Below are positions 1 through 64,000 of a stretch of DNA of 64,000 nucleotides, one piece after another. Both the position numbers and the translations under genes were made by a program. How positions within the stretch are numbered: the first letter of the stretch is position 1; every line of letters starts with the position of its first letter. Source of the DNA: an uncultured delta proteobacterium (GTDB taxonomy: Bacteria; Desulfobacterota; Zymogenia; Zymogenales; Zymogenaceae); the NCBI GenBank assembly GCA_963792965.1, contig CAWBYW010000018.1, positions 64,001 to 128,000 of the forward strand, read 5' to 3'. The notes below the pieces were generated by a model that had not been told where the DNA came from, did not search any database, and saw only the letters and a program-made list of their open reading frames with translations.

Positions 1-1
1 C

Positions 2-211
2 GGGGAGTCCATCAAGCTTATGAGCCGCTGTGGCCTGGGCCAGACGGCCCCGAACCCGATCCTCACCAGCATGCAGAATTTCCCCGAGCTCTACGAGGCG
101 CGCATCAAGGATGCCGATTACATCGGCCGATTCGATTTTGCCAAGGCTATACAAAAGGGGAGCGAGATCACGGGGAGAAAACCACATCACGAAGAGGAGG
201 CAGATCTATGA
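2..211 (+). CDS. hoxF: Bidirectional hydrogenase diaphorase large subunit (NuoF-like), C-terminal fragment truncated by window start
   Basis: Frame open from base 2; MSRCGLGQTAPNPI is the NuoF/HoxF C-terminal Fe-S motif; stop overlaps hoxU start (ATGA). Confidence 0.85.
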   Translation, partial: GESIKLMSRCGLGQTAPNPILTSMQNFPELYEARIKDADYIGRFDFAKAIQKGSEITGRKPHHEEEADL

Positions 212-936
212 GCCGTCAAGAAGTCAACTTCACCCTCGACGGCGTGAAGGTTACGGGCATCAAGGGACAGACGATCATGGAGGCCGCCGATTCGGCGGGT
301 ATCTATATCCCCCGGCTCTGCTGGCATAAGGACCTGCCCGCCGGCGGCAACTGCCGTGTCTGCACGGTGCTGGTTAATGGGAGGCCTGCGGGGTCGTGCC
401 TTTTCCCCGCCGACGACGGGCTCGTGGTGGAAAGCAACACGAAACAGCTCAAGGAATACCGCCGCCGGCTCGTGGAGATGCATTTCGTCGAGGGAAACCA
501 CTACTGCCCTTCGTGCGAGGCAAGCGGCGAGTGCGAGCTGCAGGCCCTCGGATACTTTACGGGGATGCTCACCCCCACCTTCCCGTACCTCAGACCGAAG
601 TACGAGGTCGACGCGAGTCACCCCGATGTCTATATCGATCGCGACCGCTGCGTACTCTGCGGCCGGTGCATCCGTGCCTCGGAGTTCCTCGACGGCAAGA
701 GCGTCTTCTCCTTCGAGGGAAGGGGGATTCGCAAGAAAATCTCAGTCAATGCCGTCCACAACCTCGGCGAGACGAATATGGCCGCCGCCGACCGCGCGGC
801 GACAATCTGCCCCACCGGTGCCCTTGTCGTTAAGCGCACCGGTTACCGGATACCCATCGGGAAAAGGAGATTCGACAAACGCCCGATCGGGTGGGAGATC
901 GAAAAAAAGAGAAAAGACCCCGCACAGTCAAAATAA
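208..936 (+). CDS. hoxU: Diaphorase small subunit, 2Fe-2S/4Fe-4S (NuoG-like N-terminus)
   Basis: IPRLC..GNCRVC, HYCPSC..C, RCVLCGRCIR, CPTGAL motifs; position in the hox operon. Confidence 0.92.
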   Translation: MSRQEVNFTLDGVKVTGIKGQTIMEAADSAGIYIPRLCWHKDLPAGGNCRVCTVLVNGRPAGSCLFPADDGLVVESNTKQLKEYRRRLVEMHFVEGNHYCPSCEASGECELQALGYFTGMLTPTFPYLRPKYEVDASHPDVYIDRDRCVLCGRCIRASEFLDGKSVFSFEGRGIRKKISVNAVHNLGETNMAAADRAATICPTGALVVKRTGYRIPIGKRRFDKRPIGWEIEKKRKDPAQSK

Positions 937-947
937 AGAGGTGATCA

Positions 948-1490
948 ATGGCAAAGCCACTCATTGCGACACAGCATCTGACCAGTTGTTTCGGCTGCCA
1001 CATGTCGATACTGGACATAGACGACCGGATCCTGAAGCTCGCCAAGATGGTCGATTTCGACAGGTCGCCGATCAACGATATTAAACAGTTCACCTGGCCC
1101 GTGGAGATCGGCATCGTCGAGGGCGGGGTGTCAAGCGACGAGCACGTAGAGATCCTGAAAGATTTTCGAGAGAACTGCAAGATCCTCATCGGCATCGGCG
1201 CCTGCGCCATCGCCAACGCCGTCCCCTCGATGAGAAACACGGTCCCCCTTAAGGAATGCCTCGAGGAGGCCTTTCTCAAGGGCCCTTCGGTCGTCGATGG
1301 CGGGATTATCCCGAACGACGAGGACATCCCGATCCTTCTGGACAAGGTCTATCCGCTGCATGAGGTGGTCAAGATAGACTATTTCCTTCCCGGCTGCCCG
1401 CCCTCGGCCGACACGATCTGGAACGCTCTCGTGGCGCTCCTGACCGGAAAGGAGCTCCAATTTCCCTATGAACTCATTAAGTACGATTAA
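948..1490 (+). CDS. hoxY: [NiFe]-hydrogenase small subunit (group 3d)
   Basis: CFGCHMS, EGG, GACA, PGCPP motifs; short 180-aa length. Confidence 0.93.
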   Translation: MAKPLIATQHLTSCFGCHMSILDIDDRILKLAKMVDFDRSPINDIKQFTWPVEIGIVEGGVSSDEHVEILKDFRENCKILIGIGACAIANAVPSMRNTVPLKECLEEAFLKGPSVVDGGIIPNDEDIPILLDKVYPLHEVVKIDYFLPGCPPSADTIWNALVALLTGKELQFPYELIKYD

Positions 1491-1508
1491 GGGCGCGGAG
1501 GTCACGGT

Positions 1509-2939
1509 ATGGCTACACGAAAGATCGTCATCAATCCAGTAACCCGCGTCGAGGGGCACGGGAAGGTCACCCTTCACCTCGACGAGTCGGGTCATATAAA
1601 CCAGGCGCGTTTTCACGTCACCGAGTTTCGCGGGTTTGAACGCTTCGTTCAGGGCCGTCTCTTCTGGGAGGCCCCGGTCATCGTCGAGCGGCTGTGCGGT
1701 ATCTGCCCGGTGAGCCATCACCTGGCGGCCAGCAAGGCGATGGACATCATCGCCGGCGTGTCGAAGCTCACCCCGACGGCGGAGAAGATGCGCCGCCTCA
1801 TGCACTACGGGCAGATATACCAGTCCCACGCGCTCCACTTTTTCCATCTCTCCTCGCCGGACCTCTTGTTCGGGTTCGACGCCCCGGTCGAGAAGCGAAA
1901 CGTCTTCGGCGTTATCGAGGCTGACCCGGAGCTTGCCAAGAAGGCCGTGCTGATGCGCAAATTTGGACAGGAGGTCATAAAGGCGACCGGCGGCAAGAAG
2001 GTACACTCCACTTCTTCGATCCCCGGCGGTGTCAACAAGAACCTCTCGGTCGAGGAGCGCGACGAGCTCAAGAAGGACGCCGACACGATGGTGGAGTGGG
2101 CGGTCATGGCGCTTTCGCTCTGCAAGAAGATCATCAACGCCGACGCCAAACGGCTGCTTGATTTCGGCACCTTCGAGTCAAATTTCGTCTCGCTGGTCAG
2201 GGAAGACGGATGCATGGACCTCTACGACGGCAAGCTCAGGGCCATCGACCCCGACGGCAAGATCATATTCGACCAGGTGGCGCCTGCCGACTATCTCGAT
2301 TACATCCGGGAGGAGGTACGCCCCTGGAGCTACATGAAGTTCCCGTTCATCTACCCACTGGGTAAGGAAAAGGGATGGTATCGCGTAGGCCCCCTGGCCC
2401 GGATGAACTGTGTCACGTACATAGATACGCCCATCGCCGAAAAGGAGCGCGCCGAGTTTATGGCGCTCGGGGGCGGCCGCCCGATCCATTCGTCCCTGGC
2501 CTATCACTGGGCGCGGATGATCGAGCTTGTCCACGCCGCCGAGAAGATCAAGGAGCTGTTGGACGACCCCGATCTGCAGAAAAACGACCTCGTGCTGACC
2601 GGCAAGCGTGCAAAGCGCACTGTTGCGTGGATCGAGGCGCCCCGGGGCACGCTCTTTCACCACTACGAGGTGGACGACAACGACCAGATCACCATGGCGA
2701 ATCTGATTGTCTCCACCACCAATAACAACGAGCCGATGAACCGGGTGGTCCAAAAGGTCGCCGAGCAGTACCTGGAGGGCAAGAAGATCACCGAGGGGCT
2801 TCTCAACCACATCGAGGTGGGCATCCGCGCCTACGACCCGTGCCTCTCCTGCGCGACACACGCGCTGGGCCGGATGCCGCTCATCGTGACCCTCTTTGAC
2901 CACCGGGGCGTCGTTATCGATGAGAGGAGCCGCACATGA
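1509..2939 (+). CDS. hoxH: [NiFe]-hydrogenase large subunit (group 3d)
   Basis: TRVEGHG, RLCGICPVSH (L1) and DPCLSCATH (L2) with a cleavable C-terminal extension. Confidence 0.95.
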   Translation: MATRKIVINPVTRVEGHGKVTLHLDESGHINQARFHVTEFRGFERFVQGRLFWEAPVIVERLCGICPVSHHLAASKAMDIIAGVSKLTPTAEKMRRLMHYGQIYQSHALHFFHLSSPDLLFGFDAPVEKRNVFGVIEADPELAKKAVLMRKFGQEVIKATGGKKVHSTSSIPGGVNKNLSVEERDELKKDADTMVEWAVMALSLCKKIINADAKRLLDFGTFESNFVSLVREDGCMDLYDGKLRAIDPDGKIIFDQVAPADYLDYIREEVRPWSYMKFPFIYPLGKEKGWYRVGPLARMNCVTYIDTPIAEKERAEFMALGGGRPIHSSLAYHWARMIELVHAAEKIKELLDDPDLQKNDLVLTGKRAKRTVAWIEAPRGTLFHHYEVDDNDQITMANLIVSTTNNNEPMNRVVQKVAEQYLEGKKITEGLLNHIEVGIRAYDPCLSCATHALGRMPLIVTLFDHRGVVIDERSRT

Positions 2940-3457
2940 CCGAAAGACTAAGACAATCGATTTTCGTCCTCGGCTACGGCAACCCCGGCAGACAGGACGA
3001 CGGCCTGGGTGTCGCCGCGGCTGAGGGCATCAGGCCCCTCGGCCTTCCCCGCATCACGTTCGAGACGGCCTATCAGCTCAATATTGAGGACGCCGAGGCG
3101 ATCTCCGGGCATGACGTAGTCATTTTCATAGATGCCTCGCTGAACGCGCCGGAGCCTTTTTCCTTTGAGCGGCTGGCCCCGGCCGAAGAGGTCTCCTTCA
3201 CGAGCCACTCGGTCTCTCCCGGATCGATCCTTAAGTTATGCGCCGAGCACTTCGGCCCCGCGCCCGAGGCGTGGGTGCTGGCGATCCGGGGCTACTCCTT
3301 CGAGTTTGAGGAGAGGCTGACCGAAAAGGCGCGAGAGAACCTCGATGCGGCGATCGCCTTTCTGTCCGAAATTCTCGTATGGATCTCCAGGCACGTCTCG
3401 CCTAAGGCTCTTGAGACAAAGGACGCCGTGATCAATAAGCTGATGAGATGTAGATAG
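2936..3457 (+). CDS. hoxW: Hydrogenase maturation endopeptidase
   Basis: GYGNPGRQDDGLG, IDA and TSHS motifs; ATGA-coupled to hoxH. Confidence 0.85.
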   Translation: MTERLRQSIFVLGYGNPGRQDDGLGVAAAEGIRPLGLPRITFETAYQLNIEDAEAISGHDVVIFIDASLNAPEPFSFERLAPAEEVSFTSHSVSPGSILKLCAEHFGPAPEAWVLAIRGYSFEFEERLTEKARENLDAAIAFLSEILVWISRHVSPKALETKDAVINKLMRCR

Positions 3458-3476
3458 GACAATTATTCAGAGCTTC

Positions 3477-3504
3477 ACGAGGGGCGGCGAAGACCGCCCC
3501 TCGT
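3477..3504 (+). terminator. Hairpin after hox operon
   Basis: 11-bp stem ACGAGGGGCGG-cgaaga-CCGCCCCTCGT; weak U tract. Confidence 0.6.
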
Positions 3505-3588
3505 CACTTCTCCCCTCCCGTTCCCGATCGGAAATCCACAAGCAGATATACGCGCCATAAACAGCATAAAGACATTTCCTCTTTTTCC

Positions 3589-3618
3589 TTGACTTCCTGT
3601 ACAAACGAAGATTAGAAT
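3589..3618 (+). promoter_or_regulatory. Putative sigma70 promoter
   Basis: TTGACT-N18-TAGAAT in an AT-rich intergenic region. Confidence 0.45.
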
Positions 3619-3780
3619 ATTTTAATATTTTACCGTGCACTTCTCTTTCACCCGAAGAGAGGCAGCGTCTTACGGCTCCGCCGACGACCTTCCGCTTTAA
3701 CGGGTAGCGATCCGGTGACTTCTGTTGTTGTGATGTGGTTTTTTCGACTCTTGAAACAAACCTTTCTTGAGGGGACCTTC

Positions 3781-5547
3781 ATGGACAAACGAAAAGCATT
3801 TTTTTTCTCACTTGCGGCCATCTGCCTGACCGCGGCCTTCGCGTTCACGGCGGTGGCCCAGGACGTCATCTACATCTCGGAGCCGGACCTCGCCGAGACG
3901 CCGAAGATCCTCCCCCGCATGGACGCGCCGCTCTGGAACATGGATTACCGCCACAACCCCGCACTCCTGAAGCTTGACTGCCCCTACGAGTTCATCGACG
4001 ACGCCTACTACCTCGGCTCGGGGTGGAGCATCTCGTCCGAGTCCTTTAATGAGGGGTTCCTTTGGAACGACACGAGGCCGGCATTCCTGATAAAACACGT
4101 CGAGGACAAGTACCTGACCACGGTCCTGGGCACCGACGCCGGCTTTGCGCTGAGGCTCAACGACCGATCGAGCCTCGCCCTCATCTTCAACTACCGCTAC
4201 GGCAACCTCAAAGGGGACGGTAACTTCTCCCTCATTAACAGGGCTGCAACAGGCACCACCGCCAGGTTGGACGGCTCGATCAGCCAGAAGCTCGAGACGC
4301 ACGACTTCACCCTCTCGGCGCTCTATAGCCTTAAGATGAGCGACGCCCTCACCGTGGGCGCCGGGCTCAAGTACGCGTATCGGGACGAGAGCTGGGACAA
4401 CGACCTCTTCGGCCAAGGATCCGACCCGTTCGTCGCTCCATCGTTCTTTACTGACCTGAACCAAGATCTTGGGCTCAGGTATAACATCGTTTCGCCCATT
4501 CTCGGCGTCTCGTTCAAGCCCTCCGACCGCTTCAACATGGACGCCTGGCTTTCGGCCGGGTTCTACTTCGGGGACGTCCAGAAGAACTCGAACCTGTTCG
4601 AAAGTGCGGTTCTCGGGCTTTTCAACTTTGCGCCCTACAGCGAGGACCTCGACTCGGGCGACGTTACCGGCTGGGATATAAGCACCTCCGTCCGGCCGGA
4701 GCTCGCCGTCACGGACGCCCTCTCCATCCCCTTCGTCCTCGATTTTTCCTACCGAGACATCAAATGGAGCGTGGGCGGCGCCTCCTTCGGCTACTTCGGA
4801 CCCCAGGACTACGACCTGGTCTTCTACGGCCCGGGCCACATCGGCTACGAGAACGAGGAGACGACCTGGCACATAAAGGCCGGCGCGGGGGTGACCTACG
4901 ACGCCGGGTGGGCGACCCTGTCGGGCCTCCTCTCCTATACCCGCTGGGAGTTCCTCAACGCGTATGACCAGGAGAACGATGTCACCGGAGCCAACTTCCC
5001 CGGGCTGACGGCGTTTGCCCAGCGGGACAGCGAGAGCAGGGACATCGTGGCGCTAGACCTCTCGCTCAAGAAAGAGTTCTCCGAGATGCTGTCGGCCGAC
5101 TTTTCCGCCACTTACCTCGTCGGCTGGGCCCACCGGAGGTACCAGATGTCATACAAGTCTCCGTGGGAGTCGATCCCCCCGCCGGATGAGCTCAGGGTCG
5201 TCGCCGATGGGTGGGACGCCTACCAGGACCTGATTCTCTCCGCCACGATGGACCTCAAGCCGACGGACCGCCTGAGCATCTCTCTCATGGGCACCGTCAC
5301 GATCCCCCTCAACGGCCTCGACTATACCCTGGAAGGCCTGGGGACGGGGTTGGACGCCACCCGCCGGACAATTAACAGGGACGTGTACATCGACGGCCCG
5401 GTGGTCCGGGAATACGAGACCTCGGGCTGGGAGTGGGGCGCGCTGCTGTCCCTCACCTACGAGTTCGGCTGCCCGGCGCCGGTGCCGCCGGTTGCCCCCG
5501 AGGCGCCCAAGGTCGCTCCACAGCTGACGCCGATGAGCCAGAAGTAA
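3781..5547 (+). CDS. Exported outer-membrane beta-barrel protein, family uncertain
   Basis: Signal peptide MDKRKAFFFSLAAICLTAAFAFTAVA; many amphipathic aromatic-rich strands; last strand ALLSLTYEF followed by a Pro-rich tail. Confidence 0.7.
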   Translation: MDKRKAFFFSLAAICLTAAFAFTAVAQDVIYISEPDLAETPKILPRMDAPLWNMDYRHNPALLKLDCPYEFIDDAYYLGSGWSISSESFNEGFLWNDTRPAFLIKHVEDKYLTTVLGTDAGFALRLNDRSSLALIFNYRYGNLKGDGNFSLINRAATGTTARLDGSISQKLETHDFTLSALYSLKMSDALTVGAGLKYAYRDESWDNDLFGQGSDPFVAPSFFTDLNQDLGLRYNIVSPILGVSFKPSDRFNMDAWLSAGFYFGDVQKNSNLFESAVLGLFNFAPYSEDLDSGDVTGWDISTSVRPELAVTDALSIPFVLDFSYRDIKWSVGGASFGYFGPQDYDLVFYGPGHIGYENEETTWHIKAGAGVTYDAGWATLSGLLSYTRWEFLNAYDQENDVTGANFPGLTAFAQRDSESRDIVALDLSLKKEFSEMLSADFSATYLVGWAHRRYQMSYKSPWESIPPPDELRVVADGWDAYQDLILSATMDLKPTDRLSISLMGTVTIPLNGLDYTLEGLGTGLDATRRTINRDVYIDGPVVREYETSGWEWGALLSLTYEFGCPAPVPPVAPEAPKVAPQLTPMSQK

Positions 5548-5572
5548 CCTGACCCTCGATACGAACCTAAAC

Positions 5573-5605
5573 AAAGAGGGGCGGCCGAAAGGCCGCCTTT
5601 CTTTT
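5573..5605 (+). terminator. Rho-independent terminator
   Basis: AAAGAGGGGCGGCC-GAAA-GGCCGCCTTTCTTTT. Confidence 0.85.
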
Positions 5606-5777
5606 AAGCTCATCGTTCCTATGCACCCGGGCCCTTCCCCGCCGTGCCGCTTGCGCGACGGAGGGAAGGATTATGACCGCCGCGCCCTCATAAAGAAACA
5701 ACCGAAACCAACTTTTTCATTTCGATAACGGATTGCGTCTTTTATATAAACTTCTCTATAATTATCGATTTTTAATA

Positions 5778-5808
5778 TTGACATTCCCGCACGAAACTGC
5801 TTTATAGT
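5778..5808 (+). promoter_or_regulatory. Putative sigma70 promoter
   Basis: TTGACA then TATAGT (long 19-nt spacer) in an AT-rich region. Confidence 0.35.
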
Positions 5809-5944
5809 ATTTGAATTTTTCTAAGCCATCTTGCATCATGCTCCTTTGGATTTCCCCGTGAAACTGAGCATCCGTTCGTGCCTGCTGCACGAACTCACCA
5901 TTGGGCAGGAACCTGGCTTTGCCATCGATTTCGGGAGGTATTTG

Positions 5945-8713
5945 ATGAAATCATATCGACTATACGCCATCTTGATCTCTCTCCTTGTGATCCTTTCGGC
6001 CGGCATATTCGTGCCGGGTGCCGCGCTTGCGGCGGACACCGATTCGTCTCATTCCGTCTACTTCCGGCCGGCCATCAGGTTCGGGACGGATAACCGTACG
6101 CTCTACATCCTCGATCTTCTGGCGCCGGTCTATCGGGGCGACAAGGACCTCTTCTTTGTCAACGCAAAGTTCACCCCCGACGACCTCGACGCCTGGGAGA
6201 TCAACGCCGGCGTCGGGTATCGTCGGCTCGTCCTGGACGACAAGCTCCTTCTTGGCGGCAACCTCTTCTACGACCACCGGAAGACCTCCTACGGCTCCCA
6301 CTTCAACCAGATCGGGCTGGGCGCCGAGGCGATGACGGAGATCAAGGGGATCGGCCTGACGGGACGCATCAACTACTATCAGCCGTTCGATAAGCTCAGA
6401 AAGGGCGAAGGCTCCGCCTACGCGTTTTACGGCAACGGCATCTACGGCGCCGGCGTCGAGGAGGCGATGACGGGCCTCGACTACGAGGCGGGCGTGCGCA
6501 TCCCCTTTGTCTCGAACTACGTGGAGACCTGGGCCTACGCGGGGGGGTATAACTTCTTCGGAAGCCACGTGCCGGACGTGAACGGGTTCTCGGCCCGGAT
6601 CGAGGCCATACCCACCGATTTCATGCGGCTGAACTTCGAGTATCGAAACGATAACGTCGACCACGACCAGTTCTACGGCGAGGTGGCCTTTGAAGTGCCC
6701 TTCTCCGTCGGCAACCTCGTGACGGGCAAGAACCCCTTCGAGGGCCTCGGCTCCCGCATCGGGGGCACTCGGGACCTCAAAGAGCGGATGGTGGAGCCGG
6801 TGCGGCGTGACGTCGACATCGTCGTGAAGGACGGCGCGCTTTCCCCCGAGGAAGCCGCCGCCAACGGCGACATGGCCGCCGGCGCGATCTTCGTGGCCGA
6901 TAACGCCCCCAACGGCGGGGACGGCTCGTTTGAACATCCGTACAACAACCTCGGGGACGCGGCCAACGATCCCCGGCTGGGCAACACCATCAGCGTTGTC
7001 CACGTGCTTCCGGGCGCCGGCTCGGGCCTTTCGGGAGAGACGTTTAACCAGGCAGGCATCACCATCTGGGGCGCGGGGGCGCCAAACCCCGCCTTCCCGA
7101 ACGTGGTCAACTTCGTGCAGGGCTGGCCCCTCGTTTACTCGACGCTCTCCATGGGCGGCCCGAACATGAAGGTGCTGGGGCTCAACCTTGACGTCTCGAA
7201 CTACAGCGCCATAGAGGTTCAGACCGGCGCCCTGTCCACGGGCTTTTCGATTTTCTCAAACAGGATATCCAACCACGGGGGGATCTACGGGATCCACGCG
7301 GAAGGCTTGGGAGACGTCGGCGCGCCGGGCGCGCCCGCGATCATCTCCGGCAACAGCATCACGGTAGGCGCCGGTGAGGGCTGGACCGACGCGGCGATGG
7401 GGTCGTATCTCGAATCGTACGCCGGCAACGTCTACGCCCGGATACTCAACAACACGATAACGGACTCCGAAGGCCGGTACTCCGCGGCCGGAATCGAAGT
7501 AACCGCGGACAGCGGAGATTTTATCGGCTCGATTTCCGGAAACACCATCTCAGGGATCTACTCGGAGGGAGAATCCTACGGGATCTATGTAGCTGCCGGT
7601 AATGATTTCAGGGGCGACATTTCTGGAAACAGGATCTCCGACATCGATGCCTTTGACAACTACGGGATCTCCGCGACCGGCATCTACGTCGGAGTGGACA
7701 ACGACATGGCGGCCTCCATCTCCGGAAACATCGTCAGCGGCATCTACGCCGACTATGCCGATGAAGCCTTCGCGTCCGGTATCTCTGTTGAAGCGAACGA
7801 CGGAGACGTTACCGGCTCGATTACCGGAAACACCGTCAGCGATGTCAGCGCCACCGACGCCTACTATCATGCCGAAGCCGATGGGATTGACGCTTACGCG
7901 GATGGTGATGTTACCGGCTCGATCTCTGGAAACACGGTCAGCGGCATCAGCGCCTACGACGCCGAAGAAGCCTACGCGTACGGCATCTCTGCGGAAGCTG
8001 ACAGCGGAGACTTTACCGGCTCGATTACCGGAAACACCGTCAGCGGCATCTATGCCGACTCTAACGGAGAAGCCTACGCGTACGGGATTTACAGCTACGC
8101 GGGCAATGATTTCCTCGGCTCGATCTCCAAAAACACGATAGCCGGGGTGAGTGCCGACGGCGCTGACTACGCCTGGGCGAACGGTATTGGGGTGGAGACG
8201 GGCGGGGTGTTCGGCGGCTCGATTTCCGGAAATAGGATATCCGGGGTCGATGGCTGGGATTATGCGGCGGGGATCCGTCTTTATGCCAACTACGGCATCG
8301 CCGCGTCCATTTCCGACAACACCATCTCCGGCATCGGCTCCGACAATAGTGCGGCGGGGATCGCCCTGCTTTCCGAGGGCGACATCACGGGGTCCATAAC
8401 GAACAACCTCCTGGACGTTACCGCCGATGATGACGCGTACGGCCTGTACGCAAATGTGTTAGGCTCCCTCGGGACGGCCTCATCGCCGCTGATCTTTACC
8501 GGAAACAGCGGGACCCTCAACGCTGAGGCGGCCTATATGGCGTACCTGAATACGGCCACCCCGTCTATGAGCAACGTCTTCATCGGGCACGGCCACGACG
8601 ACATGGGCGATAACCACTTTTCCACCACCGGCGTTTGGGCCGGCAACTATCCTGCCGACGGCGGCCGGATCTTGGCCGACTGGTATCCGGAATTTAACTA
8701 CATCCATCCTTAA
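5945..8713 (+). CDS. Inverse autotransporter (type Ve) beta-domain protein with right-handed beta-helix passenger
   Basis: Signal peptide; NAGVGYRR..GGNLFYD..QIGLGAE..RINYYQP barrel and RMVEPVRRDVDIV linker; GDGSFEHPY motif; acidic GSISGNTISGI repeats. Confidence 0.8.
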   Translation: MKSYRLYAILISLLVILSAGIFVPGAALAADTDSSHSVYFRPAIRFGTDNRTLYILDLLAPVYRGDKDLFFVNAKFTPDDLDAWEINAGVGYRRLVLDDKLLLGGNLFYDHRKTSYGSHFNQIGLGAEAMTEIKGIGLTGRINYYQPFDKLRKGEGSAYAFYGNGIYGAGVEEAMTGLDYEAGVRIPFVSNYVETWAYAGGYNFFGSHVPDVNGFSARIEAIPTDFMRLNFEYRNDNVDHDQFYGEVAFEVPFSVGNLVTGKNPFEGLGSRIGGTRDLKERMVEPVRRDVDIVVKDGALSPEEAAANGDMAAGAIFVADNAPNGGDGSFEHPYNNLGDAANDPRLGNTISVVHVLPGAGSGLSGETFNQAGITIWGAGAPNPAFPNVVNFVQGWPLVYSTLSMGGPNMKVLGLNLDVSNYSAIEVQTGALSTGFSIFSNRISNHGGIYGIHAEGLGDVGAPGAPAIISGNSITVGAGEGWTDAAMGSYLESYAGNVYARILNNTITDSEGRYSAAGIEVTADSGDFIGSISGNTISGIYSEGESYGIYVAAGNDFRGDISGNRISDIDAFDNYGISATGIYVGVDNDMAASISGNIVSGIYADYADEAFASGISVEANDGDVTGSITGNTVSDVSATDAYYHAEADGIDAYADGDVTGSISGNTVSGISAYDAEEAYAYGISAEADSGDFTGSITGNTVSGIYADSNGEAYAYGIYSYAGNDFLGSISKNTIAGVSADGADYAWANGIGVETGGVFGGSISGNRISGVDGWDYAAGIRLYANYGIAASISDNTISGIGSDNSAAGIALLSEGDITGSITNNLLDVTADDDAYGLYANVLGSLGTASSPLIFTGNSGTLNAEAAYMAYLNTATPSMSNVFIGHGHDDMGDNHFSTTGVWAGNYPADGGRILADWYPEFNYIHP
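7490..8420 (+). repeat. Intragenic degenerate tandem repeats (~35-40 aa units, about 9-10 copies)
   Basis: Recurring GD(F/V)xGSI(S/T)GNT(I/V)SGI; near-identical DNA such as ccggctcgattaccggaaacaccgtcagcg at ~7812 and ~8016. Confidence 0.8.
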
Positions 8714-8743
8714 AAGGGTGCGGCGGATATGCCGATCGAAAAG

Positions 8744-8780
8744 AAAAGACGGGGGGGACAAAAATCCCCCCCCGTCTTTT
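8744..8780. terminator. Symmetric hairpin/terminator
   Basis: AAAAGAC-G7-A-caaaaa-T-C8-GTCTTTT. Confidence 0.7.
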
Positions 8781-8803
8781 GATGAACCGACGGATAATGG
8801 CGC

Positions 8804-8830
8804 GGGGCGGCGAGAGCCGCCCCTTTTTTT
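8804..8830 (+). terminator. Rho-independent terminator
   Basis: GGGGCGGC-GAGA-GCCGCCCC-T7. Confidence 0.85.
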
Positions 8831-8861
8831 GTGCTTCTTCGGAATTGAACAAAACTCCTGC

Positions 8862-8890
8862 TTGAAAAACGGCCGGGGGTATAGTACCAT
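8862..8890 (+). promoter_or_regulatory. Putative sigma70 promoter of hypE
   Basis: TTGAAA-N17-TACCAT. Confidence 0.45.
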
Positions 8891-8917
8891 GAGAATAGGA
8901 TTTAACACGGGGGTCGC

Positions 8918-9916
8918 ATGGAAGAAGACAGGATACTCCTTGCCCACGGCGGCGGCGGGATTTTGACACGCGAGCTCATCGAGCGGCTCATCGCCCCGGC
9001 GTTTGGGACGGATCCCCATGCGCTCCCCGACGCCGCCGCCGTCCCCGGTATGGACAACCTCCTTTTCACCACCGACTCCTTCGTGGTGAAACCCCTTCAG
9101 TTTCCCGGCGGCGACATCGGGAGCCTTGCCGTCCATGGCACGGTCAATGATCTTGCCGTCTCGGGGGCCCAGCCCATCGCCCTCTCGCTTTCCCTCATCA
9201 TCGAGGAGGGGCTGGAAGTTTCACTGCTCAAACGGATCATCGAATCGGCCGCGGCCGCGGCCCGTGCGTGCGGGGTGACCGTCGTCACCGGGGACACGAA
9301 GGTCGTCGCCCATGGAGAGGCCGATCAGCTCTTTATCACCACCGCGGGGGTGGGAAAGAGATTGATTACTACCGACCCCCGGTCAATGCGCGAGGGCGAC
9401 AGGGTAATCGTCAGCGGCCCGATCGCCGAGCACGGGATCGCCGTGATAAGCCGGCGTGAGGGGATCGATTTCGAGACGGAGGTGGTATCGGACTCCGCGC
9501 CCGTCTGGCCCTTGGTGCGGGCGCTGATCGAGGGCGGGATCGATATTCGCGTCATGCGCGACCCGACCAGGGGCGGGCTTGCGGCCTGCCTCGTAGAGCT
9601 TGCCGACGACGGCAACGTCACCGTCGAGCTCGACGAGCGCCAGATACCCGTTCGCCCGCAGGTCCTGGCGGCATGCGAGATGCTGGGGCTGGATCCCCTC
9701 ACCGTCGCCAACGAGGGCAAGCTCGTCGTCTTCCTGGCCGAGAAAGACGCCGGCCGGGCCGTCGAGATCATACGTGGTGTCTCGGGCGGGAACGCCGCCT
9801 CGATCATCGGCAGGGTCGTCAAGAGGGGGAGGAGCCCCGTGATCATGAGGACGCTGTTCGGCGGGATGCGGGTGGTAGACATGCCCTACGGTGAGGAGCT
9901 GCCGCGCATTTGCTGA
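8918..9916 (+). CDS. hypE: Hydrogenase maturation carbamoyl dehydratase
   Basis: LAHGGGG, TTDSFVVKPL.FPGGDIG, GTVNDL, RDPTRGG, ANEGK and C-terminal PRIC. Confidence 0.97.
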   Translation: MEEDRILLAHGGGGILTRELIERLIAPAFGTDPHALPDAAAVPGMDNLLFTTDSFVVKPLQFPGGDIGSLAVHGTVNDLAVSGAQPIALSLSLIIEEGLEVSLLKRIIESAAAAARACGVTVVTGDTKVVAHGEADQLFITTAGVGKRLITTDPRSMREGDRVIVSGPIAEHGIAVISRREGIDFETEVVSDSAPVWPLVRALIEGGIDIRVMRDPTRGGLAACLVELADDGNVTVELDERQIPVRPQVLAACEMLGLDPLTVANEGKLVVFLAEKDAGRAVEIIRGVSGGNAASIIGRVVKRGRSPVIMRTLFGGMRVVDMPYGEELPRIC

Positions 9917-10025
9917 AGAAGCGGGGGCCGATAGCCCCTCGCGCCCCGTTTGTCCCCGGCGGCCAAAATTCTCATGCTACCTCGCCCTTTGTCCGAGCCG
10001 CCGATCCGCGCAGATAGATAGAGGA

Positions 10026-11159
10026 CTATTTTCTCCTGCCCGTGATCCCGATCTCGACAAGCGTGATCAAGAGAAAGACGGCCAGCGCCTGGACGATGAG
10101 CGTCATGGCCACGGAGAATTCGACATTCCTCAGCGCCAGGGTGGAAAGGCCGAGTATCACGTTGACGAGCACAAGGAAACCGACCGTAAGACCCTTGCCG
10201 CCTAATATCGTCTCCAGCCTGTGGTGAACATGATCACGGCCCACAAAGGCCAGAAGCTCACGCACACCCTTGACCTTCCCGGACGTAATGCGGGAGATGT
10301 TCGTATATGCCATATCGTAAATTAGGACCCCGAATATGAGGAGCGGGGTCGAAAAGGAAACGAGCGGATCATTGTTCGACCATTCTCCAATGAGCGCCAG
10401 GCACGCGAGCACAAATCCGAAAAATGAGCTCCCCGCGTCGCCGAGGAAGATCAGCGCCCTTCTTTTCGGTATGAAGTTGTAGGGAAAGAAACCCAGCGCC
10501 GCACCCAGAAGAACCACGGAGAGCCACCCGAGCTCCGGTTGGTAGGTGAGAAACGCGATCACGCCCAAAAAGAAGGAGATCGTTATGGCGATCCCCGCAC
10601 ACAGCCCGTCCATCCCGTCGATGAAGTTCATGGCGTTGGTGATCCCGACGATCCAGAGAAAGCTCAACAACAGGTTGAGGGCCTGTCCGATCGCCGTGGG
10701 GTAAAAGATGTGCACCTGCACCCCCGCGGTCGCGACCATGATAAAGGCCGCCGCCTGGGCAAGAAGCCTGATCCATTCCGTGACCCCGAGCCAATCCTCA
10801 AGTATTCCGACAAAAAGGATGATCAGGGAGGCCGAGATCACCGTGATGAGGACGGGAGTGATGATGCCGTTGAGAAATAGTGCAAGGATAAACGACAGGA
10901 AGACCGCCAGCCCTCCCAACAGGGGCGTCGGCGCCTCGTGGTCCTTTCTCCCCCCGGGGATATCCATGATACCTAAGCGCACTGACAACCGCCCGGCCGG
11001 AGGGACAAAGACGAACGAAGCGACGGTCGAGAACGACAGAAGCCATATCCACCGATGGCCCATCTCCGAAAAGAAACGAAACACCGGCGGCAGCAGCAGA
11101 AGAAGCATAACAACAAGGCCGCCCACCCAGAGCGGGCCGAACATCCGTTTCATATTCAC
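10026..11159 (-). CDS. MraY/WecA-family undecaprenyl-phosphate sugar-1-phosphate transferase
   Basis: RKDHEAPTPLLGG, NAMNFIDGMDGL, IFLGDAGS, DHVHHRL; polytopic. Confidence 0.9.
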   Translation of the reverse strand: MNMKRMFGPLWVGGLVVMLLLLLPPVFRFFSEMGHRWIWLLSFSTVASFVFVPPAGRLSVRLGIMDIPGGRKDHEAPTPLLGGLAVFLSFILALFLNGIITPVLITVISASLIILFVGILEDWLGVTEWIRLLAQAAAFIMVATAGVQVHIFYPTAIGQALNLLLSFLWIVGITNAMNFIDGMDGLCAGIAITISFFLGVIAFLTYQPELGWLSVVLLGAALGFFPYNFIPKRRALIFLGDAGSSFFGFVLACLALIGEWSNNDPLVSFSTPLLIFGVLIYDMAYTNISRITSGKVKGVRELLAFVGRDHVHHRLETILGGKGLTVGFLVLVNVILGLSTLALRNVEFSVAMTLIVQALAVFLLITLVEIGITGRRK

Positions 11160-12242
11160 ATCCCAAGAACCGTCAGAAGTTCGCGCGTGACTCGTTTTTG
11201 TTCCCCGATCGTCAGTGTTGGGTAGATCGGGATCGAGACATCTTCGTGATACGCCTTTTCCGTGCCGGAAAGCCCTTCCGTTCCCGTGTACCGATACAGC
11301 TGTCTGAATACGGGCCGCCGCGCCGCTATCCCCTTCCCGTTGAGTCTCTCGATGATCGCCTGTGCGCCCCGCCGCGCTTTAACGATGAAGCGATAATGGA
11401 TGTCTTCACCCGGCGGCGCGGGAAAAGGCAGAACGACGCCGCCCGGGGAGAGTCTCTGAACATATTGGTGGTATATCTCTTGTCTCTTGGCGAGGAAATC
11501 ATCGAGCCGGACAAGCTGGCTCAGTCCGAGCGCCGCCTGAAAAGAGGTCATCCCATAGGGAAGGGCAAGGGCCTCGTCTTCCCTCTCGTCATACCGCGTC
11601 AGGTCCCGGACGCGTTCGATGATCGTGCGCTCGGACGATGCAACCATCCCGCCGCGGCCTGTCGTGATGACTTTTGTGGCGTAAAAAAGAGAAAACCGAG
11701 ACCGTTCCCCGGCTCCCAAGGGGTCTTCTCCGATAGCTTCCCCCAAGCGACTGGGCGCAGTCCTCGATGACCGGCACACCAAGCGCGACAATCTCATCGA
11801 TGGGGGCGGCCCTCCCGAAAAGGTGGACCGCGATGATCGCCCGCGTCCTCCTCGTCATCGCAGATTTGATGTGATGGGCCGTGCTGATGCCGGCCTCGGG
11901 GTCTACGTCGGCCAGGACCGGCCGGGCTCCCACATACCGGACCGCATAAAGCGGCGCGGCGCAGACATAGGCCGGGAGGATCACCTCGTCTCCCGGCCCG
12001 ACCCCGAGGGCGGCAAGCGCCAGGTGAATGGCGGCGGTCCCCGACGAGACCGCGCACGAGTAGGCACAACCCACCCGCTGTGCCACGGCCGCCTCGAATG
12101 CCGAAACCTCGGGACCGAAGGCAAGTTTGCCGGTCATCACCGAGCGAGCCGCCGCCTCGGCGTCCCCCCGGCTGATCGACGGCCGAGAATGCGGGATCGT
12201 GCCCGGTGTGTCCGGATCACCGTATGTACGATCGGGCCTCAT
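11156..12242 (-). CDS. DegT/DnrJ/EryC1/StrS PLP-dependent sugar aminotransferase (apparent frameshift at ~11685)
   Basis: SSGTAA, VHLFG, EDCAQ in one frame; SFYATK.ITTG in the other; join at an A6 run where A5 restores the frame. Confidence 0.85.
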
Positions 12243-12244
12243 CT

Positions 12245-12859
12245 TTACAGGTTGATCATCAGTCGCTCGGGACAAAACCCCTCCGCGTATCGGATCCGCG
12301 CCTGGATCCCTCTAAAATTGGCCAGAGATTTAGCGATCTCGAGAATAGAGAGCCCCTCGATATTCGTTTTCATCATCTGGGAGTGATGCGCCTCGAGCGC
12401 TTCCTTCTTGATGTCAATGAACCTCTCGATATCGATAAAGACCGTGGGGGTGAAGTTCTGCGTCGAGGGGACCTCGTAGTACATGACGTTCCTGACGTAG
12501 CGCGCCGCCGATTTCAGGGCCCTCGCCAGCTCCCGGTGGTCCTGATGCGTATCGTCCCAATAGTTCACGAAGATCATGTTCGGCTTCACCTCCTGGATGA
12601 CCCGCTCAACGGTGTCGATCAGGTCTTTCTGAGGGGGCGGGAACGTATCCGGGAACCCTCCCCAGAAAACGTGCTCCGCCTTGATGACCGAACATGCGGC
12701 CTTCTGTTCCTCGGCTCGCTCTTCACCGACCCCCCCCTTCTCTCCTCTCGTCATCACCATGAGGTAGGCCGTGTGTCCGTTGCTGATGTATTTTGCCAGC
12801 GTCCCGCCGCACCCGAACTCGATGTCGTCGGGGTGCGCGCCCAATGCCAGAATATTCAT
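12245..12859 (-). CDS. PIG-L family N-acetylsugar deacetylase
   Basis: AHPDDIE, HQDH, HHSQ motifs. Confidence 0.9.
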   Translation of the reverse strand: MNILALGAHPDDIEFGCGGTLAKYISNGHTAYLMVMTRGEKGGVGEERAEEQKAACSVIKAEHVFWGGFPDTFPPPQKDLIDTVERVIQEVKPNMIFVNYWDDTHQDHRELARALKSAARYVRNVMYYEVPSTQNFTPTVFIDIERFIDIKKEALEAHHSQMMKTNIEGLSILEIAKSLANFRGIQARIRYAEGFCPERLMINL

Positions 12860-13545
12860 TAAGTCTTTTTCCCCCGTATATAGTCGATCGCCCGTTGTCC
12901 TACGTTAAAGAGAAGGTCTATCGTCGACAGGTTCGGCACAAAATCGCCGAAGAGCTGCGGATATTCGGGAGAGGTGAACTTCTGGAAAAGGAGCTCGATG
13001 TTCGCCTCACGAAAGACATCCGCGTCGATATACCCCTTGCCGCCCTCCCCGGAGAGGTACGTATCTCCGCCGAGCCGTCTCACGATCTCAAGGAGGCGCC
13101 TGTCCCGCTCGCCGGGCACCTCTCCGAGATCGGACGCGGTCACAAGCCTGGTCTCGATTCCGAGGAGCCGCGCAATCAGTGTGATGCATGCGATGTTGAG
13201 ATCCGACAGCCCCGCGCCGGGACCGCCGATGAGCTGTTCCACGTACCCGATATAGTCCCCAAAAAACGGCGCCCTTCCGTAGCAGGAGGTGACGCCCATG
13301 AGGTGCTTCTTGCGCCAGTCCACACCGTCGTTTATCCTGACCTCCCTGATGGTCTGACCGAAGCTGTGGATGACCGGGACCGTGAGCCACCGGGCCCCTC
13401 CCGGGCCCTTGATGAGGTTGCGGTTCTGGTACTCGTTTTTCTTAAACTGGACCGTGTCCAGGAAGACGAAGACGTCGGCCTTATCCATTTTATCAAAGTA
13501 CCCGGTCCAGGCCATGTACTGGGGCTGATGGATGGCGACGATCAC
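12859..13545 (-). CDS. WbqC family protein
   Basis: IHQPQY..W.GYFDK, QNRN.I, WLTVPV, YLSG.GG, LSTIDLLFN. Confidence 0.9.
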   Translation of the reverse strand: MIVAIHQPQYMAWTGYFDKMDKADVFVFLDTVQFKKNEYQNRNLIKGPGGARWLTVPVIHSFGQTIREVRINDGVDWRKKHLMGVTSCYGRAPFFGDYIGYVEQLIGGPGAGLSDLNIACITLIARLLGIETRLVTASDLGEVPGERDRRLLEIVRRLGGDTYLSGEGGKGYIDADVFREANIELLFQKFTSPEYPQLFGDFVPNLSTIDLLFNVGQRAIDYIRGKKT

Positions 13546-14711
13546 GATGCCTCCCTGAGCAGTTCCCGATAGAGCGCGGCCGTCCGCTGGACGCTCGTTT
13601 CAATCCGAAAAAGGGCGCGCGCCCTCTTGCCCCCGGCCCGGCCCATCGCACGCATTTGGTTCCTGTCGGAGAGCATCTTCACACAGGCCCGCGCAAGCGC
13701 GGGCGGCTCGTCCGGGGGCACGAGGATGCCCGTTATCCCGTCCTGGACGACCTCGGGGATGCCCCCGACGCGGCTCCCTACCACCGGGAGGGACGCGGCC
13801 ATCGCCTCGATCATGCTCATGCCGAGCCCCTCATTTCTCGACGGCATGACCAGCAGGTCCGCCGCCGACAGCAGACGCCCGACGTCTTTTCTGAAGCCGG
13901 CGAAGTGAAAATGTCCACCCACCCCGAGCTTGCGCGCCTCTTTCTTGAGCGCGCTCCGTTCGGGGCCGTCGCCGACCATGAGAAACCGGACTTCCGCCCT
14001 CCCGGGAAGTCCCTCAAGGATCTCGGGCGCCGCACGGACCAGGACATCATACCCCTTCACCGTGACGAGCCTCCCGACGCAGATAACGACGATATCTTTT
14101 TCACTCCACCCCAGCTCCCGACGGACGCCGGTCCTGTCGGCGCTGAGCACGACGGCATCGACGTCGATGCCGTTGTAGACGGTTACAAACTGTCGCCCTT
14201 CTCCAATTCCCCGCGTAAGATACTCGCGCGCCCCCGCGTCCGAAAGGGTCACGATTTTTTGGCACCAGGGCGCCGCGCACCTCTCCGCGATCGTATAGGC
14301 CAGAGTCTCCCCCGCGGAGAAATAGCCGGTAAAGATGTCGCCGTGGGGGGAGTAGACCACCCGGTGATGTCCTGCGATTCGCGCAGCGAGCCTTCCCAGG
14401 AAACCGGCCTTCGAGGTATGGGTATGGACTATATCGAAAGAGCCTCTCTTTATTAAAGCGACGAGAGAAAAAAGCGCCCTCGTGTCATGGAGGGGGGAGA
14501 GCTCTCTTCTCAGCGTCCCGAGCTCTCTGATTCGCACCGGAAGCCTTCGCGCCTCGGGGAAGAGGTCGCGTCCGCGCCGCGTCGGGCCCACGGCCAGCGT
14601 CTGGGAGAATTCGTCGGGATCGAGCCGTGCCATCAGGTCCAGCAGGACACGCGGCGCCCCGCCCTCTTCCATCCGGGTGATGATGTGCAGGATTTCGATC
14701 TTTTTTCTCAT
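13542..14711 (-). CDS. GT4 glycosyltransferase
   Basis: HTHTSKAG, VGRLV.VKG, PSRNEGLG..IEAMA. Confidence 0.9.
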   Translation of the reverse strand: MRKKIEILHIITRMEEGGAPRVLLDLMARLDPDEFSQTLAVGPTRRGRDLFPEARRLPVRIRELGTLRRELSPLHDTRALFSLVALIKRGSFDIVHTHTSKAGFLGRLAARIAGHHRVVYSPHGDIFTGYFSAGETLAYTIAERCAAPWCQKIVTLSDAGAREYLTRGIGEGRQFVTVYNGIDVDAVVLSADRTGVRRELGWSEKDIVVICVGRLVTVKGYDVLVRAAPEILEGLPGRAEVRFLMVGDGPERSALKKEARKLGVGGHFHFAGFRKDVGRLLSAADLLVMPSRNEGLGMSMIEAMAASLPVVGSRVGGIPEVVQDGITGILVPPDEPPALARACVKMLSDRNQMRAMGRAGGKRARALFRIETSVQRTAALYRELLREAS

Positions 14712-14766
14712 ACTCTCAGGCACCATCGCACACCGCGGGGAAATCTCATGTGCCGTAAGGTCCCGA

Positions 14767-15918
14767 TCAAAACCGATACAGCTCCGTGCAGCGGATACAC
14801 GCCGGGAAGTGCCCCCGCCTTTTCACCTCCCTCCGGTACCGAACGTAGCGGTCGTTGTTCCAGATCGTCGTGAACCGCTCCTCCCTGATGTTTCCCATCA
14901 CAACCCCGTTGGAAAGGCACGGCCCCACTGCGCCATCGGGAAAAACATAGGCGACCATCCAGGGGCTCATGCAGGATGGTGAATAGCTTTCGGGGGAAAA
15001 GTTAAAAGAGGTATAGTAGGCAATAACCTCGTCATCGGTGAGGTTGGGGTAGACCGAGGCCCCCCGGCGTCTGACCTCCCCGAGCTTTCTGATCAGTACC
15101 CCCGGATCGATGGCGGGGAGACGCTCGACGACGAACCCCCGCCAGTCGCACTCGGCAATACCGAAGGTGTCCTCCATCACCTCGCGGTGGGTCGCGTAGG
15201 TATTTTGGTCGATGAATATCAGATGATGAAAGGTAACGTCCTCGGCTCCGAGGCGCCGCGCCGTTTCGAGGGTCTTTTCCATTGACTCGTAGTTGAAGTC
15301 GAATATCGTGCTGTTGACGTTGACCACCGGCGATCGGGAATGTGCGCGCGTCTTCTCCTCGGAAAGCTCGGCAAATCCACGCTCGGCGTCCCGAAAGACG
15401 CCACTCCTGTTGCGTACCCGATCGTGGATCTCGGGCGGACCGTCAAGGGAAAAGATGATCTCGTCAAGCCCCGCCCCCACGAGGCCGCGGGCGTACCGGG
15501 CAAGGAGTGTCCCGTTCGTAATGAGGTTGACCCTGAGGCCGCCGTCTTTGATCAGCCGTACGACATCGATGATATCCCTGTGGAGGAGCGGCTCCCCGCC
15601 GAAGAGCGTGATCGCGGGGGAAAAGCCACCGACCTGCCCGACGATGGCGCGGACGTCATCGAGCGACAGCTGTCGGCTCCTTTGTTCGGCGCTCAACCCG
15701 AGCGAGGCGCCCCCCTCCCCCCACTGGCCGCACATCGTGCAGCGCAGGTTACAGCGGTAGGAAAGAAGGAGCGACACCGTCTCCGGCGGCGCGCTGCGGC
15801 CACGTCCCAGGTGATACGAGAGGGTCGACCGGGCCCGTTTGACAAAGACGCGCGCGGCATATCCGGGAAACTGCCTGGCCTTCCTCAGGTTTCTCCTGAT
15901 GTTTCGTGCGGAGATCAC
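14767..15918 (-). CDS. Radical SAM protein with SPASM/Twitch domain
   Basis: CNLRCTMC, GGEP, TNG; C-terminal CMSPW..DGAVGPC...CIRC. Confidence 0.9.
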   Translation of the reverse strand: MISARNIRRNLRKARQFPGYAARVFVKRARSTLSYHLGRGRSAPPETVSLLLSYRCNLRCTMCGQWGEGGASLGLSAEQRSRQLSLDDVRAIVGQVGGFSPAITLFGGEPLLHRDIIDVVRLIKDGGLRVNLITNGTLLARYARGLVGAGLDEIIFSLDGPPEIHDRVRNRSGVFRDAERGFAELSEEKTRAHSRSPVVNVNSTIFDFNYESMEKTLETARRLGAEDVTFHHLIFIDQNTYATHREVMEDTFGIAECDWRGFVVERLPAIDPGVLIRKLGEVRRRGASVYPNLTDDEVIAYYTSFNFSPESYSPSCMSPWMVAYVFPDGAVGPCLSNGVVMGNIREERFTTIWNNDRYVRYRREVKRRGHFPACIRCTELYRF

Positions 15919-17288
15919 TTCCCCTTTTCCTTTCCCGTCATATACTGGTCACGCTGCAGATCATTGGGAGAGTAGTACTTCTGTCCCTTGCGCAAATAGT
16001 CGGAGAGGGTCCGGGTGATGCACGGAATCAGGAGCGCGACCACGGCCGCCACCACGAGTATGATGAGGTAGACCCGTAGTCTCCTGCGTCTTCGTGTCAT
16101 TTTCGTCATAGTCGCCTTCCGTATGGTTTCGATCATAATCTCAAGGTCTCCTCCCGACACCAACGGGTGGGTCGGAAGCACCACGAGGTGACGGGCAAGA
16201 TAGGTCGCCTCGGGAAACGGGTCGGGAGACAAACGGTAGCCGAGATCATAGACGTGGTGGACGGGCTTCTCGTACATCCGGGCCGTGTCTATCCCTCGAT
16301 CGAGGAGCGCTTTCCTGACCTTCTCTATCGCCACGTCATCCTCAATAAGGATCGGGAAATGGTTGAACGAGGGAACGGTTCCCCTCACGATCTCGGGCAC
16401 CCTGATCCCGCCAACATTCGAGAGGGCCGCCAGGAGTGCCCTCCCGTTTCTGACCCGTTTCTCGGTCTGCGCGCCCATCTCCCTGGTCTGCACGAGGCCC
16501 AGCCGCGCGGCAAACGGCGTCGCGCGGGAAGGCTCAAAGTGCGTGTGTACCGAGGTCGATTTGAAAAGGCCGGCCAGCGGTAAGAGGGAACCGTATACCC
16601 CGGGCCTCACCGCCCATGAGAGGAGCACAAGCGTGAAAAGGAGCCGCGCGTCAAATATTAGGCCGGGAAGTCGGATCTTCAGTATCTCCTCCTCGATCAG
16701 GCCAGCTATATCCTCCCTATCCGTCGTGATGACGCCCCCGCGAAAGGTAGAGATGATCTTTCCCTTGCAGAGCGAAAAGAACCCGATATCCCCCCCGGCG
16801 CCCACGCGCCGTCCCTCAACTTCCGCCCCCGGGGCCTGGGCCGCGTCCTCTACGACAAAGAAGCCTCCACGCCGCGCCGCGTCCCGTATCGGCGCAAGGT
16901 CCATCGGAAAGCCGAACGTGTGCACGGGGACGACCGCGAGCGTTCTCCCCGTCACGGAATGGTCGAGGCTGACCGGATCGAGATTGAAAGTCTTCGGTGA
17001 AATATCGGAGAGCCGCGTCGTCAGCCCCGCCCGACGGATGGCCAGCGTCAGTGTCGGGACCGTATAGGCGGGCAGGACCACCTCGGTCTTGCCCGAGAGT
17101 TTTCTCAGGGCCGAGAGGATGACAAAGAGCGCCGACGTCCCTGACCCGACCAGAAAGGCGCGCCGCGCCCCCACGTATCGTGCGAAGGCGGCCTCGAACG
17201 CGGCGATGTCGTTGCCCCCTTTCCCGAAGACACAGCCGAGGGTGTCGTACGTGTTTGCATAAAAAGAATTGGTCGGAACCACCCTCAT
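15915..17288 (-). CDS. DegT/DnrJ family aminotransferase, read through into a basic single-TM C-terminal segment
   Basis: Start ATG 17288 overlaps upstream stop; GSGTSAL, VHTFG, EDAAQA, FFSLCKGK, LPTHP; tail MTRRRRRLRVYLIILVVAAVVALLI. Confidence 0.8.
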   Translation of the reverse strand: MRVVPTNSFYANTYDTLGCVFGKGGNDIAAFEAAFARYVGARRAFLVGSGTSALFVILSALRKLSGKTEVVLPAYTVPTLTLAIRRAGLTTRLSDISPKTFNLDPVSLDHSVTGRTLAVVPVHTFGFPMDLAPIRDAARRGGFFVVEDAAQAPGAEVEGRRVGAGGDIGFFSLCKGKIISTFRGGVITTDREDIAGLIEEEILKIRLPGLIFDARLLFTLVLLSWAVRPGVYGSLLPLAGLFKSTSVHTHFEPSRATPFAARLGLVQTREMGAQTEKRVRNGRALLAALSNVGGIRVPEIVRGTVPSFNHFPILIEDDVAIEKVRKALLDRGIDTARMYEKPVHHVYDLGYRLSPDPFPEATYLARHLVVLPTHPLVSGGDLEIMIETIRKATMTKMTRRRRRLRVYLIILVVAAVVALLIPCITRTLSDYLRKGQKYYSPNDLQRDQYMTGKEKGK

Positions 17289-17950
17289 CGCACCGCCTCT
17301 ATCACGTAGGCGCTCGGGATGGGCCAGAAAGGATAGCATACCGCCACTTTTCTGTTGACCCGAAAGCCGCTGCTCTTCAAAAGCTCTTCCACCCTCCTGA
17401 ATGAATAGGCCCGCACGGGAAGCCGTTTCGTCGAGGGATCGATGACCGTCGAAAACCGGTAGGCCCAACAAATCAGGGGGTCCCGGCCATTTCTGATGTC
17501 GAACAGGATGCTCCCCCCCCGGTCCGCAAGCGCGCACATTGCCCGGATGACGGCGGCCGCCTCTTCCCACGACGGCTGATTGTGAAGTGTGTTGATGCAT
17601 ATTACCCGAGAAAACACCCCCCCTTTGAAAGGAGGAAGATCGCCCCTGGCGCACACGGCAAGAAAGGAGCGGGTTCCCCCGATCCTTTTCTGTGCGGCCC
17701 TTAGATTTGCGCGCGACATATCCAGGCCGATCATTTGCGCTGTTTTCCCCCACGAGACCACCGACTCGGCCAGGAGCCCTTCTCCCACCCCCACTTCGAG
17801 ACACGACGAATCGTGACCGTCCGAAAGGAGCGAGAGCGCCGTCTTCCTGATCCGATCTGAGAGGGGTCCCCTCGAGAGGTCCGGGCCGCTGCCCCCGCGC
17901 GCCTTCAAAAAGAGGCGGGCGATGATCCCCGAGGGCCTTACCATGGGCAA
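17285..17950 (-). CDS. Class I SAM-dependent methyltransferase
   Basis: LEVGVGEG, GLDMS, LPPFKGGVFSRV. Confidence 0.8.
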   Translation of the reverse strand: MPMVRPSGIIARLFLKARGGSGPDLSRGPLSDRIRKTALSLLSDGHDSSCLEVGVGEGLLAESVVSWGKTAQMIGLDMSRANLRAAQKRIGGTRSFLAVCARGDLPPFKGGVFSRVICINTLHNQPSWEEAAAVIRAMCALADRGGSILFDIRNGRDPLICWAYRFSTVIDPSTKRLPVRAYSFRRVEELLKSSGFRVNRKVAVCYPFWPIPSAYVIEAVR

Positions 17951-17996
17951 CCGATGAGAAAGCTCCCCGCTTGTCGACGTGCAAGTGAAGACCGTG

Positions 17997-18900
17997 TCAC
18001 GCCGCCCCCCTCCTGTAAGCAGATATCCCCTCCACTAACCCGCTCATCGCCCATGGCACGATCCGCGGCTCACGGTTCTTTATCGCGGATAACGGGAGCT
18101 TGGCAACCAGATAGAGCACATACATCGGAAATAAGCCTTTCGGAAAATTCTTCAGATAAAAAAGGCACATGTTGTGTCCGTACCAAAAGAACCACTCCCG
18201 GAGACTTTTCGGCCGGCATCCCCCCACCGGCTCCCGGAGGTGGACCAGGGCCGCGTCCGGCTCGAAGACGAGACGGTAGCCCAGCTTCCTGACGCGAAGC
18301 GCCAGGTCCGTTTCCTCAAGATGTGCGCTCCCCCCGAAGCGGACATCAAACCCGCCCGCGCGCTCGATCGCCCGTTTCAGGAACGACATATTACAGCCCC
18401 GGACGTGATGGGCCTCCGCTCGCGCGTCGGCGTCGAAATGATCCAGGATCACCAGGCCACAGAACTTTACCTTCGCGATCCGTCGGGGGCTTTTCATCCC
18501 CGTCGTCGGCCGTCCGCCGGGGGGCAGCACCCTTCCGGCGACGCCGGCGACGCCGGCGACGCCGCCGTCGGCATATGCCCGGGCGTGCGCCGAAATCAGG
18601 CCGGGTCCGGGAATCACGTCATCGTCGACAAAGAGGACTACCTCGCCCTTCGCTGCCGCCACCCCGGTGTTGCGCGCACCGGGAAGGCCGGGCTGCTCCT
18701 TTCGGATGTAGCGGACACGGGCACGGTTATCTTCCATGAACCTCTCGACGTCATCGTGCGCTCCCGGCCGTCTGGTCTACCACGATGATCTCGTAATTCG
18801 GATAGTCGCCGGCAAGAAGCCCCTCCACGGTTCGGATGAGGAGCCGTCCCCTCCCGATGGTGGGAACGACTACCGAGATAAACGGGCCGCTGTCCGCCAA
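17997..18900 (-). CDS. GT2 glycosyltransferase (apparent frameshift at ~18765)
   Basis: AAAGGAG SD + TTG; ISVVVPT..YEIIVVDQ in one frame, GLPGARNTG..LFVDDD..GCNMS..EETDL in the next. Confidence 0.85.
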
Positions 18901-18997
18901 ACCGCGTCTCCTTTCGTCCGCGCCCGCACCCGCAAATCCTGCGTGGCGAGATATCGCCTATCCCACGGCCGAGGCCGACAAATCGTGGTCTCTTGCG

Positions 18998-20098
18998 TCA
19001 TTTCCCGCGCGTCCGTCCACGTGTGTCCATAAGAAGATCAACGGCCTCGGTCACCCGATCGACCGTGATGCTTTTGAGGCATTTCATCCTGTCGCACCTA
19101 TACAGGGTACAGGGCGAGCAGTCGACCTTCTCAAAGACAACAACCGCGCCCCCCTGCGTTCGATACGGCGCGTACCGATTGGGGTCCTCCGGGCCGAATA
19201 CCGCGATGAGCCGGGGGCGTTCGGCGGCGGCCGCGATGTGCATGGGGCCGGTGTCGTTGGTCGCAATTATAGCACAGCGACGAAATATCTCAAACAAAAC
19301 CCTCGGCGGCACGTCCAGGAAGGCGGCGCCTCCCGCGATCCCTCCGGCCACGGCCGACACGATTCGGCGCTCATCGGACGCGCCGAACACTCCGACCGAG
19401 AGGCCGCAACGCTCCCTGAGATAGTTCCCCACCTCGACAAAGCGCGTATCCTCCCACCTCCTGCTGGGCCTGTAGGCGCCCGGGACCAGCGCGGCGTACC
19501 CGCGAGATCCCGAATCTCTCAGGGTCTCAAGGAGTCTTTCGGCCTCGCGCGCGTCGGCGTCCGTCGTATAGACTCGCATCGGCATAAGTCCCGAGTCAAG
19601 CCCCATCGCGCAAAGGACGGAGAGCTTCCTGTTGACCTCGTGGACGGACGCATCGAGATCCTCGGGCGCCTTCGTGTCCAGCCAGGGGGCCCACCCGTTC
19701 GTATTCCTCCCGGCGCGCCGGCGCGGCCGGATGATATCCAAGAGCATCTTTCTGCGCCGTGCGGCCTGGCTGCTTTCCATCGCCATCAGGTCTACGGCCA
19801 GGTCATAGCGTCTGAACCGCAGCCACATAAGCGTAACAAATGAGAGCATGAGTCGGAAAAGACCGCCGACCCCCCTTTTGCCCGTCAGAAAGGCGACATC
19901 GACGGTATAGATTCTTCTGACGAACGGCGCCTTCTCCACGACGGACGCCGATCGCGCGACCGTCAGGAGGTCGAAGCAACCTCCGTTGACGTGAGGTGCA
20001 AGAGCCTCGAGGGCCGGGGTCGCCATCACCATGTCCCCGATGCCGCCGATGTTCAAGACCAACACCCTCTTCACCTCAATGATCCCCCCTGACCTCAT
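18998..20098 (-). CDS. GT9 (heptosyltransferase-like) glycosyltransferase
   Basis: GGIGDMV.ATP, PGA..SRRW, TNDTGPMHIAAA, FGP, CSPC. Confidence 0.88.
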   Translation of the reverse strand: MRSGGIIEVKRVLVLNIGGIGDMVMATPALEALAPHVNGGCFDLLTVARSASVVEKAPFVRRIYTVDVAFLTGKRGVGGLFRLMLSFVTLMWLRFRRYDLAVDLMAMESSQAARRRKMLLDIIRPRRRAGRNTNGWAPWLDTKAPEDLDASVHEVNRKLSVLCAMGLDSGLMPMRVYTTDADAREAERLLETLRDSGSRGYAALVPGAYRPSRRWEDTRFVEVGNYLRERCGLSVGVFGASDERRIVSAVAGGIAGGAAFLDVPPRVLFEIFRRCAIIATNDTGPMHIAAAAERPRLIAVFGPEDPNRYAPYRTQGGAVVVFEKVDCSPCTLYRCDRMKCLKSITVDRVTEAVDLLMDTRGRTRGK

Positions 20099-21269
20099 CG
20101 ATCACGCCGAGGAGACTTTCGGCCGTCATTTCCCAGCTGAAGTGAGAAAGGATCAGCGCGCGCGCGTTTTTCCCGATCTCGCGAGCCCCCTTCTCGTCGT
20201 CGATAAGGTCCTCTATCGCCCGCGCAAGCTCCTCCGGGGTAGCCTCGGGGAGCCGATAATAGTTCTTTCGGTGCGTCAGCGGCAACCCGAATGCAGATGA
20301 GGTATTGCTGATGACCGCGCCGCCGGCAGACATATATTCGAGGAGCTTCATGCTGGAGCCTTCGGTGGATCCGGCGGACAGGTTGATGAGCAGCGTCGAT
20401 GCCCTGAGATATCGGATAACCTCGCTGTTGGCGACCTCGCCCGTGAAGATGACTCTTTTGGATATGCCGAGCCTTCGCACCTCCGCCTTGCAGCGCCGAA
20501 GGTCGTGGCCGTCCCCCACCATGAGGAAGTCCACGTCGGGGAGTTTCTCGACGACCAAACGCGCCGCATCGATAATGACCGGGGCAAGCGAGTGTGGATG
20601 AAACGTGCCGACAAATGTGACGTACCGTCTCGTGGGATCAAGGCTCAGTCCCTCGGCTCGCCAACTTTCGATCACCGGGCGAGAAGAGGCCCGTGTCCAC
20701 GCCATTGGGCACGAAACGAATCTTTTTCTCCTCGATGTCGTACCGCTCCCGAAAGAGCGCCAGGTAATTCTTCCCGGCAAATATCAGGCGATCGGCAAGC
20801 TTGAAGTTTATCCGTTGAAAGAGCCTGAAGATCGAGAGTTTCATCCGGGAACTTCCGATCATCGCAAGGTCCCCAGGCAGAAAACCGTTCACCTCGACGA
20901 TGACGGGCGCCCCGAGGAGCCGGGCGGCGTATATTGTCGGGGCCATGAGCCCCATCTCCCGACAGTAGACCGCGGACGGCCTCTGTTTCAGACCACGCAA
21001 AAGGATGAAGATGGGGAGGATCATGAGATAGAGGTACTCCCTGACAAATCTCACGCGCACGGTCGGCACGTAGACCACGTCGCAGACCGGGGGTATTGAA
21101 AAGGGCCATATCCTCGGCGCAAAGAGGGTCACGCCCGTCCCGAGCTTCTCCCAATTGTTGACCACCTCGCGGATGTGGACGGTCCAGGCCGCCTCGCGCG
21201 TGAGGTCCTCAAAGCAGGCGTAAAAGAGACGCCGGGGGCCGGACGTCGCTCTTTTCCTTTGCGGATCAC
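20076..21269 (-). CDS. GT4 glycosyltransferase (apparent frameshifts at ~20658 and near the start)
   Basis: VEVNG, VPNGVD in one frame; VGDG, MKLLEYMSAG in another. Confidence 0.75.
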
Positions 21270-22449
21270 CTCCCCCCCTCCCCGGAACAGGAGCGGAAGA
21301 GCTCCCTCAGCCGCCTTGCCACGTCGTGAATCTCGAATTCCCTGATCACCTTTTCCCTCCCCTCGCGCGAGAGCCTCCTCCTCAAATCATCGTCGGTCAC
21401 AAGCCGCCTGATCGCCCCGGCCAGCGACGCGGCGTCTTTCTGTTCCACGAGGATCCCGGTTCTGTTGTCCTCGATGAGCTCCGGTATCCCCGACAACCTC
21501 GTGGATACCACCGGAACCCCGCACGCCATCGCCTCCATGAGAGAAACCGGTATCCCGTCGTGGTGCCCGTCGCGCGCCGTCACACAGGGAAGCACAAAGA
21601 GATCGGCCTCGTGGTAGTAACGGACGATCTCGCTGTTTTTCACGGTCCCCGCAAACGTGACGGGGACGCCGAGTCTTACCGATTCGGCGGTGAGCTCCCC
21701 CCTCAGGGGGCCGTCGCCGACGATGATCGATCTCAGGTCCATAGCCTTGAGGGCGGGATCAGAGAGGGCGGCCAGGAGGTAGGGTATCCCCTTGGGCTCG
21801 ACGAGGTTCGCCACCGTCAGTATCGTCTTTCGCGTCTCGCCCTCTTCTTCTTTTCGATTCGGGAGGAACAAAACGAGCGGGTGTCGACGCCGCAGTGGAT
21901 CACGTGAAATTTCGATTCGTCGACCCCGGTCGTCTTGACGAGGAAGCGCCGGTTATATTCCGAGATGGAGCGGACGAAGGCGGCCTGTCGGCACTTCTCC
22001 GTCAGAAACGCACGGTCGACCGGCTCCTTGAAGATATCATAGGCGTGGGCGGTAAAGCCGTAGGGGATGCCGGTAAGCAAGGATACCGCCCACGCGACGG
22101 CCGCGGGCGTCGTCGCGAAGTGGGCGTGGAGTATCGAAGGGTTTTCTCTCTCTAAGCGGCGCGCCGTCGAGAGGGCGGCAAGGGCGATCTTCCATCCCGC
22201 ACGCGGCACGAGCGCCGTGAGAACCCGCCCCGCCTTTAGCGGGTGCCTGCAGCCGCTCAGGATAGATCCCCATAGGTCCGCTCTAAGGGACCTCCGGCGG
22301 TACCCGGGCTCGGCCTCGAACTCGTGGTAGACCGCGGGGTTGGTCGGATGAATATCGATATCCACGCCGAGGCGGCCAAGCTCGGCAAGCTCATAGGCGA
22401 GCCACCCGCCGATCATCCTCTCCAGAATATAGGCGACCTTCATCGACAC
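21266..22449 (-). CDS. GT4 glycosyltransferase, WcaL-like (apparent frameshift at ~21865)
   Basis: HAHFA, FTAHAYDIF, HCGVD; then KGIPYL, DGIPVSLMEAMACG. Confidence 0.82.
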
Positions 22450-23719
22450 CTATCCTCCCGCCACCTCGTTGAACACCTGTGAGAGTCTCTCGGTAAGCTT
22501 CCTGCGCTCAAAGTCGTGGACTAAGCGCTCGTCGATAACGGGCCGATCCCGCTTTACCAGCACCGCGATCGCACGAGCGAGCTTCTCCGACAGCGGCTCC
22601 GCCCCGTCCTGACCCACCACAATCCCCGCGCGGGCCGACCGGACGAGCCGGGCCGTCTCACCCTCCGGGACCACCGCCAGGATCGGTCTCTTCGCGGCAA
22701 GGTACTCGAACAGCTTGCCGGGGACGTGATAGGCTATCTCGTTCTTGAGCGGAAGGGCAATCAGGTTGATGTCGGACTCCATCACGGCGTGACGTTGCCT
22801 CCCGGTGGCTCACGTATCCGTCGAAGATAGTATTATCGGGAAGTATCTCACGGATCCCCTCCTCGATCGCCTTGTCCATGACGCCGACGAATCTCACGAC
22901 GAGGCGTCTGGCGAGGGCGGGGTCCTTCTTGAGCGCCTCGGCCAGCGCCAGGAAGAAGGTCCTCGGAAAGTAGGTCCCGTAAAAGGACCCGGAGTGGGTG
23001 ATGACAATCCGGTCGCCGCGGCCCCTTTTCCTCTCCGGAGGATGCTCGAAATCGTGGGCGTCAAACCCGTTGTAGATCGTCACCAGACGATCCGGGTCGA
23101 TGCCGAAGCCGGATATGTAGCGCTTCCGCGCCGTTTCGGTGATGCAGATTACCCGGTCGGCGCGGCTGAGGATTCTCTCTTCGCACCTCCTGTGCGCCCT
23201 CCTTACCCACGACGTCGCCGGATCGTACCGGAAATCCCCCGTCCAAGGATCCCGAAAATCGGCGACCCAGGGGAGCCCGGTCAGCCTTTTCAACACGAGG
23301 CCGGCGACATGGGCGCTGTGGGGGGGAGAAGTGGAATAGATGAGGGAGATCCCCTCCCGCCTGAGCATCGGCAGCGCCGAAAGGACGGCCGAAAGGGCCC
23401 AGAAGATCCGGTCATCGGGCAGGAAGACGTTGTCCAGTACCCTGTGGGCCGCCTTTTCGGAGGCGATCCGTGAAAGAAGCGTATAGAAGAGGCCCGGCCT
23501 CCTGGGGGAAAGCCTCCGGATGACGGTTCCGTGCGGGATCTCCGCGACGAGCGTCTCGTCACGGGCCCAATACGACCGGTCGTCGGCCGCCAAGACCACG
23601 GGCCGCCAGCCGAAATCCGGAAGGTATTTAACGAACTTCGTCGTCCTTTGAACGCCGCCGCCGCCCATGGGGGGAAAATTATAGGCGACAAAAAGGACCT
23701 TCCGTGAGGGGGGTTTCAT
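22450..23719 (-). CDS. GT4 glycosyltransferase (apparent frameshift at ~22790)
   Basis: YNFPPMGGGGVQR, TSPPHS, ADFRDPW, YNGFD; then PGKLFEYLAAKRPIL. Confidence 0.85.
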
Positions 23720-23766
23720 TGCTTCTGCTGTATCTCACCCAAAGCACGCACAAATGACTGCCGTGC

Positions 23767-25044
23767 CTATTGTAGACAGACCTTATTCACAAAGCGTATC
23801 ACCTTCACCACCCCATAGAGCGTTACGCCGGAGAGGATGCAGAAGATGATCTCCATAAAGAAGCGATATCTCGGATGCCCGATGAAAAGTATCACGTAGC
23901 CGAACCAGTTGGTGAAGACAAAGAGATAAAGAGAGACCCATGACCTGGCCGGGAGGGCCCGGTAAAAGACGATGGAGAGGACAGATCCGATCAGGAACAG
24001 CAGGTAGAGCCGGTTAAGCCAGGCCAAGATGACGGTGGACGCGTCGGTCTGATCCTCTTCATCATCGGAAGACGGCTGCGTCGACGGTCTGCTCATATGG
24101 ATCGGGTAGGCCGACCAGTCGAAAAGGTTTTTGGTCCCGTTCACGACGCTGTTGAGGAGCGCCCGTGCAGGGTCCTTCTTGATATATTCGATGCCAAGCG
24201 CATAGCCAAGTGTGCCGGCCGCCTTCATATCCAGTCCCTCGAACACGGTTCCCTGGTCCTGGCGCCAGCCATAAAATGAGTCGTTGTGCCCGTAGTAGAA
24301 ATTAATGCCGGCAAGCGGCGAGAGCCCCGTCCCCGGCCCAGCGACGGAGCGGTTGCGCAGATACCATGGGGTTATCACCGCAACGCAGCAGATGACAAAG
24401 ACGAGACCCCAGGCAAGCGCATGACGGAGACTGTCCTCCCGCCACATGAAGATAAGGATAAGAAAGACCGGAATGTAAAAGAGCCCCTCCCCCCTCGTCA
24501 GCACGGACAGCCCCATCAGGACGCCGATAACAGGAAAACGTATGATCGGCCTGTTGACTCGGTAGAGGAACAGAATGAGGGCCGTCAGCACGAAAAAGGA
24601 AAAAAGAAACTCGGAGGCCAATACCGGCGGGAGAAAGAGGAGCGTGATATTGAACAGGCCCACCGAGGCGGCGATGCCGGCGATGAGCCTGTTGCCCACC
24701 GAGAGTCTGAAAGCGATTAGATATATCTGAACGATACACAGGGAGGATAACAGCACGTTCCAGAAGCCGAGCCATATGAGGTTCCTGCTGACCAGCATGA
24801 GCAGCGCGAGAAACGCGGGATATACCGGGAGCCGCCAGTAGTTGGGCTCCGGAAGCCCGAAGGCGAGGTGCTCACGGATATTCTGGCCGAGGGCGAAATA
24901 TTCAAGGAAGTCCGAAACGGGGACCGTCTGGGCGTAGAAAAGCCATATCAGCCGAAGCGCGAGCCCGACCAGGAAAAGAGAAAGGATGGTCCATCGATTC
25001 TGTACGATGACGTCGGTTATACTGAATTGACCCGGATCTTTCAT
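23767..25044 (-). CDS. ArnT/PMT-like (GT-C) polytopic membrane glycosyltransferase
   Basis: ~10 TM segments; SD..EY, RLPVYPAFLA, SE, LTRGE, PWYLRN, PRYR. Confidence 0.75.
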   Translation of the reverse strand: MKDPGQFSITDVIVQNRWTILSLFLVGLALRLIWLFYAQTVPVSDFLEYFALGQNIREHLAFGLPEPNYWRLPVYPAFLALLMLVSRNLIWLGFWNVLLSSLCIVQIYLIAFRLSVGNRLIAGIAASVGLFNITLLFLPPVLASEFLFSFFVLTALILFLYRVNRPIIRFPVIGVLMGLSVLTRGEGLFYIPVFLILIFMWREDSLRHALAWGLVFVICCVAVITPWYLRNRSVAGPGTGLSPLAGINFYYGHNDSFYGWRQDQGTVFEGLDMKAAGTLGYALGIEYIKKDPARALLNSVVNGTKNLFDWSAYPIHMSRPSTQPSSDDEEDQTDASTVILAWLNRLYLLFLIGSVLSIVFYRALPARSWVSLYLFVFTNWFGYVILFIGHPRYRFFMEIIFCILSGVTLYGVVKVIRFVNKVCLQ

Positions 25045-25292
25045 TGAGAGACTCCTCCGAGCGCTGCCTCAGGAATAGTTGCCGATTACTATCGCATCTG
25101 ATACCAACAGGTACGTACTTCTGGACTCCGTACGCGACTAATCCTCGTCGCCCGCACTTTACGGGGGGGACGTTTCGAGCCGCCGATGCAATTACCTTGA
25201 ATTATAGCAAATATATTGCCATAATAGGCCGCAAAAAGCAAAGTTTTATTGGATAGTCGCGTTCATGGCCGTTTTCTCGATTATGGGTCCCC

Positions 25293-26396
25293 ATGGAAGA
25301 AGTGCGGATCGGCGTAATCTCGAATAAAGAGGGCTTTGCCGAGCTCAAACAAGCGTGGCGTAACCTCGCGAAAGAGAGCGGTGCTTCCGTCTTTTCCTCT
25401 TGGGAGTGGCTCTTTACCTGGTGGGAATATTACGGAAAAAGCGATCGGCTCTTCATCATCGCGCTCTACGTAAAAGAGACGCTTATCGCGCTCTTTCCGC
25501 ACCTGATATCCAAAAGGAAGCTTCTCTTCGGTGGCGCTGTTAACGTAATTCGAATAATCGGCTCCGACCACGTCTCGTCGGACTACCTCGACTTCATAAT
25601 CGACCCCCATCATACGGATGCCGCCCTCAACGCATGGATGGACTATCTCACGACCCCCGGCCGGGAGTGGGCCCTCATGGAGATCACCGGCATCACCAGC
25701 GAAACGGAGGTGTATGACAAAATCCGCGATGCGTCTCGGCACAGCGGCCTCATCGTCCATCAGGAGATGCGGGAGGTATGCCCGTTTTGTGCGATCGATC
25801 CCGACGGGTACGCCGACAGGATCAGGCACTCACGGACGCTCCGCCGGGTTCTTGAGTACGCCCGCGCCCTGCAAAGGCAACACGGCTACCGATTCGGAAC
25901 CGGGCTCATCGGCGGCGATTTCGAGAAGACCTTCGACACCTTCCTGGCGCTTCACGACGAACGAAGCACGCAAAAGGAAAGGAGGACAAAATTCGGCCGG
26001 GCGGCTTTTCGGGGCTTTCTCCGGGACGCCGCGCGCAGGTTCTCCGACTCCGGGAACCTTCTCTTCACCTGGATTGCCGTCGGGGACGATATCGTGGCGA
26101 TTCATCTGAATTTCGTCGCGGGGAGCAGGCTCTATTTCTATAACTCGGGCATCAGCACACGCTGGGAGAAATACCGGCCGGGGTTGATCCTTTTTCACCA
26201 TGAGATGGAATCCGCGCCCACGCTCGGGATTACCAAATATCTCTTCCTGCGGGGGACAGAGAGCTATAAATATCTCTGGGCGACAGCTGACCATCACCTC
26301 ACGGCAATCGACCTGACAAGGCGCGGCGCCTCGCGGCTCGCGCTGTCGGCCGATCTCCGGCTGAGGAGCCTTCTCGGGAGGATCCGCCATGCATAG
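25293..26396 (+). CDS. CelD/BcsL-like GNAT acyltransferase
   Basis: FSSWEWL.TWW, SDYLD, YNSG, RPG, FLRG.ESYK. Confidence 0.85.
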   Translation: MEEVRIGVISNKEGFAELKQAWRNLAKESGASVFSSWEWLFTWWEYYGKSDRLFIIALYVKETLIALFPHLISKRKLLFGGAVNVIRIIGSDHVSSDYLDFIIDPHHTDAALNAWMDYLTTPGREWALMEITGITSETEVYDKIRDASRHSGLIVHQEMREVCPFCAIDPDGYADRIRHSRTLRRVLEYARALQRQHGYRFGTGLIGGDFEKTFDTFLALHDERSTQKERRTKFGRAAFRGFLRDAARRFSDSGNLLFTWIAVGDDIVAIHLNFVAGSRLYFYNSGISTRWEKYRPGLILFHHEMESAPTLGITKYLFLRGTESYKYLWATADHHLTAIDLTRRGASRLALSADLRLRSLLGRIRHA

Positions 26397-27606
26397 CGGC
26401 GTTAGGCTCGTGGACTTCCCCTATCCGTATCGGGCCATGCTCGCCCTTGGCAGCGACATCGACGCCACGTCGTGGGACGATTTTTGCGCCATACACGACG
26501 AGCTGGGGCGCCTCGGCCTCCCGTTGGCCGACTCGATGTTCGCCTACCAGATGCCCGGGGCCCAGGAGTATACCTTTTCATACCTGAGCTACCCGTCGCT
26601 TTCTCCCACGCCGCACGCAGGACCCCTCAGGGAGATGATACGAAAAGGGGAGATCGACACGCTCCATGCCCTCGGCAACCACTCGGGAGTTGGAGGCGTC
26701 GACCGTGTGACGATCCGCACGGCGGCGCGCCTCCTGATGGAGGACGGGCTGCACTTCCCGATCTGGACCAACCACGGGGACGATAAGAATCTTCAGAATA
26801 TCCGCGCCGGCTCGGGTGACGACTCCGGCTCCGCCGCCTATATCGCCGACCTCCTTCCGGGGCTCGGCGTCACCTTCCTCTGGCTCGGCGACCTTACGCC
26901 TTTCGTGGGTCAGAACAGAAGGCTGGGCCTCTGGGACACCTATCTAAATAAGCGGCTTCACCCCTCGGTCTTCTCACGAATGACCGGCCCTATAAGATAC
27001 CTCGCCAAATGGATCATCACGCGCGCCGATCCGCTCGATCAGTCGGTCAACAACCTGATCTACCCGGTCTTGCTTGCCGACGGTCGGCCCTACTGGGCAT
27101 TCCGACGCTTCGGGACGTGGGACGGGGCACACCGCGACGACCTCGGCCTGATCCTCTCTGAAGATCATCTCGAAAGGCTGTGCAAAACGGGAGGATACAT
27201 GATAGTCTATATTCACCTCGGGAAGAAGAGGCGCACGGGACGACCTCTCTTTACGGAAGGAGAAAAGGCAGCGCTTGAAAGGCTCGCCCGATATTTTCAA
27301 GATAAGAAGATCCTCGTCACCACCACCGCACGGCTCCTCTCCTATCACCTCGTCCGGCGGGGCCTCTCCTTTTCGGTGAGGACCCACGATAATCAGCGGA
27401 CGATAGTGCTTACCGGCATCCGGGACGAGGTCAACGGCGACAGGATCGCCGAACCGGGCCATCTGGCGGGGATTACCTTTTTTACCCCGCACGCGTCCCG
27501 CACCGTCATCAAAACGGAAGAAACGCACGTCGTGCATACCGTCTTTGAGAAAGACAAAAGGGACGCGGGATTTATAGGCGTGCCCTGGGAGGGCATTGAT
27601 GAGTGA
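26389..27606 (+). CDS. Uncharacterised protein, possible polysaccharide-deacetylase fold
   Basis: FPYPYRAMLALGSDID, DTLH, WTNHGD, YIHLG: Asp/His pattern like NodB-type metal ligands. Confidence 0.55.
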   Translation: MHSGVRLVDFPYPYRAMLALGSDIDATSWDDFCAIHDELGRLGLPLADSMFAYQMPGAQEYTFSYLSYPSLSPTPHAGPLREMIRKGEIDTLHALGNHSGVGGVDRVTIRTAARLLMEDGLHFPIWTNHGDDKNLQNIRAGSGDDSGSAAYIADLLPGLGVTFLWLGDLTPFVGQNRRLGLWDTYLNKRLHPSVFSRMTGPIRYLAKWIITRADPLDQSVNNLIYPVLLADGRPYWAFRRFGTWDGAHRDDLGLILSEDHLERLCKTGGYMIVYIHLGKKRRTGRPLFTEGEKAALERLARYFQDKKILVTTTARLLSYHLVRRGLSFSVRTHDNQRTIVLTGIRDEVNGDRIAEPGHLAGITFFTPHASRTVIKTEETHVVHTVFEKDKRDAGFIGVPWEGIDE

Positions 27607-28396
27607 GAAGAGAAAGGCGGCCGACGGCCCGCACGGTATCGTCAAAGACTACTGGCAGAAGCGATACGAGCGGAAATTTTCCATCGGGTCCAGCGGCCAC
27701 ATCTCCTTTAACGAGAAATATAATTCCTACGTCTACCGGGCCTACGAGCGGGCGCTCCGCACAGCCCTTACCCGATACGGCGGCGCCCGGCCCGGGCGCG
27801 TCTTCGACGTCGGCTCCGGAACCGGCTACTGGGTGGCGTTCTACGAAAAACTGGGGGCGTCCGAAATCTTCGGGGTCGACCTTACCGAAATCAGCGTCGA
27901 GCGCCTCAGGAAGCTCTATCCGCGTCACACCTTCGCGCTTGCCGACATCGGCTCGGCGGGCTTCGTCCCGGACGACCGCTACGACATCGTCAATTGTTTT
28001 GACGTCCTCTACTATATCATCGACGAAAGCGCCTTCAGGACGGCCCTTTCAAACCTGTCACGGGCGCTGACGGAAGACGGTATCATGTTCATTACCGACA
28101 AATTCGTGGACGAAAAGCCGACGCGCCCCCCGTTCTACTTTCTCTTTCGGGATACGACACGATATCAGGAGGCGTTGCGTGATGCGGGCCTCGTCTGCGT
28201 CGACATCATACCCGTGAACTATCTCCTTAAAAAACCGATACCGTTTCCGGCCGCCTACTCCTTCGTGAAATGGCAGCTCTCTAAGCTCCATGTAGACCTC
28301 GAGGGGCTCATAGGGGCGCTCCTCTATCGTATCGATCCGCTCTTTATGGACCCTCATACGTCGGAGATCAAGTTGATGGTGGTGCGCCACCGGTGA
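27599..28396 (+). CDS. Class I SAM-dependent methyltransferase
   Basis: VFDVGSGTG, GVDL, ADI, YDIV.CFDVLY. Confidence 0.85.
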   Translation: MSEKRKAADGPHGIVKDYWQKRYERKFSIGSSGHISFNEKYNSYVYRAYERALRTALTRYGGARPGRVFDVGSGTGYWVAFYEKLGASEIFGVDLTEISVERLRKLYPRHTFALADIGSAGFVPDDRYDIVNCFDVLYYIIDESAFRTALSNLSRALTEDGIMFITDKFVDEKPTRPPFYFLFRDTTRYQEALRDAGLVCVDIIPVNYLLKKPIPFPAAYSFVKWQLSKLHVDLEGLIGALLYRIDPLFMDPHTSEIKLMVVRHR

Positions 28397-28463
28397 CCGG
28401 GACCGCGGACACCGGACCGGCCCATCTCTTTCGGGATGAGTGCCCAAACGGGGTTATGAGCAG

Positions 28464-29987
28464 ATGACCGAACGACACGTCCCCATGGACCGTGAGCTTT
28501 CAGGAAAGATGGCCCATTCCCTGTTCTGGGTGGGGATCAGCTCCCTCTTTTCGCGGTCGTTCACGATGCTGACCACGCTGGTCCTGGCGGGGATCCTCTC
28601 CCCGGACGCCTTTGGGGTCATCTCCTTGGCAAACCTCATCACGGCGGCGCTCGGGCTCTTCCGCGACTTCGGGTTGAGCCAGGCCATCATCTATCAGAAA
28701 AAGAAGGTCGGCCAGGCGGCCGACACCGCCATGCTCCTCTCGGTGTCGGTGAGCGTAGTCTTGTTCCTGATCGGGTTTCTGATCGCGAAACCCGCGGCCG
28801 ATTTCTTTCGCAACCCGGCGGTCGAAGACGTGGTGCGGGTGCTCCCCTTTTCGCTGGTCATCACCGCTTTTTCGACGATCCCCGCGTCCTTGCTCGAAAA
28901 GGAGATGGTTTTCAAGAGACGGGCGCTGCCGGAGATCCTCTCGTTTGCCACCTACTTTGTCGTCTCCGTGACCCTGGCCCGGCTCGGATTCTCATACTGG
29001 AGCATCATCTTCGGATATATGGCCCTCTGTATTGTCGGCCTCGTGGCCACGTTCGCCGTTTCCCCGTGGCACCCCTCGCTCAGATTTCACCTCTCCGTCC
29101 TGCGGGAGATGGTCGGGTTCGGCTCATATGCCATGTTCAGCACGATCACGGTCTTCATCATCCGCAATGTCGACAGCTTCAGCGTCGGGCGTATCCTCGG
29201 CACGACACCGCTCGGGTTCTATGACCTTGCCTACCGCATCGGCAATGTCACGACTACGCAGATCACCCACGTGGTCGGCAAGGTGGCCTTCCCCGCGTAT
29301 GTGAAGATGGGCCGGGATATCGAGATTGTTCGTGGCGCCTACCTCAAGGCCTACCGGTGGCTCTCGCTTGTGACGATTCCGGTCACGTGCGGGATCATCA
29401 CCTTTGTCCCCTCTTTTCTCCACGTCTTTTACGGCAACAAATGGGACGAGGCGATCGTTGCCGCGCAGGTTATCGCGCTCTACGGCCTCACCCGGGGGCT
29501 CTTCTCCCACGCGGGCGGGGTCTTCATGTCGTTCGGCAGGGTCAACGAGCTCTTCCTGATCACCCTCGGGCAGCTTGTCGTCCTGGCTGTCGCCATCTAT
29601 CCCGTCGTCGCTCATTTTCAGCTCGTCGGGCTTGCCGCGCTGCTGGCTGTCCTCAATTTCTTCACGGTTATCGTTGCCGCCGTGCGAATCAATATCTTCC
29701 TCCCGCGGACCATCGGTCGGTATCTCACAATTTCATTCCCCCACCTTGTCGTGGCTCTGGTGACAATTCCCCTTCCGGCCCTGCTCTGGTCCCGGTTTGT
29801 GGGCGATATCGGTCTCCTTTCGCTCATTGGGCTGATTGTCTGTTGTAGTGTTCTCTACGCGGCCGTGACGATCAACAGGGAACGGGGAATAATCGGAGAA
29901 ATAAAGGGGTGGCTCTCGGCGCTGAGAAGCTCCGGCGGCGGACCGGCAATGCCCGGAGGGGACGGCGACTATCTGCGCGACCGATGA
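28464..29987 (+). CDS. wzx: Wzx/WzxC-type polysaccharide flippase
   Basis: LAGILSPDAFG, DFGLSQAII, LGFYDLAY, KVAFPAY; ~13 TM. Confidence 0.88.
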   Translation: MTERHVPMDRELSGKMAHSLFWVGISSLFSRSFTMLTTLVLAGILSPDAFGVISLANLITAALGLFRDFGLSQAIIYQKKKVGQAADTAMLLSVSVSVVLFLIGFLIAKPAADFFRNPAVEDVVRVLPFSLVITAFSTIPASLLEKEMVFKRRALPEILSFATYFVVSVTLARLGFSYWSIIFGYMALCIVGLVATFAVSPWHPSLRFHLSVLREMVGFGSYAMFSTITVFIIRNVDSFSVGRILGTTPLGFYDLAYRIGNVTTTQITHVVGKVAFPAYVKMGRDIEIVRGAYLKAYRWLSLVTIPVTCGIITFVPSFLHVFYGNKWDEAIVAAQVIALYGLTRGLFSHAGGVFMSFGRVNELFLITLGQLVVLAVAIYPVVAHFQLVGLAALLAVLNFFTVIVAAVRINIFLPRTIGRYLTISFPHLVVALVTIPLPALLWSRFVGDIGLLSLIGLIVCCSVLYAAVTINRERGIIGEIKGWLSALRSSGGGPAMPGGDGDYLRDR

Positions 29988-30098
29988 CTCGGACGCCATG
30001 GAATCCCGGCCTCAGGTCCCGCCGGCTTATTGACCTTTCATCGTTTTTCGTATAGAATCGCGGACGTAGGCTCTCAGAGCCGACCCGAGGAATCGACC

Positions 30099-32280
30099 AT
30101 GACCAGTCCAACGAGGGTGTTGCTGATAGAGGACAACCGCTTGGACCAGCGTCTCATTGGGGATATGCTCTCCGAGGCACAGGCGCATGCGTTTGAGATA
30201 ACCTTTGCCGGAACCCTTACCGAGGGCCTGGAAAAGCTCGACGACGGCAGTATTGATATCATTCTGTTGGACCTGAACCTGCCGGACAGCGAGGGGCTCA
30301 CGACCCTCCACACCGTCGTCTCTCGTCATCCTTTTGCCCCCATCGTGATCTGCTCGGCGACCACCGATGAAGAGACCGCGGCCCTAGCCGTCGAGGAAGG
30401 GGCCCAGGACTACCTGATCAAAGGGAGAATCGATCCGGATCGGCTCGTCCGCGCGATTCGATACGCCGCGCTGCGAAAAAGAGGCCGAGGACTCCCTGAG
30501 AGCGGCCCACGACGAGCTGGAAAAACGGGTCCTTGAGCGGACGGCCGATCTGGCCGAGATAAACGAGCGGCTGAGAAAGGAGATCGAGGAGCGAACGAGG
30601 GCCGAAATCGCCCTCAGGGAATCGGAAAAGAAATGGAGAAACCTCTTCGAAACTTCGGCCGACGCTATCCTCATCACCGACGTCGACGGAATCGCCGTAG
30701 AGGTAAATCACGCCGCACTCGAGCTGCTGGGCCTCATATCGGGACAAGTCAAGGGCCTCGGGATGGAAGATATTATCGCGAGTCCGGAGGATAGCATGTC
30801 ACTGTTGAGCAAGGTCCGACGCAGCGGGTTCGTCAAGGACCGCGAGATCACGCTCGTGCGCCCCGACGGCTCGAAGGTCGACTGTCTTATCTCGGCAAAC
30901 CTCATCAAGGACGCCAAAGGTGCCACGGTCGGCTACGAGGCGATCATCAAAGACATAACCGAGAGGAAAAGGTTCGTCGATAAGACCCTGGACAGTGTCA
31001 CCGACGGGGTCTTCATCATCGATGCGAAGCACCGCATCACCTACTTCAACGCGGCCGCCCAGAAGATCCTCGATATCCCCCGGAAGAGCGCCCTCAGGAA
31101 ACATGCATGGGAAGTCGTCTACGGGGGCCAAAGGAAGGAATCTCTGCTCTTGCGGGCGTGCGAGGATAGTCTCGATATCATTGACCGGGAGGAAGAGTTC
31201 GTCACTCCCAAAGGAATGCGCGTGCCCGTCTCGTTGTCTATCGCCTCCCTTTCGGATAAGACGGGAAAACACCTCGGCTGCGTGGTGACCTTTCGCGACC
31301 GGTCGACTATCGTCGAACTCCAGAAAGAGATTGACCAGAAATATACCTACCAGGACATCGTGAGCAAGAATAGAAGGATACGGGAGATCTTCGACATCCT
31401 CCCCTCGATAGCGGAGAGCGACAGCACCGTCCTCATCGAAGGGAGGAGCGGAACCGGCAAGGAGCTTTTCGCCCGCGCCATCCATGATCTCTCTCCGCGC
31501 GCGAGCGGCCCGTTCGTCGCCGTCAATTGCGCCGCCCTGCCGGATACGCTCCTTGAGTCAGAGCTCTTCGGCTACGTAAAGGGAGCCTTTACCAACGCCG
31601 TCAAGGATAAGCCCGGCCGTTTCGCGCTGGCCGAGGCGGGAACGATCCTGCTGGATGAGATCGGCGACCTCGACAAAGCCCTGCAGGTCAAGCTCCTGCG
31701 CGTCCTGGAGCAGCGGGAGTATGAGCCCCTCGGATCGATTGTTCCGGTCAAATCGAATGTTCGAGTGATCGCCTCCACCAATCGGGATCTGACGATGGAG
31801 GTGGAGCTGAGCAACTTCCGCGAAGATCTCTTTTACCGCATCAACGTGGTCAGGATTACCCTTCCCGAGCTCCGGGAGCGGCGCGAAGACATCCCGTTGC
31901 TCGTGAGGCATTTCGTCAAGAAGCTGTCGCTCAAAATGGGAAAGGCGGTCCCCACCGTCTCGGACGAGGTGCTGGATGTGCTGATGGGACACGACTATCC
32001 CGGCAATGTCCGGGAGCTTGAGAATATATTAGAGCGGATGCTGGTTATCTCCTCCGGAGGGGTTATCGATCGAAGGCACCTTCCTCCCGAGCTGGCGGTG
32101 GCCAAGACCGAGGGCGATGAATATGTATCCTTCAAGGACGAGATGATGGGGTCCGAGAAGAAGATGATCGAGGAGGTGCTGACGCGATATCAGGGTAACC
32201 GGGCTCTGGCCGCACGGGCACTCAACATCAACCGAACGACCCTCTGGCGGAAGATGCAGAAGTATAATCTCCTGAAATAG
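30099..32280 (+). CDS. Sigma54 enhancer-binding protein REC-PAS-PAS-AAA+-HTH (apparent frameshift at A5, 30476-30480)
   Basis: REC (LLIEDN, LLDLNLPD, DYLIK); removing one A joins a coiled coil and two PAS domains to GRSGTGKE, ESELFG, GAFTNA, LDEIG, PGNVRELEN and a Fis HTH. Confidence 0.88.
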
Positions 32281-32453
32281 GAAACGAAGGGGAAGAGCGA
32301 CAGCGCCGTGCCGGAAACACTATTCGGCATGGGGCGGTCGGGTGTTGCGCGCCGCGGCCGTGAGCCGTGATACAAACGTTTCACTATTGAACATTTCGTC
32401 TCTCCAGCCCGCCCCACCCAACCATCAAGAAGTAAAAGATTAAACTGTAGTTA

Positions 32454-32466
32454 TATCAATAAGTTA
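32454..32466 (+). promoter_or_regulatory. IHF-binding consensus site
   Basis: TATCAA-TAAG-TTA matches WATCAAnnnnTTR. Confidence 0.55.
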
Positions 32467-32597
32467 CATATCATCGCTTCTTTACGTCCTTTTCACGCCC
32501 CCCGAAGGGCAAAAATTCTCTCCATATTTCCTTACTTATGTTGCAAAAAGGATACTTATCCATCGTATCTCCCCGCCCTGAGTTTGGCTGGTATTCA

Positions 32598-32610
32598 TAA
32601 CTAACTGATA
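32598..32610 (-). promoter_or_regulatory. IHF-binding consensus site
   Basis: TATCAG-TTAG-TTA on minus strand, ~30 bp upstream of the -24 element. Confidence 0.5.
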
Positions 32611-32638
32611 TTACTTAGTAATTTGGGAACATGCCTTA

Positions 32639-32656
32639 TTGGCCTGATACTTGCTT
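32639..32656 (+). promoter_or_regulatory. Sigma54 (-24/-12) promoter
   Basis: TTGGCCTGATACTTGCTT: GG-N10-GC spacing with TTGC. Confidence 0.75.
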
Positions 32657-32882
32657 ATTGTATTGATAGGTGGACGGGACGCAATAGAGACAGGCACGCA
32701 TCGGCTCGGCCACGGTATTAAGAGGAATCGACGCTGAGAAGATGGAGATAAGTTAGCTAAAAAAGATTGTAAATATACATAAAATGGTATAGATTTATAC
32801 GCCATTAGTGGAGCAATTGCAACGCCCCACACCTGGTGTATGATGAATATGTTTAAGACACTATTCGTTGAAAGGTACACCG

Positions 32883-33710
32883 ATGTATGAGAAATATTGG
32901 GGATTGGTCGAACCCCCCTTCGAAAATGTCCCCGATCCGTCATTCCTGTATGAGTCTCCTCAGCATAAAGAGGCGCTGTCCCGGATGCTCTACGGCATAT
33001 CCCGCAGAAAGGGGTGCATCATGCTCTCCGGAGAGGTCGGCAGCGGCAAAACAACGCTTGCCCGCACCCTGATCCAGAGCCTTCCGAAGGACAAGTACGA
33101 GGTGGCCATTATCGAGAATCCACGGCTCACCTCTTCCCTCTTCATCCATGAGATCATCTACCAATTCGTCGGTCAGTCGGAGAGCAAGAACAAGGTCGAT
33201 CTCCTCCACTCGCTCAACCGGGCCCTCTTCAAGAACCTCGCCGAGGAAAAAGACTCGATCATCATAATCGACGAGGCCCAGCTTATCCAGGATAAATCGA
33301 CATTCGAGGAATTGAGGCTCCTCCTCAACTTCCAGTTGAACAACCGCTTCCTCCTCACGCTGATCCTCATGGGGCAGCCGGAGCTGAGAGACGTCGTCAA
33401 CTCGACGCCTCAGTTCGAGCAGCGGGTCGCTATCAGATACCATCTGACGCACCTCACGTTTGAGGAAACCGTCAAATATATCGGTTTTCGACTGAAGCGG
33501 GCGGGTCTGTCAAAGAACGTCTTCACTACCGAGGCCATGGAGAAGATCTACGCCTATTCCGGGGGGATTCCCCGAAAGATCAATAATATATGCGACATGA
33601 GCCTTCTGATCGGGTGGAGCCAAAAAGCCACGTACGTTGACTCGAAGATCATCACCAACCTCATAGACGAGAGCAAAAATGGTAAGGATATCAGACATTA
33701 TCAAGGATGA
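32883..33710 (+). CDS. ExeA/GspA-family AAA ATPase (ATPase domain only)
   Basis: MYEKYWGLVEPPF..PDP.FLY, GEVGSGKTT, IIDEAQ, GQPEL, SGGIPRKIN. Confidence 0.92.
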   Translation: MYEKYWGLVEPPFENVPDPSFLYESPQHKEALSRMLYGISRRKGCIMLSGEVGSGKTTLARTLIQSLPKDKYEVAIIENPRLTSSLFIHEIIYQFVGQSESKNKVDLLHSLNRALFKNLAEEKDSIIIIDEAQLIQDKSTFEELRLLLNFQLNNRFLLTLILMGQPELRDVVNSTPQFEQRVAIRYHLTHLTFEETVKYIGFRLKRAGLSKNVFTTEAMEKIYAYSGGIPRKINNICDMSLLIGWSQKATYVDSKIITNLIDESKNGKDIRHYQG

Positions 33711-34740
33711 GGACCTGTTCGGGAAGTCGGACGTAAAGAATAAGAAGAGCGACAAGATCATCATCAGTGAAACCCTGACCGCCGACGATATCATCGGAGG
33801 TCGAATATCCGACGGACTGAGGTCCCCCACCACGATGGAGGAGGAAGAGGCGAAAATATTCCTGGGGAAGATCTACGCCGCCCTCGAGAAGGCGTATGCC
33901 GTCGTGAAAGAGGGGAAAATCTTCGGGGTCCAGCCATTTGAGACGCTCGCGGAAAAATTCGTCGATTCCATCGGAAAATACGACAATATCTTCATGTTGG
34001 CGGCTTATAAAGACTACGAAGAGACCGATCACGTCAACAACTGCCTCTGGACGGCTCTCATCGCAGTCAAGATAGGGAGACGCCTCGGGCTCGGGAAAAA
34101 GGAGCTCATCGAGCTTGCCCTCTGCGGCTTTTTCCACGATATCGGCCAGGAGCGCCTCAACAACGGTGTTCTCGTCAAGCATGGGGAGCTGACCGGCCCA
34201 GAGCGCGAGGAGGTTCGGAGGCATCCCGAATACGGCAGGGATATCCTGTTTTCCCTCGGGGAACCGCACCGCTATATCTCGGATACGGCTCTTCAGGAAC
34301 ACGAGCGGCTGGACGGATCCGGATATCCGTCGGGGCTGACCGGCGGGGAGATTTCTCTCTACGCCAAGATCATCGGTCTTGCCGACACCTACGAGGCGAT
34401 GACCCACTCGCGGCCTTACCATACGCGCAAGCTCCCGCTCTTCGTCATCAAGGAGATCGTCGAGAAGATGAGGGAGCAGTTCGATACGAAAGTGATCAAG
34501 GCCTTCCTCGAGGAGATCACGATGTTTCCGGTCGGGAGTTTCGTCCGGCTCAACAACCGGGAGGTGGGGAGGGTCATCGCCGCCATGAAGGGGGCGCACT
34601 TCCGCCACGTGGTGCAGATCCTCTTCGGGCCGGACGGTGAGCGGCTCATTAAACCCAAGGCGATTAACCTCATGGAGGCCCATCTCCTCTACATTACGGA
34701 GCCCGTTGACGAACGAAATCTAAGAAGAGACACGATATGA
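33679..34740 (+). CDS. HD-GYP domain protein
   Basis: FFHDIG, HPEYG, EHERLDGSGYPSGL, ADTYEAMT..RPY. Confidence 0.88.
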   Translation: MVRISDIIKDEDLFGKSDVKNKKSDKIIISETLTADDIIGGRISDGLRSPTTMEEEEAKIFLGKIYAALEKAYAVVKEGKIFGVQPFETLAEKFVDSIGKYDNIFMLAAYKDYEETDHVNNCLWTALIAVKIGRRLGLGKKELIELALCGFFHDIGQERLNNGVLVKHGELTGPEREEVRRHPEYGRDILFSLGEPHRYISDTALQEHERLDGSGYPSGLTGGEISLYAKIIGLADTYEAMTHSRPYHTRKLPLFVIKEIVEKMREQFDTKVIKAFLEEITMFPVGSFVRLNNREVGRVIAAMKGAHFRHVVQILFGPDGERLIKPKAINLMEAHLLYITEPVDERNLRRDTI

Positions 34741-35418
34741 AGACACGACATCTCATCATCTTATGCCCTTACGGCGCTCATGGCGGCGTCATGCGCCGGG
34801 ACCGGCGGCATCCACGCCAATACGGTTCCGTCCAAGCCCGAGGACGCCGTCCGTTACCAGCACCGGATCATACCCGGTGACAGCATCCACATTACCCTGT
34901 GGGAGGTGGATCAGCCCAAGGAGATCAACGCCCAGGTCAAGAACGACGGCACGATCGATATCATGTTCATAAAGGGTCTCAAGGTCATGGGGCTCACCGA
35001 AGAGGAGCTCAATACGTTCCTGACCAAGGAGCTCTCTTTCTACTACGTGAACCCACAGTTCACGGCGTCGCTCAATGCGTACGTTTATCTGCTGGGAGAA
35101 GTCAAAACCCCGGGCGCCTACACCTTTGAAAAGGGCCAGAGCCTTGTGGCGGTCCTGGCCGTCGCCGGCGGACCGACCAAAGACGCGAAGCTCAGAAACA
35201 CCCTCATCATCCGGGGTGACTATCACAACAATCCGACGGTCATCGTCGCCGACACGTCACGGCTGCTAAAGTCGGGGGACCTCTCCGAAAATGTCATCCT
35301 CCAGGCGGGCGACATAATCTATGTGCCGTCCAAGGTAATAGCGGACGTAAACTACTACATCACGCAGATCACCCCCCTCCTGGATTTATTCCTGCTGGGC
35401 GCGGTGTTCGGTATGTGA
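34737..35418 (+). CDS. wza: Polysaccharide export lipoprotein, Wza/SLBB (apparent frameshift in signal peptide at ~34767)
   Basis: ATGA-coupled MKTRHLIILC joins LTALMAASCAG lipobox after removing one C; IIPGD, DGTI, LGEVKTPG, LQAGDIIYVP. Confidence 0.82.
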
Positions 35419-35529
35419 ATGAGGAGTGTTCTCGCGTATCGGCTGTCTCGAACTCGGAAAGTAGTGCCTATCGGGCTCGAGAGCGGTATAGAGGCGAAAG
35501 ATTTATTCACTTAAAACGGTAACTCACCC

Positions 35530-37800
35530 ATGCCCCAATATGAGATTCAGCTGAAAGACCTCATCCGGATCCTCAAGAAACGGAGAAAGATCGTCCTTTT
35601 CTCGATGGTCACCCTCGCGGTCCTGAGCGTCATCTTTGCCAAGATCCAGTCCCCCACACAGTTGTACCAGTCCATTTCAAAGGTACGGTACGACCAGACG
35701 CGGTCCCTGGCGGGGATAACCACGCCGATCTACTACTTCTCTCCCTACGACAACATCAATTCTCAGACGAAGATCATCACAAGCTACCCTGTCCTGGAGA
35801 TGACCGCCAAGAAGCTCGGCTATTTGAACAAGAATCTGAGATCTCAGGATATCCTCAGTTCCAAGGAGCATATGTCCGTCGTCTCGGGCCTTGAAGGCCA
35901 GATCGGCACGGAGATCGAGGAAAACACGAATATCATCGACATCAAGGTCACCTCGGTCGATCCCAAGATGGCCGCCGATATCGCCAACGCGGTGGCCGAA
36001 AGCTACCGTGACTACAACCGCGACCAGATTAACAAGCGGACGATAGATACGAAGGACTTCATCGAAAAGCAGTTGAGCCTCGTCAGCCAGCGGCTTAAGG
36101 AAGCCGAGGAGAATCTGAAGAATTTCCAGCAGAATCGAAATATCGTGGTGCTCGACACCCAGACCAATAACGACCTTCAGTCGCTGGCGCTCCTCCAGAC
36201 CGACTACGATAAGCTGGACCGGGAAAACAGCAACCTGCTGGCATTCAAGAACAAGGTTACGTCAAAGAATGTGAGCGGCAAGGAGCTCTTCCCCATCCTT
36301 GAGATGGACGTCAACAGCAACCTCTACACCCTGAATGCCGAGCTGCAAAAGCTCCTCTTGGAGCGCGACGAGCTCATGACGGTATACACCATCAATCACC
36401 CCAAGGTCGCCGACCTGAATGATAAGATCAACAATATCCTCGCCCTGATCGGCTCGGATATCAACACGCGGGTCTCTTCCAACAGGGTACGCATGGGGAC
36501 TCTCAACCACGATATCGACAAGTATAAGGGACGGGCCGCCGAATATCCCGATGATAACCTTACGCTGGCCAAATATCAACGGGAGGTGAAGCTACAGAGT
36601 GACCTCTACGCCGAGCTTGCCTCGAAGTACCAGGAGATCCTCATCCAGGAGTCCGGAATGGTTGAGGAGGTGGGTATCGTGGCGCCCGCTCTCGTTTCTG
36701 AATTGCCCATCAATCCGCCGAAGATATTCTCCTCGTTCCTCATCGGCCTTCTCCTGGGCCTCTTCCTCGGCGTCTTCTTTGCAATCATTATGGAGAACCT
36801 CGACACCTCCATCGGCGCCATCGAAGACGTGGAGAGCTACCTCGGCATCCCCGTCCTCGGGGTGATCCCCTACATCGAGCCATACGTTGAGGAACAAAAG
36901 GGCGAAGAAAGGATCGAAAGGCCGACCGGAGATAAGCGCAAGGAGTCTCTCCTCGTCATCTCGATGAGCCCCACGTCGCTCGCGACGGAGGCCTACCGCT
37001 CTCTCAGGACGAATATTATCTTCCTGAACCAGGAAAAAGGGATCAAGACCTTCATGATCACCAGCTCCTCGCTCCAGGAGGGGAAGACCATCACGTGCAT
37101 TAACACCGCCATCACGCTGGCCCTCGGCGGATACAGGACCCTTCTGGTGGAAGCGGACCTGCGCCGTGCCACAATTGCAAAGACCCTCGGAATCGAGCGT
37201 TCGCCCGGCCTCTCGGAGGTGATCCTCGGGATTGACTCGGCAAAAGAGGTGACACGGGATATTAACGACATCATCCTCGGCGGGCTCGAAATGGACACCC
37301 TTATGAAGTCGCCCGAGCTTGCCAACCTCTTCGTCATCACCTCCGGCGCCTTCCCGACAAACCCCGCAGAGCTGCTGAGCTCAAAGCAGATGATGAAGTT
37401 CATCGAGGAGGCCAAGGCCGAGTACGACTTCATCATCTTTGATAGCACACCGGTGTTGCCTGTTACGGACGCCGTGTTACTGTCTCAGAAAGTCGATGGC
37501 GTGATTATCCTCTACGAGGTGGGGAAGATCGCCCGCGGGGTGCTCAAGAGGACCAAGTCCCACCTCGACAACGTGAAGGCCAACGTGCTGGGGGTCATAC
37601 TCAACAACGTAAGGCCGGAGTATGGGCCCGACTATTACAGCTACCATTACCAGTATTATTACGAGGAGGGCAAGCATCCCCGGAAGCTCGGCGAATGGGA
37701 AAAGATCAAGGAATATTTCTCGAAGGATAGCCTGAGGCGGTTTGCCTCAGACACCCGAGAGAAACTCTCGAAGACTTTTCAAAAAAAGGAAATGCGGTAG
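35530..37800 (+). CDS. wzc: Polysaccharide co-polymerase / BY tyrosine kinase
   Basis: Two TM segments flanking a coiled coil; EAYRSLRTN, Walker A SSLQEGKT, ADLRR, DSTPV; Tyr cluster YYSYHYQYYY. Confidence 0.93.
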   Translation: MPQYEIQLKDLIRILKKRRKIVLFSMVTLAVLSVIFAKIQSPTQLYQSISKVRYDQTRSLAGITTPIYYFSPYDNINSQTKIITSYPVLEMTAKKLGYLNKNLRSQDILSSKEHMSVVSGLEGQIGTEIEENTNIIDIKVTSVDPKMAADIANAVAESYRDYNRDQINKRTIDTKDFIEKQLSLVSQRLKEAEENLKNFQQNRNIVVLDTQTNNDLQSLALLQTDYDKLDRENSNLLAFKNKVTSKNVSGKELFPILEMDVNSNLYTLNAELQKLLLERDELMTVYTINHPKVADLNDKINNILALIGSDINTRVSSNRVRMGTLNHDIDKYKGRAAEYPDDNLTLAKYQREVKLQSDLYAELASKYQEILIQESGMVEEVGIVAPALVSELPINPPKIFSSFLIGLLLGLFLGVFFAIIMENLDTSIGAIEDVESYLGIPVLGVIPYIEPYVEEQKGEERIERPTGDKRKESLLVISMSPTSLATEAYRSLRTNIIFLNQEKGIKTFMITSSSLQEGKTITCINTAITLALGGYRTLLVEADLRRATIAKTLGIERSPGLSEVILGIDSAKEVTRDINDIILGGLEMDTLMKSPELANLFVITSGAFPTNPAELLSSKQMMKFIEEAKAEYDFIIFDSTPVLPVTDAVLLSQKVDGVIILYEVGKIARGVLKRTKSHLDNVKANVLGVILNNVRPEYGPDYYSYHYQYYYEEGKHPRKLGEWEKIKEYFSKDSLRRFASDTREKLSKTFQKKEMR

Positions 37801-37820
37801 CCCGCAGGAAGGCCGTCATC

Positions 37821-39224
37821 GTGGGAACAGCTCGACATACATCGGAAGGGAATCTGACCAATTTCTCCACCTCCATCGCCCTCGGCATCATGGTCATCAT
37901 GATCTCCGTCCTGGCCTTCTTGATTTCCGGCGGGATGCAGCTCAAGATGGTGGTCATGGTGGTCGGCATCATCGCCACCGCCATCTGTTTTTTCAACACC
38001 GAGATGGCCCTCTACCTCATCCTCTTTGCCATGCTCTTTTCGCCGGAGTTTTCCTTTGGCGGAGAACTGGCGGAGGGTAGGAAGCTCGTCCTTAGGGTCG
38101 AGGATATTATCATCGTCGTCACCTTCTTTTCGTGGGTGGTCAAGACCGTCCTCTACGAAGGTGTGGGTCTGATCGTCAAGACCCCCCTGAACCGGCCCAT
38201 TAAGCTCTACGTCTTCGTCTCCTTTCTCTCCACCTTCCTGGGGGCGCTTATCGGCAAGGTGAACCTCTCCTCCGGGCTCCTCTACGTCTTTAAGTATATG
38301 GAGTTTTTCCTGGTCTACTTTATGTTCGCCAACAACATTACGGACCGGGACCAGGTCAAGCGGTTTATCATTGCGGCCTTTATCGTGGCGATCTTCACGG
38401 CGCTCTACGCCGTCGCCCAGATCCCCTTCGGGGGCAGGGTCACCGCTCCCTTTGAGGGCGAAAGCGGCGAGCCCAACACGCTCGGAGGGTATCTCATCCT
38501 GATTATCTCGATAGCCGCCGGACTCTGGTTTGTCATGCGGGATCAGCGGCTGAAAATTGCGCTGGCCTCGCTCGTGGTCCTTATGACTGTTCCGTTCCTC
38601 TTTACCCTCTCGCGTAGCTCGTACGTCGCCGCCATCCCGATGTTTGCGGCCTTTTTCATCTTCACCAACAAGAAACTGCTGCTCTCCTTTGTCCTGCTCG
38701 CCTTTGTGCTGGCGGCGCCCATCCTTCTTCCCGAAAAGATCAAGGAGCGGGTCTCGGAAACCTTCGTGCCCGACCCCGGTTTTGCCCAGACCCAGACCAT
38801 CGGAAACGTCGGGTTTGACACCTCCACGTCGGAACGGATCTCATCGTTTAAGTATTCCATTGAGAAGTGGCAAAAGCGGCCCATCTTCGGATGGGGCGTT
38901 ACCGGCGTCGGCATCATCGACAGTACCTATTTCCGCCTCCTGGCCGAGGTAGGCCTCGTGGGACTGGCCGCCTTTCTATATCTGATCTCCGTCATCGGCC
39001 TGCACCTCTACCATATCTTCAAGAAGTCGCAGGATCCGCTCTTGAAAGGGCTTGCCCTCGGGATGCTCGCCGGGACCGCGGCGCTCCTCGGGCATAGCGT
39101 GGGCGCGGCATCCTTCATCATCGTCAGAATCATGGAGCCCTATTGGTTCTTCATGGCCTGTATCGTTGCCCTCTACCAGATCGAACAGAGTTATCCGCCC
39201 GCTCCACAAAAGGAACTCGCGTGA
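37821..39224 (+). CDS. O-antigen ligase / Wzy polymerase family protein
   Basis: Polytopic; EPNTLGGYL, TLSRSS, RPIFGWG, RLLAEVGLVG. Confidence 0.85.
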   Translation: MGTARHTSEGNLTNFSTSIALGIMVIMISVLAFLISGGMQLKMVVMVVGIIATAICFFNTEMALYLILFAMLFSPEFSFGGELAEGRKLVLRVEDIIIVVTFFSWVVKTVLYEGVGLIVKTPLNRPIKLYVFVSFLSTFLGALIGKVNLSSGLLYVFKYMEFFLVYFMFANNITDRDQVKRFIIAAFIVAIFTALYAVAQIPFGGRVTAPFEGESGEPNTLGGYLILIISIAAGLWFVMRDQRLKIALASLVVLMTVPFLFTLSRSSYVAAIPMFAAFFIFTNKKLLLSFVLLAFVLAAPILLPEKIKERVSETFVPDPGFAQTQTIGNVGFDTSTSERISSFKYSIEKWQKRPIFGWGVTGVGIIDSTYFRLLAEVGLVGLAAFLYLISVIGLHLYHIFKKSQDPLLKGLALGMLAGTAALLGHSVGAASFIIVRIMEPYWFFMACIVALYQIEQSYPPAPQKELA

Positions 39225-40399
39225 GATTTGGCTATTTTCTCAAGATGCTCCCCTCCCGTATGTCGACTTTCATTCACCGGGAGATCGCCTGGCTCCGGTC
39301 GCAGGGGCACGAGGTATACCTCTTCCCCGTCTGGGACATCGACCCAAACGACCTCCCCGAGACTATAACGGGGTCCCCCGACTATATCATCGCTCGTACT
39401 TCGCTCGTATCGTTGGGCTGGGTGCCTGCCCTCGCTCGCTTCTCCCTTACCTCTCCGCTCAGGGTCGCGCGGATAGTCGCCGGCTACCGCCGTCTCTACG
39501 GGATCGCGTTTGTCCTCAAATCGATCGAGGCCGCCCGACTGATTCAAAGAAAGAGGATCGAGCGTATCTGCGCCCACACCCTTTCACTGGCCGCTTCGCG
39601 GGCACGCATCTGTTGGCTCCTGACGGAGATTCCCTACAGCATTACCGTCCACGGCTCGGATCTCCTCCTCTTCCCCCCCCGGGACGGCCCGGAATTAATC
39701 CGGGATGCACACGTCGTCATCACCCCCACGGAATTTAACAAGAAGCGGCTTCAGGAGATAGCCGGCCCGTCCGCGAAAGAAAATATCAGGGTAATCCCCT
39801 ACCCGGTGGATACCGACTTCTTCCGGCCCGAAACAACGAAGCTCGCGCGTATGGGAGAGATGCGACTGATCACGGTGGGGAGGCTCCATCCGGTGAAGGG
39901 ACACCGGTATATCCTCCGGGCCGTCGATACGTTGCGGCGGGAGGGAGTCGCCCTTTCCCTGAAAATCGTGGGCGAGGGGGAGGAAAGGACCGGGCTCGAG
40001 GCCGAAGTGAAAAAGCTGGGCCTCGAGAGCTACGTAGTATTCACCGGCGCCCTCTTCGGCGCCGAGCTGCGGGACCAGTTGGCCGCGTCGGACATCTTTG
40101 TCCTGGCCAGTCACTCCGAGGGCCTCCCGGTATCGATGCTGGAGGCAATGGCGACGGGCCTCTGCGTAGTGGTTCCCGCCGTGACCGGGATCCCGGAAAT
40201 GGTGCGCGACGGACAAAACGGCCTCCTCTTTACCCCCCAGGACCCCGTCGATCTGGCCGAGAAGCTGCGCCATGCCGCTGGCGACGCGGGCCTCAGGCGT
40301 CGGCTCGGGAAAGAGGCGCGCACCTCCGTCGTCTCGCGGTGCAGCGGCGATGCGGTCTACCGAGAGATCCTGCGTGCCGTCGGGGGGGTCAAGGAATGA
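39221..40399 (+). CDS. GT4 glycosyltransferase
   Basis: TFIHREI, TVHGSD, VGRLHPVKG, EGLPVSMLEAMATG. Confidence 0.9.
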   Translation: MRFGYFLKMLPSRMSTFIHREIAWLRSQGHEVYLFPVWDIDPNDLPETITGSPDYIIARTSLVSLGWVPALARFSLTSPLRVARIVAGYRRLYGIAFVLKSIEAARLIQRKRIERICAHTLSLAASRARICWLLTEIPYSITVHGSDLLLFPPRDGPELIRDAHVVITPTEFNKKRLQEIAGPSAKENIRVIPYPVDTDFFRPETTKLARMGEMRLITVGRLHPVKGHRYILRAVDTLRREGVALSLKIVGEGEERTGLEAEVKKLGLESYVVFTGALFGAELRDQLAASDIFVLASHSEGLPVSMLEAMATGLCVVVPAVTGIPEMVRDGQNGLLFTPQDPVDLAEKLRHAAGDAGLRRRLGKEARTSVVSRCSGDAVYREILRAVGGVKE

Positions 40400-41550
40400 C
40401 GGTCGCGGATCTCACATTCGCCTCTAACGCGCGCACGATCACGAGCCATGCCGTTCGGGACACGTGGGCCTCGATGATGGGCCAGCCCCCCCACCCGCTC
40501 GATATTCCGAGCGGTCCGCTCCCCGCCGACCTTATCCCCTTTTCGGCGGCAAAGGGCTCCCTCGGGCCCGTGATGCAGGCACTTTCCCGCTGGGGGCTCG
40601 CGGGGCGCTTGGAAGAAAGGGAGCGAACGAGGGCCGAGGTCGCGCTCGTCCGCGCGGGGATGTCGGTGGCCGCGATGCGGTCGGAGCTCGCCCGGATACT
40701 CGGGGCGTGCGCCGCGGAGCAGGTCGATGTGGTTATCCTGAAGGGCCACGATCTCCTCGTCAGGTACTACGAGAGCGATACCATCCGCCCCGTCACCGAC
40801 GCCGACCTCCTCATCAGGCGACGTGACTACCCGAAGCTCGGTAGGATACTCACCGACGCCGGCTATCGCACCCCGGGGGGAGAGAGGACGAGCGTCTGGT
40901 CGCGGGGTGGTTTCATCATCGATGTTCATTTCGCCTTCGTCAACGACGTGAGGAACCCGATGAGCGCATTCCTGCCGCAGATCCCGGCCGGGGAGATCTT
41001 CGCTCGCGCCGAGAAAAGGGAGATCGAAGGCGCCGCATACCTCTCACCCGACCCCGGCCACAGCCTCATCATCACCGCGCTCCATGCGATGACCCACTCC
41101 TACCTGAAGGACTACTGGTTCTTGGACGCCGGGACGCTCCTGATCAGGAACGCCGAGCCGTCGTTTGTGGATCGGTGTCGGGCACTCGCGGAAGAACATC
41201 GGCTGACCGGTGTGCTGGGCCCCATGCTCTGGGCCCTCCGGGAGCACTTCGCCTTCAGGCCGGACTCGGGCAGGGGCAAGGAATATCGCGTCTCGCTCCC
41301 CGTCCGGCGTCTCATCGGTGCGGCGATGCGAAGCACCGACTACCTCTTCTTCGGCGATCTCCTGCTCGGATTGTCTGTTGACAGCTACAAAAAAAAGTTC
41401 TATTATTTTAAGGAGATGGCCTTCCCCCACCGGGACGTCGTCGCGCGGGAGAGGGGTGTCGGCATCACAGGGGCGGCCCCCTTATTTCTTTCCCGATCCC
41501 TGCACCTGGTGAGGTCAGGATTTCACATCCTCATCAAAGGACGGCGATAA
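40396..41550 (+). CDS. Nucleotidyltransferase family protein (NTP_transf_5-like)
   Basis: VVILKG..L..YY....RPVTDADLLI, IDVH, LHAMTH..WFLD. Confidence 0.8.
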   Translation: MTVADLTFASNARTITSHAVRDTWASMMGQPPHPLDIPSGPLPADLIPFSAAKGSLGPVMQALSRWGLAGRLEERERTRAEVALVRAGMSVAAMRSELARILGACAAEQVDVVILKGHDLLVRYYESDTIRPVTDADLLIRRRDYPKLGRILTDAGYRTPGGERTSVWSRGGFIIDVHFAFVNDVRNPMSAFLPQIPAGEIFARAEKREIEGAAYLSPDPGHSLIITALHAMTHSYLKDYWFLDAGTLLIRNAEPSFVDRCRALAEEHRLTGVLGPMLWALREHFAFRPDSGRGKEYRVSLPVRRLIGAAMRSTDYLFFGDLLLGLSVDSYKKKFYYFKEMAFPHRDVVARERGVGITGAAPLFLSRSLHLVRSGFHILIKGRR

Positions 41551-42167
41551 TGGCCGTATTCCTTCGCGCGGCGTCCCGATTTCACACGATCATACGGAAT
41601 TTCGTAAGGCTCTACCTCCTCTTTAACGAGAAAGAAGTGTGTTCCGTCCGGGATTCGATTGTCCGCTGCGAATGTGAAGGTGACGAGATGGTACTGTTTG
41701 GCCTCGATGACCGTAGGGCGCATCTCCTCAACCATACCGCCGCCCGAGTTCTCGGGCTTACCGACGGGAGGAGGTCCGTCGGAGATATCGCCGCGCGTAT
41801 CGCCTCCGATTTCGGGGAGAAAAAGGGGGTCGTCGGGCGCGACGTGAAAAGGATCTGTCGGGACCTTTATCTCAAAGGGGTGATCACTATGGCGCACGAA
41901 CGTTCGTATGTACCGAAGATAAAAAAAGAGACCGTCGTCCGCGAAGAGGACGACGGAGCATGTATCTTTGACCCGCTGACCGATGAGCTTTCGGCGATCA
42001 ACGAGACAGGTAGAATCGTCCTGAAACAGATGAACGGGAAAAACAGTATCGCACAGATCGCGAAGAAGGTCAGGGCTGTCTTCCCCGACCAGGAAGAGGA
42101 GAAGATATACCGGGACGTTGAGGCGTTCATAGATGAGCTGAAGAATCGGGGCTTTCTTACCGTATGA
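41550..42167 (+). CDS. Tandem PqqD/RRE peptide-binding protein (second domain ScmD-like)
   Basis: Two units: EGDEMVLF..LNHTAARVLGLTDGRRSVGDI..L.LKGVI and REEDDGACIFDP..INETGRIVLKQMNGKNSI..L.NRGFL. Confidence 0.88.
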   Translation: MAVFLRAASRFHTIIRNFVRLYLLFNEKEVCSVRDSIVRCECEGDEMVLFGLDDRRAHLLNHTAARVLGLTDGRRSVGDIAARIASDFGEKKGVVGRDVKRICRDLYLKGVITMAHERSYVPKIKKETVVREEDDGACIFDPLTDELSAINETGRIVLKQMNGKNSIAQIAKKVRAVFPDQEEEKIYRDVEAFIDELKNRGFLTV

Positions 42168-42232
42168 TCCGCCTGTCGAGGCCCCAGATAATCAGCTTCT
42201 CTTCAAGACGTACGATATAAGGGGAACTCATC

Positions 42233-43528
42233 GTGGTAAACAGATCAGTCCTAAAGAAAGAAAAGGGAAACACTCCCATCCCCACAAGCATGCTGCGCGC
42301 ACCGCTGTCCCTCTTTATCTCGATCACCTCGCGCTGCAACCTCTCGTGCCGCCATTGCGCCGTCTATTCGGACGACCTTACGTATGACCCGGATCTCACC
42401 ACCTCACAATGGCTCTCCTTCATCGACCAGATCGTCCGTCTCAGGGTCTTCCGCGTCAAGATCAGCGGCGGAGAGCCGTTCGCGCGAAAGGACATCTTCG
42501 ATATCCTCGATCACCTTTTCACGCAGCCGATCCGTGTCTCGATTAATACCAACGCCATGCTTATCGATGAGGATGCCGCCCGGCATCTCTCGTCGTACGG
42601 GCCAAAGCTCTCCGACCTCATGGTGAGCATTGACGGGGGCTCCCCCGAAACCCACGACGCCCTTCGGGGGCGAGGGGCATTTCGGGAGATGCTGAAGGGG
42701 GCTGGGCATCTGGTCGAACACGTGAGAAAACTCACCGCCTATTGCACGGTGACCCGCCTCAATTTCAGGGAGCTCGGGGACGTGGCGCGTCTGGCCTCGG
42801 AAATCGGGATAAGTGGTCTAAAATTTAACGACCTTATCCCCCTGGGGCGTGGGCTTAAATACCGGGATGATCTTGATCTCACGCGGGAGGAGAAACGAGA
42901 AACCACTACACGCCTCAAGGCGCTGCAAAAGACGTATCCCTTCATATCGGGGACCCTCTTTGAGGTAGACGAGATATTCGAGAAGATCGGGTCGACAGCT
43001 CCCGAAAAGCTGGCGGAGTCGTCGGAAATGGAACACTGCCTTTCGGGATGCGGCGCGCTCAACAACGAATGCGCCATCAGGCCCGACGGATGGGCGACCC
43101 CCTGTGACCGCCTCCCGGAGCTCACGGCGGAGAATATCCTTGAGGTGCCGCTCGACGTGATCTGGAGGGAGTCGCAGACGTTTACGGAATTCCGCCGGCG
43201 TTTTACCACCCCTATCACAAGCCTCAGCACGTGCTCGGATTGTCAGTTTGCCCCGGTTTGCACAGGAGGATGCGCCGCGTCGGCCTTTGCGGCGTACGGC
43301 ACGACGCTTGCGCGCGACCCCTCGTGCTGTTACAGGCTCTACGAGGAGGAGACGGCTGATGCGCCGCATAAATCGACGCGAATATCCTCTCCGTCGCGCG
43401 TACCTCTATGTTTCCGGCGGGTGCAACCTCCGCTGCGCCCATTGCTGGATATCTCCGGCCTTCGTGGCCGAGGGCCGTGTACAACGAGATCAGCTGACGG
43501 CCGCCGACGTAAAGAAGGTCATCGATGA
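42233..43528 (+). CDS. Radical SAM/SPASM peptide maturase, ScmE-like (true stop probably ~43359)
   Basis: CNLSCRHC, SGGEPF, SIDG; SPASM CGA..ECAIRPDG..TPC...CSDC.FAPVCTGGC. Confidence 0.9.
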   Translation: MVNRSVLKKEKGNTPIPTSMLRAPLSLFISITSRCNLSCRHCAVYSDDLTYDPDLTTSQWLSFIDQIVRLRVFRVKISGGEPFARKDIFDILDHLFTQPIRVSINTNAMLIDEDAARHLSSYGPKLSDLMVSIDGGSPETHDALRGRGAFREMLKGAGHLVEHVRKLTAYCTVTRLNFRELGDVARLASEIGISGLKFNDLIPLGRGLKYRDDLDLTREEKRETTTRLKALQKTYPFISGTLFEVDEIFEKIGSTAPEKLAESSEMEHCLSGCGALNNECAIRPDGWATPCDRLPELTAENILEVPLDVIWRESQTFTEFRRRFTTPITSLSTCSDCQFAPVCTGGCAASAFAAYGTTLARDPSCCYRLYEEETADAPHKSTRISSPSRVPLCFRRVQPPLRPLLDISGLRGRGPCTTRSADGRRRKEGHR

Positions 43529-44447
43529 GGGCCGTCCGATAGGCCTTCTCAGCGTCAAGCTCACCGGGGGGGAACCGTTTATCAATGACGAGATATTCGA
43601 GATAATTGAGCTGATCGGCGGCCGGGAGATCTCGATGTTTATCGAAACCAACGGGACCCTGATCGACCGGGATACCGCGGCCTTCTTGAAAAGACAGGGG
43701 ATAAACTCCGTCAGCGTGAGCGTCGACAGCAATCGCTCCTCCTTTCATGATGCCTTCCGCGGGGTGGCGGGGGCGCTGGACGGTGCCGCCTCGGGCGTAG
43801 AGCACCTCGTATCCGAGGGTATATCGGTGCAGGTCATCATGAGCCTGGTCAGGGAAAACTCCCGTGACATCGAAGGTCTTATTGATTTGGCAAAGCGGCT
43901 CGGAGCGCATTCGGTGAAGATCAACCCGGTGACCCCGATCGGAAGGGGCGGAGTCCTGTCCGACCGAGGCGACACGCTGGGGGTCGAGGAACTCCTCGAA
44001 CTCTCACCGTGGGTGGAGGGGCAGCTCTCGCGTCAGTACGGGATCGAGACCTTCTTCACCGTTCCGTCCGTCTTTAAGCCGATCGGCCACCTGTTTGACG
44101 AAAGGAACGCCCAGTGCCATATCCTGACGATCATCGGCATCCTTGCAAACGGCGATGTTTCGATTTGCGGCATTGGGAGGGAAGTGCCCGCCCTCGTGAT
44201 GGGAAATATCCGTACGGATAACCTGGAACAGATCTGGCGGGAAAGCTCCATCCTCGGTGATCTCAGACAGATCGTGCCGAATAACTTGGAGGGAATCTGC
44301 GGTCGGTGCATCATGAAGGGGATATGCATGGGGTCGTGCCGGGCGGACGCCTATGTCCTTTCGGGGAGCCTTGCGGCGCCTCACTGGATCTGCCGGGAGG
44401 CGCTCGATAAAGGACTCTTCCCGAAAAATAGACTGTTAAGCCAATGA
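43359..44447 (+). CDS. Radical SAM/SPASM peptide maturase, ScmF-like
   Basis: YPLRRAYLYVSGGCNLRCAHCWI.P, SVKLTGGEP, ETNG; CHILTIIGILANGDVSICGIG...CGRC.MKGIC.GSCRA. Confidence 0.92.
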   Translation: MRRINRREYPLRRAYLYVSGGCNLRCAHCWISPAFVAEGRVQRDQLTAADVKKVIDEGRPIGLLSVKLTGGEPFINDEIFEIIELIGGREISMFIETNGTLIDRDTAAFLKRQGINSVSVSVDSNRSSFHDAFRGVAGALDGAASGVEHLVSEGISVQVIMSLVRENSRDIEGLIDLAKRLGAHSVKINPVTPIGRGGVLSDRGDTLGVEELLELSPWVEGQLSRQYGIETFFTVPSVFKPIGHLFDERNAQCHILTIIGILANGDVSICGIGREVPALVMGNIRTDNLEQIWRESSILGDLRQIVPNNLEGICGRCIMKGICMGSCRADAYVLSGSLAAPHWICREALDKGLFPKNRLLSQ

Positions 44448-45400
44448 TTGCGAGGATCGGAGGCATATCGATCAAGCTTTCCGTCCCTGGGGACCGGGCG
44501 TCGTCCGAAAGGATTCTGGAAGAGGTCAACGGCAGACTATCCGGCTTCACCGCTAAAAGGGGACGGCATAACCTCATGCTTACGATCAGGCCGGTGGACG
44601 ATCTCCCCTGGGAGGAGATACTTTGCAAAGAAGACCTCATACGGGCGCGCCGAATCGTGGATGTCCTGAGAAGGAGGTTCCCTCTTACGAGGATACCGTT
44701 TGAGAATATGCATACGAGCAATCCATCGCACATAAAGGGAAGAATTTCCTCCGACCTCCTCTCCCGCTTCTGCAGGGGAGGTGTTTCGGTCATCCCGCAG
44801 GGCGGTTTCCTCCTGGCCGTTGACCACCGAAGCGGATACGGAGAGGTCTTCGTTAAGCGGCGCGAAGAGGGAGGCCTCGTCCCCTCGTTCATGAGCGCCC
44901 TGCAGGGCGCCCTCGGTCTGTGCGCCTCGTACCATGACGCCCTCATGCTCCACGCGAGCTCCCTTGCGATTGACGGGAGGGGATTTGTCTTTATCGGCGC
45001 ATCGGGGGCCGGCAAAACTACAATAGCCTCGTCGGTCGCCCCGGAGGCGGTGCTCTCAGACGATGGGTCCTGGTGTTCGCGGATGGGCGGTAGATTTTAC
45101 CTGTATCGAACGCCCTTTTCCCAGATAGACACTGGGCCCCCTCTCGCAGACCGGACTCCTCTTGACCGGCTCCTCTTTCTCGGGAAGAGCGAGCACAACT
45201 ATATCGCCGGCCTCTCGCCGGGCCGGGCCATGACAATGCTGCTTCTCAATCACATCCACTTCTTCCGATATATGGACCGGGAGGGAGCATTTAAGGCCTT
45301 CGGCCTTGTGGAGGAGCTATGCCGGAAGAACCGGGCCTTCACCCTCTTTTTTAATCGGAGTTTTAATCCGATGTCATTTTTCAGGGGAATAATCGAATGA
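44444..45400 (+). CDS. HPr-kinase-related P-loop protein, ScmC-like
   Basis: MLHASSL, GASGAGKTT, LSDD, TPF. Confidence 0.8.
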   Translation: MIARIGGISIKLSVPGDRASSERILEEVNGRLSGFTAKRGRHNLMLTIRPVDDLPWEEILCKEDLIRARRIVDVLRRRFPLTRIPFENMHTSNPSHIKGRISSDLLSRFCRGGVSVIPQGGFLLAVDHRSGYGEVFVKRREEGGLVPSFMSALQGALGLCASYHDALMLHASSLAIDGRGFVFIGASGAGKTTIASSVAPEAVLSDDGSWCSRMGGRFYLYRTPFSQIDTGPPLADRTPLDRLLFLGKSEHNYIAGLSPGRAMTMLLLNHIHFFRYMDREGAFKAFGLVEELCRKNRAFTLFFNRSFNPMSFFRGIIE

Positions 45401-45618
45401 AAGAAAAAAAGACGTATGAGCCGCCGATGGTCATAGATCTTCAGGTCGACTATACCCAGGCGGTGGGACAGTCACGCTGCAACGCCGGGCCCACAGCCAC
45501 CGGGCAGTGCACCACCGGGCCGCAGGCGAACCGCACATGTGGCACGGGCACCCAATTTACGCCGTTCTGCGGAAACGGCCAAACCGCCAACGGCTGCAAC
45601 ACCGGTAAGACTCCGTAG
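45397..45618 (+). CDS. Putative RiPP precursor peptide (73 aa)
   Basis: ATGA-coupled to kinase gene; KKTYEPPMV..L leader motif; five CxxG at residues 28,38,48,58,67; Thr/Gly-rich core. Confidence 0.85.
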   Translation: MKEKKTYEPPMVIDLQVDYTQAVGQSRCNAGPTATGQCTTGPQANRTCGTGTQFTPFCGNGQTANGCNTGKTP

Positions 45619-45656
45619 CGGCAGCTGTTCCGACCGACTTCAAAGGAGCAGGAGCG

Positions 45657-46100
45657 GTGAGGCAGTTTAGACGAATCCGATTCCGTGGATACAGCATGTA
45701 CCCGGCGCTGCGCCCGGGCGACACGCTGATCCTTCGCCCAGTGTTGAGCGGCGAGTGTGCCAGGGGTGATATCGTCTGCGTCCCCGGCGAACGCAATTTC
45801 ACCACCCACCGCGTCGTCGAGATCAATCGGAGCTCGGCCGGTCCCATGCTCATCACCAAGGGAGACAACCTCCCCTACTTCGATTCGCCCATCGTCCTCC
45901 CCTCGGAAGGGATTCATCGGGTCGCCATGATCTGCCGCCCGGGACGGGGACCCACCAGACCCCGTTTCGGGAGGACACGTGCCCTCCTCTCCCGAAATAA
46001 CCTGACGGTAGGTATCATACAGGGGAGGATCGGGCGCCTCATAAGGGGCACGTATGGACGTGTTCGGAATTTACTTAATAGGAAACCCAACCGCACATGA
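45657..46100 (+). CDS. S24/S26 signal-peptidase-like serine peptidase lacking an N-terminal TM anchor
   Basis: AAAGGAG/AGGAG SD; GYSMYPALRPGD, RGDIV, THRVV, LITKGDN. Confidence 0.85.
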   Translation: MRQFRRIRFRGYSMYPALRPGDTLILRPVLSGECARGDIVCVPGERNFTTHRVVEINRSSAGPMLITKGDNLPYFDSPIVLPSEGIHRVAMICRPGRGPTRPRFGRTRALLSRNNLTVGIIQGRIGRLIRGTYGRVRNLLNRKPNRT

Positions 46101-47680
46101 ACCGGATCGATAAATCCCTCTTCCGCGTCTGCCAGGTGACCCTGGCAAACCTCCTGAAAACTACGGCCGCAAGGTTCAGGGATCGGGAGGCGATCTCTTG
46201 TTCTGTAACGGGCCGACGCTTCTCGTTTCGAGAGGTAAACGAGCGGATGAATCGGCTCGCCAATGCCCTCCTCTCGTTGGGGGTCAAGAAAGGAGATCAT
46301 TGCGCGTTTCTCTGCCGCAACCGGGCCGAGACGGGAGAGATCTACGGCGCCCTCATCAAAATCGGGGCGATCGCCGTACCGCTGCACTGGAGCCTTGAGA
46401 TTGAAGAGATCATCGACTACCTCACGTTTACCCAGGCCCGGCATTTCCTGTTTGAGGATTTCTATACCGAGGCCGCTATCGTGATCAAAAAGCGCCTCAG
46501 GCGCATCAAGACGTTCGTCTGCATCGGGAAACAGGAGACCGACTTTGCCCTCCCCTACGAGGAGCTGATCAGCGGATCGTCCCCCGTTCTTCCCTTCATC
46601 GACGTGAATGCCGACGACGTCCAGGGCATCGATACAACCTCCCGGACGACCGGTGTCCATAAGGTCTATCCCCTCACCCACGCAAACGGCCTGAGCGCCG
46701 TCATGTTCTTCACGTCGATCCACGAGTTGACGAAAGATGACGTCATCCTGACCCTCTTCCCCCTCTACGGGCGCGTGGGCCTTGCCTGGTATGGTGCGGG
46801 ATTTTTGACCGGGGCCCGCAACGTCCTGTTTCAACCGGACATGACCGATCCATCCGGCATTTTGCGGATCATACAGGACGAGCGCATCACCATAACCAAC
46901 TGGACCCCGATTGTCGCGTCTATCCTCCTCACGCTCCCGGATCTGGATCGATACGACCTCTCGTCCCTCAGAGCGATCTCTTTTTCGGCAAGCCGCTTTC
47001 CCGTCGACCTGCAAAAGGAGGTGAGGGATCGCATCTGCCCCGACATCTACGAATATTACGCCATGCAGGAGGCCGGCATCATTGCCCACATGGGGCCCGA
47101 GGACAAGCGGAAAAATCCCGCCTCCGTGGGAACCCTCTGCTTCGGGACCGACGTGCGCATCGTGGACGAGGCCGGGAAAGATGTGGCCACCGGCGAAATC
47201 GGCCAAATCATCTGCAGGGCCCTCTCCGCCGCACCAGGGTATTTCAGGAATGACGCGCAGACGCGATCGGCTTTCAGGGACGGCTGGTTTTACACCGACG
47301 ACTGGGGGCGGTTTGATGAAGACCAGTTCTTCTATTTCTTAGGCAGGAGGGAGGACATGATCGTGACGGGGGATACGACGGTCTTCGCGGCGGGTATCGA
47401 AGAGGTCCTTACCGCCCACGAGGGGGTCCTGGACGCCGCGGTCATCGGGCTGCCGGATGATACGCTCGGTGAGGCCGTGACGGCGGTGATAGTGAGAAAC
47501 CCGAAGGGAGACGTGACGAGAGAGGCGCTGACCGTCTGGTGTCGGGAGAGGCTTACCCCGCACCAGGTGCCCCGGCGGATCATCTTTTCCGCGATGCTCC
47601 CCCGCAACGCCGTCGGCAAGGTAACCAAGTATGTGCTGGTCGAGAGGTTCTCCCGTGAGGGCGCTCACACCGACGGATAG
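46097..47680 (+). CDS. AMP-binding acyl-CoA synthetase-like protein with degenerate motifs
   Basis: NRLANAL.SLGVKKGD, TTSRTTGVHK, YAMQE, DGWFYTDD.G, GRREDMI, LPRNAVGKV. Confidence 0.85.
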   Translation: MNRIDKSLFRVCQVTLANLLKTTAARFRDREAISCSVTGRRFSFREVNERMNRLANALLSLGVKKGDHCAFLCRNRAETGEIYGALIKIGAIAVPLHWSLEIEEIIDYLTFTQARHFLFEDFYTEAAIVIKKRLRRIKTFVCIGKQETDFALPYEELISGSSPVLPFIDVNADDVQGIDTTSRTTGVHKVYPLTHANGLSAVMFFTSIHELTKDDVILTLFPLYGRVGLAWYGAGFLTGARNVLFQPDMTDPSGILRIIQDERITITNWTPIVASILLTLPDLDRYDLSSLRAISFSASRFPVDLQKEVRDRICPDIYEYYAMQEAGIIAHMGPEDKRKNPASVGTLCFGTDVRIVDEAGKDVATGEIGQIICRALSAAPGYFRNDAQTRSAFRDGWFYTDDWGRFDEDQFFYFLGRREDMIVTGDTTVFAAGIEEVLTAHEGVLDAAVIGLPDDTLGEAVTAVIVRNPKGDVTREALTVWCRERLTPHQVPRRIIFSAMLPRNAVGKVTKYVLVERFSREGAHTDG

Positions 47681-47730
47681 GCTGCCTTGCCGCGCACATG
47701 ACCGTCGAGATGCCACGATAAGGCGCGTTA

Positions 47731-48489
47731 TCACGCGCCGATCGGGATCACCATCAGGTCCCGGGCGACGGTGACCCTCCCCGAAAAGCGCTTCCCCACC
47801 ACCCCGGCGACGTCCACCCCTTCCATCGGGGGATAGAGGTGGGTCAAAACGAGGTGCCCCACGTGTGCCCGGGCCGCGATCTCGGCGGCCTCCGACGGCG
47901 TCAGGTGCCCCGGCACCTTCATCTCGTCAGGGAATGAGCACTCGATCAGCAGCAGATCGGCCCCTTCCGCAAGGCCGATCAACTCCTCCGACCAGTCCGT
48001 GTCGCCCGAATAGACGAGCGCCGCGTTGTCCCCCTCGAACCGGAAGGCGATGCTCTCCGGATTGTGGTTAACGGGGGCCGTCGAGACGGAAAAGGACCCG
48101 CCGTCAAGCGTGTCCCGCCGCATCTCCTTTATGTCGATCCGGTAGTCGCCGGGCACGATCCACGCCCCGAAGACCTCGATCAGGCCGCTGTAAAGCTCGC
48201 CGAATCCCTCCGGCGCAAGGATCATCAGGTCGTCCGTCCGGTGGCTCCCGACGGCGTACTTGGAGGCGAAGACGAGCGGGACGAAGTCGGCAACGTGGTC
48301 GGGATGAAAGTGGGAAAGGCAGACGAGGTCGATGTCGCCGATCTCTACACCGACCTCCACGGTCCTGCGCAGCGCCCCCGGCCCGAGGTCAATCAAGACC
48401 GTTTTTCCACCCAGCCTCAACAGATGCGCCGGGGACCAGCGCGCCGTGGATGGGACGATCGTCCCTGAGCCGAGTATAGTCAGTTCCAT
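47731..48489 (-). CDS. MBL-fold metallohydrolase (RNase Z-like)
   Basis: ILGSG, DLGPG, SHFHPDH, YSGDT, HLTP, THLYP. Confidence 0.88.
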   Translation of the reverse strand: MELTILGSGTIVPSTARWSPAHLLRLGGKTVLIDLGPGALRRTVEVGVEIGDIDLVCLSHFHPDHVADFVPLVFASKYAVGSHRTDDLMILAPEGFGELYSGLIEVFGAWIVPGDYRIDIKEMRRDTLDGGSFSVSTAPVNHNPESIAFRFEGDNAALVYSGDTDWSEELIGLAEGADLLLIECSFPDEMKVPGHLTPSEAAEIAARAHVGHLVLTHLYPPMEGVDVAGVVGKRFSGRVTVARDLMVIPIGA

Positions 48490-48604
48490 ATCCTTATTGT
48501 ATGATTACTGAGTGACAAGTCAACAAAAAAGGTGAAAAGCGCCGGCGCGGCCGATGATCACACGTCCCTTTTCGTGCCCAACTGTACAATCGGAAGAAAT
48601 TTCG

Positions 48605-48631
48605 TTGACATATCTCAACCCTTGATATAAT
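48605..48631 (+). promoter_or_regulatory. Putative sigma70 promoter of ROK operon
   Basis: TTGACA-N15-TATAAT with extended -10 TG. Confidence 0.55.
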
Positions 48632-48724
48632 GTTATCTCAGACGATGAGGTAATATCGTCGCGATATGAGCGGTTTCAGCCGCCAGAGGCCGAACCGCGG
48701 CAAAGAGTCTGCAACACTCGGGGG

Positions 48725-49981
48725 TTGCCCGTGATACCGGTAAATGATCAGAAAGCCGTGAGGACCAACAATCAGCTGTCCATCCTCAACGCGTTGAAGG
48801 GTGCCGGCCCCATGTCGCGCAGGCGTCTCCAGGGCGCGACGGGCCTCAGTTGGGGGACGATAACCTATCTGGTGAACGAGCTGATCGATCTTCAGATCGT
48901 CCGGGAAGTTGGAATGCTTGCCACGGGCGTCGGCAGGCCGCCGGTCGATCTGGATCTGAACACGGAGGCCAACTTCGTCATCGGAATCTGGATGGGAGAC
49001 CGGCACGTGGATGCGTTGATGCTCGACATAAAGGGCCGCGCGGTGCGCGAGCTCTCTCTCCCCCTGGATCCATCGGCCCATTCAGAAGCCATCGTCCGGC
49101 GTCTCTTTGGAGTGGTCGATACCCTGATCGAGCAGGGCTCTGTTGGGTGCTCGTCGATCGCCGGGATCGGGTGCGCCGTGCCGGGCTCATATAACCCGGC
49201 GACGGGCGTCTGTGCGTATGCACCTAACCACCCGCACTGGCGCGATGTACCGCTCTTGAGCCTCTTCACGGAGCGATATCACAGGCCCGTCTTCATTGAC
49301 CACGACATGAATTGCTGCGTGCTGGGCGAGCATTTCTTCGGCGACACCGGGCGCTTTTCCAACTTCGTCTGTGTGAATATCGAGGGGGGCATTGGGGCGG
49401 GCATCATGATAAACGGCGAGGTCTACCGGGGCGCTGACAACTCCGCCGGCGAATTGGGTCACATCCTTGTGGCAGACAACGGCCCGCGCTGCAGTTGCGG
49501 GAGATACGGGTGCCTGGAGTCCGTCGCATCTGACCGGGCACTTCTGGCGGGGGCCCGCCTGACGGCGGCCGGCCGCAAGCGGGACGCTTTCTCCGCAAAC
49601 CATGCCGGCGACCGCGACATGGGCCTCGAAACAGTCATCGAGGCGGCTCGGCTCGGTGATAAGGAAGTCCTTTCCCTGTTTGAGGAGATGGGGCACTACC
49701 TCGGTATCGGTATCGGTATCCTGATAACGCTCTTTAACCCCGAAAAGGTTATCCTGAGCGGCGGTATCTTCAGGGCACGGGATTTTCTGCAGACATCAAT
49801 GAACGCGTCGCTGGGTAAGACGGCGTGGCCCTATGCCCGCGCGGATGTGGGCTTCACCGTTCTTAAGAACGGCATCGTGCTGGGCGCCGCGGGAATGGTG
49901 CTGCAGGAGATTTTCAAGAACGCCCTCCTCCTGCCAGGACAGGCCGTCCGGGGCATCGCCGCCCGTGGAGACGAGAGGTGA
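48725..49981 (+). CDS. ROK-family (XylR/NagC-like) transcriptional repressor
   Basis: N-terminal HTH, GRPP, PG, GIGAG, GELGH, CSCGRYGCLE. Confidence 0.92.
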   Translation: MPVIPVNDQKAVRTNNQLSILNALKGAGPMSRRRLQGATGLSWGTITYLVNELIDLQIVREVGMLATGVGRPPVDLDLNTEANFVIGIWMGDRHVDALMLDIKGRAVRELSLPLDPSAHSEAIVRRLFGVVDTLIEQGSVGCSSIAGIGCAVPGSYNPATGVCAYAPNHPHWRDVPLLSLFTERYHRPVFIDHDMNCCVLGEHFFGDTGRFSNFVCVNIEGGIGAGIMINGEVYRGADNSAGELGHILVADNGPRCSCGRYGCLESVASDRALLAGARLTAAGRKRDAFSANHAGDRDMGLETVIEAARLGDKEVLSLFEEMGHYLGIGIGILITLFNPEKVILSGGIFRARDFLQTSMNASLGKTAWPYARADVGFTVLKNGIVLGAAGMVLQEIFKNALLLPGQAVRGIAARGDER

Positions 49982-51090
49982 AACACAGGTCCACGCATGT
50001 CGCGGCGACCGATATACGCACGCGGACGATACGACACCTGCGGGACGATCAGAAGAGGTATCATCTTCTCTTGGGCTTTGACGGGTTCGTCGACGATGTC
50101 TGCCACGTGATGGAGGCCCGTGACGACCAAAACGTACTCAGGAGAATTACCACCATCACCGAACTGGGCCGGAAAGTCGCCGGCGCCGCGGGCCTGAGCT
50201 GCGCGCTGGAACTCGTGTCCCGGGGAATCCGCCCGGGGGGCAACGCCGTGAACATGGGAAAGGCAACGGTCGAGTTCGGAAACGACCTGTCGCTGATCGC
50301 GACCCTCGGGCAAGATGCAATTCATCCGGTCTTTCGTGAGCTCACCGACGCCTGCAGAAACGTTATCTCGCTGGGGGAGCCGGGATATACCGAGGCCCTC
50401 GAATTTCTCGACGGTAAGGTCATGCTCAACAGGATGGGAGGACTTCAGGCGCTCACCTGGGACGTCGTCTCCGCACATATTCACCCCCAGGAGCTGCAGC
50501 GTCTCGTCTCAACGGCATCGCTTGTCGGGCTCCTGGATTGGTCGATCTTCCCTGCCATGGATGAGATCGTAGGTCGATTCCTCGGTATGATCCGTGAGAT
50601 GAAAGAGAGACCCGTTCTTTTTTTCGACCTCTCCGATCTGAGGCGCAGAGCGACGCAAGACATCGTCGGCATCATGGATATCGTCGGTGAGTGTGGCAGG
50701 TCCGCCCCCGCCATTCTGAGCCTCAACGAGTCCGAATCGATGATCGCGGCCGACGCGCTTTCGATAGGCGCGCGCGACGACACCCGGCGCGCCGGGGCGC
50801 TGCGCGACCGTCTCGGGATAGACGCCGTAGTCGTTCATCCCCGGCAAGGCGCCGCCGTGGCAACAAAAGAGGGCCTCGTCTGGATAGACGGCCCCTACAG
50901 CGCGCACCCGGCGGTCTCGACGGGAGGCGGCGATAACTTCAACGCGGGGTTCTGCAACGGCTGGCTGTTGGAGATGGGGCCCGAGGAGTGCGCCGCACTG
51001 GGCGCCTTCACCTCGGGGTACTACGTCAGGCACGGGAAGGCCCCCGGCAAAAAGGAATTAATCGAATTTATGGAAACATACGATAATTAG
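49978..51090 (+). CDS. PfkB-family carbohydrate kinase
   Basis: GFDGFVD, PGGNA, LNESE, STGGGDNFNAGF. Confidence 0.85.
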   Translation: MKHRSTHVAATDIRTRTIRHLRDDQKRYHLLLGFDGFVDDVCHVMEARDDQNVLRRITTITELGRKVAGAAGLSCALELVSRGIRPGGNAVNMGKATVEFGNDLSLIATLGQDAIHPVFRELTDACRNVISLGEPGYTEALEFLDGKVMLNRMGGLQALTWDVVSAHIHPQELQRLVSTASLVGLLDWSIFPAMDEIVGRFLGMIREMKERPVLFFDLSDLRRRATQDIVGIMDIVGECGRSAPAILSLNESESMIAADALSIGARDDTRRAGALRDRLGIDAVVVHPRQGAAVATKEGLVWIDGPYSAHPAVSTGGGDNFNAGFCNGWLLEMGPEECAALGAFTSGYYVRHGKAPGKKELIEFMETYDN

Positions 51091-51130
51091 ACAGTCACAC
51101 CCCGTCCGGGAGAAGAATCGGAGGAACGCT

Positions 51131-51988
51131 ATGCTCACGCTCTCTCATGTGCTCCACAAGATCAACGAACAGCCGGCGACGGCGCTGCCCGCCTTCACGG
51201 TCACCGACCTGACGGACATGCACGCCGTGCTTGCCGCCTCTCAGAATAAAAACACGCCGCTCCTCATGTTGACCGGCGACTACGAGATCAATAACTTCGG
51301 CATGGACTTCCTTCGCAAGATGACGGCGGCCGCTCGTATCAGCTATTCCATCCCGGTTTTTCTCGCGCTTGACCACGGCCTGGACTTTGACATTGCCGTG
51401 CGCTGTGTCGCCGCAGGCTATTCCCTCGTCATGTTCGACGGTTCAAGGCTCCCCCTTGCGGAGAACGTCAGGCAGACCAGGGAAATCGTCCGTGTCGCCC
51501 ATGCCGCGGGCGTTCTCGTGGAGGGGGAGATCGGCCGCATCCTGGGGCAGGAAGGAAGCACCGTCTCGGCCCGCCGGCAGCAATACGCCGACCCTGAAGA
51601 GGCCGACTTTTTCTACCGGGAGACGGGGGTCGATCTGTTGGCGGTTTCGTTCGGCACGGCCCACGGGCTGGGGGGCGGCGAAATCAGGCTGGATTACGAT
51701 ATCGTCCGAGAGGTCCGCACAAGGACCGGGGCGCCCGTCGTCATGCACGGGGGAAGCGGCGTGCCCGCCGATCAGGTAAGAGAAGCGGTACGCTCCGGCA
51801 TCAAGAAGGTCAATTTCAGCAGCGATCTTCGGGCCGCCTATACCGCCACAGTGCGCGAATATTGCGTGAAAAACCCATCGGAAATAGACCATATGAAGAT
51901 ATTCGTGGACGCGCGGAGGTCGGTTCAAAGGGTGGCGGAAGAAAAGATTTCGCTGGTCAACGCGCCGACTCTGGACACGCTCATATAG
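51131..51988 (+). CDS. Class II ketose-bisphosphate aldolase
   Basis: LDHG, MFDGS, VEGEIG, GTAHG, MHGGSG, KVNF. Confidence 0.9.
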   Translation: MLTLSHVLHKINEQPATALPAFTVTDLTDMHAVLAASQNKNTPLLMLTGDYEINNFGMDFLRKMTAAARISYSIPVFLALDHGLDFDIAVRCVAAGYSLVMFDGSRLPLAENVRQTREIVRVAHAAGVLVEGEIGRILGQEGSTVSARRQQYADPEEADFFYRETGVDLLAVSFGTAHGLGGGEIRLDYDIVREVRTRTGAPVVMHGGSGVPADQVREAVRSGIKKVNFSSDLRAAYTATVREYCVKNPSEIDHMKIFVDARRSVQRVAEEKISLVNAPTLDTLI

Positions 51989-52084
51989 GAGCGACGCCGC
52001 CACGCTTTGCGCGCAACGATCGGTGATGGTGCCTCGTGTGCATGAGGGCCGTCGTTCATTAACAATCTCTTTGGGACAACGCTC

Positions 52085-53563
52085 ATGGAAAACTATCCAC
52101 AGGTAAAGCTCGGTCTGGTGGCGGTGAGCCGTGACTGCTTTCCCCTCGAGCTCTCGCGGGGCAGGCGGGATGCCATCGCCCGACACTGCACCGACAAACA
52201 GCTGCCGATTACCGTTGTCGACACCGTCATCGAGAAAGAAGATGACATAGCTCCGGCGCTGGACGAGATACGGAATGCGGGAGTGAACGCGCTGTGCGTC
52301 TATCTCGGTAATTTCGGCCCCGAGGGCCCCGAAACGCTGCTGGCGGCCAAATTCGACGGCCCGGTCATGTTTGCCGGCGCCGCGGAAGAGTCGGCCGCCG
52401 GCCTCACGGCGAATCGGGGCGACGCCTACTGCGGCATGCTCAACGCCTCCTACAACCTCGGCCTGAGGAACCTGAGCGTCCACATACCCGAGCGGCCCGT
52501 CGGCACACCGCAGGAGATCAGCGTGTTACTTGACGAATTCACCGCGGTGGCCCGCATCATCCTCGGCATGAAGCGTCTCAAGATCTTCTCCTTCGGGCCG
52601 CGCCCGCAGGATTTCTTGGCCTGTAACGCCCCCATAAAGCCGCTCTATGACCTCGGCGTCGAGATAATGGAAAACAGCGAGCTTGATCTCTACGAGATCT
52701 TCCTTGCGGCCAAGGACGATCCGATGGTCAAGGATATCACTCGCGCGATGTCATCGGAGGCCGGGGTGAAGCATAACTTCCCCGACGTCCTGCCCGCGAT
52801 GGCCCAGTATGAGGTGGCGCTCGTTCGTTTCTTCGAGAATAATCTCGGCGCAAGCAAGTTTGCCGTCTTTGCCAACAAATGCTGGCCCGCCTTCGAGCGT
52901 TTCTTTGGGTTTGCCCCCTGTTACGTGAACTCGCGGCTGGCCATGCGGGGCATTCCCGTCAGCTGCGAGGTCGATATATACGGGGCGCTCAGCGAGTATA
53001 TCGCACTGTGCGCCACCGGGCTCCCCGCGACCCTGTTGGACATCAACAATACCGTCCCCGAGGATATGTACCGGGAGGCCGGCGGCGCGGTCGGAGACTA
53101 CCGGCCCTCCGACCTCTTTATGGGTTTTCACTGCGGCAACACGCCGTCCTGTCTCCTGGCCGGTCCCCAGCTCACCTATCACCGCATTATGAACCGGCTC
53201 ATGGAGGAAGGAAAGGAGCCCCAGATCACGCGCGGGACGATGGAGGGCACGATAAAAAGCGGGCCGGTCACCTTGCTTCGCCTGCACGCGAGCGCGGATG
53301 CCCGGTTACTCGCGTACGTCGCCGAGGGAGAGGTAATCGACCTGGACCCGAGATCGTTCGGCAGCATCGGCGTCATCGGGGTAAGAGAGATGGCGCGCTT
53401 CTACCGGCACGTCCTCATCGAAAAACGATTCCCTCACCATACCGCCGTCGCGTTCGCGCACGCGGGACGCCGCCTCTTTTACGCCTTGCGGATGCTCGGC
53501 ATCACCGACCTCTTCCACAACCGGCCCGATGGAGACCGGTATCCCACCGAAAACCCGTTTTAA
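52085..53563 (+). CDS. L-fucose/L-arabinose isomerase family protein
   Basis: GNFGPE, RGDAYCG, KCWP, CEVD, FHCGN, FPHH.AV. Confidence 0.88.
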   Translation: MENYPQVKLGLVAVSRDCFPLELSRGRRDAIARHCTDKQLPITVVDTVIEKEDDIAPALDEIRNAGVNALCVYLGNFGPEGPETLLAAKFDGPVMFAGAAEESAAGLTANRGDAYCGMLNASYNLGLRNLSVHIPERPVGTPQEISVLLDEFTAVARIILGMKRLKIFSFGPRPQDFLACNAPIKPLYDLGVEIMENSELDLYEIFLAAKDDPMVKDITRAMSSEAGVKHNFPDVLPAMAQYEVALVRFFENNLGASKFAVFANKCWPAFERFFGFAPCYVNSRLAMRGIPVSCEVDIYGALSEYIALCATGLPATLLDINNTVPEDMYREAGGAVGDYRPSDLFMGFHCGNTPSCLLAGPQLTYHRIMNRLMEEGKEPQITRGTMEGTIKSGPVTLLRLHASADARLLAYVAEGEVIDLDPRSFGSIGVIGVREMARFYRHVLIEKRFPHHTAVAFAHAGRRLFYALRMLGITDLFHNRPDGDRYPTENPF

Positions 53564-53590
53564 CAGGGACTATCATTAACGGAGGGCACA

Positions 53591-55465
53591 ATGAAGATCG
53601 ACGGAGAATGGTTCAAGGACGAACAGGGGCGCACGCTCCAGCTGAGAGGCGTCAACCTCGGGGGGAGCAGCAAGGTTCCCTACCGACCGGACGGCGCGAC
53701 CTGGAGAAGCGAGGGGTTCTACGACTATCGAAACGTGAGCTTCATCGGCCGCCCCTTCCCGCTCAATGATGCCGACGAGCATTTTCGGCGTCTGAAGGAG
53801 TGGGGGCTCACCTTCGAGCGCTTCTTGGTGACCTGGGAGGCCATCGAGCATGAGGGGCCCGGTTTATATGATGAGGCGTACCTCGACTACGTGCGCGCGG
53901 TGCTCGAAAAGGCCGCCCGGTGGGGGATATCGGTCTTCGTCGATCCCCACCAGGACGTCTGGTCCCGGTGGACCGGCGGAGACGGCGCCCCGGCGTGGAC
54001 CATGGAGGCCGTCGGGATGGATATCACCAAGATGGACGAGGTGGGAGCGGCCATCATCCATAACGTCCACGGACAGCCCTACCCTCACATGATCTGGGAC
54101 ACCAATAACTATAAGCTCGGCACCTGCACCATGTTCACGCTCTTCTTCGGCGGTAAGGATTTCGCGCCCCGGTGTATCATCGAGGGGCAGAACGTACAGG
54201 AATATCTGCAGCGCCGCTACATCGACGCCATAAAGAAGCTGGCCGCACGGCTGAAAGGGCTCCCCAACGTGGTGGGATACGGGAGTCTCAACGAGCCGCA
54301 GTGCGGCTATATCGAGTTTCGCGATATCGTGACCGCCGGCGAGTTCAGGTTCGTCGGGGAGGCGGCGCCGGGCCCGCTCGATTCCATGGCTGCGGCCGCA
54401 GGCTACCCCCGGACCGTGGACCGCTTCAAGATGAAGATAACCGGATCCAGAAAAATCGGCCGCATCACCATCAACCCGCACGGCGTGCGCCTCTGGAAGC
54501 CCGGCCGCGAGTGCGTCTGGAAGGAGCACGGCGTGTGGGACGACAAGGACGGAACTCCCCGGATCCTCAAGGAGGACTATTTCTCGCACGTACGCGGCAG
54601 GCAGGTCAGTTTTGTCAACGACTACCTGAAGCCTTTCGTCAACCTATTTGCCCGCGAAGTCCGGACGATACATCGTGGCGCCTTTGTATTCATCGAGGCC
54701 ATCCCGGGCAAGGAATTCCCGAATTTCAGCCCCCGTGAGTCAAAGAACCTCGTCAACGCCAGCCACTGGTACGACGTTCTCATGGTATACCGGAACAAGT
54801 TCAGCCCCTGGTTTTCCGCCGATATCTTCAAGGAGAAGCTGGTTATCGGGAAAAAGCGGGTTTTGAGGTCGTTTGCCAACCAGATAGGCCACATCAAGAA
54901 CTATAGCCGCGACCGGATGGGCGGCGGCCCCACCCTCATCGGAGAGTTCGGCCTCATGTATAAGCTCTATAACGGCAGGGCCTATCGGACGGGTGACTAC
55001 ACCAAGCACGTACAGGCGCTCGACTCATACTATCAGGCGCTGGACGCCAACCTCGTGGGCGGCACCATATGGAACTACAGCGCCGATAACACCAACCGCT
55101 ACGGCGACAACTGGAACGAGGAGGACAATTCGATCTTCTCCCGCGACCAACAGACCGATCCGTCCGATATCAGCTCGGGCGGGCGCGCCGTCGAAGGCTT
55201 CTGCAGGCCCTACGCCGTCAGGACCGCGGGGGTTCCGCTTTCCATGTCGTTCGATCTGAAAAGGAGAATTTTCACCTATTCGTTCAGGCCCGATCCCGCA
55301 CTGTCGGCACCGACTGAGCTGTATATTCCGCGCTGCCACTACCCCGAGGGATACCGGGTCCAGCTCACGGACGGGAGCTACGAAAAGAAAGAGGATGATC
55401 AGATGCTCCTGATAACGTCCTCAAGAGGGCCTGAGACAAAGGTGGTCGTCTTCCCTGAAAAATGA
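53591..55465 (+). CDS. GH5 glycoside hydrolase, endoglycoceramidase/steryl-glucosidase-like
   Basis: LRGVNL, TWEAIEH, HQDVWSR..GGDGAP, LNEP, HWYD, IGEFG, WNY, WNEED. Confidence 0.9.
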   Translation: MKIDGEWFKDEQGRTLQLRGVNLGGSSKVPYRPDGATWRSEGFYDYRNVSFIGRPFPLNDADEHFRRLKEWGLTFERFLVTWEAIEHEGPGLYDEAYLDYVRAVLEKAARWGISVFVDPHQDVWSRWTGGDGAPAWTMEAVGMDITKMDEVGAAIIHNVHGQPYPHMIWDTNNYKLGTCTMFTLFFGGKDFAPRCIIEGQNVQEYLQRRYIDAIKKLAARLKGLPNVVGYGSLNEPQCGYIEFRDIVTAGEFRFVGEAAPGPLDSMAAAAGYPRTVDRFKMKITGSRKIGRITINPHGVRLWKPGRECVWKEHGVWDDKDGTPRILKEDYFSHVRGRQVSFVNDYLKPFVNLFAREVRTIHRGAFVFIEAIPGKEFPNFSPRESKNLVNASHWYDVLMVYRNKFSPWFSADIFKEKLVIGKKRVLRSFANQIGHIKNYSRDRMGGGPTLIGEFGLMYKLYNGRAYRTGDYTKHVQALDSYYQALDANLVGGTIWNYSADNTNRYGDNWNEEDNSIFSRDQQTDPSDISSGGRAVEGFCRPYAVRTAGVPLSMSFDLKRRIFTYSFRPDPALSAPTELYIPRCHYPEGYRVQLTDGSYEKKEDDQMLLITSSRGPETKVVVFPEK

Positions 55466-55824
55466 CGGCAGGCCCTCCGGTCCGAAACTACGGCAACGAT
55501 ACGCTTCGGGCAACGTGGGTATTATAGCGCCTCCGCCGCTTTATGACTCGTCCGGTCCCTCCACCTTATGACGAGGAGATGATCCTCCGCCTTACGAGTA
55601 TGCAAGGCACATATGGGGCCACACAAAGCCGGAGGCCGCGATATTTACGACACGCGAGAGCCCGCCCCGTCTCGTCGTCTTGGATACCCTTCGGTCTCCC
55701 GACATGTGCTTTTTATCTGCCGGCCCTTGTTTGCAAGCCTCACATAAAACTCGCACGCCCCTTGAATTCGGATTTGAAAGGAGATATAATCTTTCTGTTT
55801 TTTTCCAAGACGGAGGTACGCCAT

Positions 55825-56172
55825 ATGGGATGTCTCTTCTGCAAGTTGGTCAGCAAAGAACGTCAGTCGACCGTCGTCTATGAGGATGATAAGGTCTTCT
55901 GTTTCGAGGATATCAATCCCCTGGCGCCGATCCACGTGGTGGTGGTCCCCAAGGAGCACGTCGGCGATCTCGGTGAACTGTTCCGGACCGGGAAGATGTC
56001 GGTCATGGCCGATCTGTACCGCGGGGCATTTGAGGTGGCTCGGAAAAAGGGAATCGACGAGAAAGGCTTCCGCACGGTGATCAACAACGGCCCCGAGGGC
56101 GGGCAGATCATCTGGCACCTGCACCTGCACGTCCTGGGCGGCAGGAGGCTCGGCGATGGGCTTGCCGGTTAG
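55825..56172 (+). CDS. HIT family nucleotide-binding protein
   Basis: CLFCK, FEDINP.APIH, HLHLHVLGG. Confidence 0.92.
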   Translation: MGCLFCKLVSKERQSTVVYEDDKVFCFEDINPLAPIHVVVVPKEHVGDLGELFRTGKMSVMADLYRGAFEVARKKGIDEKGFRTVINNGPEGGQIIWHLHLHVLGGRRLGDGLAG

Positions 56173-56196
56173 CGACGGGGGGCAATTCAGGATACG

Positions 56197-57444
56197 ATGA
56201 ACAGCTCGCGCTCACTTCCTATCGTCGTACACAAATACGGCGGCTCATCCGTGGCCGACCCCGAAAAGCTCAAGCGCGTGGCGGGGCGCATCATCGCCGA
56301 AAAGGAGCGAGGCAGACGCGTCGTGGTTGTGGTGAGCGCCATGGGCGATACGACAGATCGGCTCTTGTCCCTGGCCAGGGAGGTGGTGACGACACCCACC
56401 GCACGCGAGCTCGACATGCTGCTGTCAGTGGGAGAGCGCATCTCCATGACGCTCTTGTCGATGGCGCTCAACGAGATGGGCCACCCCGCAAAATCGTTCA
56501 CCGGCTCCCAGAGCGGCATCATCACCGACACGAGGCACTCAAACGCCCGGATCGTCGAGGTGAGGCCGAAAAGGATCATCGAGGCGCTGGATGCCGGCCT
56601 CATTGCGATCGTGGCGGGCTATCAGGGAATCAGCGTGGAAAATGAGGTGACGACGCTGGGCCGCGGCGGGTCGGACACGACGGCCGTCGCCCTTGCCGCG
56701 GCCCTCGGGGCCGATTATCTCGAGATCTGCTCGGATGTGGACGGTGTCCTGACCACCGACCCCCGGGTGGTGACCGACGCACAAAAGATCGAGGCGCTTT
56801 CCTTCGATGAGATGCAGGAGATGGCAGAGGCGGGGGCCAAGGTCCTCAATAGTGCGGCAGTCGAGTACGCCAAGCGCGCCGGGATCACCATCCGCTCCGT
56901 TTCCACCTTCGGCCCGGGGACCGGGACAATGGTGGGAGATTTCTATGAGGAGGCGCGGACGGGGTTTGTGCGCGCCGTAGTCTTTGAGCGGGACGTGGTC
57001 TATGTCGTCTCCGACGATCTCTTTTCGCTTGCCGAGGTGGATGAGATCCTCCTCTTCCTCGACGGCCAGGCCGCCGACTATAAGCAGTTTGATCTCAAGA
57101 CCTACGGCGGCGTGGGCTTCTCATTCACGTTCATCCTGTCGCTTGAAAACGTCCACGCCTACCAGGATATGAAGCGGCGGCTTGTTGAGCGTTTCTCCGG
57201 GAGGATCCTTTTCATGGAGGAGTGGGCGGCGCTCTCTCTTGTCGGCGAGGGGATAAACAACACGGGAGAGAACGTCAAAAAGGCCCTCTCGATCCTGAAG
57301 GCCCGGGGGATTGTGGTGCACGATATTCACACCTCGCGCTTCCGCATCAGCGCCCTTGTCGCGCGCGACAAAATCGATGAAGCGGTGCGCGTCTGTCATG
57401 ATACCTTCATTACGAAAAACGGGCGAGTAAATCGAGGTGGGTAA
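56197..57444 (+). CDS. lysC: Aspartate kinase
   Basis: [35 protein letters not shown]; C-terminal ACT. Confidence 0.92.
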
Positions 57445-57473
57445 GCTATTGATATGATACGTCCGCGGCGCTA

Positions 57474-57501
57474 AAAAAGGCGGCCACCGGGCCGCCTTTT
57501 T
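57474..57501. terminator. Bidirectional terminator between convergent genes
   Basis: AAAAAGGCGGCC-accg-GGCCGCCTTTTT. Confidence 0.85.
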
Positions 57502-57555
57502 GTTTCTGTGCGTGGAAGGAACGACCGGCACCGAGAAAGCCGTCCGCCGTGCTCT

Positions 57556-57834
57556 CTACGGATTGGCTCCCTGTCCCTGGTTTCCCTGCGGGGGTCCCGC
57601 GGGGGGCGTCTGGGCAGGGGGCTGGTTTGTCATATAAAAATATATGAACCCTGCCACCGCTCCAACCAGCAAAATGAAGATAAGGCATGTCCGGCAGCTC
57701 GTGCCCGTCGGCTCAATCTTAGACATGTCGATCCCGGAACGGGGAGACTGCCCGGCGGGCATGCCGCCGACGGCGGGCAAACGATCCTCTCGCTCTTCAT
57801 CGTCACCCGGTCCAAACCTATTAGGGTTCTCCAT
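57556..57834 (-). CDS. Hypothetical single-TM protein
   Basis: GGAGG SD + ATG; TM CLIFILLVGAVAGFIYFYM; Pro/Gln-rich tail. Confidence 0.55.
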   Translation of the reverse strand: MENPNRFGPGDDEEREDRLPAVGGMPAGQSPRSGIDMSKIEPTGTSCRTCLIFILLVGAVAGFIYFYMTNQPPAQTPPAGPPQGNQGQGANP

Positions 57835-57854
57835 TCTTCCTCCCGCAGATCTCG

Positions 57855-58052
57855 CTAAAACGTCCCGAATACGCCAATAAAACAGAGGAGACCCGCAATC
57901 ATTGTCGCCAGGGCCATAACCCACACGATCGCGGTGACGAAGGGGGGATTGCTTTCTCCTTTTGCCCGAGCGAGGATTCGGGGCAGCACCACCATATCAA
58001 ACGTCCCGGTGATGATGAGGATGATGCCCAAAAGCTTATGCGTCTCAAGCAC
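57855..58052 (-). CDS. Small two-TM hypothetical protein
   Basis: GGAG SD + GTG; two hydrophobic helices. Confidence 0.6.
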   Translation of the reverse strand: MLETHKLLGIILIITGTFDMVVLPRILARAKGESNPPFVTAIVWVMALATMIAGLLCFIGVFGTF

Positions 58053-58065
58053 GAACGTCTCCCTC

Positions 58066-58356
58066 CTATAAGTCCACGACTATCCTGATGGAGTCTTCGC
58101 TCGAAAGCCCCTTGAGGTGTTTGAGGGTAGCATGGATCGTATCGGAGACGATCTGCGCCGCAAAGCCGTCAAGCTCTATCGGCACGCCGTCGGCCTTGAT
58201 GGCGACACTCCCTTTTTGGACGGAGAACTCGAGCCGTCGCGGGATCTTGACCCCTCTGAGGGAATTGGCAACCCCGGAAAATACGTTTGCGACGTACATC
58301 TCCACAAACGCGTTAAGGTCGATTTCCTTATCGCCGACGAATGCCTGTGCCTTCAT
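58066..58356 (-). CDS. Small hypothetical protein with an internal duplication
   Basis: VGDKEIDLNAFVEMYVANVFSGVANSLRG and ADGVPIELDGFAAQIVSDTIHATLKHLKG. Confidence 0.7.
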   Translation of the reverse strand: MKAQAFVGDKEIDLNAFVEMYVANVFSGVANSLRGVKIPRRLEFSVQKGSVAIKADGVPIELDGFAAQIVSDTIHATLKHLKGLSSEDSIRIVVDL

Positions 58357-58384
58357 ACGTGCCCCGATATGAATCGGATATAAG

Positions 58385-58459
58385 TGGTGCGCCCGGCAGG
58401 ACTCGAACCTGCGCACCAGCGTCCGGAGCGCTGTGCTCTATCCCCTGAGCTACGGGCGC
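58385..58459 (-). tRNA. tRNA-Arg(CCG)
   Basis: GCGCCCGTAGCTCAGGGGATAGAGCACAGCGCTCCGGACGCTGGTGCGCAGGTTCGAGTCCTGCCGGGCGCACCA; anticodon arm CAGCG-CTCCGGA-CGCTG; encoded CCA. Confidence 0.97.
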
Positions 58460-58526
58460 ATAACGAGTGTGCGTTCTCTTGCTGGAGGATAAGTTACCAT
58501 AGCGCCGAAAGGAAGTCAAATACTCT
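58454..58526. repeat. 73-bp direct repeat copy 1 (tRNA first 6 nt, leader and promoter)
   Basis: 71/73 identical to 63578-63650; contains minus-strand TTGACT-N17-TAACTT. Confidence 0.95.
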
Positions 58527-58699
58527 TCTCAGATGAATGGTGGAAAAATAGGGGGACTCTATACTCCTCAGGAAAGCTCGAAGCGAGAATGGGTCTTTCT
58601 TCTATTTAAACTCCGGAAAAGGATATCGAACCGATCCCCAAGGAGTATTGTTACTGATATGATACTACCATCGTTGTCCGGAGTTCAAATAGGGGAATA

Positions 58700-59363
58700 G
58701 GTCATGTCAATTAAATAGTCGAAATTGGTTTCAGGGTGTTTCCTCTCCAGTTCTGGTTTAACATATCTGTCACGCCGTACATGATGCGATCGGCGCTCGC
58801 CTCGTTGGTGAAGAAGTTGTTCATGGGGCGGGTCCTCCGGCGCACCCCGAAAGGCTCGCTCCAGAATGTTGGTCGTCCGAACCGATCTCTGCAGCGTCCG
58901 GTCGGCGTTGTGGTAGTGTAGGTTGCTGAGAAAGTCCTCCCTCATGCACCGCGCTGCCCGCTCTTCCTCGACCACCCATTTCTTTTCCCATGCCGTGAAT
59001 CGCTTGATCGCCTCTTTCTTGTTATACGCCCCAAAGATCAGCTTCGCCTTACCAAGGCAGTGAGTGTGATTGACCTTTCTGATCTTCACGGCCACGTTAC
59101 GCATCCGGTGAACGATGCATGTCTACGAAGGGATAGATGCTCCTGAGGCCTTCAAGAGGCCGGGGTTCCTGTCCAAGATGAGCAGTTTGAGATGCTTCCC
59201 CAACAGACCTCTCCCCCTGAGGTCGGAAAGAAAAATCCCTCCAGGACGCCTCGTCCTCCACATCCGCCAGCCTAAACAAAAGATTCCCAAGGTGTAAATT
59301 GATACTGATCAATCTTTAATGACAGGGCAAAAAGGTGCATGCCATTTTGTTTTTGACAAAACC
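58700..59363 (-). mobile_element. Degraded, internally deleted IS256-family element
   Basis: Ends GGTCATGTCAA / GGTTTTGTCAA are inverted; frameshifted transposase remnants (LLILDRNPGLLKA, RTTNILERAF..RRRTRPM). Confidence 0.75.
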
Positions 59364-59554
59364 AGCCTGCCTCTATCAGACAAACACCGATGACAAAGCC
59401 GCCTTTTGTCTGAAGTCAATTCCATCCTTTTTCCCATGAAAAAATCAGACCCGGCCTGATTGCCGGGAAAAGCGTCAGAGCGTAGAGTGTCACTAAGAAG
59501 AATAGGGAATGGAGAGAGATCGCCTCATCTACCGACCAAGCAAGGAGTAGTGCT

Positions 59555-60526
59555 ATGGAAAAGAAATGTACCGCCTGTGGAAAAAAACAGGCAAGAACGG
59601 AATGTGACAACTGCGGAACGGCAATATGCGGCGATTGCTGCAAGCTGGAGATATGGGGCACCGGTGCTGAAGATTTGAGCGCCCGCTATTTTTGCCCGAC
59701 CTGTAAAGATGATCCGGATGTCAACCCATGGGGGGCTTACAGCAACGTGGACGGCAAGGAAACGGGCGGGGATGCCCGAGCGGCTGTCTCAAACAGCCGG
59801 TTAGGCGTTGAGACGGAAAGGGCGCGAAGCAACGGGAAAAAATTATACGCAACGTGCAAAGAGGCGCTGGCCGGGATATGTGACGGCGCAACCATCATGG
59901 TCGGAGGGTTCACAGGAAGGGGGACACCGTCAAATCTTCTCCTTGCCCTGCGCGATCTGGGGCCGAGGGATCTTACCGTCATCCGAAACGACGCAAGCGG
60001 AGGATGGAAAAACCCCATAGACGTGGATATTCTCATTGAGGCAGGGATGGTCAAAAAGGTTATCACCTGCTTCGCCGTGTTCGGGTCACCTAAGAAAGTG
60101 AGTGTGCTTGAGCGTGCGGCGATGGAAGGCCAAGTCGTTGTCGATCTCGTGCCCCAGGGGACCCTCGCGGAACGAATCCGGGCAGGCGGTGCCGGCATCG
60201 GCGCGTTTTATACTCCTACGGGAGTCGGCACGGAAGCTTCTGCAGAAAGGGAAACACGCGTCATTGACGGCCGTGAAATGCTGCTCGAATATTCGCTCAA
60301 GGCGGATTTTGCGCTGATCAAGGCCTATAGTTCCGATACACTGGGAAACCTCGTATACAGGAAATCAGCACGCAATTTCAATCCGATAATGGCCATGGCG
60401 GCAACGACTACCGTAGTGGAAACTGAGAACCTTATCGAACCGGACGCCCTCAACCCGGATCAGGTTATAACTCCATGTGTGTTTGTAGACCGTATTGTTC
60501 ACGTTCGAAATGGGAGGTGCAACTAA
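59555..60526 (+). CDS. 3-oxoacid CoA-transferase subunit A with N-terminal Cys-rich zinc-finger-like domain
   Basis: CxxC-x8-CxxC-x4-CxxC...CxxC, then DGATIMVGGF..GTP, PQGTLAERIRAGGAG, ARNFNP. Confidence 0.85.
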   Translation: MEKKCTACGKKQARTECDNCGTAICGDCCKLEIWGTGAEDLSARYFCPTCKDDPDVNPWGAYSNVDGKETGGDARAAVSNSRLGVETERARSNGKKLYATCKEALAGICDGATIMVGGFTGRGTPSNLLLALRDLGPRDLTVIRNDASGGWKNPIDVDILIEAGMVKKVITCFAVFGSPKKVSVLERAAMEGQVVVDLVPQGTLAERIRAGGAGIGAFYTPTGVGTEASAERETRVIDGREMLLEYSLKADFALIKAYSSDTLGNLVYRKSARNFNPIMAMAATTTVVETENLIEPDALNPDQVITPCVFVDRIVHVRNGRCN

Positions 60527-60530
60527 AACC

Positions 60531-61190
60531 ATGAAGGAAAGAATGTCAGAAGAACAGATGGCCAGGCGCGTGGCAGGGGAACTCAAAGATGGGTTTTGTG
60601 TTAATCTCGGCATCGGAATGCCCATGATGGTTGCATCGTATATCCCTTCCGGCGTACACATACTTGTCCATTCCGAAAACGGGGTACTGGGGGTCGGCCA
60701 CCATGCTCCTATGGGAATGGAAGATAAGGACCTCGGCAATGCAGGGGACGAAAACGTTACGGTGGTTCCAGGCGCATCATTTTTCGACAGCGCGGAAGCA
60801 TTCGCCATGGTTCGGGGAGGACATCTTGACGTTACAGTTCTCGGCGGGTTCCAGGTCTCTGAGAAAGGAGATCTATCAAACTGGAAGCTCCCCGGCAGGA
60901 CGGTTGGAAGTTATGGTGGGGCGATAGATCTCGCCTCCGGCGCCAAAAAAGTCATTGTTATGATGAAACATACGACCCCGCTGGGAGAAACGAAGATCGT
61001 GACCGACTGTACATACCCGATCACCGCCCGGCGATGCGTATCGATGATTGTGACCGATGTGGCGGTTATTGAAATTACGAAAAAAGGATTGTGCCTTCGG
61101 GAAACAGCCCCGGGTTGGACAACAAAGGAGGTTCAGGATATTACCGGCCCGCGTCTCAATGCAGATGCGGCTGTTGAATGGGTTGAATAA
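60531..61190 (+). CDS. 3-oxoacid CoA-transferase subunit B
   Basis: VNLGIGMP, HSENG (catalytic Glu), RGGHLDVTVLGG.QV. Confidence 0.92.
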   Translation: MKERMSEEQMARRVAGELKDGFCVNLGIGMPMMVASYIPSGVHILVHSENGVLGVGHHAPMGMEDKDLGNAGDENVTVVPGASFFDSAEAFAMVRGGHLDVTVLGGFQVSEKGDLSNWKLPGRTVGSYGGAIDLASGAKKVIVMMKHTTPLGETKIVTDCTYPITARRCVSMIVTDVAVIEITKKGLCLRETAPGWTTKEVQDITGPRLNADAAVEWVE

Positions 61191-61272
61191 AGGATGCAAC
61201 TGCTGTAAATTCTTTTTCCGAATAGAGAAAGCCCTGTGTTATTCCCGATGTTGATGAAGAGACACACGATGA

Positions 61273-61917
61273 TTACCCTATAAGTTTGTTCTGTACTGCG
61301 TACAGGATAATTTCGGCATTGCTTTTCATCTTCATCTTTTCCAGGATGTGGGAGCGGTGGGTGCTGATGGTTTTGACGCTCAGATGCAGAATCTCGGCGA
61401 TTTCCGAAACGGTCTTTCCGGATGCTATAAGCTGCATGACGTGATGTTCGCGATCGGACAGGGTTTCGTGGGGCAATTTCGTCATGTCGGTGTCCAGATA
61501 GTTGGCCAGCTTTTCGCCTAGGGACGCGCTGATGTAGCGTGCGCCTGCGGAAATCTTCCGAATAGCCGAAATCAATTCATGGGGTGCGCTTGCCTTTGTC
61601 AGATAGCCGGCTGCTCCCGCCCGCAATGCCCGGATGGCGTATTGCTCTTCGGGGTAAATGCTGAGAATAAGAACGGGGAGTTTTGGACAGTCGGCTTTCA
61701 ACTCCCGCAGGATTTCCAGGCCGTTCTTCCCGGGCATTGAAATATCCAGCAGTACAACATCGTATTGCTTCTTTTTGATATATGCGAGGACTTCCTGTCC
61801 GTTTCCCGCTTCATCCTCAACAACTAGATCAGGCGTTTCTGAAAGAACCTGCTTGAAACCTGCGCGAACAATGGGGTGATCGTCGGCAATAAGGATTCTG
61901 ATCTTTTTCCCTGTCAT
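61273..61917 (-). CDS. NarL/LuxR-family response regulator
   Basis: IADDHPIVRAG, LDISMPG, LSDRE, LSVKTISTH. Confidence 0.93.
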   Translation of the reverse strand: MTGKKIRILIADDHPIVRAGFKQVLSETPDLVVEDEAGNGQEVLAYIKKKQYDVVLLDISMPGKNGLEILRELKADCPKLPVLILSIYPEEQYAIRALRAGAAGYLTKASAPHELISAIRKISAGARYISASLGEKLANYLDTDMTKLPHETLSDREHHVMQLIASGKTVSEIAEILHLSVKTISTHRSHILEKMKMKSNAEIILYAVQNKLIG

Positions 61918-63005
61918 GATGTTTTTCCTGTCTTTGGCAAGGGGATACTAATCGTTATGGTGGTGCCCCGTCCGCCTTTCCCGACGATGGACTCCTTTCC
62001 TCCCCAGTGATAGACCCGTTCTTTGATTCCCAGCAAACCGAATGAATCGGGCTTTTCCATCTGACGATGCGTGATGCCCTTGCCGTTATCCTTGACAACA
62101 AACTCGAGACGGTCGTTGGTTGCCTTCAGGCGGACAGTTACTCTCGTGGCCTCGGCGTGACGCTGCACGTTCGTCAAGGTTTCTTGAAAAATGCGAAATA
62201 CAGTCGTCGCCAAATCCGGATCGATAACCATATCTTCCGGACTGAAGGATACTTTGCAGGCGATGCCGGTGCGTCTGGAAAATTCCTCGGCCTGCCAGGC
62301 GATGGCCGCTGTCAGGCCGAGATGATCGAGCATGCCCGGACGCAACCCCATGTAAATCTGTTTGACGGTCTTCATCGTCAGATCAACGAGGGAGGAGAGG
62401 CTATGAACTCTGTCCGACAGCACCGTCTGTCCAGCCGGGATCTTGTTTTTCAGCAGGATGATGTCCGTATTCATTGCCGTTAGAAGCTGCCCTAACTCAT
62501 CGTGCAACTCACGTGCGATGCGGGTTCTTTCCTTTTCCCGTATTGATTGAAGGTGCGCCGATAATTTGCGCAACTGCTGCCTTGACAGTTCAAGTTCTTG
62601 TACTGCCCGTTTCCGGTCCGTAATATCCTCATATGTAATAACCACTCGTTTTTCTTTTAATTTTTTGCCGATTCGCGCAGCGTTGATCATGCATTCTATT
62701 TCCGTGCCGTCTTTCCGTACACAGGGGAACTCCATGCTGGCAATGGGTTGCTTTTCCAGAACGGAATAGAGTTTGCCGGCGATCCTTTCATAGTCCTTTT
62801 CTGTCCGGTACAAAAGACGGGTATACCTGCCGATCAGTTCATCGGATGTCCAGCCGAATACAGCCGTGACCCCCCGATTGATAAAAATAATCCTTCTGTC
62901 CTGCAACCCGATGACGGCGTGAGGTATCGCTTTCAGGATGGACGCCTCTAAGGCCTCCATCTCGGCGATTTCATCGCGCGCCTTGATTAATTCTTCGATG
63001 TACAT
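61914..63005 (-). CDS. PAS-domain sensor histidine kinase (HisKA_3)
   Basis: PAS then ERTRIARELHDELGQ, QETLTNV.RHA, DNGKG, FGLLG.KER. Confidence 0.92.
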   Translation of the reverse strand: MYIEELIKARDEIAEMEALEASILKAIPHAVIGLQDRRIIFINRGVTAVFGWTSDELIGRYTRLLYRTEKDYERIAGKLYSVLEKQPIASMEFPCVRKDGTEIECMINAARIGKKLKEKRVVITYEDITDRKRAVQELELSRQQLRKLSAHLQSIREKERTRIARELHDELGQLLTAMNTDIILLKNKIPAGQTVLSDRVHSLSSLVDLTMKTVKQIYMGLRPGMLDHLGLTAAIAWQAEEFSRRTGIACKVSFSPEDMVIDPDLATTVFRIFQETLTNVQRHAEATRVTVRLKATNDRLEFVVKDNGKGITHRQMEKPDSFGLLGIKERVYHWGGKESIVGKGGRGTTITISIPLPKTGKTS

Positions 63006-63072
63006 GGATTTTATTGTTTTGTCGATAAGCGATTGATATTGATGAGAACTTCCTTCTTTTGGAGTGAAGTAT

Positions 63073-63197
63073 GGTCATGTCAATTAAATTGTGGAAATTG
63101 GCTTCAGGGTGTTGCCTCTCCAGTTCTTACTTAGCATATCCGTCACTCCGTACATGATCCGGTCGGCGCTCGCCTCATTCGTAAAGAAGTTGTTCAT
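63073..63197 (-). mobile_element. Second IS256-family right-end fragment
   Basis: 125-bp diverged copy of 58700-58824, same orientation. Confidence 0.8.
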
Positions 63198-63577
63198 CGG
63201 TCCGGACGATACGGTTCCGGATAGAAAGGACGCGATCGTTGTCAGGGCACCCGAAGATCAAGGGATCGTCCTCTTTCGGATGTTCATCAACGATCGGAAC
63301 GAAATTGCCAAGCTTCAGGAGTATCAGAGGGGTATTACCTGTACGCTGCTCAAATAGCGGCGGAAAGCATGTGAACGTCTGAGAAGAGCGTGTCCCCACT
63401 ACCAACGACCCTGATGGAAACAGGCAGTTATGACTTTTGCAGCTGCCTGTTTTTCTATTTTCCCGCCCTATTAAGTAATCAGAAAACCACCTAAATCTGT
63501 TAATTATCGTTACCCACTTTTCGCTCCCTCTTCCTCTGATCTTGCCGAAAATTTGTGCCAAAAATAGATCGAAATTG

Positions 63578-63650
63578 GGGCGCATAACGAGTGTGCGTTC
63601 TCTTGCTGGAGGATAACTTACCATAGCGGCGAAAGGAAGTCAAATACTCT
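63578..63650. repeat. 73-bp direct repeat copy 2
   Basis: 71/73 identical to 58454-58526. Confidence 0.95.
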
Positions 63651-63756
63651 CCGGCCGACCGGGGAAAAAACTTGGCTCCGTTTCAAAGGCTTAATCGCCG
63701 TTCATCGGATCAAGATTATCGTTTAGCATAATCTCAATTGCGGTAGTCACGAGCTC

Positions 63757-64000
63757 TGTTAACAGTCCGCCTCCTGTTGATAGATTTATCATGCTACGCA
63801 ACGTTTTGCTCTGGCGATTCTTCATGGACGCGTCGTTGACAGAGCTCCAATCCGTCAAGAAAGGTCTTAAGGGGCGTTTCTCCCCCTGATTGATACGCTT
63901 TCCGTTGCAGCATCTCACGAACTCACCGAGACTTGTCTGGATCTCATCGAGGGAATAATAGAGTTCCTTCCTGGAAGACAATGATACCATCACCCGTGCT
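63757..64000 (-). pseudogene. Degraded transposase C-terminus, IS481-like
   Basis: RKELYYSLDEIQTSLGEFVRCCNGKRINQG resembles IS481-family integrase-core C-termini. Confidence 0.55.

Follow-up and report, generated by a model that had tools for sequence, protein, structure and literature searches.

Two described peptide systems pair an HprK-type kinase with a nucleotidyltransferase (NTase). For paeninodin and pseudomycoidin, the available part of the source (PMC6993621) describes phosphorylation of the peptide by PsmK followed by hexosylation, with PsmN being needed to add the hexose to the phosphopeptide. For the LPP clusters (lppA-K-B-S-D-N; PMC13381572, Nat Commun 2026), the accessible text places in capsule loci both LPP and paeninodin clusters that carry this kinase/NTase pair and a peptidase, reports their co-induction with an EPS gene, and suggests an outside partner for LppN, which was inactive heterologously. 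In the same text, the final LPP or paeninodin product was not found in the native host, and the function of kinase/PF14907 RiPPs and their location in capsule loci are left open. A third system, SynChlorMet, is defined by the models TIGR04248 to TIGR04252; our literature search returned no paper under that name, and ScmE/ScmF among the matches listed were unrelated uses.

The locus described here joins a relative of these systems to a polysaccharide export block. It lies in a stretch of 64,000 nucleotides (the window; contig CAWBYW010000018.1) from an uncultured delta proteobacterium of the Zymogenaceae.

A co-oriented run of polysaccharide and peptide genes

All 14 genes from the ExeA-like ATPase (starting at 32883) to the AMP-dependent ligase (ending at 47680) are on the + strand, the largest intergenic gaps being 111, 65, 38, and 20 bp. 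At the junction, the GT4 glycosyltransferase and NTase genes overlap by ATGA at 40396-40399, and the NTase gene is coupled to the RRE gene by TAATG at 41548-41552. No strong intrinsic terminator was found from the ATPase to the ligase; the best candidate, a 5-bp hairpin at 41469-41482, is not kept in relatives. The run reported by the first-pass annotation is thus real, and profile matches confirm that 32883-47680 holds no ABC exporter.

All host genomes here are metagenome-assembled, and in the source assembly 12 of the 63 genes tested carry frameshifts, among them matches to ftsZ, ftsA, uvrA, and polA. As the assembly is prone to frameshifts, its base-level couplings need support from relatives, which is supplied by G187 and G275, where GT4 and NTase are coupled by TAATG and TGATG, respectively. 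Two irregularities probably stem from the assembly: the Wza start codon (ATG, 34737) does not share a frame with the gene body, and the ScmE-like reading frame overruns 170 bp into ScmF, with the ScmE proteins of relatives being ~50 amino acids shorter at the end.

The first gene encodes an ExeA-like AAA ATPase of polysaccharide loci (32883-33710; AAA_22; TIGR03015 at 246 bits, cut-off 324.5). No exosortase (PF09721) was found in the source genome, which is 88.85% complete. There follow an HD-GYP-type protein (33679-34740; HD_5, weak NF053512), a probable c-di-GMP phosphodiesterase; a Wza-like polysaccharide export lipoprotein (34737-35418; Poly_export and SLBB), with the lipoprotein signal intact in six relatives; and a Wzc tyrosine autokinase/co-polymerase (35530-37800; TIGR01007 at 159.6 bits, cut-off 108), the sole Wzc match in the source genome. 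The next protein, of the Wzy_C family (37821-39224; PF04932), carries D-S by pattern match where neighboring ligase-like proteins carry H-N. According to the available part of PMC12800693, His is the catalytic base in WaaL/PglS; if the motif positions are equivalent, a polymerase role is likelier for the protein than that of a ligase or O-OTase.

The GT4 gene (39221-40399; PF00534) closes the block. The first-pass annotation had noted its coupling to the NTase gene. In G012, G091, and G217, GT4 follows Wzy although the cassette lies at another place or was not detected, and it is deleted in G125 and G247, two of the four closest relatives. Gene order assigns GT4 to the ancestral polysaccharide operon. 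The rest of the polysaccharide locus, identified by Pfam matches and given without strand, spans 10026-29987 (WecA-like initiator, DegT, WbqC, GT2/GT4/GT9, acetyltransferase, and Wzx flippase), and homologues of these genes lie directly after GT4 in G012 and G091. The families expected of a Wzx/Wzy-dependent locus are all found (PF02563, TIGR01007 above its cut-off, PF04932, PF13440, PF00953, and PF00534/PF00535/PF01075). As in group 1-like exopolysaccharide loci of this type, Wza, Wzc, Wzy_C, Wzx, an initiator, and many glycosyltransferases occur together, here within 10026-40399; unlike those loci, this one is headed by the ExeA-like ATPase and HD-GYP protein and has, in this clade, a RiPP cassette directly behind it.

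A divergent SynChlorMet-like cassette

The cassette opens with the PF14907 NTase (40396-41550; NTP_transf_5; PsmN/LppN-like), in which G117, R131, D135, D137, and H178 are invariant among 45 homologues. Its structure model (pLDDT 91) matches the fold of ANT(2'')-Ia with a Z score of 12.2. A tandem PqqD/RRE protein follows (41550-42167; PF05402 twice; TIGR04248 at 48.7 bits, cut-off 100); its two RRE parts are encoded by separate genes in G012, G091, G054, and G157 and are fused here. The two radical SAM/SPASM enzymes match ScmE (42233-43528; TIGR04250 at 214.7 bits) and ScmF (43359-44447; TIGR04251 at 358.8 bits over the full model) best, each against a cut-off of 400. At the ScmC position is an HprK-like kinase (44444-45400; weak TIGR04352) that gives no match to the ScmC model TIGR04249 (cut-off 125 bits) at E 0.01, its G012 orthologue scoring 17.8 bits. 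Its His, Walker A (GASGAGKT), and DD align with those of true ScmC proteins, which also match HprK models. The 73-residue precursor peptide (45397-45618; TIGR04252 ScmA at 16.5 bits, E 0.007, cut-off 35) is followed by an anchorless SipW/SpI-like (S26) leader peptidase (45657-46100; TIGR02228 at 46 bits, cut-off 51.85) with conserved Ser, His, and Asp. The AMP-dependent ligase (46097-47680; PF00501) accompanies the cassette in this family, coming after the peptidase in G012, G091, G054, G187, and G275 but is lost in G125 and G247, and its P-loop is degenerate in this clade (TSRTTG versus TSGTTG).

Judged by its gene families, the cassette is SynChlorMet-like but divergent, with no protein reaching its model cut-off, and it would work like its namesake. 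An RRE protein, two SPASM radical SAM enzymes best matching ScmE and ScmF, a kinase-like protein at the ScmC position, and a precursor rich in Cys and Gly occur together, and canonical SynChlorMet cassettes, too, often include a PF14907 NTase and an S26 peptidase. It differs in the fused tandem RRE, the added AMP ligase, the lack of an ABC exporter, and the fusion behind a Wza/Wzc/Wzy block.

The precursor has a YEPP leader, A-V-G at the leader end, a single Ser (Ser26), and five Cys spaced 10, 10, 10, and 9 residues apart in CxxG repeats. The RiPP reading is supported by 64 homologous precursors, in which 88% of 369 Cys are in a CxxG context and 203 of 305 gaps are 10 to 11 residues. The cores are hypervariable; the leader and CxxG repeats are shared with precursors beside ScmF proteins that exceed the cut-off. 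Ser or Thr occupies the Ser26 position in 7/7 family precursors and in 24/64 overall, making this a family-specific trait. The earlier proposal that a Thr-rich peptide is the phosphorylation target fares poorly: the Thr content of 24% is the highest of the 64 (median, 8%), and LPP kinases do not accept Thr, as far as the accessible text of PMC13381572 goes. Its appeal to kinase/NTase precedent stands, as phosphorylation followed by hexosylation is published (PMC6993621, available part) and both catalytic motifs are intact here.

The likeness to LPP, as described in the accessible text of PMC13381572, extends to the SpI/SipW-like peptidase (Ser-His-Asp), RRE, HprK kinase, PF14907 NTP transferase, YxxP leader, and location in capsular polysaccharide loci. 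The LPP Ser near the core N terminus is at Y+18, compared to Y+19 here. Of the LPP motif YxxPxVLxHQxIxFETxxS, the precursor shares only YxxP and the Ser one residue further, with no HQxIxFET, and no MsbA-like transporter, an LPP trait, was found in 32883-47680 or in eight family loci as fetched. Two radical SAM enzymes, a Cys-repeat core, and a non-Bacillota host further set this cassette apart. With the paeninodin/pseudomycoidin lasso clusters (PMC6993621, available part) it shares the HprK kinase and an uncharacterized NTP transferase that has a DxD motif and an ANT(2'')-like fold; for the peptide here, hexosylation after phosphorylation is only proposed, and the Ser is near the core N terminus rather than the C terminus. 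The genes of the stretch include neither of the lasso traits, macrolactam synthase and B2 peptidase. In the PapB/PapA ranthipeptide, per the part of the source available, a SPASM radical SAM enzyme likewise acts on repeated short Cys motifs; there the thioethers are in CX3D repeats, whereas this cassette has CxxG with a 10- to 11-residue period and two enzymes. We found no characterization of CxxG-repeat chemistry by such an enzyme pair in the literature searched.

Predicted promoters, relatives, and glycan linkage

The first-pass annotation had called the cassette the distal half of one operon and named an independent promoter as evidence that would count against it. Such a promoter is predicted, in the 3'-terminal part of the NTase gene: a sigma-70-type TTGACA-17 nt-TATTAT on the + strand at 41378-41406, which matches 11 of 12 consensus positions, is the best sigma-70 match in 30500-50000, and would drive the genes from RRE to AMP ligase. 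The promoter and its 17-nt spacing are kept in 9/9 family genomes, also at synonymous sites. It contains the sole one of 49 invariant Ile/Val columns with third-base T in 9/9, and, among 11 invariant Tyr columns, the only two that read TAT in 8/9 family genomes. A sigma-54 (-24/-12) promoter-like site (32640-32654, + strand) lies 243 bp before ExeA; the pattern occurs in 5/5 fused-clade genomes versus 0/5 other family genomes, with a background of 0.03 per 620 bp. A PAS-domain sigma-54 enhancer-binding protein (30763-32280, + strand; Sigma54_activat, PAS) is encoded upstream of ExeA here and in G187, G125, G247, G275, and G054 and is likely the activator of the polysaccharide-export operon.

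Gene order in the relatives also separates the modules. The cassette stands alone in three of eight (G012, G091, and G054), where the Wzc orthologue lies on a separate contig, and is divergent from ExeA in one (G157); it is co-oriented with the polysaccharide block only in the clade G000+g4 (support 100/99). The contiguous run stands, but a single transcription unit is not supported, and cassette and capsule-export operon look like partners rather than one machine.

Beyond the family, the proposed synteny survey upheld the glycan link in part. Of 87 non-family cassettes, 30 have glycan genes in their flanks, against 1 of 30 control regions (p=5e-4), counts in which kin are not independent and a third draw of 20 loci was centered on a genome already showing linkage; without that draw, the figures are 19/67 versus 1/30 (p=0.005). 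Export/assembly genes are near 23/87 cassettes versus 0/30 control regions, and as these controls are arbitrary contigs rather than other accessory islands, a hotspot effect is possible. For most cassettes (57/87) the flanks as fetched lack a glycan gene, which partly fulfills a second outcome that the first-pass annotation had named as adverse, although short contigs make the linked share a lower bound. On an 82-tip tree the linkage label needs 20 changes, of which at least 14 are forced, indicating that the link has been repeatedly gained and broken. In 24 of the 30 linked loci the nearest glycan gene is tightly co-oriented with the cassette. In 13 of 18 loci the cassette gene closest to the glycan gene is the NTase gene, with co-orientation in 11, a proportion near a coin toss once clades are merged and with NTase often at the cassette end. 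ScmF co-occurs with this Wzc subfamily in 7/19 non-family genomes versus 21/372, and the other 12 of the 19 lack any cassette. Together these counts support a functional association between cassette and polysaccharide locus that is not due to chance.

Proposed products of the two modules and alternative readings

The account that we consider probable has two semi-independent modules end to end, making a bridged, sugar-decorated peptide along with capsule or biofilm matrix, with no covalent anchor. What is observed is the gene content, the motifs, the conservation of the promoter, and the statistics of linkage; from these we infer the chemistry, transcription, and function. Module 1 would be an ordinary Wzx/Wzy-dependent block (ExeA, HD-GYP, Wza, Wzc, Wzy, and GT4) with a sigma-54 promoter in this clade, and module 2 the divergent SynChlorMet-like cassette. 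By precedent from RRE, lasso, and LPP systems, the RREs would bind the YEPP leader; the repeat pattern suggests that the periodic CxxG units are bridged by the two radical SAM/SPASM enzymes, with Cys thioethers as the most likely linkage. The HprK-like kinase would then (poly)phosphorylate Ser26, as do LppK/PsmK, and the PF14907 enzyme, following PsmN, would add a sugar or nucleotide to the phospho-Ser, with nucleotide-sugars or a partner enzyme supplied by the polysaccharide pathway. Finally, the cytoplasmic S26 peptidase would cut the leader near A-V-G. Most of module 2 would be read from its own sigma-70 promoter within the NTase gene, so the clade-specific fusion would mainly bring the NTase gene under the polysaccharide promoter, and the decorated peptide would be co-regulated with the exopolysaccharide. 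Counting against this account, the cassette carries no exporter, and the two ABC exporters of the source genome are unlinked to it.

Two other readings appear unlikely. The peptide may stay in the cytoplasm and regulate polysaccharide production, for example via Wzc/Wzb, HD-GYP, or ExeA, the link being regulation rather than sugar supply. The anchorless peptidase fits this idea, as does the insertion of ExeA, HD-GYP, and a Wzb-like phosphatase between cassette genes in an independent clade (L046, L050, L098, L176, and L188). Of the 38 cassettes flanked on each side by 5 kb or more, 24 lack an exporter; the 14 that have one imply secretion in many lineages, and the same regulators occur without a cassette in 12/19 genomes. 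At a similar level of doubt, the product may be an ordinary secreted antagonist or signal, with glycan proximity reflecting insertion into variable surface islands and no biochemical link. The many unlinked cassettes, hypervariable cores, patchy distribution (37/401 genomes), and a LynF-like prenyltransferase in another variant (L047, below cut-off) point that way, but the tight co-orientation, the co-occurrence with one Wzc subfamily, and the parallel linkage of LPP/paeninodin clusters in Bacillota (PMC13381572, accessible text) argue against it.

Least probable is a surface conjugate, in which the phosphopeptide is primed by a LicD/FKRP-like NTase, joined covalently to the Wzy-dependent polysaccharide, and exits via Wzx/Wzc/Wza. 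Independent lineages (L098, L176, L180, L188, L190, and L194) repeatedly show cassette genes interleaved with those for Wza, Wzc, ExeA, HD-GYP, and a Wzb-like phosphatase, and the elusive native LPP/paeninodin product would suit a polymer-bound form. The NTase fold does resemble FKRP (Z 7.7), although this match is weaker than those to ANT(2'')-Ia or MenT1, and Z below 8 may mean a common fold only. No exporter occurs in any of the nine family cassettes as fetched, of which one is truncated at a contig boundary, but this holds for the stand-alone ones likewise. Missing exporters do not track linkage either (11/15 Wza/Wzc-linked versus 13/23 other cassettes, p=0.33), with ABC exporters present in the Wza/Wzy-linked L178, L185, L187, and L194. 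The Wzy_C protein lacks the ligase/O-OTase-typical His at the motif examined, inspection of peptide and peptidase revealed no secretion signal or anchor, and glycan neighbors vary widely among loci. Our analysis found no evidence that the peptide is covalently anchored to, or exported with, the polymer, as had been proposed.

It is improbable that the PF14907 enzyme is a LicD/FKRP-like linker, attaching a thioether-bridged repeat peptide through its phospho-Ser to the repeat unit of the Wzy-dependent polysaccharide. If it were, kinase/NTase RiPPs across phyla (SynChlorMet-like, LPP, and paeninodin-type) would be capsule or biofilm-matrix substituents or anchors exported with the polymer, which would explain their recurrence in capsule loci and why final products are not found as free molecules. 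Backed by a control, the present analysis extends the capsule-locus link to a further phylum and to the SynChlorMet-like branch with its radical SAM enzymes. It also indicates the NTase as the hinge between modules, with the polysaccharide promoter predicted to serve the NTase in this clade and the cassette's own promoter the rest.

Gene run and assembly quality

The interval 32883-47680 holds 14 genes, every one on the plus strand; neighbours overlap or are separated by no more than 111 bp. Family scans assign the export block, in order, to an ExeA-like ATPase, an HD-GYP protein, Wza, Wzc, a Wzy_C protein, and GT4; the cassette follows with a PF14907 nucleotidyltransferase (NTase), a tandem PqqD/RRE protein, two radical SAM/SPASM enzymes, an HprK-like kinase, a 73-aa peptide, an S26 peptidase, and an AMP ligase. 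Inspection bears out the ATGA and TAATG couplings described in the first-pass annotation, and the scans agree with it that the run contains no ABC exporter. The remainder of the polysaccharide locus occupies 10026-29987, with several frameshift-split glycosyltransferase genes at 17285-23719. A third radical SAM/SPASM gene (14767-15918) lies within this upstream glycosyltransferase cluster, is conserved in the related genomes G187 and G275, and probably encodes a sugar-modifying enzyme. Inspected translations suggest that 208-9916 is a hydrogenase and maturation gene cluster.

The window assembly is prone to indels, as 12 of 63 test genes elsewhere, with matches to ftsZ, ftsA, uvrA, and polA, are frameshifted. 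The start codon and lipoprotein signal of Wza (34737-34800) are not in the reading frame of the rest of the gene, while the signal is intact in six relatives, and the ScmE and ScmF genes overlap by 170 bp. Given the frameshift rate, both features are treated as probable assembly artefacts, and real pseudogenisation of Wza and ScmE is not preferred.

Promoters and the boundary between export block and cassette

The cassette is present in eight of nine other genomes of the family, in several arrangements. G187 and G275 share the window layout, as do G125 and G247, except that GT4 and the AMP ligase are lost from the latter two. This GT4 deletion leaves a short N-terminal remnant (L042:9167-9290; L043 before 9659), which in G125 is in frame with NTase. 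In G157, the export block adjoins the cassette but is divergent from it. In G012, G091, and G054, the cassette begins at NTase next to a divergent acyl-CoA ligase gene, and the orthologous Wzc is on a different contig. Because the export operon of G012 and G091 continues past Wzy and GT4 into more glycosyltransferases, GT4 is assigned to that operon. Only the clade of the window genome and its closest relatives (support 100/99) has the co-oriented fusion; the base of the family tree is poorly resolved and gives no direction of change.

A sigma-54-type site lies upstream of ExeA in 5/5 members of this clade and 0/5 others, against a background of 0.03. Among sigma-70 matches in the region, the best, at 41378-41406, falls within the NTase 3' end, and this site, with 17-nt spacing, is found in all nine genomes. 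Its Ile/Val codon is the sole one of 49 invariant Ile/Val columns, across three genes, with third-base T in all nine (next best, 4), and among 11 Tyr columns, only the two at this site carry TAT in eight genomes (next best, 6). By this sequence comparison, the codon pattern is one of selection on DNA. The likeliest reading of 41378-41406 is a genuine internal promoter, predicted to serve the genes from RRE to AMP ligase. Between export block and cassette, the terminator search returned weak hairpins only, not conserved in relatives. The cassette had initially been taken for the distal half of a single Wza/Wzc/Wzy operon; the co-orientation of all 14 genes and the ATGA and TAATG couplings stand, but the predicted internal promoter and the stand-alone cassettes of relatives argue for two modules.

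G187 and G275 have, within the 3' end of GT4 (L040:10271-10340, L045:10118-10190), a second promoter-like site with a perfect TATAAT and a -35 of TTGCGC. It is a possible extra NTase promoter there, judged from its motifs, and is not found in the window genome.

Cassette enzymes, precursors, and published systems

The radical SAM genes match ScmE (214.7 bits) and ScmF (358.8 bits) best, both below the 400-bit cut-offs, which sets the cassette apart from SynChlorMet itself; RRE and peptide match ScmD and ScmA weakly. The kinase aligns with true, HprK-like ScmC proteins at His, Walker A, and DD, and the S26 peptidase, which is predicted to cut the leader near A-V-G, retains Ser, His, and Asp. 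NTase residues G117, R131, D135, D137, and H178 are kept across 45 homologues. A structure model of NTase (pLDDT 91) finds its best fold match in ANT(2'')-Ia (Z 12.2, rmsd 2.9, 158 aligned), with MenT1 at Z 12.1 and a weak match to FKRP (Z 7.7). Solved-structure searches returned no useful match for the kinase, RRE, or the NTase profile. The literature searched, with few subscription papers and few bioRxiv supplements, yielded no publication naming SynChlorMet, and Scm TIGR numbers occur in no paper among the matches listed.

Screening the fetched loci by sequence pattern gave 64 different precursors that combine a YxxP leader with Cys repeats. Of 369 Cys, 88% have a Gly three residues further on, and the Cys-Cys gap is 10 or 11 in 203/305. 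The only Ser of the window peptide is at position 26. This position is Ser or Thr in 7/7 family precursors and only 24/64 overall, so a Ser at the start of every core was rejected in favor of a family-specific one. The first-pass annotation had suggested that the Thr-rich window peptide may be phosphorylated, then nucleotidylated or glycosylated. Its Thr content (24%) is the highest of the 64 (median, 8%) and is not conserved, and O-glycosylation of a Thr-rich target was therefore dropped.

One report describes linear polyphosphorylated peptides (LPP) with a gene set of SpI peptidase, RRE, HprK kinase, PF14907 transferase, and MsbA-like pump; their clusters sit in Bacilli capsular loci, with genes co-induced with an EPS gene, and the kinase polyphosphorylates core Ser3, not Thr (PMC13381572). 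The window cassette departs from LPP in two features. The same report describes LppN as inactive when expressed heterologously, perhaps for want of an outside partner (PMC13381572). Mono- and di-hexosylation of a phosphorylated lasso peptide depends on PsmN (PMC6993621).

The AMP ligase gene (46097-47680) lies 3' of the peptidase gene in 6/9 family cassettes; one cassette is truncated ahead of this position. The ligase P-loop is altered in the window's clade and intact in family groups g2 and g3, and two genomes have lost the gene, which may serve to acylate the peptide or may be decaying. Among related cassettes, those of L047 and L052 adjoin a gene for a DUF5838 protein (L047:11486-12352, L052:792-1673), of which the L047 copy resembles LynF/TruF prenyltransferases (80.7 bits, below cut-off); these are possible prenylated variants. 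Precursors of L190 and L193 have Lys-rich repeat cores that could bind anionic polysaccharide non-covalently.

Linkage to glycan loci, export, and the role of the peptide

ScmF loci outside the family were surveyed in three sets: set A, 30 loci drawn evenly from the phylum; set B, 80 metagenome loci from which 43 shorter than 7 kb were dropped, leaving 37; and set C, 20 of the 21 loci newly obtained by drawing within classes, a biased set centred on genomes with linkage already seen. The 30 control regions came from contigs with neighbouring numbers in the set A genomes (346 kb versus 391 kb). Glycan assembly genes were identified with Pfam at a threshold of 1e-12 (in set C, on 99 of 118 proteins, the others labelled by BLAST), with a second call by BLAST against Wza, Wzc, Wzy, and initiator references, controls included and some references drawn from test loci. 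Linkage was found in 7/30, 12/37, and 11/20 loci, in total 30/87 versus 1/30 controls (p=5e-4); sets A and B give 19/67 (p=0.005) and set A by itself p=0.05, all too optimistic since kin loci are not independent. Export or assembly genes lie near the cassette in 23/87 loci versus 0/30 controls. The survey thus places glycan linkage above the control rate, but the majority of loci (57/87) have no glycan gene in their often short flanks.

On an 82-tip ScmF tree, the linkage label requires 20 changes, at least 14 of them forced, and does not cluster (50/500 shuffles as low); the link has therefore been gained and lost many times. Any Wzc is found in 25/28 non-family ScmF genomes versus 232/364 without ScmF, and ScmF accompanies the window's Wzc subfamily in 7/19 versus 21/372 genomes. 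Evidence beyond Desulfobacterota comes only from unclassified metagenome contigs, and ScmF is absent from five distant genomes. In 24/30 linked loci, the nearest cassette gene is co-oriented with the glycan gene; that it is NTase in 13/18 loci with NTase is only suggestive. Mere co-location of cassette and glycan genes in an island would accommodate the many unlinked loci, and we consider it improbable.

L194 (G480:C5:52000-71900), from an independent lineage, nearly duplicates the window layout on a single strand: initiator, HD-GYP, ExeA, Wza, Wzc, Wzy, ScmF, kinase, peptidase, ScmE, NTase, and ABC exporter. Genes for a Wzb-like phosphatase, ExeA, and HD-GYP are interspersed among cassette genes in L098, L099, L176, L188, L046, and L050; in L098, L099, and L188, NTase is the first gene of a Wza-Wzc operon; and in the linked loci L180, L190, and L194, FG-GAP repeats are fused to Wza.

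Exit of the peptide through Wza, as the reason for the missing exporter, was rejected. An initial count of 7/7 versus 12/32 had admitted exporter-bearing loci at any flank length, comprised only 3 independent pairs, and vanished under equal flank rules; with both flanks at least 5 kb, exporters are missing from 11/15 Wza-linked versus 13/23 unlinked cassettes (p=0.33). L178, L185, L187, and L194 have both Wza linkage and an exporter. The window genome encodes two ABC exporters, neither linked to the cassette. A peptide acting inside the cell as regulator of polysaccharide synthesis is, in our view, unlikely.

No exosortase was found in the window genome. The Wzy_C protein has D-S at the motif where ligase-like neighbours carry H-N, whose His is the proposed catalytic base of WaaL/PglS (PMC12800693); because D-S replaces H-N, the motif favours a polymerase. 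The covalent peptide-polymer conjugate of the first-pass annotation, which the gene linkage would suit, is the least probable reading.

Gene content, motifs, conservation of the promoter site, and linkage are observed, and from them the chemistry and function are inferred. We moderately favour an autonomous pathway, both SynChlorMet-like and LPP-like, leading to a Cys-bridged peptide. The peptide would be phosphorylated at Ser26 and decorated by NTase with aid from the polysaccharide pathway. It would be co-regulated with the polysaccharide rather than anchor the polymer, and in the window's clade NTase is the gene that the fusion would chiefly bring under control of the polysaccharide promoter.

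Follow-up and report, generated by a model that had tools for sequence, protein, structure and literature searches.

A SynChlorMet-type operon predicted to mature a cysteine-repeat peptide with two radical SAM enzymes and a kinase/peptidase module

An eight-gene cassette encodes a small cysteine-repeat peptide

The window analysed here is a 64,000-nucleotide stretch of DNA from a MAG of an uncultured delta proteobacterium (88.85% complete, 3.98% contamination). Eight genes on the plus strand occupy positions 40396-47680 (Table 1); the ORF calls, the family matches and a reading of the junctions in the sequence, most of which overlap, bear out the eight co-oriented, tightly packed genes of the first-pass annotation. 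ATGA overlaps link the upstream glycosyltransferase gene to the NTP_transf_5 gene (which could alternatively start at a GTG at 40339), the ScmF-like gene to the kinase gene, the kinase gene to the peptide gene, and the S26 peptidase gene to the acyl-CoA ligase gene. The NTP_transf_5 and PqqD genes share a TAATG overlap, and gaps of 65 nt and 38 nt separate PqqD from ScmE and the peptide from S26, respectively. The 3' end of the ScmE-like gene has 170 nt in common with the ScmF-like gene, whose ATG at 43359 is preceded by a strong Shine-Dalgarno box, AGGAGGAG; the first-pass annotation did not mention this overlap between the two radical SAM genes. As far as the contigs reach, the gene order is kept in all eight fetched loci of the same taxonomic family, and also in 5/5 metagenome loci retrieved with the peptide leader alone. 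This arrangement is not due to chance.

Table 1. Features of the cassette and of the locus upstream (positions in the window).
Feature	Coordinates	Strand	Description
Co-oriented exopolysaccharide locus, directly upstream, outside the cassette	25293..40399	+	Pfam and NCBIfam matches
NTP_transf_5 nucleotidyltransferase-like tailoring enzyme (predicted)	40396..41550	+	384 aa from ATG at 40396; PF14907
Tandem PqqD-type RiPP recognition element (RRE)	41550..42167	+	205 aa, two RRE domains; PF05402
ScmE-like radical SAM/SPASM enzyme	42233..43528	+	431 aa; TIGR04250
ScmF-like radical SAM/SPASM enzyme	43359..44447	+	362 aa; TIGR04251
HPr-kinase-like P-loop kinase	44444..45400	+	318 aa; distant ScmC homologue
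Precursor peptide P0001 (predicted)	45397..45618	+	73 aa; Y-x-x-P leader and five Cys units
Soluble archaeal/ER-type S26 signal-peptidase-like leader peptidase (predicted)	45657..46100	+	147 aa; TIGR02228
Acyl-CoA-ligase-like adenylating enzyme, accessory cassette member	46097..47680	+	527 aa; AMP-binding and AMP-binding_C

The leader of P0001 carries a Y7-x-x-P10 motif and is of the lasso/LPP type, and the core comprises five C-x-x-G-x-x-X units with cysteines at residues 28, 38, 48, 58 and 67. All five cysteines have a glycine at +3, and the C-terminal residue of the peptide is position +6 of the last one. The repeat unit spans ~10 residues and reads C-x-x-G-x-x-[A/P/F], with the glycine at +3 almost invariant. 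The sequence AGGGGA lies upstream of the ATG, and no DNA-level tandem repeat was found in the gene. Four database homologues share 54-62% identity with P0001, with the leader and the Cys/Gly positions invariant. Searching the 37,545 ORFs of the 3.36-Mb source genome with a peptide profile, which itself contains the window peptide, retrieved P0001 at an E-value of 7.7e-24 and the next best ORF at 1.5.

In the database, the precursor profile retrieved 1149 cluster representatives at E <= 1e-3. Among members analysed further, glycine occupies +3 of 765/805 cysteines (131 members), neighbouring cysteines lie 10 or 11 residues apart in 567/675 intervals, and the C-terminus lies 6-9 residues past the last cysteine in 103/136 members; a Ser/Thr two residues ahead of the first cysteine and an aromatic-x-Q-A motif, a candidate cleavage site, occur in only 37/136 and 17/136, respectively. 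These counts are partly circular, because the profile that selected the members was built on the same motifs. No conserved phospho-acceptor was found among the 136 members. In the fetched loci, glycine at +3 follows 60/60 and 62/62 cysteines in two groups scoring below the family cut-offs, and 32/36 in canonical loci.

The radical SAM enzymes form a sister clade of the SynChlorMet ScmE and ScmF families

The tandem RRE matches PF05402 (PqqD) with 81.6 bits over two stretches. Profile search against the PDB matched its C-terminal domain (residues 123-202) to the lasso RRE TfuB1 (6jx3, E 2.8e-4) and to PqqD (3g2b), and its N-terminal domain (residues 31-111) to the lasso RRE TbiB1 (5v1u, E 7.3e-3). 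Canonical loci have one ScmD, which is similar to the C-type domain in 14/14 cases, and the N-type domain is confined to the sister clade described below. In two loci (L064 and L069), the N-type RRE adjoins the E gene, and its C-type counterpart adjoins the F gene. Both radical SAM proteins possess Radical_SAM and SPASM domains in Pfam, with CX3CX2C and CX2CX5CX3C motifs at residues 35 and 334 of the ScmE-like enzyme and at residues 22 and 314 of the ScmF-like enzyme; judged by these motifs, each would hold three Fe-S clusters.

Against NCBIfam, ScmE is the top match of the first radical SAM protein (214.7 bits, versus 153.7 for the next family) and ScmF that of the second (358.8 versus 167 bits), the latter aligning to model TIGR04251 from end to end. 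The only NCBIfam match of P0001 is ScmA (TIGR04252, E 0.0074). However, all Scm scores fall below the NCBI cut-offs (ScmE 214.7/400, ScmF 358.8/400, ScmD 48.7/100 and ScmA 16.5/35 bits), and the ScmC model has no match in the source genome at E <= 0.01. In a quick tree of the radical SAM enzymes, the E and F clades part at 100%; the window E and F enzymes each group with those of their own taxonomic family (SH-aLRT 99% and 100%), and the window F stands apart from canonical F (95%). The tree places both enzymes in a sister clade of canonical ScmE/ScmF.

The resemblance to the SynChlorMet cassette proposed at first pass therefore holds in part: ScmD, ScmE and ScmF are among the matches of the RRE and radical SAM proteins, with ScmE and ScmF on top, whereas every score is below cut-off and ScmC is without a match. 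The statement that such cassettes lack an identified precursor has to be withdrawn, as NCBIfam already contains TIGR04252, "SynChlorMet cassette protein ScmA" (SCM_precur_ScmA). Similarly, the peptidase, nucleotidyltransferase and kinase-like protein are not extras of this locus, because iterated profiles also placed their genes in 10/15, 8/15 and 9/15 canonical Scm loci, respectively. The expected short Cys-repeat ORFs do recur near homologous cassettes, with leader-bearing peptides in 18/33 fetched loci at E <= 1e-3 (22/33 at E <= 0.01) and in 5/5 metagenome loci. In agreement with the earlier view of an uncharacterised product, a literature search found no publication describing the product of such a cassette; the multiple cross-links suggested at first pass are plausible.

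The accessory enzymes retain putative catalytic residues

The NTP_transf_5 protein matches PF14907 with 100.8 bits (cut-off 31.2) and contains a D-x-D motif, as seen in this single sequence; its orthologues, at 39-55% identity, sit at the same position in 8/8 loci of the same taxonomic family. The HPr-kinase-like protein matches TIGR04352 at an E-value of only 8e-5. An alignment of 16 sequences, canonical ScmC proteins among them, shows residues H170, G180, G190, K191, D206, D207 and P224 to be invariant, and the best PDB matches of the kinase profile are the HPr kinase/phosphorylases 2qmh and 1jb1 (E 4e-7), with the His, P-loop and DD pair aligned. All three signatures are kept in the kinase.

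The S26 peptidase scores 46 bits against TIGR02228, the archaeal-type signal peptidase I, below the cut-off of 51.85, and the best PDB matches of its profile are SEC11C and SEC11A (E 1e-15). Residues H51, R52, D70 and D76 are invariant across 15 sequences, and S13 nearly so, the sole exception being an ORF with its start called further downstream. As just 12 residues precede the putative catalytic serine, the protein has no N-terminal membrane anchor. Its S13-H51 and H51-D76 spacings of 38 and 25 compare with 39 and 25 between the catalytic S29, H68 and D93 of LppS, which in the published account cuts only with LppB (PMC13381572). As judged from conserved residues, the catalytic signatures of the radical SAM enzymes, the kinase and the peptidase (Ser, His, Asp) are all retained. 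The acyl-CoA ligase has AMP-binding (207 bits) and AMP-binding_C domains in Pfam and a top NCBIfam match to NF004837 (331.9 bits, below the cut-off of 476). Its gene lies directly 3' of the S26 gene in 5/8 loci of the same taxonomic family and in 3/3 metagenome loci that reach far enough, and was found in none of the 15 canonical Scm loci fetched.

Two modules are proposed to act on one precursor

The closest experimental precedent is the LPP family, whose module was described in Bacillota in 2026 (PMC13381572). The kinase, S26 peptidase, RRE and NTP transferase of the window match this module, with two radical SAM enzymes joined to it here. In the LPP account, LppK polyphosphorylates Ser3 of the core, and no activity of LppN was detectable in that system (PMC13381572). 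In a related precedent, PsmK phosphorylates and PsmN then adds a hexose (PMC6993621).

The best explanation of the locus is a SynChlorMet-type RiPP operon in which two modules serve one precursor. We consider it probable that the leader guides both the modification of the Cys repeats by the radical SAM enzymes and an LPP-like processing by kinase and peptidase. Points that count against this reading are the sub-cut-off Scm scores, the missing ScmC match, the lack of a conserved phospho-acceptor and of an exporter in the scanned flanks, the inactivity of LppN in its published system, and the broken peptide genes of two close relatives described below. The tandem RRE would bind the Y-x-x-P leader and hand the peptide to the enzymes, and may offer one domain to each radical SAM enzyme. 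The ScmE-like and ScmF-like SPASM enzymes, perhaps paired, would make one modification per Cys unit; a radical SAM pair acting as a complex has a precedent in TrnC/TrnD (PMC12093266). The HprK-like kinase would place a phosphate on a Ser or Thr, like LppK, PadeK and PsmK, and the NTP_transf_5 enzyme would next elaborate this phosphate, like PsmN. The soluble SEC11/SipW-type peptidase would cut off the leader with assistance from the RRE, like LppS, and, in this sub-clade alone, the acyl-CoA-ligase-like enzyme may activate or add an acyl group. The product is most likely a cross-linked and probably phosphorylated derivative of the small Cys-repeat peptide, the chemistry being inferred. The locus would represent an uncharacterised peptide maturation system that combines an LPP-type module with two radical SAM enzymes.

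The cassette closes an exopolysaccharide locus

The genes directly upstream encode a GNAT protein, a methyltransferase, a MOP flippase, a response regulator, a sigma-54 activator and a PEP-CTERM-type ATPase, together with an HD protein, a polysaccharide exporter, a Wzz/tyrosine kinase, a Wzy_C ligase-like protein and a GT4 glycosyltransferase. This locus matches TIGR03015 (245.6 bits, cut-off 324.5) as well as TIGR03027, TIGR03018, TIGR03007 and TIGR03097, each below cut-off. As the cassette closes this XrtA/PEP-CTERM-like exopolysaccharide (EPS) locus, the cell envelope or biofilm matrix is the probable site of action of its product.

A tentative extension, to which we give a minority share of our confidence, is that the peptide is not a free product but a component of the EPS system, phospho-glycosylated and cross-linked, which primes, anchors or decorates the polymer or signals in its regulation. 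Consistent with this, the same EPS neighbours adjoin the cassette in five other loci (L055, L056, L058, L059 and L060), and HD and PEP-CTERM-type ATPase homologues lie inside the cassettes of L064 and L069. LPP clusters likewise reside within loci for capsular polysaccharide and are reported to be induced together with an EPS gene (PMC13381572). They include an MsbA-like pump, whereas no dedicated exporter for the peptide was seen in the flanks scanned here. The exosortase A-associated ligase family TIGR03098 is among the matches of the acyl-CoA ligase, with 189 bits against a cut-off of 592. However, the neighbours were judged solely by tblastn searches that used proteins of the window as queries, the PEP-CTERM models all score below cut-off, and co-location is no proof of shared function. 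The proposal is about biological role and can hold together with the two-module operon. Neither the LPP family nor the EPS context had featured in the first-pass annotation.

A thioether is the favoured modification of each repeat

For the radical SAM step of the two-module operon, the most likely chemistry is a thioether from the Cys sulfur to a carbon inside each C...(+6) heptad, which we infer at roughly even odds. The same pathway with another chemistry, such as cross-linking through C-C or C-O bonds, epimerisation or a converted Cys side chain, or with one enzyme as a mere scaffold, seems rather unlikely. The solved structures nearest to the ScmE-like enzyme are SkfB, PqqE, SuiB and CteB, a mixture of thioether formers (SkfB, CteB) and C-C cross-linkers (SuiB, PqqE). 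The streptide maturase SuiB and PqqE form C-C cross-links, and anSME, also among the nearest solved relatives, oxidises Cys or Ser to formylglycine; these relatives, and the next NCBIfam matches of the E enzyme after ScmE (mycofactocin maturase and AhbD), would accommodate another chemistry. In thuricin CD, only the radical chemistry of TrnC is reported as essential (PMC12093266), and poly-cyclopropylglycine is a precedent for repeats that are modified singly, without cross-links (PMC9062424). Against these options, each repeat is defined by its cysteine and finishes at +6, as fits a Cys-anchored ring, and the two cluster motifs are kept in both enzymes (30/30 and 28/30 E enzymes; 34/34 and 34/34 F enzymes). 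In addition, the SPASM enzymes described as acting on Cys-repeat substrates form thioethers, with CrpC as a precedent for cross-linking repeated Cys motifs (PMC13692751).

Finally, a decaying or silent remnant, or a spurious small ORF beside radical SAM enzymes of cofactor or sugar metabolism, is very improbable. In its favour, the radical SAM matches include AhbD and NirJ-type families, and two of the nearest relatives carry an apparently broken peptide gene, with a frame shift at a G run (L058/L009) or an in-frame stop (L059/L010). Both could reflect sequencing error or decay, and for L059/L010 an assembly error is possible, as its kinase gene is split over three frames. Against it, the peptide is conserved in its homologues and occurs only beside the cassette within the source genome, and none of the eight genes in the window is disrupted or lacks its catalytic residues.

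Organization of the operon

The operon comprises eight reading frames on the plus strand and is genuine, intact, of RiPP type and uncharacterised. Among its junctions, read in the window sequence, ATGA overlaps occur four times, a TAATG overlap once and short gaps twice, which confirms the co-oriented eight-gene unit proposed by the first-pass annotation. Plausible ribosome-binding sites precede the peptide gene and the S26 peptidase gene. The genes of the two radical-SAM/SPASM proteins, termed E (ScmE-like) and F (ScmF-like), overlap by 170 nt in different frames. The ScmE model match stops at residue 374 of the 431 residues of the E protein, and an Arg/Pro-rich tail lies past this point; in the relative loci L053, L055, L056 and L060 the ScmE alignment covers the window protein up to its final residue, 431, which shows that the gene overlap is conserved in these four same-family relatives. 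An Rfam scan of positions 24000-49000 of the window gave no matches.

Coordinates and family matches of the operon genes and of their surroundings in the window
Feature	Coordinates	Strand	Length	Match or content
Third radical SAM/SPASM gene	14767-15918	-		in the glycan part
DegT-type aminotransferase fusion	15915-17984		689 aa	
Exopolysaccharide genes	25293-40399	+		
PEP-CTERM-type ATPase				TIGR03015, 245.6 bits (cut-off 324.5)
Other XrtA/PEP-CTERM-like exopolysaccharide genes				exporter, chain-length determinant/tyrosine kinase, putative O-glycosylation ligase; all below cut-off
Operon	40396-47680	+		eight genes
NTP_transf_5 protein		+		PF14907, 100.8 bits
PqqD-type protein (tandem RRE)		+	205 aa	two PqqD stretches
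Radical-SAM/SPASM proteins E and F		+		family matches to both domains in each
Overlap of E and F genes	43359-43528	+	170 nt	
Kinase-like protein		+	318 aa	sole library match: P-loop to HprK-related kinase A, weak (E 8e-5)
Precursor peptide P0001	45397-45618	+	73 aa	
S26 peptidase		+	147 aa	archaeal-type signal peptidase I TIGR02228, 46 bits (cut-off 51.85)
AMP-binding (acyl-CoA) ligase	46097-47680	+		
Downstream segment	47731-57444			metallo-beta-lactamase-fold gene on the opposite strand, then sugar-use (sugar-catabolism) block: ROK regulator/kinase, ketohexokinase, class II aldolase, fucose-isomerase-like protein, GH5 glycosidase

The precursor peptide family

The precursor peptide P0001 consists of a leader and a Cys-repeat core. 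In the leader, Y7-x-x-P10 is followed by a run of small residues. The five cysteines at positions 28, 38, 48, 58 and 67 each have a glycine at +3, and the residues at +6 are, in order, Ala, Ala, Phe, Ala and Pro; the peptide terminates at this proline. The peptide gene shows no tandem repeats at the DNA level, so the Cys repeats are neither a recent duplication nor an assembly artefact. Leader and repeat pattern are common to four database homologues of 54-62% identity. When the 33 fetched loci were screened with a profile of five such peptides, leader-plus-repeat reading frames turned up in 18 at E ≤ 1e-3, a number that rises to 22 at E ≤ 0.01; canonical loci, in which the ScmF match exceeds the NCBI cut-off, are among them. 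Against the 37,545 ORFs of the window's own genome, a 20-peptide profile matched the window ORF only. A metagenome scan seeded with the leader alone yielded five confirmed loci, all with the peptide gene directly 3' of the kinase gene; the S26 gene comes next in the four with sufficient contig, and the ligase gene follows it in the three that extend further.

Among 1.84 billion cluster representatives, the precursor profile retrieved 1149 proteins at E ≤ 1e-3, each standing for a cluster at 50% identity, and 53 at E ≤ 1e-10. Of the best 150 of the 1149, 131 are no longer than 150 residues and combine a [Y/F/W]-x-x-P leader with three or more C-x-x-G units; in these 131 members Gly stands at +3 of 765 of 805 cysteines, Ala (434) and Pro (170) dominate at +6, and consecutive cysteines lie 10 residues apart in 390 intervals and 11 apart in 177, counts that are partly circular because the profile selects the same features. 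Less circular are the counts from three groups of fetched loci, where 60/60, 62/62 and 32/36 cysteines have Gly at +3. The peptide ends 6-9 residues past the last Cys in 103 of 136 members, a count that shares the partial circularity of the profile-based figures. Together, these features define a substrate grammar: a Y-x-x-P leader, Cys units of about ten residues with Gly at +3 and Ala/Pro at +6, and termination at +6. In ten 90%-identity clusters, all seven named entries are called 'hypothetical protein'.

The top two profile matches, P0006 (1062 aa) and P0007 (770 aa), are unrelated tandem-repeat proteins and were discarded as false positives. Some true members (P0016, P0021, P0030 and P0103) are also long, which indicates that the repeat number is very elastic; P0016 has a normal leader and 17 C-x-x-G units within 265 residues.

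Relation to the SynChlorMet cassette

The tandem RRE, both radical-SAM enzymes and the kinase-like protein had been likened to the SynChlorMet (Scm) cassette. For the two radical-SAM enzymes this resemblance stands by a wide margin: the best NCBIfam match of E is ScmE (TIGR04250, 214.7 bits; next family 153.7), and that of F is ScmF (TIGR04251, 358.8 bits, end to end on the model; next family 167). However, every Scm model scores below its cut-off, with E and F under the equivalog threshold of 400 bits each, ScmD (TIGR04248) at 48.7 bits against 100, and the window peptide at 16.5 bits against 35 for ScmA (TIGR04252). The ScmC model (TIGR04249, cut-off 125 bits) matches nothing in the window's genome at E ≤ 0.01; for the orthologue in genome G192 it gives 29.6 bits. 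Across 401 genomes of the phylum, the ScmF model finds strong matches (E ≤ 1e-60) in 37, of which 14 exceed the cut-off; eight of the nine other genomes of the window's taxonomic family match with 349-374 bits. In a quick tree with SH-aLRT support, built from 64 proteins (E and F) of the fetched loci, E and F split at 100%, each window protein is nested in a clade of its taxonomic family (99% for E and 100% for F), and the canonical F proteins form a separate group (95%). Given these scores and this placement, the locus is a sister variant of the curated Scm cassette, and not a member of it by NCBI criteria.

The architecture of the cassette is nonetheless present in the window, which encodes an RRE of PqqD type, a pair of paralogous rSAM/SPASM enzymes in the order E then F, a P-loop protein resembling ScmC/HprK and a short precursor with Cys repeats. 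The peptides of canonical loci likewise combine C-x-x-G repeats with a Y-x-x-P leader, and most of the canonical loci fetched carry S26 and NTP_transf_5 genes. Two claims of the first-pass annotation have to be withdrawn here. The Scm cassette does not lack an identified precursor, since NCBIfam holds the model SCM_precur_ScmA (TIGR04252), which is also the sole NCBIfam family touched by the window peptide. Six of 20 related peptides match this model at E ≤ 0.01 (best E 1.2e-7); it finds nothing at that threshold in five genomes with canonical ScmF, and weak, scattered matches in five others, so the curated model is much narrower than the peptide family. Nor are the S26, nucleotidyltransferase and kinase-like genes extras of the window locus, because canonical loci carry them too. 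Among 15 canonical loci, several of them cut by contig ends, we detected HprK-like proteins in nine, S26 in ten, NTP_transf_5 in eight and a single PqqD in 14, using iterated profiles seeded with the window proteins (each inclusion step E < 1e-5), the E-values of which are inflated by folding matches back into the profiles.

The differences lie elsewhere. The window has a second, N-type RRE domain; its S26 peptidase is devoid of the C-terminal extension of ~70 residues seen in canonical S26 proteins; its kinase-like protein shares 16-20% identity with canonical ScmC; and an acyl-CoA ligase is appended in the window, compared to 0/15 canonical loci.

A single contig, L062 (G176:C129), contains three Cys-repeat precursors, all different, and two or more cassettes. 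The profiles of S26 and NTP_transf_5 both hit one of its ORFs (8196-9743), and those of the kinase-like protein and S26 both hit an ORF of L079 (6837-8423); the two ORFs are possible gene fusions linking the enzymes.

Radical-SAM enzymes and tandem RRE

Both E and F of the window possess the radical-SAM motif CX3CX2C and the SPASM motif CX2CX5CX3C with flanking cysteines, and these motifs are kept in 28-30 of 30 E proteins and in all 34 F proteins. The radical-SAM motif begins at residue 22 or 35, so that neither enzyme has a fused RRE. Instead, the RRE is a discrete tandem protein, the C-terminal domain of which matches the lasso RRE TfuB1 and PqqD in a profile search of the PDB, and the N-terminal domain the lasso RRE TbiB1. 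The single ScmD of canonical loci resembles the C-type domain in 14/14 cases; among the fetched loci, the N-type domain is confined to the sister clade, the group with sub-cut-off Scm matches that includes the window. In the loci L064 and L069 the N-type RRE adjoins the E gene and the C-type RRE adjoins the F gene, which suggests one RRE per radical-SAM enzyme.

Sactipeptide and ranthipeptide maturases (SkfB, CteB, PapB, TrnC/TrnD and CrpC) resemble the window enzymes as SPASM radical-SAM proteins with three [4Fe-4S] clusters that act on Cys-bearing cores following a leader; judged by motif, both E and F would belong to this type, and the core holds five cysteines. Sactipeptide and ranthipeptide products carry thioethers from sulfur to C-alpha, C-beta or C-gamma. 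However, the scores of E and F against PapB (68.8 and 63 bits, cut-off 340) and StsB (104 and 93 bits, cut-off 625) are low, and the window RRE is a discrete protein and not a fused domain. To our knowledge, C-x-x-G-x-x-[A/P] is not among the known acceptor motifs (C-x3-D, N-x-x-C and C-x-x-Q/D). As precedents, a complex is the reported working form of TrnC and TrnD (PMC12093266), and CrpC is reported to install ranthionine links on a protein in which Cys motifs recur (PMC13692751).

Kinase-like protein, S26 peptidase and ligase

Alignment of 16 kinase-like proteins, canonical ScmC included, revealed H170, G180, G190, K191, D206, D207 and P224 as invariant. In the PDB, the kinase profile comes closest to HPr kinase/phosphorylase entries (E 4e-7), and the alignment takes in the His, the P-loop and the DD pair; the mutated metal site of PsmK is a DD pair as well (PMC6993621). 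We read ScmC, the Scm protein of unknown role, as a probable HPr-kinase-like kinase.

The S26 profile finds its best PDB matches in SEC11C and SEC11A (E 1e-15), with S13, H51, D70 and D76 conserved. The Ser-His and His-Asp spacings of 38 and 25 residues match those of LppS (39 and 25; S29, H68 and D93), as far as that peptidase is described in the accessible text of PMC13381572. Only 12 residues precede the Ser, so the protein has no N-terminal membrane anchor.

The nucleotide-binding loop of the window ligase reads T-S-R-T-T-G, and the same Arg occurs in L056 and L060, its two closest orthologues; T-S-G-T-T-G is retained in L053, L054 and L057. Adenylate-forming enzymes usually carry Gly at this position. 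The Arg substitution may reflect an unusual substrate or an altered activity.

Comparison with linear polyphosphorylated and lasso peptides

The linear polyphosphorylated peptides (LPP) of Bacillota are the closest experimental precedent for the operon. In the accessible parts of the LPP report (Popov et al., Nat Commun 2026, PMC13381572), the clusters lie inside capsular polysaccharide loci and are restricted to Bacillota according to the authors; the leader motif is YxxPxVLxHQxIxFETxxS, LppK polyphosphorylates Ser3 of the core, leader removal by LppS requires LppB, LppN had no activity, and radical SAM, SPASM and thioether are never mentioned. [quoted passage not shown] Both systems sit within polysaccharide loci and share the leader motif Y-x-x-P-x-[V/I/L]; in the window leader, Y-x-x-P-x-V-I and the Gln at the tenth position match the LPP consensus, whereas the remainder resembles it only with a shift of 1-2 residues.

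There are also differences. As described, LPP cores are linear and have no Cys repeats, and a purely linear product of the window operon is argued against by the two radical-SAM enzymes and the Cys-repeat core. LPP clusters come with an MsbA-like exporter, whereas no ABC-transporter domain was found in the eight operon proteins or in the 40 flanking ORFs scanned with Pfam (10026-57444), some of which matched nothing, and this counts against the pathway proposed below. Moreover, LPP belong to Bacillota, whereas the window derives from a Deltaproteobacteria-type lineage, with relatives labelled Candidatus Zymogenaceae or delta proteobacterium; the module of SpI-type peptidase, RRE, kinase and NTP transferase is thus not confined to Bacillota. 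The operon represents a new variant of the Scm cassette with a processing module in common with LPP, and it ties a cassette known from HMMs only to a RiPP family that received its first biochemistry in 2026.

Similar to the window, lasso tailoring systems, as far as the text of PMC6993621 is available, combine a DD-site kinase (PsmK/PadeK) with an adjacent uncharacterised nucleotidyltransferase (PsmN), a Y/W-x-x-P leader and a B1-type RRE, the type that the window RREs match best. Compared to the paeninodin/pseudomycoidin type, however, the window is devoid of the lasso cyclase and the B2 protease, and the lasso phosphorylation site is a C-terminal Ser, whereas the last residue of the window peptide is Pro.

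We found no published product for this type of operon in the literature; the supplementary data of PMC13381572, outside this search, may bear on the point. Its Supplementary Data 1-2 are described in the accessible text as covering SpI homologues, SSN clusters besides #1 and co-occurring domains, and may already hold rSAM-linked or non-Bacillota clusters. No paper was found on the Scm cassette, which is defined bioinformatically through curated HMMs, and the text of PMC10288494 contains none of the terms 'Scm', 'HPr', 'Desulfo', 'Syntrophobacter' and 'Geobacter'.

A proposed maturation pathway

The gene set, catalytic motifs, leader and repeat grammar, synteny and exopolysaccharide context are read from the sequence itself, and the following steps are proposed on their basis. 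The RRE-guided radical-SAM pair would modify each Cys unit. The leading guess for this modification, to which we give about an even chance, is a thioether ring within the heptad from Cys to +6; against it, the solved radical-SAM structures nearest to the window enzymes include C-C cross-linkers. If the pair closes one ring per repeat, the family would provide a new scaffold, made of small thioether rings in series, and a handle on the reason why genes of modified peptides lie so often inside polysaccharide loci. A lanthionine route through the kinase and the cysteines was rejected: both a lyase and a cyclase are missing, and frequent Ser/Thr at +7 is limited to the window-related group (27/52), whereas in neither of the other two groups does Ser/Thr lead at this position.

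The kinase may phosphorylate Ser/Thr and the NTP transferase may elaborate the phosphate, by analogy with LppK/PsmK and with PsmN, which we take to be a PF14907 member. The S26 enzyme would remove the leader, as LppS does, and the ligase might perform an acyl-related step in the window's sub-clade only. Against the phosphorylation and cleavage steps, no phospho-acceptor or cleavage motif is conserved among the 136 members. An [aromatic]-x-Q|A...S site (the bar marking the cut), analogous to FET|AQS of LPP, was rejected as a conserved combined site because it occurs in only 17 of the 136; it holds in the window's sub-family, where we suggest it, with low confidence, as a cleavage or phosphorylation site. 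Ser/Thr stands at -2 of the first Cys in 37 of the 136.

The pathway also has to be weighed against the peptide genes of two of the closest relatives, which read as broken. The gene of L058 (= L009; 10257-10460) has a frameshift at an eight-G run directly after the first Cys, and that of L059 (= L010; ~10143-10265) has an in-frame TAA in the leader, next to a kinase gene spread over three frames. The damage may reflect either sequencing error or decay.

Exopolysaccharide context

The exopolysaccharide genes upstream of the operon lie on its strand; in NCBIfam they come closest to XrtA/PEP-CTERM-associated families, with every score below cut-off. No exosortase was identified among the ORFs scanned around the operon. 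In five relatives the cassette has these same neighbours, and in L064 and L069 homologues of an HD protein and of the PEP-CTERM-type ATPase are found within the cassette itself. It is conceivable, but on balance improbable, that all of these elements together define a large, unstudied hybrid RiPP class. Such a class would join an LPP-type module (Ser/Thr phosphorylation, phosphate elaboration and SEC11-like leader removal) to a radical-SAM/SPASM pair that forms a single small ring in each decapeptide repeat, C-x-x-G-x-x-[A/P]. Its product would be linked to exopolysaccharide assembly of the XrtA/PEP-CTERM type, for example as a polymer-attached or priming peptide, and would not be a diffusible antibiotic.

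Further upstream, the window encodes more glycosyltransferases. The third radical SAM/SPASM gene adjoins the DegT-type aminotransferase fusion and glycosyltransferases in this glycan part. Downstream of the operon, the metallo-beta-lactamase-fold gene precedes the sugar-use block, and such a gene neighbours the cassette in L058 and L060 as well.

Follow-up and report, generated by a model that had tools for sequence, protein, structure and literature searches.

Gene content of the locus

The window analyzed here is a 64,000-nucleotide stretch of a contig from an uncultured delta proteobacterium. It carries a small gene for a cysteine-repeat peptide among genes for candidate peptide-modifying enzymes on the same strand. 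The features relevant to this analysis are the following.

32868..40399, + strand: upstream exopolysaccharide genes, in the same gene string
40339..41550, + strand: NTP_transf_5 "uncharacterised nucleotidyltransferase" (PF14907, 100.6 bits)
41550..42167, + strand: fused tandem PqqD/RRE protein of 205 aa with two PqqD domains (Pfam PqqD, 81.6 bits, two stretches)
42233..43528, + strand: ScmE-like radical-SAM/SPASM enzyme (TIGR04250, 214.7 bits; cut-off, 400)
43248..44447, + strand: ScmF-like radical-SAM/SPASM enzyme (TIGR04251, 358.3 bits; cut-off, 400)
44444..45400, + strand: HprK-like P-loop kinase, ScmC-like, translationally coupled to the precursor (HprK_rel_A, E 8e-5)
45397..45618, + strand: precursor peptide gene, 73 aa plus stop (by translation, conservation, and profile search)
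45397..45468, + strand: precursor leader, aa ~1 to 24
45469..45615, + strand: precursor core, aa 25 to 73, containing five CxxG units (CxxGxx[A/P] in four)
45657..46100, + strand: archaeal/ER-type signal-peptidase-I homologue of 147 aa (TIGR02228, 46.0 bits, E 5e-12; cut-off, 51.85)
46097..47680, + strand: AMP-forming acyl-CoA ligase

The cassette sits within a tight same-strand string of exopolysaccharide (EPS) genes. The upstream part of this string encodes an XrtA/PEP-CTERM-type ATPase, an HD protein, an export protein, a Wzz/tyrosine kinase, a Wzy_C ligase-like protein, and a GT4 glycosyltransferase. We rejected the possibility that the peptide is an exosortase/PEP-CTERM substrate, as the genome (88.9% complete) has no detectable exosortase. 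A scan of 24 ORFs from 25.3 to 53.6 kb found no exporter other than a MOP flippase.

Both halves of the double PqqD/RRE protein match the lasso RREs TbiB1 and TfuB1 and PqqD in the PDB (E ~1e-3); the two domains are fused in the window, whereas in other lineages they are encoded by two adjacent genes. The ScmE-like enzyme has a CX3CX2C motif at C35/39/42 and a full set of SPASM cysteines, and the ScmF-like enzyme has the motif at C59/63/66 and seven SPASM cysteines. The TIGR04251 match on the latter begins at residue 46, and its true start is probably near 43359-43383. The closest solved structures for both enzymes all belong to peptide modifiers (SkfB, PqqE, SuiB, CteB, and anSME).

The kinase model (AF2; pLDDT, 87) found PEPCK and HprK/P as its best folds, and residues H170, G190-K191, and D206-D207 were invariant in 13 relatives, 10 of which matched ScmC (best E, 1.4e-9). 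The signal-peptidase homologue is without an N-terminal membrane anchor. Its nearest solved structure is SEC11 (E 0.07), the spacing of its residues gives Ser13/His50/Asp75 as a candidate triad, and by analogy we propose it as the leader peptidase. The acyl-CoA ligase gene adjoins the peptidase gene in all five loci of the host class that reach that far, and the ligase is seldom present elsewhere.

The precursor gene and its family

Translation of 45397-45618 on the + strand gives MKEKKTYEPPMVIDLQVDYTQAVGQSRCNAGPTATGQCTTGPQANRTCGTGTQFTPFCGNGQTANGCNTGKTP. The first-pass annotation had described a precursor of ribosomally made peptides with five CxxG motifs, and the translation confirmed cysteines at positions 28, 38, 48, 58, and 67, glycine at +3 of each, and 11 Thr and 9 Gly in the 49-aa core after G24. 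The 10-residue period that it gave for the repeats holds for the first three spacings, while the last is 9 residues. Its proposed division of leader from core near AVG|QS was supported, as was its RRE-type leader motif: a YxxP motif is present, and its Tyr7 and Pro10 were invariant across 30 diverse relatives. What it overlooked was a third conserved repeat position at +6, which is Ala or Pro in four of the five repeats and Phe in the third repeat, and also the HprK-like kinase, the NTP_transf_5 protein, and the signal-peptidase-like protease.

Purifying selection acts on the ORF, which is a real gene. Its dN/dS was 0.11 to 0.27 over the first 41 codons in comparisons with two orthologues, its ATG overlaps the stop codon of the upstream kinase gene (ATGA), and a GGGGA sequence lies 8 to 9 nt 5' of that ATG. 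All 10 genomes of the host class have a homologue, as do 15 of the 391 genomes sampled elsewhere in the host phylum. A profile built from the 30 relatives matched 1,554 cluster representatives (50% identity level; E ≤ 1e-3) among 1.84 billion proteins. A run of at least four CxxG motifs at spacings of 8 to 13 occurred in only 1 of the 45,735 open frames (≥40 aa) of the whole genome, namely, this one, so the pattern is not a chance occurrence. A chance ORF or miscalled frame is thus refuted by the conservation of the precursor, with the dN/dS values, the homologues, and the uniqueness of the pattern all standing against it, and we give it practically no credence. The precursor profile had no meaningful match in the PDB. 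A read-run look-up for the locus returned no RNA run and three DNA runs, all from one study, with 5% of words.

The family is marked by a YxxP leader, after which come decapeptide repeats of the form CxxGxx[A/P]. Relative to the tyrosine, the leader logo has K at −3, P at +3, hydrophobic residues at +5 and +6, D at +7, and L at +8. A Sec signal peptide in the leader was rejected, the longest hydrophobic run having a median of 3 residues across leaders. In 138 small relatives, 843 of 895 cysteines fall in CxxG and 643 in CxxGxx[A/P], and the cysteines are most often 10 (n = 430) or 11 (n = 190) residues apart. The number of cysteines ranges from 4 to 12, the core sequences drift freely and otherwise consist of small polar residues, and several loci have multiple different precursors. 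YxxP is the motif that lasso and linear polyphosphorylated peptide (LPP) recognition elements bind (PMC13381572). A predicted complex from alignments of the double PqqD protein and the precursor scored 0.12 and 0.08, where the mark is 0.32, an outcome that weighs neither for nor against binding.

Relationship to the predicted SynChlorMet cassette

The cassette in the window is, by profile comparison, a diverged relative of NCBI's SynChlorMet (SCM) cassette, a bioinformatically predicted peptide-modification system defined by NCBIfam models TIGR04248 to TIGR04252 (ScmD, ScmC, ScmE, ScmF, and ScmA). The SCM cassette reportedly goes back to Haft and Basu in 2011. In gene content, the window has what the SCM definition asks for, that is, a PqqD protein, two SPASM radical-SAM paralogues, a ScmC-like protein, and a small precursor at one location. 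A bona fide SCM locus (L084), in which ScmF, ScmE, ScmC, and ScmD score 591, 602, 309, and 130 bits, all above the cut-offs, has the same gene set as the window, peptidase and NTP_transf_5 included.

The window proteins nevertheless miss all five equivalog cut-offs. For ScmF and ScmE, the scores of 358.3 and 214.7 bits fall below the cut-off of 400, compared with 590.9 and 602.5 for the true members in L084. The ScmD score was 48.7 bits (below 100) and concerned the second PqqD domain only. ScmC (TIGR04249; cut-off, 125 bits) matched neither the kinase in the window nor any other protein of the genome, and the homology of this kinase to ScmC is seen through profiles only, the profile of its 13 relatives matching the ScmC of L084 at 48 bits. 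Against ScmA, the precursor scored 16.5 bits (below 35), was second among five weak matches in its own genome, and was not significant genome-wide. Seven of the 30 precursor relatives matched ScmA at E ≤ 0.01, and none of the 401 genomes of the phylum had a match above the cut-off. Further differences from SCM are the duplication and fusion of the PqqD domain, the acyl-CoA ligase attached in the host class, and the location of the cassette inside an EPS operon. We are highly confident that the ORF is a ScmA-like precursor of a multienzyme peptide-maturation pathway encoded around it. The kinship with SCM and with LPP, like the EPS context, had escaped the first-pass annotation. Our literature search found no paper on the chemistry of the SCM cassette or on CxxG radical-SAM precursors.

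Distribution of the cassette

At least 546 ScmF-like loci were found in species-representative genomes. To describe their partners, we kept 80 loci, located by ScmF-like alignment, whose record titles span many bacterial phyla and include 6 methanogen records. With profiles of our own, a ScmE-like enzyme was found in 72 of these loci, PqqD in 66, an HprK-like kinase in 59, a precursor in 55, an S26 peptidase in 47, and NTP_transf_5 in 36. Restricting the count to the 39 loci of 15 kb or more gave 34, 36, 31, 32, 26, and 22 in the same order. The cassette thus recurs across bacterial phyla and methanogens, and the kinase, NTP_transf_5, and the signal-peptidase-like protein are recurrent parts of the system. 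The two SPASM enzymes had been named as partners of the peptide from the window sequence, and both co-occur with such precursors far beyond the host genome.

Similarity to modules of phosphorylated peptides

The RRE, kinase, peptidase, and transferase genes appear, from the families to which they belong, to correspond to the module that makes the LPPs of Bacillota (Nat Commun 2026; PMC13381572). According to the account in that paper, LppK polyphosphorylates the core residue Ser3, the leader has a YxxP motif, and LppS, an SpI-like enzyme with Ser/His/Asp, cleaves the leader only when the RRE protein LppB is present. The window has a discrete RRE (PqqD, 81.6 bits) together with the YxxP leader, an HprK-like kinase, and an NTP transferase that we liken by description to LppN/PsmN (PF14907, 100.6 bits). 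It also has a homologue of archaeal signal peptidase I, the LPP-type peptidase, whose TIGR02228 match (E 5e-12; 46.0 bits) is below the cut-off of 51.85. As in LPP, a serine lies shortly after the cleavage site, and the setting is a polysaccharide locus.

The two systems also differ. As described, LPP clusters have no radical-SAM enzymes (the main text of PMC13381572 never mentions "radical SAM"), whereas the window has two SPASM enzymes. LPPs are linear and have an MsbA-like exporter; the window peptide has a Cys-repeat core, and no such exporter was seen among the same 24 scanned ORFs (25.3 to 53.6 kb). Because of the two radical-SAM enzymes, its product is probably nonlinear, unlike LPP. 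Further, the range of LPPs is given as Bacillota only (PMC13381572), while the family in the window spans many phyla and methanogens.

A second comparison is with the phosphorylated lasso peptides paeninodin and pseudomycoidin. There, the HprK-family kinase PsmK, which is inactive as D158A/D159A, and the NTP transferase PsmN place a phospho-hexose on the lasso peptide, the transferase being required for the hexose on the phosphate (PMC6993621). The window likewise has an HprK-family kinase with a DD pair, essential in the lasso system, and an NTP transferase. It differs in having no lasso cyclase or B2 protease, and the lasso phosphosite is described as a C-terminal serine, unlike the candidate Ser26 here. 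Ser26 is 19 residues after the leader tyrosine, where the consensus quoted for LPP is 18.

Proposed maturation pathway

We suggest that the product is a stapled, phosphorylated, and trimmed repeat peptide, an explanation that, taken as a whole, we put at about an even chance. The double PqqD/RRE protein would bind the Lys-rich leader through the YxxP-hydrophobic-hydrophobic-D-L motif, by homology to lasso and LPP systems, and would offer the core to both SPASM radical-SAM enzymes. Each CxxGxx[A/P] decapeptide would then be modified, most plausibly by one small Cys thioether ring per unit, closed to Gly+3 or to the residue at +6 and unnested as in type-2 sactipeptides, and the second radical-SAM enzyme would add a different modification. 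We hold this radical-SAM step, with a thioether ring in every unit, somewhat tentatively, at a little short of even. The HprK-like kinase would phosphorylate a Ser or Thr, the best candidate being Ser26, at the place corresponding to LPP Ser3, and the NTP_transf_5 protein would then elaborate the phosphate. By analogy with the systems above, phosphorylation and elaboration could equally be right or wrong. The kinase target is uncertain, given that only 33% of 130 relatives have Ser or Thr at the LPP-like distance of 19 residues after the tyrosine. Leader removal by the anchorless signal-peptidase homologue, RRE assisted and near A-V-G|Q-S, is again proposed by analogy and is somewhat better than an even prospect. 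The end product would be made along with exopolysaccharide.

The ranthipeptide freyrasin, the PapB product, contains six CX3D repeats. Like the window peptide, it has iterative repeats with one Cys each and is SPASM processed, but its acceptor is Asp at +4, and the PapB model scored 62 to 69 bits on the window enzymes (cut-off, 340). In type-2 sactipeptides (streptosactin/GggB and QmpB) and NxxC peptides, one SPASM enzyme makes small unnested rings from Cys to a residue three positions away (PMC9389541). The same source describes two unnested 4-residue sactionine rings in streptosactin and an i,i+3 β-thioether formed by NxxcB, and it names PapB as a β-thioether enzyme. This i,i+3 ring is the geometry proposed here for CxxG. 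As described there, however, these peptides have two rings rather than five to twelve, one enzyme, and no kinase, transferase, or signal-peptidase module (PMC9389541). By model scores, their enzymes are only distantly related to those in the window. We also considered ACGX-repeat and GeoRSP systems and rejected them, their models scoring far below cut-off.

Alternative readings

Cys thioether rings are, on the basis of repeat spacing and enzyme family, the most likely chemistry. A real precursor could instead be acted on by radical-SAM enzymes that do not form thioethers, with epimerization, C-C or C-O links, or oxidation or conversion of Cys as the outcome, or with free thiols serving as metal or Fe-S ligands in a metal-binding repeat peptide. 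We consider this a serious minority possibility. After the Scm models, the best NCBIfam matches of the two enzymes are to mycofactocin maturase, heme b synthase, NirJ, PqqE, and WgkB, none of which makes thioethers. Models of the thioether synthases AlbA, StsB, SkfB, and PapB lie far below their cut-offs (StsB, 104 of 625 bits; PapB, 69 of 340) and rank under those of MftC, AhbD, and PqqE. There are, moreover, two enzymes and a single Cys per repeat, and the rest of the core is small polar residues. Against this, a strict Cys with a partner at fixed spacing is the known repeat thioether pattern of NxxC peptides and of the 4-residue streptosactin rings, and SPASM with two auxiliary clusters and a trans RRE is described as the usual thioether machinery (PMC9389541). 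Both window enzymes have the CX3CX2C motif and auxiliary-cluster cysteines expected of sacti/ranthipeptide SPASM maturases. Since one Cys per repeat is paired with two conserved and deeply diverged radical-SAM enzymes, at least one of them must do something other than form a simple Cys thioether, and the 94% conservation of Gly+3 could be a conformational mark rather than that of an acceptor. The discrete PqqD partner, together with MftC and PqqE as the next-best models, would also suit a small redox cofactor made in the manner of PQQ or mycofactocin, with a few residues excised after radical-SAM cross-linking. A variable repeat number (4 to 12 Cys) and freely drifting cores are at odds with one fixed cofactor, and more than one kind of precursor occurs in several loci; we regard this origin as very improbable.

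The remaining alternative concerns the fate of the peptide, which, instead of acting as a free bioactive molecule, might serve the EPS pathway as a building block or carrier. Once it is phosphorylated, a sugar or polymer would be attached to it by the NTP_transf_5 protein, the glycosyltransferases, and the Wzy_C ligase-like protein, a route compatible with cross-linking. The cassette lies inside an EPS string, and 14 of the 80 distant loci have EPS-locus homologues no more than 8 kb from the cassette; as a baseline, 3.3% of genome G000 lies within 8 kb of such a match, a figure from a single genome set against loci that are not independent. In two of these loci (L090 and L103), a Wzy_C homologue (37 to 40% identity) lies immediately next to the cassette. 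In Bacilli, LPP and paeninodin clusters are described within capsular polysaccharide loci (PMC13381572), and a PsmN-dependent hexose is reported on a phosphopeptide (PMC6993621). However, 66 of the 80 loci show no EPS-locus homologue within that distance, nor do two genera of the host class (g4 and g5) in stretches of 20 kb. It is unlikely, in our view, that the CxxGxx[A/P] peptide is a stapled phosphopeptide that enters the EPS pathway as a peptide-polysaccharide conjugate or matrix peptide and is not an antibiotic. In such a conjugate, the phosphate near the new N terminus would be the handle for NTP_transf_5, the glycosyltransferases, and the Wzy_C ligase-like enzyme.

Implications

The CxxG-repeat peptide family is large and widespread in anaerobic microbes, and the cassette in the window joins two lines that had been unconnected, namely, the predicted SCM radical-SAM cassette and the kinase/peptidase/transferase logic of LPP, which was established by experiment in 2026. 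With its five repeats of identical logic, the 73-aa substrate lends itself well to studies of iterative radical-SAM catalysis. The recurrence of polysaccharide genes beside the cassette suggests that the peptide serves the cell envelope or biofilm, not antibiosis. If the peptide does end in a polysaccharide conjugate, such conjugates would be common to anaerobic bacteria and methanogens, and SCM, LPP, and capsule loci would be linked in a single function.

The CxxG-repeat ORF is a gene

The ORF at 45397-45618(+) encodes a peptide of 73 amino acids. Translation bore out the composition described in the first-pass annotation, with five CxxG units (Cys at 28, 38, 48, 58, and 67, and Gly at +3 of each) and 11 Thr and 9 Gly in the 49-residue core. 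Ala or Pro is also found at +6 in four of the five units, a feature absent from that account. In a scan of the whole genome (3.36 Mb in 42 contigs, 88.9% complete), this one alone, out of 45,735 open frames with 40 or more amino acids, carried four or more CxxG motifs in a run at a spacing of 8 to 13. The start codon shares bases with the stop codon of the gene before it (ATGA), and a GGGGA stretch is found a short way 5' of the start. Conservation of the ORF, proposed earlier as a test, held: homologues were present in all 10 genomes of the class (one family, five genera), with a second copy in several, and dN/dS was 0.11, 0.18, and 0.27 over the first 41 codons with two orthologues compared (dS, 0.7 to 1.3). 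The ORF is a gene. Pfam returned no family match for it, and the closest ESM Atlas clusters carry only the label "hypothetical proteins."

The surrounding cassette

The genes around the precursor lie on its strand, and their ends overlap or nearly abut. The peptide is very probably the precursor of this cassette.

The cassette and adjoining genes
39143-40399 (+), GT4 glycosyltransferase
40339-41550 (+), NTP_transf_5
41550-42167 (+), 205-aa protein with two PqqD domains
42233-43528 (+), SPASM radical-SAM enzyme, nearest ScmE (215 bits)
43248-44447 (+), SPASM radical-SAM enzyme, nearest ScmF (358 bits)
44444-45400 (+), 318-aa protein, weak match to HprK-related kinases
45397-45618 (+), precursor
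45657-46100 (+), 147-aa archaeal-type signal peptidase I homologue
46097-47680 (+), acyl-CoA ligase

CX3CX2C and a full complement of SPASM cysteines are present in both radical-SAM enzymes, and the solved structures nearest to them are peptide modifiers, all distant. As listed, their ORFs overlap by 281 nt in Arg-rich, low-complexity parts, and the ScmF model match begins at residue 46 of the second ORF (about nt 43383). A similar overlap occurs in L051, another locus of the class. The 281-nt overlap could be a true long overlap, a wrong start, or an assembly frameshift. In the 318-aa protein, H170, G190-K191, and D206-D207 are kept in 13 relatives, and the top structural matches of its model (pLDDT, 87) are PEPCK and HprK/P. 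The peptidase homologue has a candidate Ser13/His50/Asp75 triad and lacks a membrane anchor, because only 12 residues precede the Ser; its nearest solved chain is SEC11. The two halves of the PqqD protein are similar to PqqD and to two lasso RREs, TbiB1 and TfuB1. Downstream, a convergent MBL-fold hydrolase gene stands between the cassette and a sugar-catabolism set at 48725-53563 (ROK regulator, ketohexokinase, class II aldolase, and fucose-isomerase-like protein).

Relatives of the peptide

Four relatives of the precursor, at 54 to 62% identity, came from a word-indexed search, and 15 of the 391 further phylum genomes sampled had a match. Among 1.84 billion proteins, a profile built from 30 diverse members matched 1,554 cluster representatives at E ≤ 1e-3; 71 of them reached E ≤ 1e-10. 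The best 150 of the 1,554 were mostly 66 to 150 aa long and aligned from the leader on. Proteins of >700 aa among these 150 were set apart as a different thing, with the repeat part alone aligning. The top match, P0006 (1,062 aa), is leaderless and has dozens of tandem decapeptide repeats, each with a single Cys and a Gly at +3 from it; such repeat proteins are false positives for a core-only search.

The motif is conserved. Among 138 small proteins from P0001-P0155, CxxG holds for 843 of 895 Cys and CxxGxx[A/P] for 643; each peptide has 4 to 12 Cys, spaced by 10 residues in 430 cases and by 11 in 190. Numbered from Tyr, the leader logo reads K(-3), Y, E, P, P(+3), x, hydrophobic, hydrophobic, D, L, with Q-A-x-G some 14 to 17 residues further along and the first Cys at about +21. 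A 30-sequence alignment shows no variation at Tyr7, Pro10, or the first CxxG, and in 90 of 132 relatives A-x-[G/A] lies at most 12 residues ahead of the first Cys.

Several family members have unusual settings. In P0040 (266 aa), a YxxP leader and roughly ten CxxG repeats are fused to an FlgD_ig domain at the C terminus (41.9 bits), with a subthreshold Por_Secre_tail match (24.3 bits; cutoff, 27), a hint that its organism places the protein on the surface or secretes it. Three genomes of genus g3 (G002, G003, and G005) carry an orphan second precursor gene far from any cassette (loci L053, L054, and L059); the one at L059:9920-10117(+) is flanked by GNAT-like and Na/Ca-exchanger genes, with a TPP enzyme near. 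Locus L132, labelled a Bacteroidetes MAG, has five tandem precursor-like genes, with ScmE-like and HprK-like genes on one side and an ScmF-like gene on the other.

Spread of the cassette

An alignment of ScmF-like proteins, searched against species-representative genomes, recovered at least 546 confirmed relatives. The labels of the 80 best-scoring loci cover Deltaproteobacteria/Thermodesulfobacteriota, Chlorobium, Chloroflexi, Acidobacteriota, Nitrospirae, Omnitrophota, Verrucomicrobia, and other bacterial phyla, and six are methanogen records. We searched all open frames of these 80 loci with our own profiles, with separate counts for the 39 loci that reach 15 kb; the counts are lower bounds, many contigs being short.

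Cassette components in the best 80 ScmF-like loci, and in the 39 of at least 15 kb
ScmE-like: at least 72/80; at least 34/39
PqqD: at least 66/80; at least 36/39
HprK-like: at least 59/80; at least 31/39
Precursor: at least 55/80; at least 32/39
S26 peptidase: at least 47/80; at least 26/39
NTP_transf_5: at least 36/80; at least 22/39

Given this co-occurrence across phyla, the peptidase, kinase, and transferase recur as components of the system and are not accidents of one locus. Within the class, all five loci of sufficient length have the same gene order, running from NTP_transf_5 to the ligase. The acyl-CoA ligase is the neighbour of the peptidase gene in every one of the five class loci reaching there (L051, L052, L056, L057, and L058; duplicated in L056), those without exopolysaccharide (EPS) genes included, and therefore looks like a class-specific accessory, which suggests an extra step such as acylation. 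It was found, weakly, in 2 of the 80 distant loci.

Relation to known systems

The SynChlorMet (SCM) cassette is a predicted peptide-modification system. A Chlorobium locus, L084, exceeds all its curated cutoffs (ScmF, 591 bits; ScmE, 602; ScmC, 309; ScmD, 130) and has the same peptidase and NTP_transf_5 genes as our cassette, whereas the proteins in the window fall under every cutoff (F, 358/400; E, 215/400; D, 49/100; A, 16.5/35). The ScmA match of the precursor was without genome-wide significance, and the ScmC model matched neither the 318-aa protein nor anything else in the genome. Ten of the 13 relatives of that protein do match ScmC, and a profile of the 13 scores 48 bits against L084's true ScmC; judged from these profiles, the 318-aa protein is probably homologous to ScmC. 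With every cutoff missed yet homology present, the locus is therefore a diverged SCM relative and not an equivalog member.

Linear polyphosphorylated peptides (LPPs) of Bacillota are defined by an archaeal-type signal peptidase, an MsbA-like pump, and YxxP leaders, among other features, and their clusters are located in capsular polysaccharide loci (PMC13381572, 2026). Their kinase adds several phosphates to core Ser3, and their Ser/His/Asp peptidase needs the RRE for leader cleavage (PMC13381572). Our cassette has the same four-protein module (RRE, HprK-like kinase, signal-peptidase homologue, and NTP transferase) and the YxxP motif. S26 of the precursor lies at +19 from the Tyr, where the consensus given for LPPs in that paper has 18. 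Our cassette differs in adding two radical-SAM enzymes and a Cys-repeat core; the main text of the LPP paper has no mention of radical SAM. The lasso peptide pseudomycoidin is a second precedent for the kinase and transferase pair (PMC6993621).

Polysaccharide context

Upstream lies an XrtA/PEP-CTERM-style EPS locus (25293-39224), of which the first five genes listed here belong to the cassette's gene string.

Genes of the EPS locus
XrtA/PEP-CTERM-type (TIGR03015-like) ATPase (246 bits against a cutoff of 324.5)
HD protein
Export protein
Wzz/tyrosine kinase (chain length)
Wzy_C ligase-like protein
Flippase, GNAT, and methyltransferase

Exosortase (PF09721) was not found in this 88.9%-complete genome. 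Homologues of the first five of these proteins occur in the fetched flanks of 14 of the 80 distant cassettes, and 66 show none; in L090 and L103 a Wzy_C homologue (37 to 40% identity) directly abuts the cassette. As a baseline, 3.3% of our genome lies within 8.5 kb of an EPS-locus protein match, a figure from one genome with its own locus included, and the 80 loci are nonindependent. Within the class, the 20 kb fetched around the cassette in genera g4 and g5 held no EPS homologue.

Proposed maturation

Catalytic residues are conserved. By homology to tested systems, the RRE would bind the YxxP leader, the HprK-like kinase would phosphorylate the peptide, and the peptidase homologue would remove the leader near A-V-G↓Q-S. 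By analogy, each CxxG unit might receive one small thioether ring, as streptosactin has two unnested 4-residue sactionine rings and the NxxcB product an i,i+3 beta-thioether (PMC9389541). Against this step, models of known thioether synthases score low, two conserved radical-SAM paralogues face one Cys per repeat, and Gly+3 may be structural; we put Cys thioethers in the core at slightly under an even chance. The first-pass annotation, a RiPP precursor with a predicted RRE-binding leader and SPASM enzymes, was right in kind and is incomplete in the anatomy of the locus. The system unites the SCM cassette, catalogued in databases and uncharacterized, with LPP-type logic, and the envelope link of this peptide family is intriguing.
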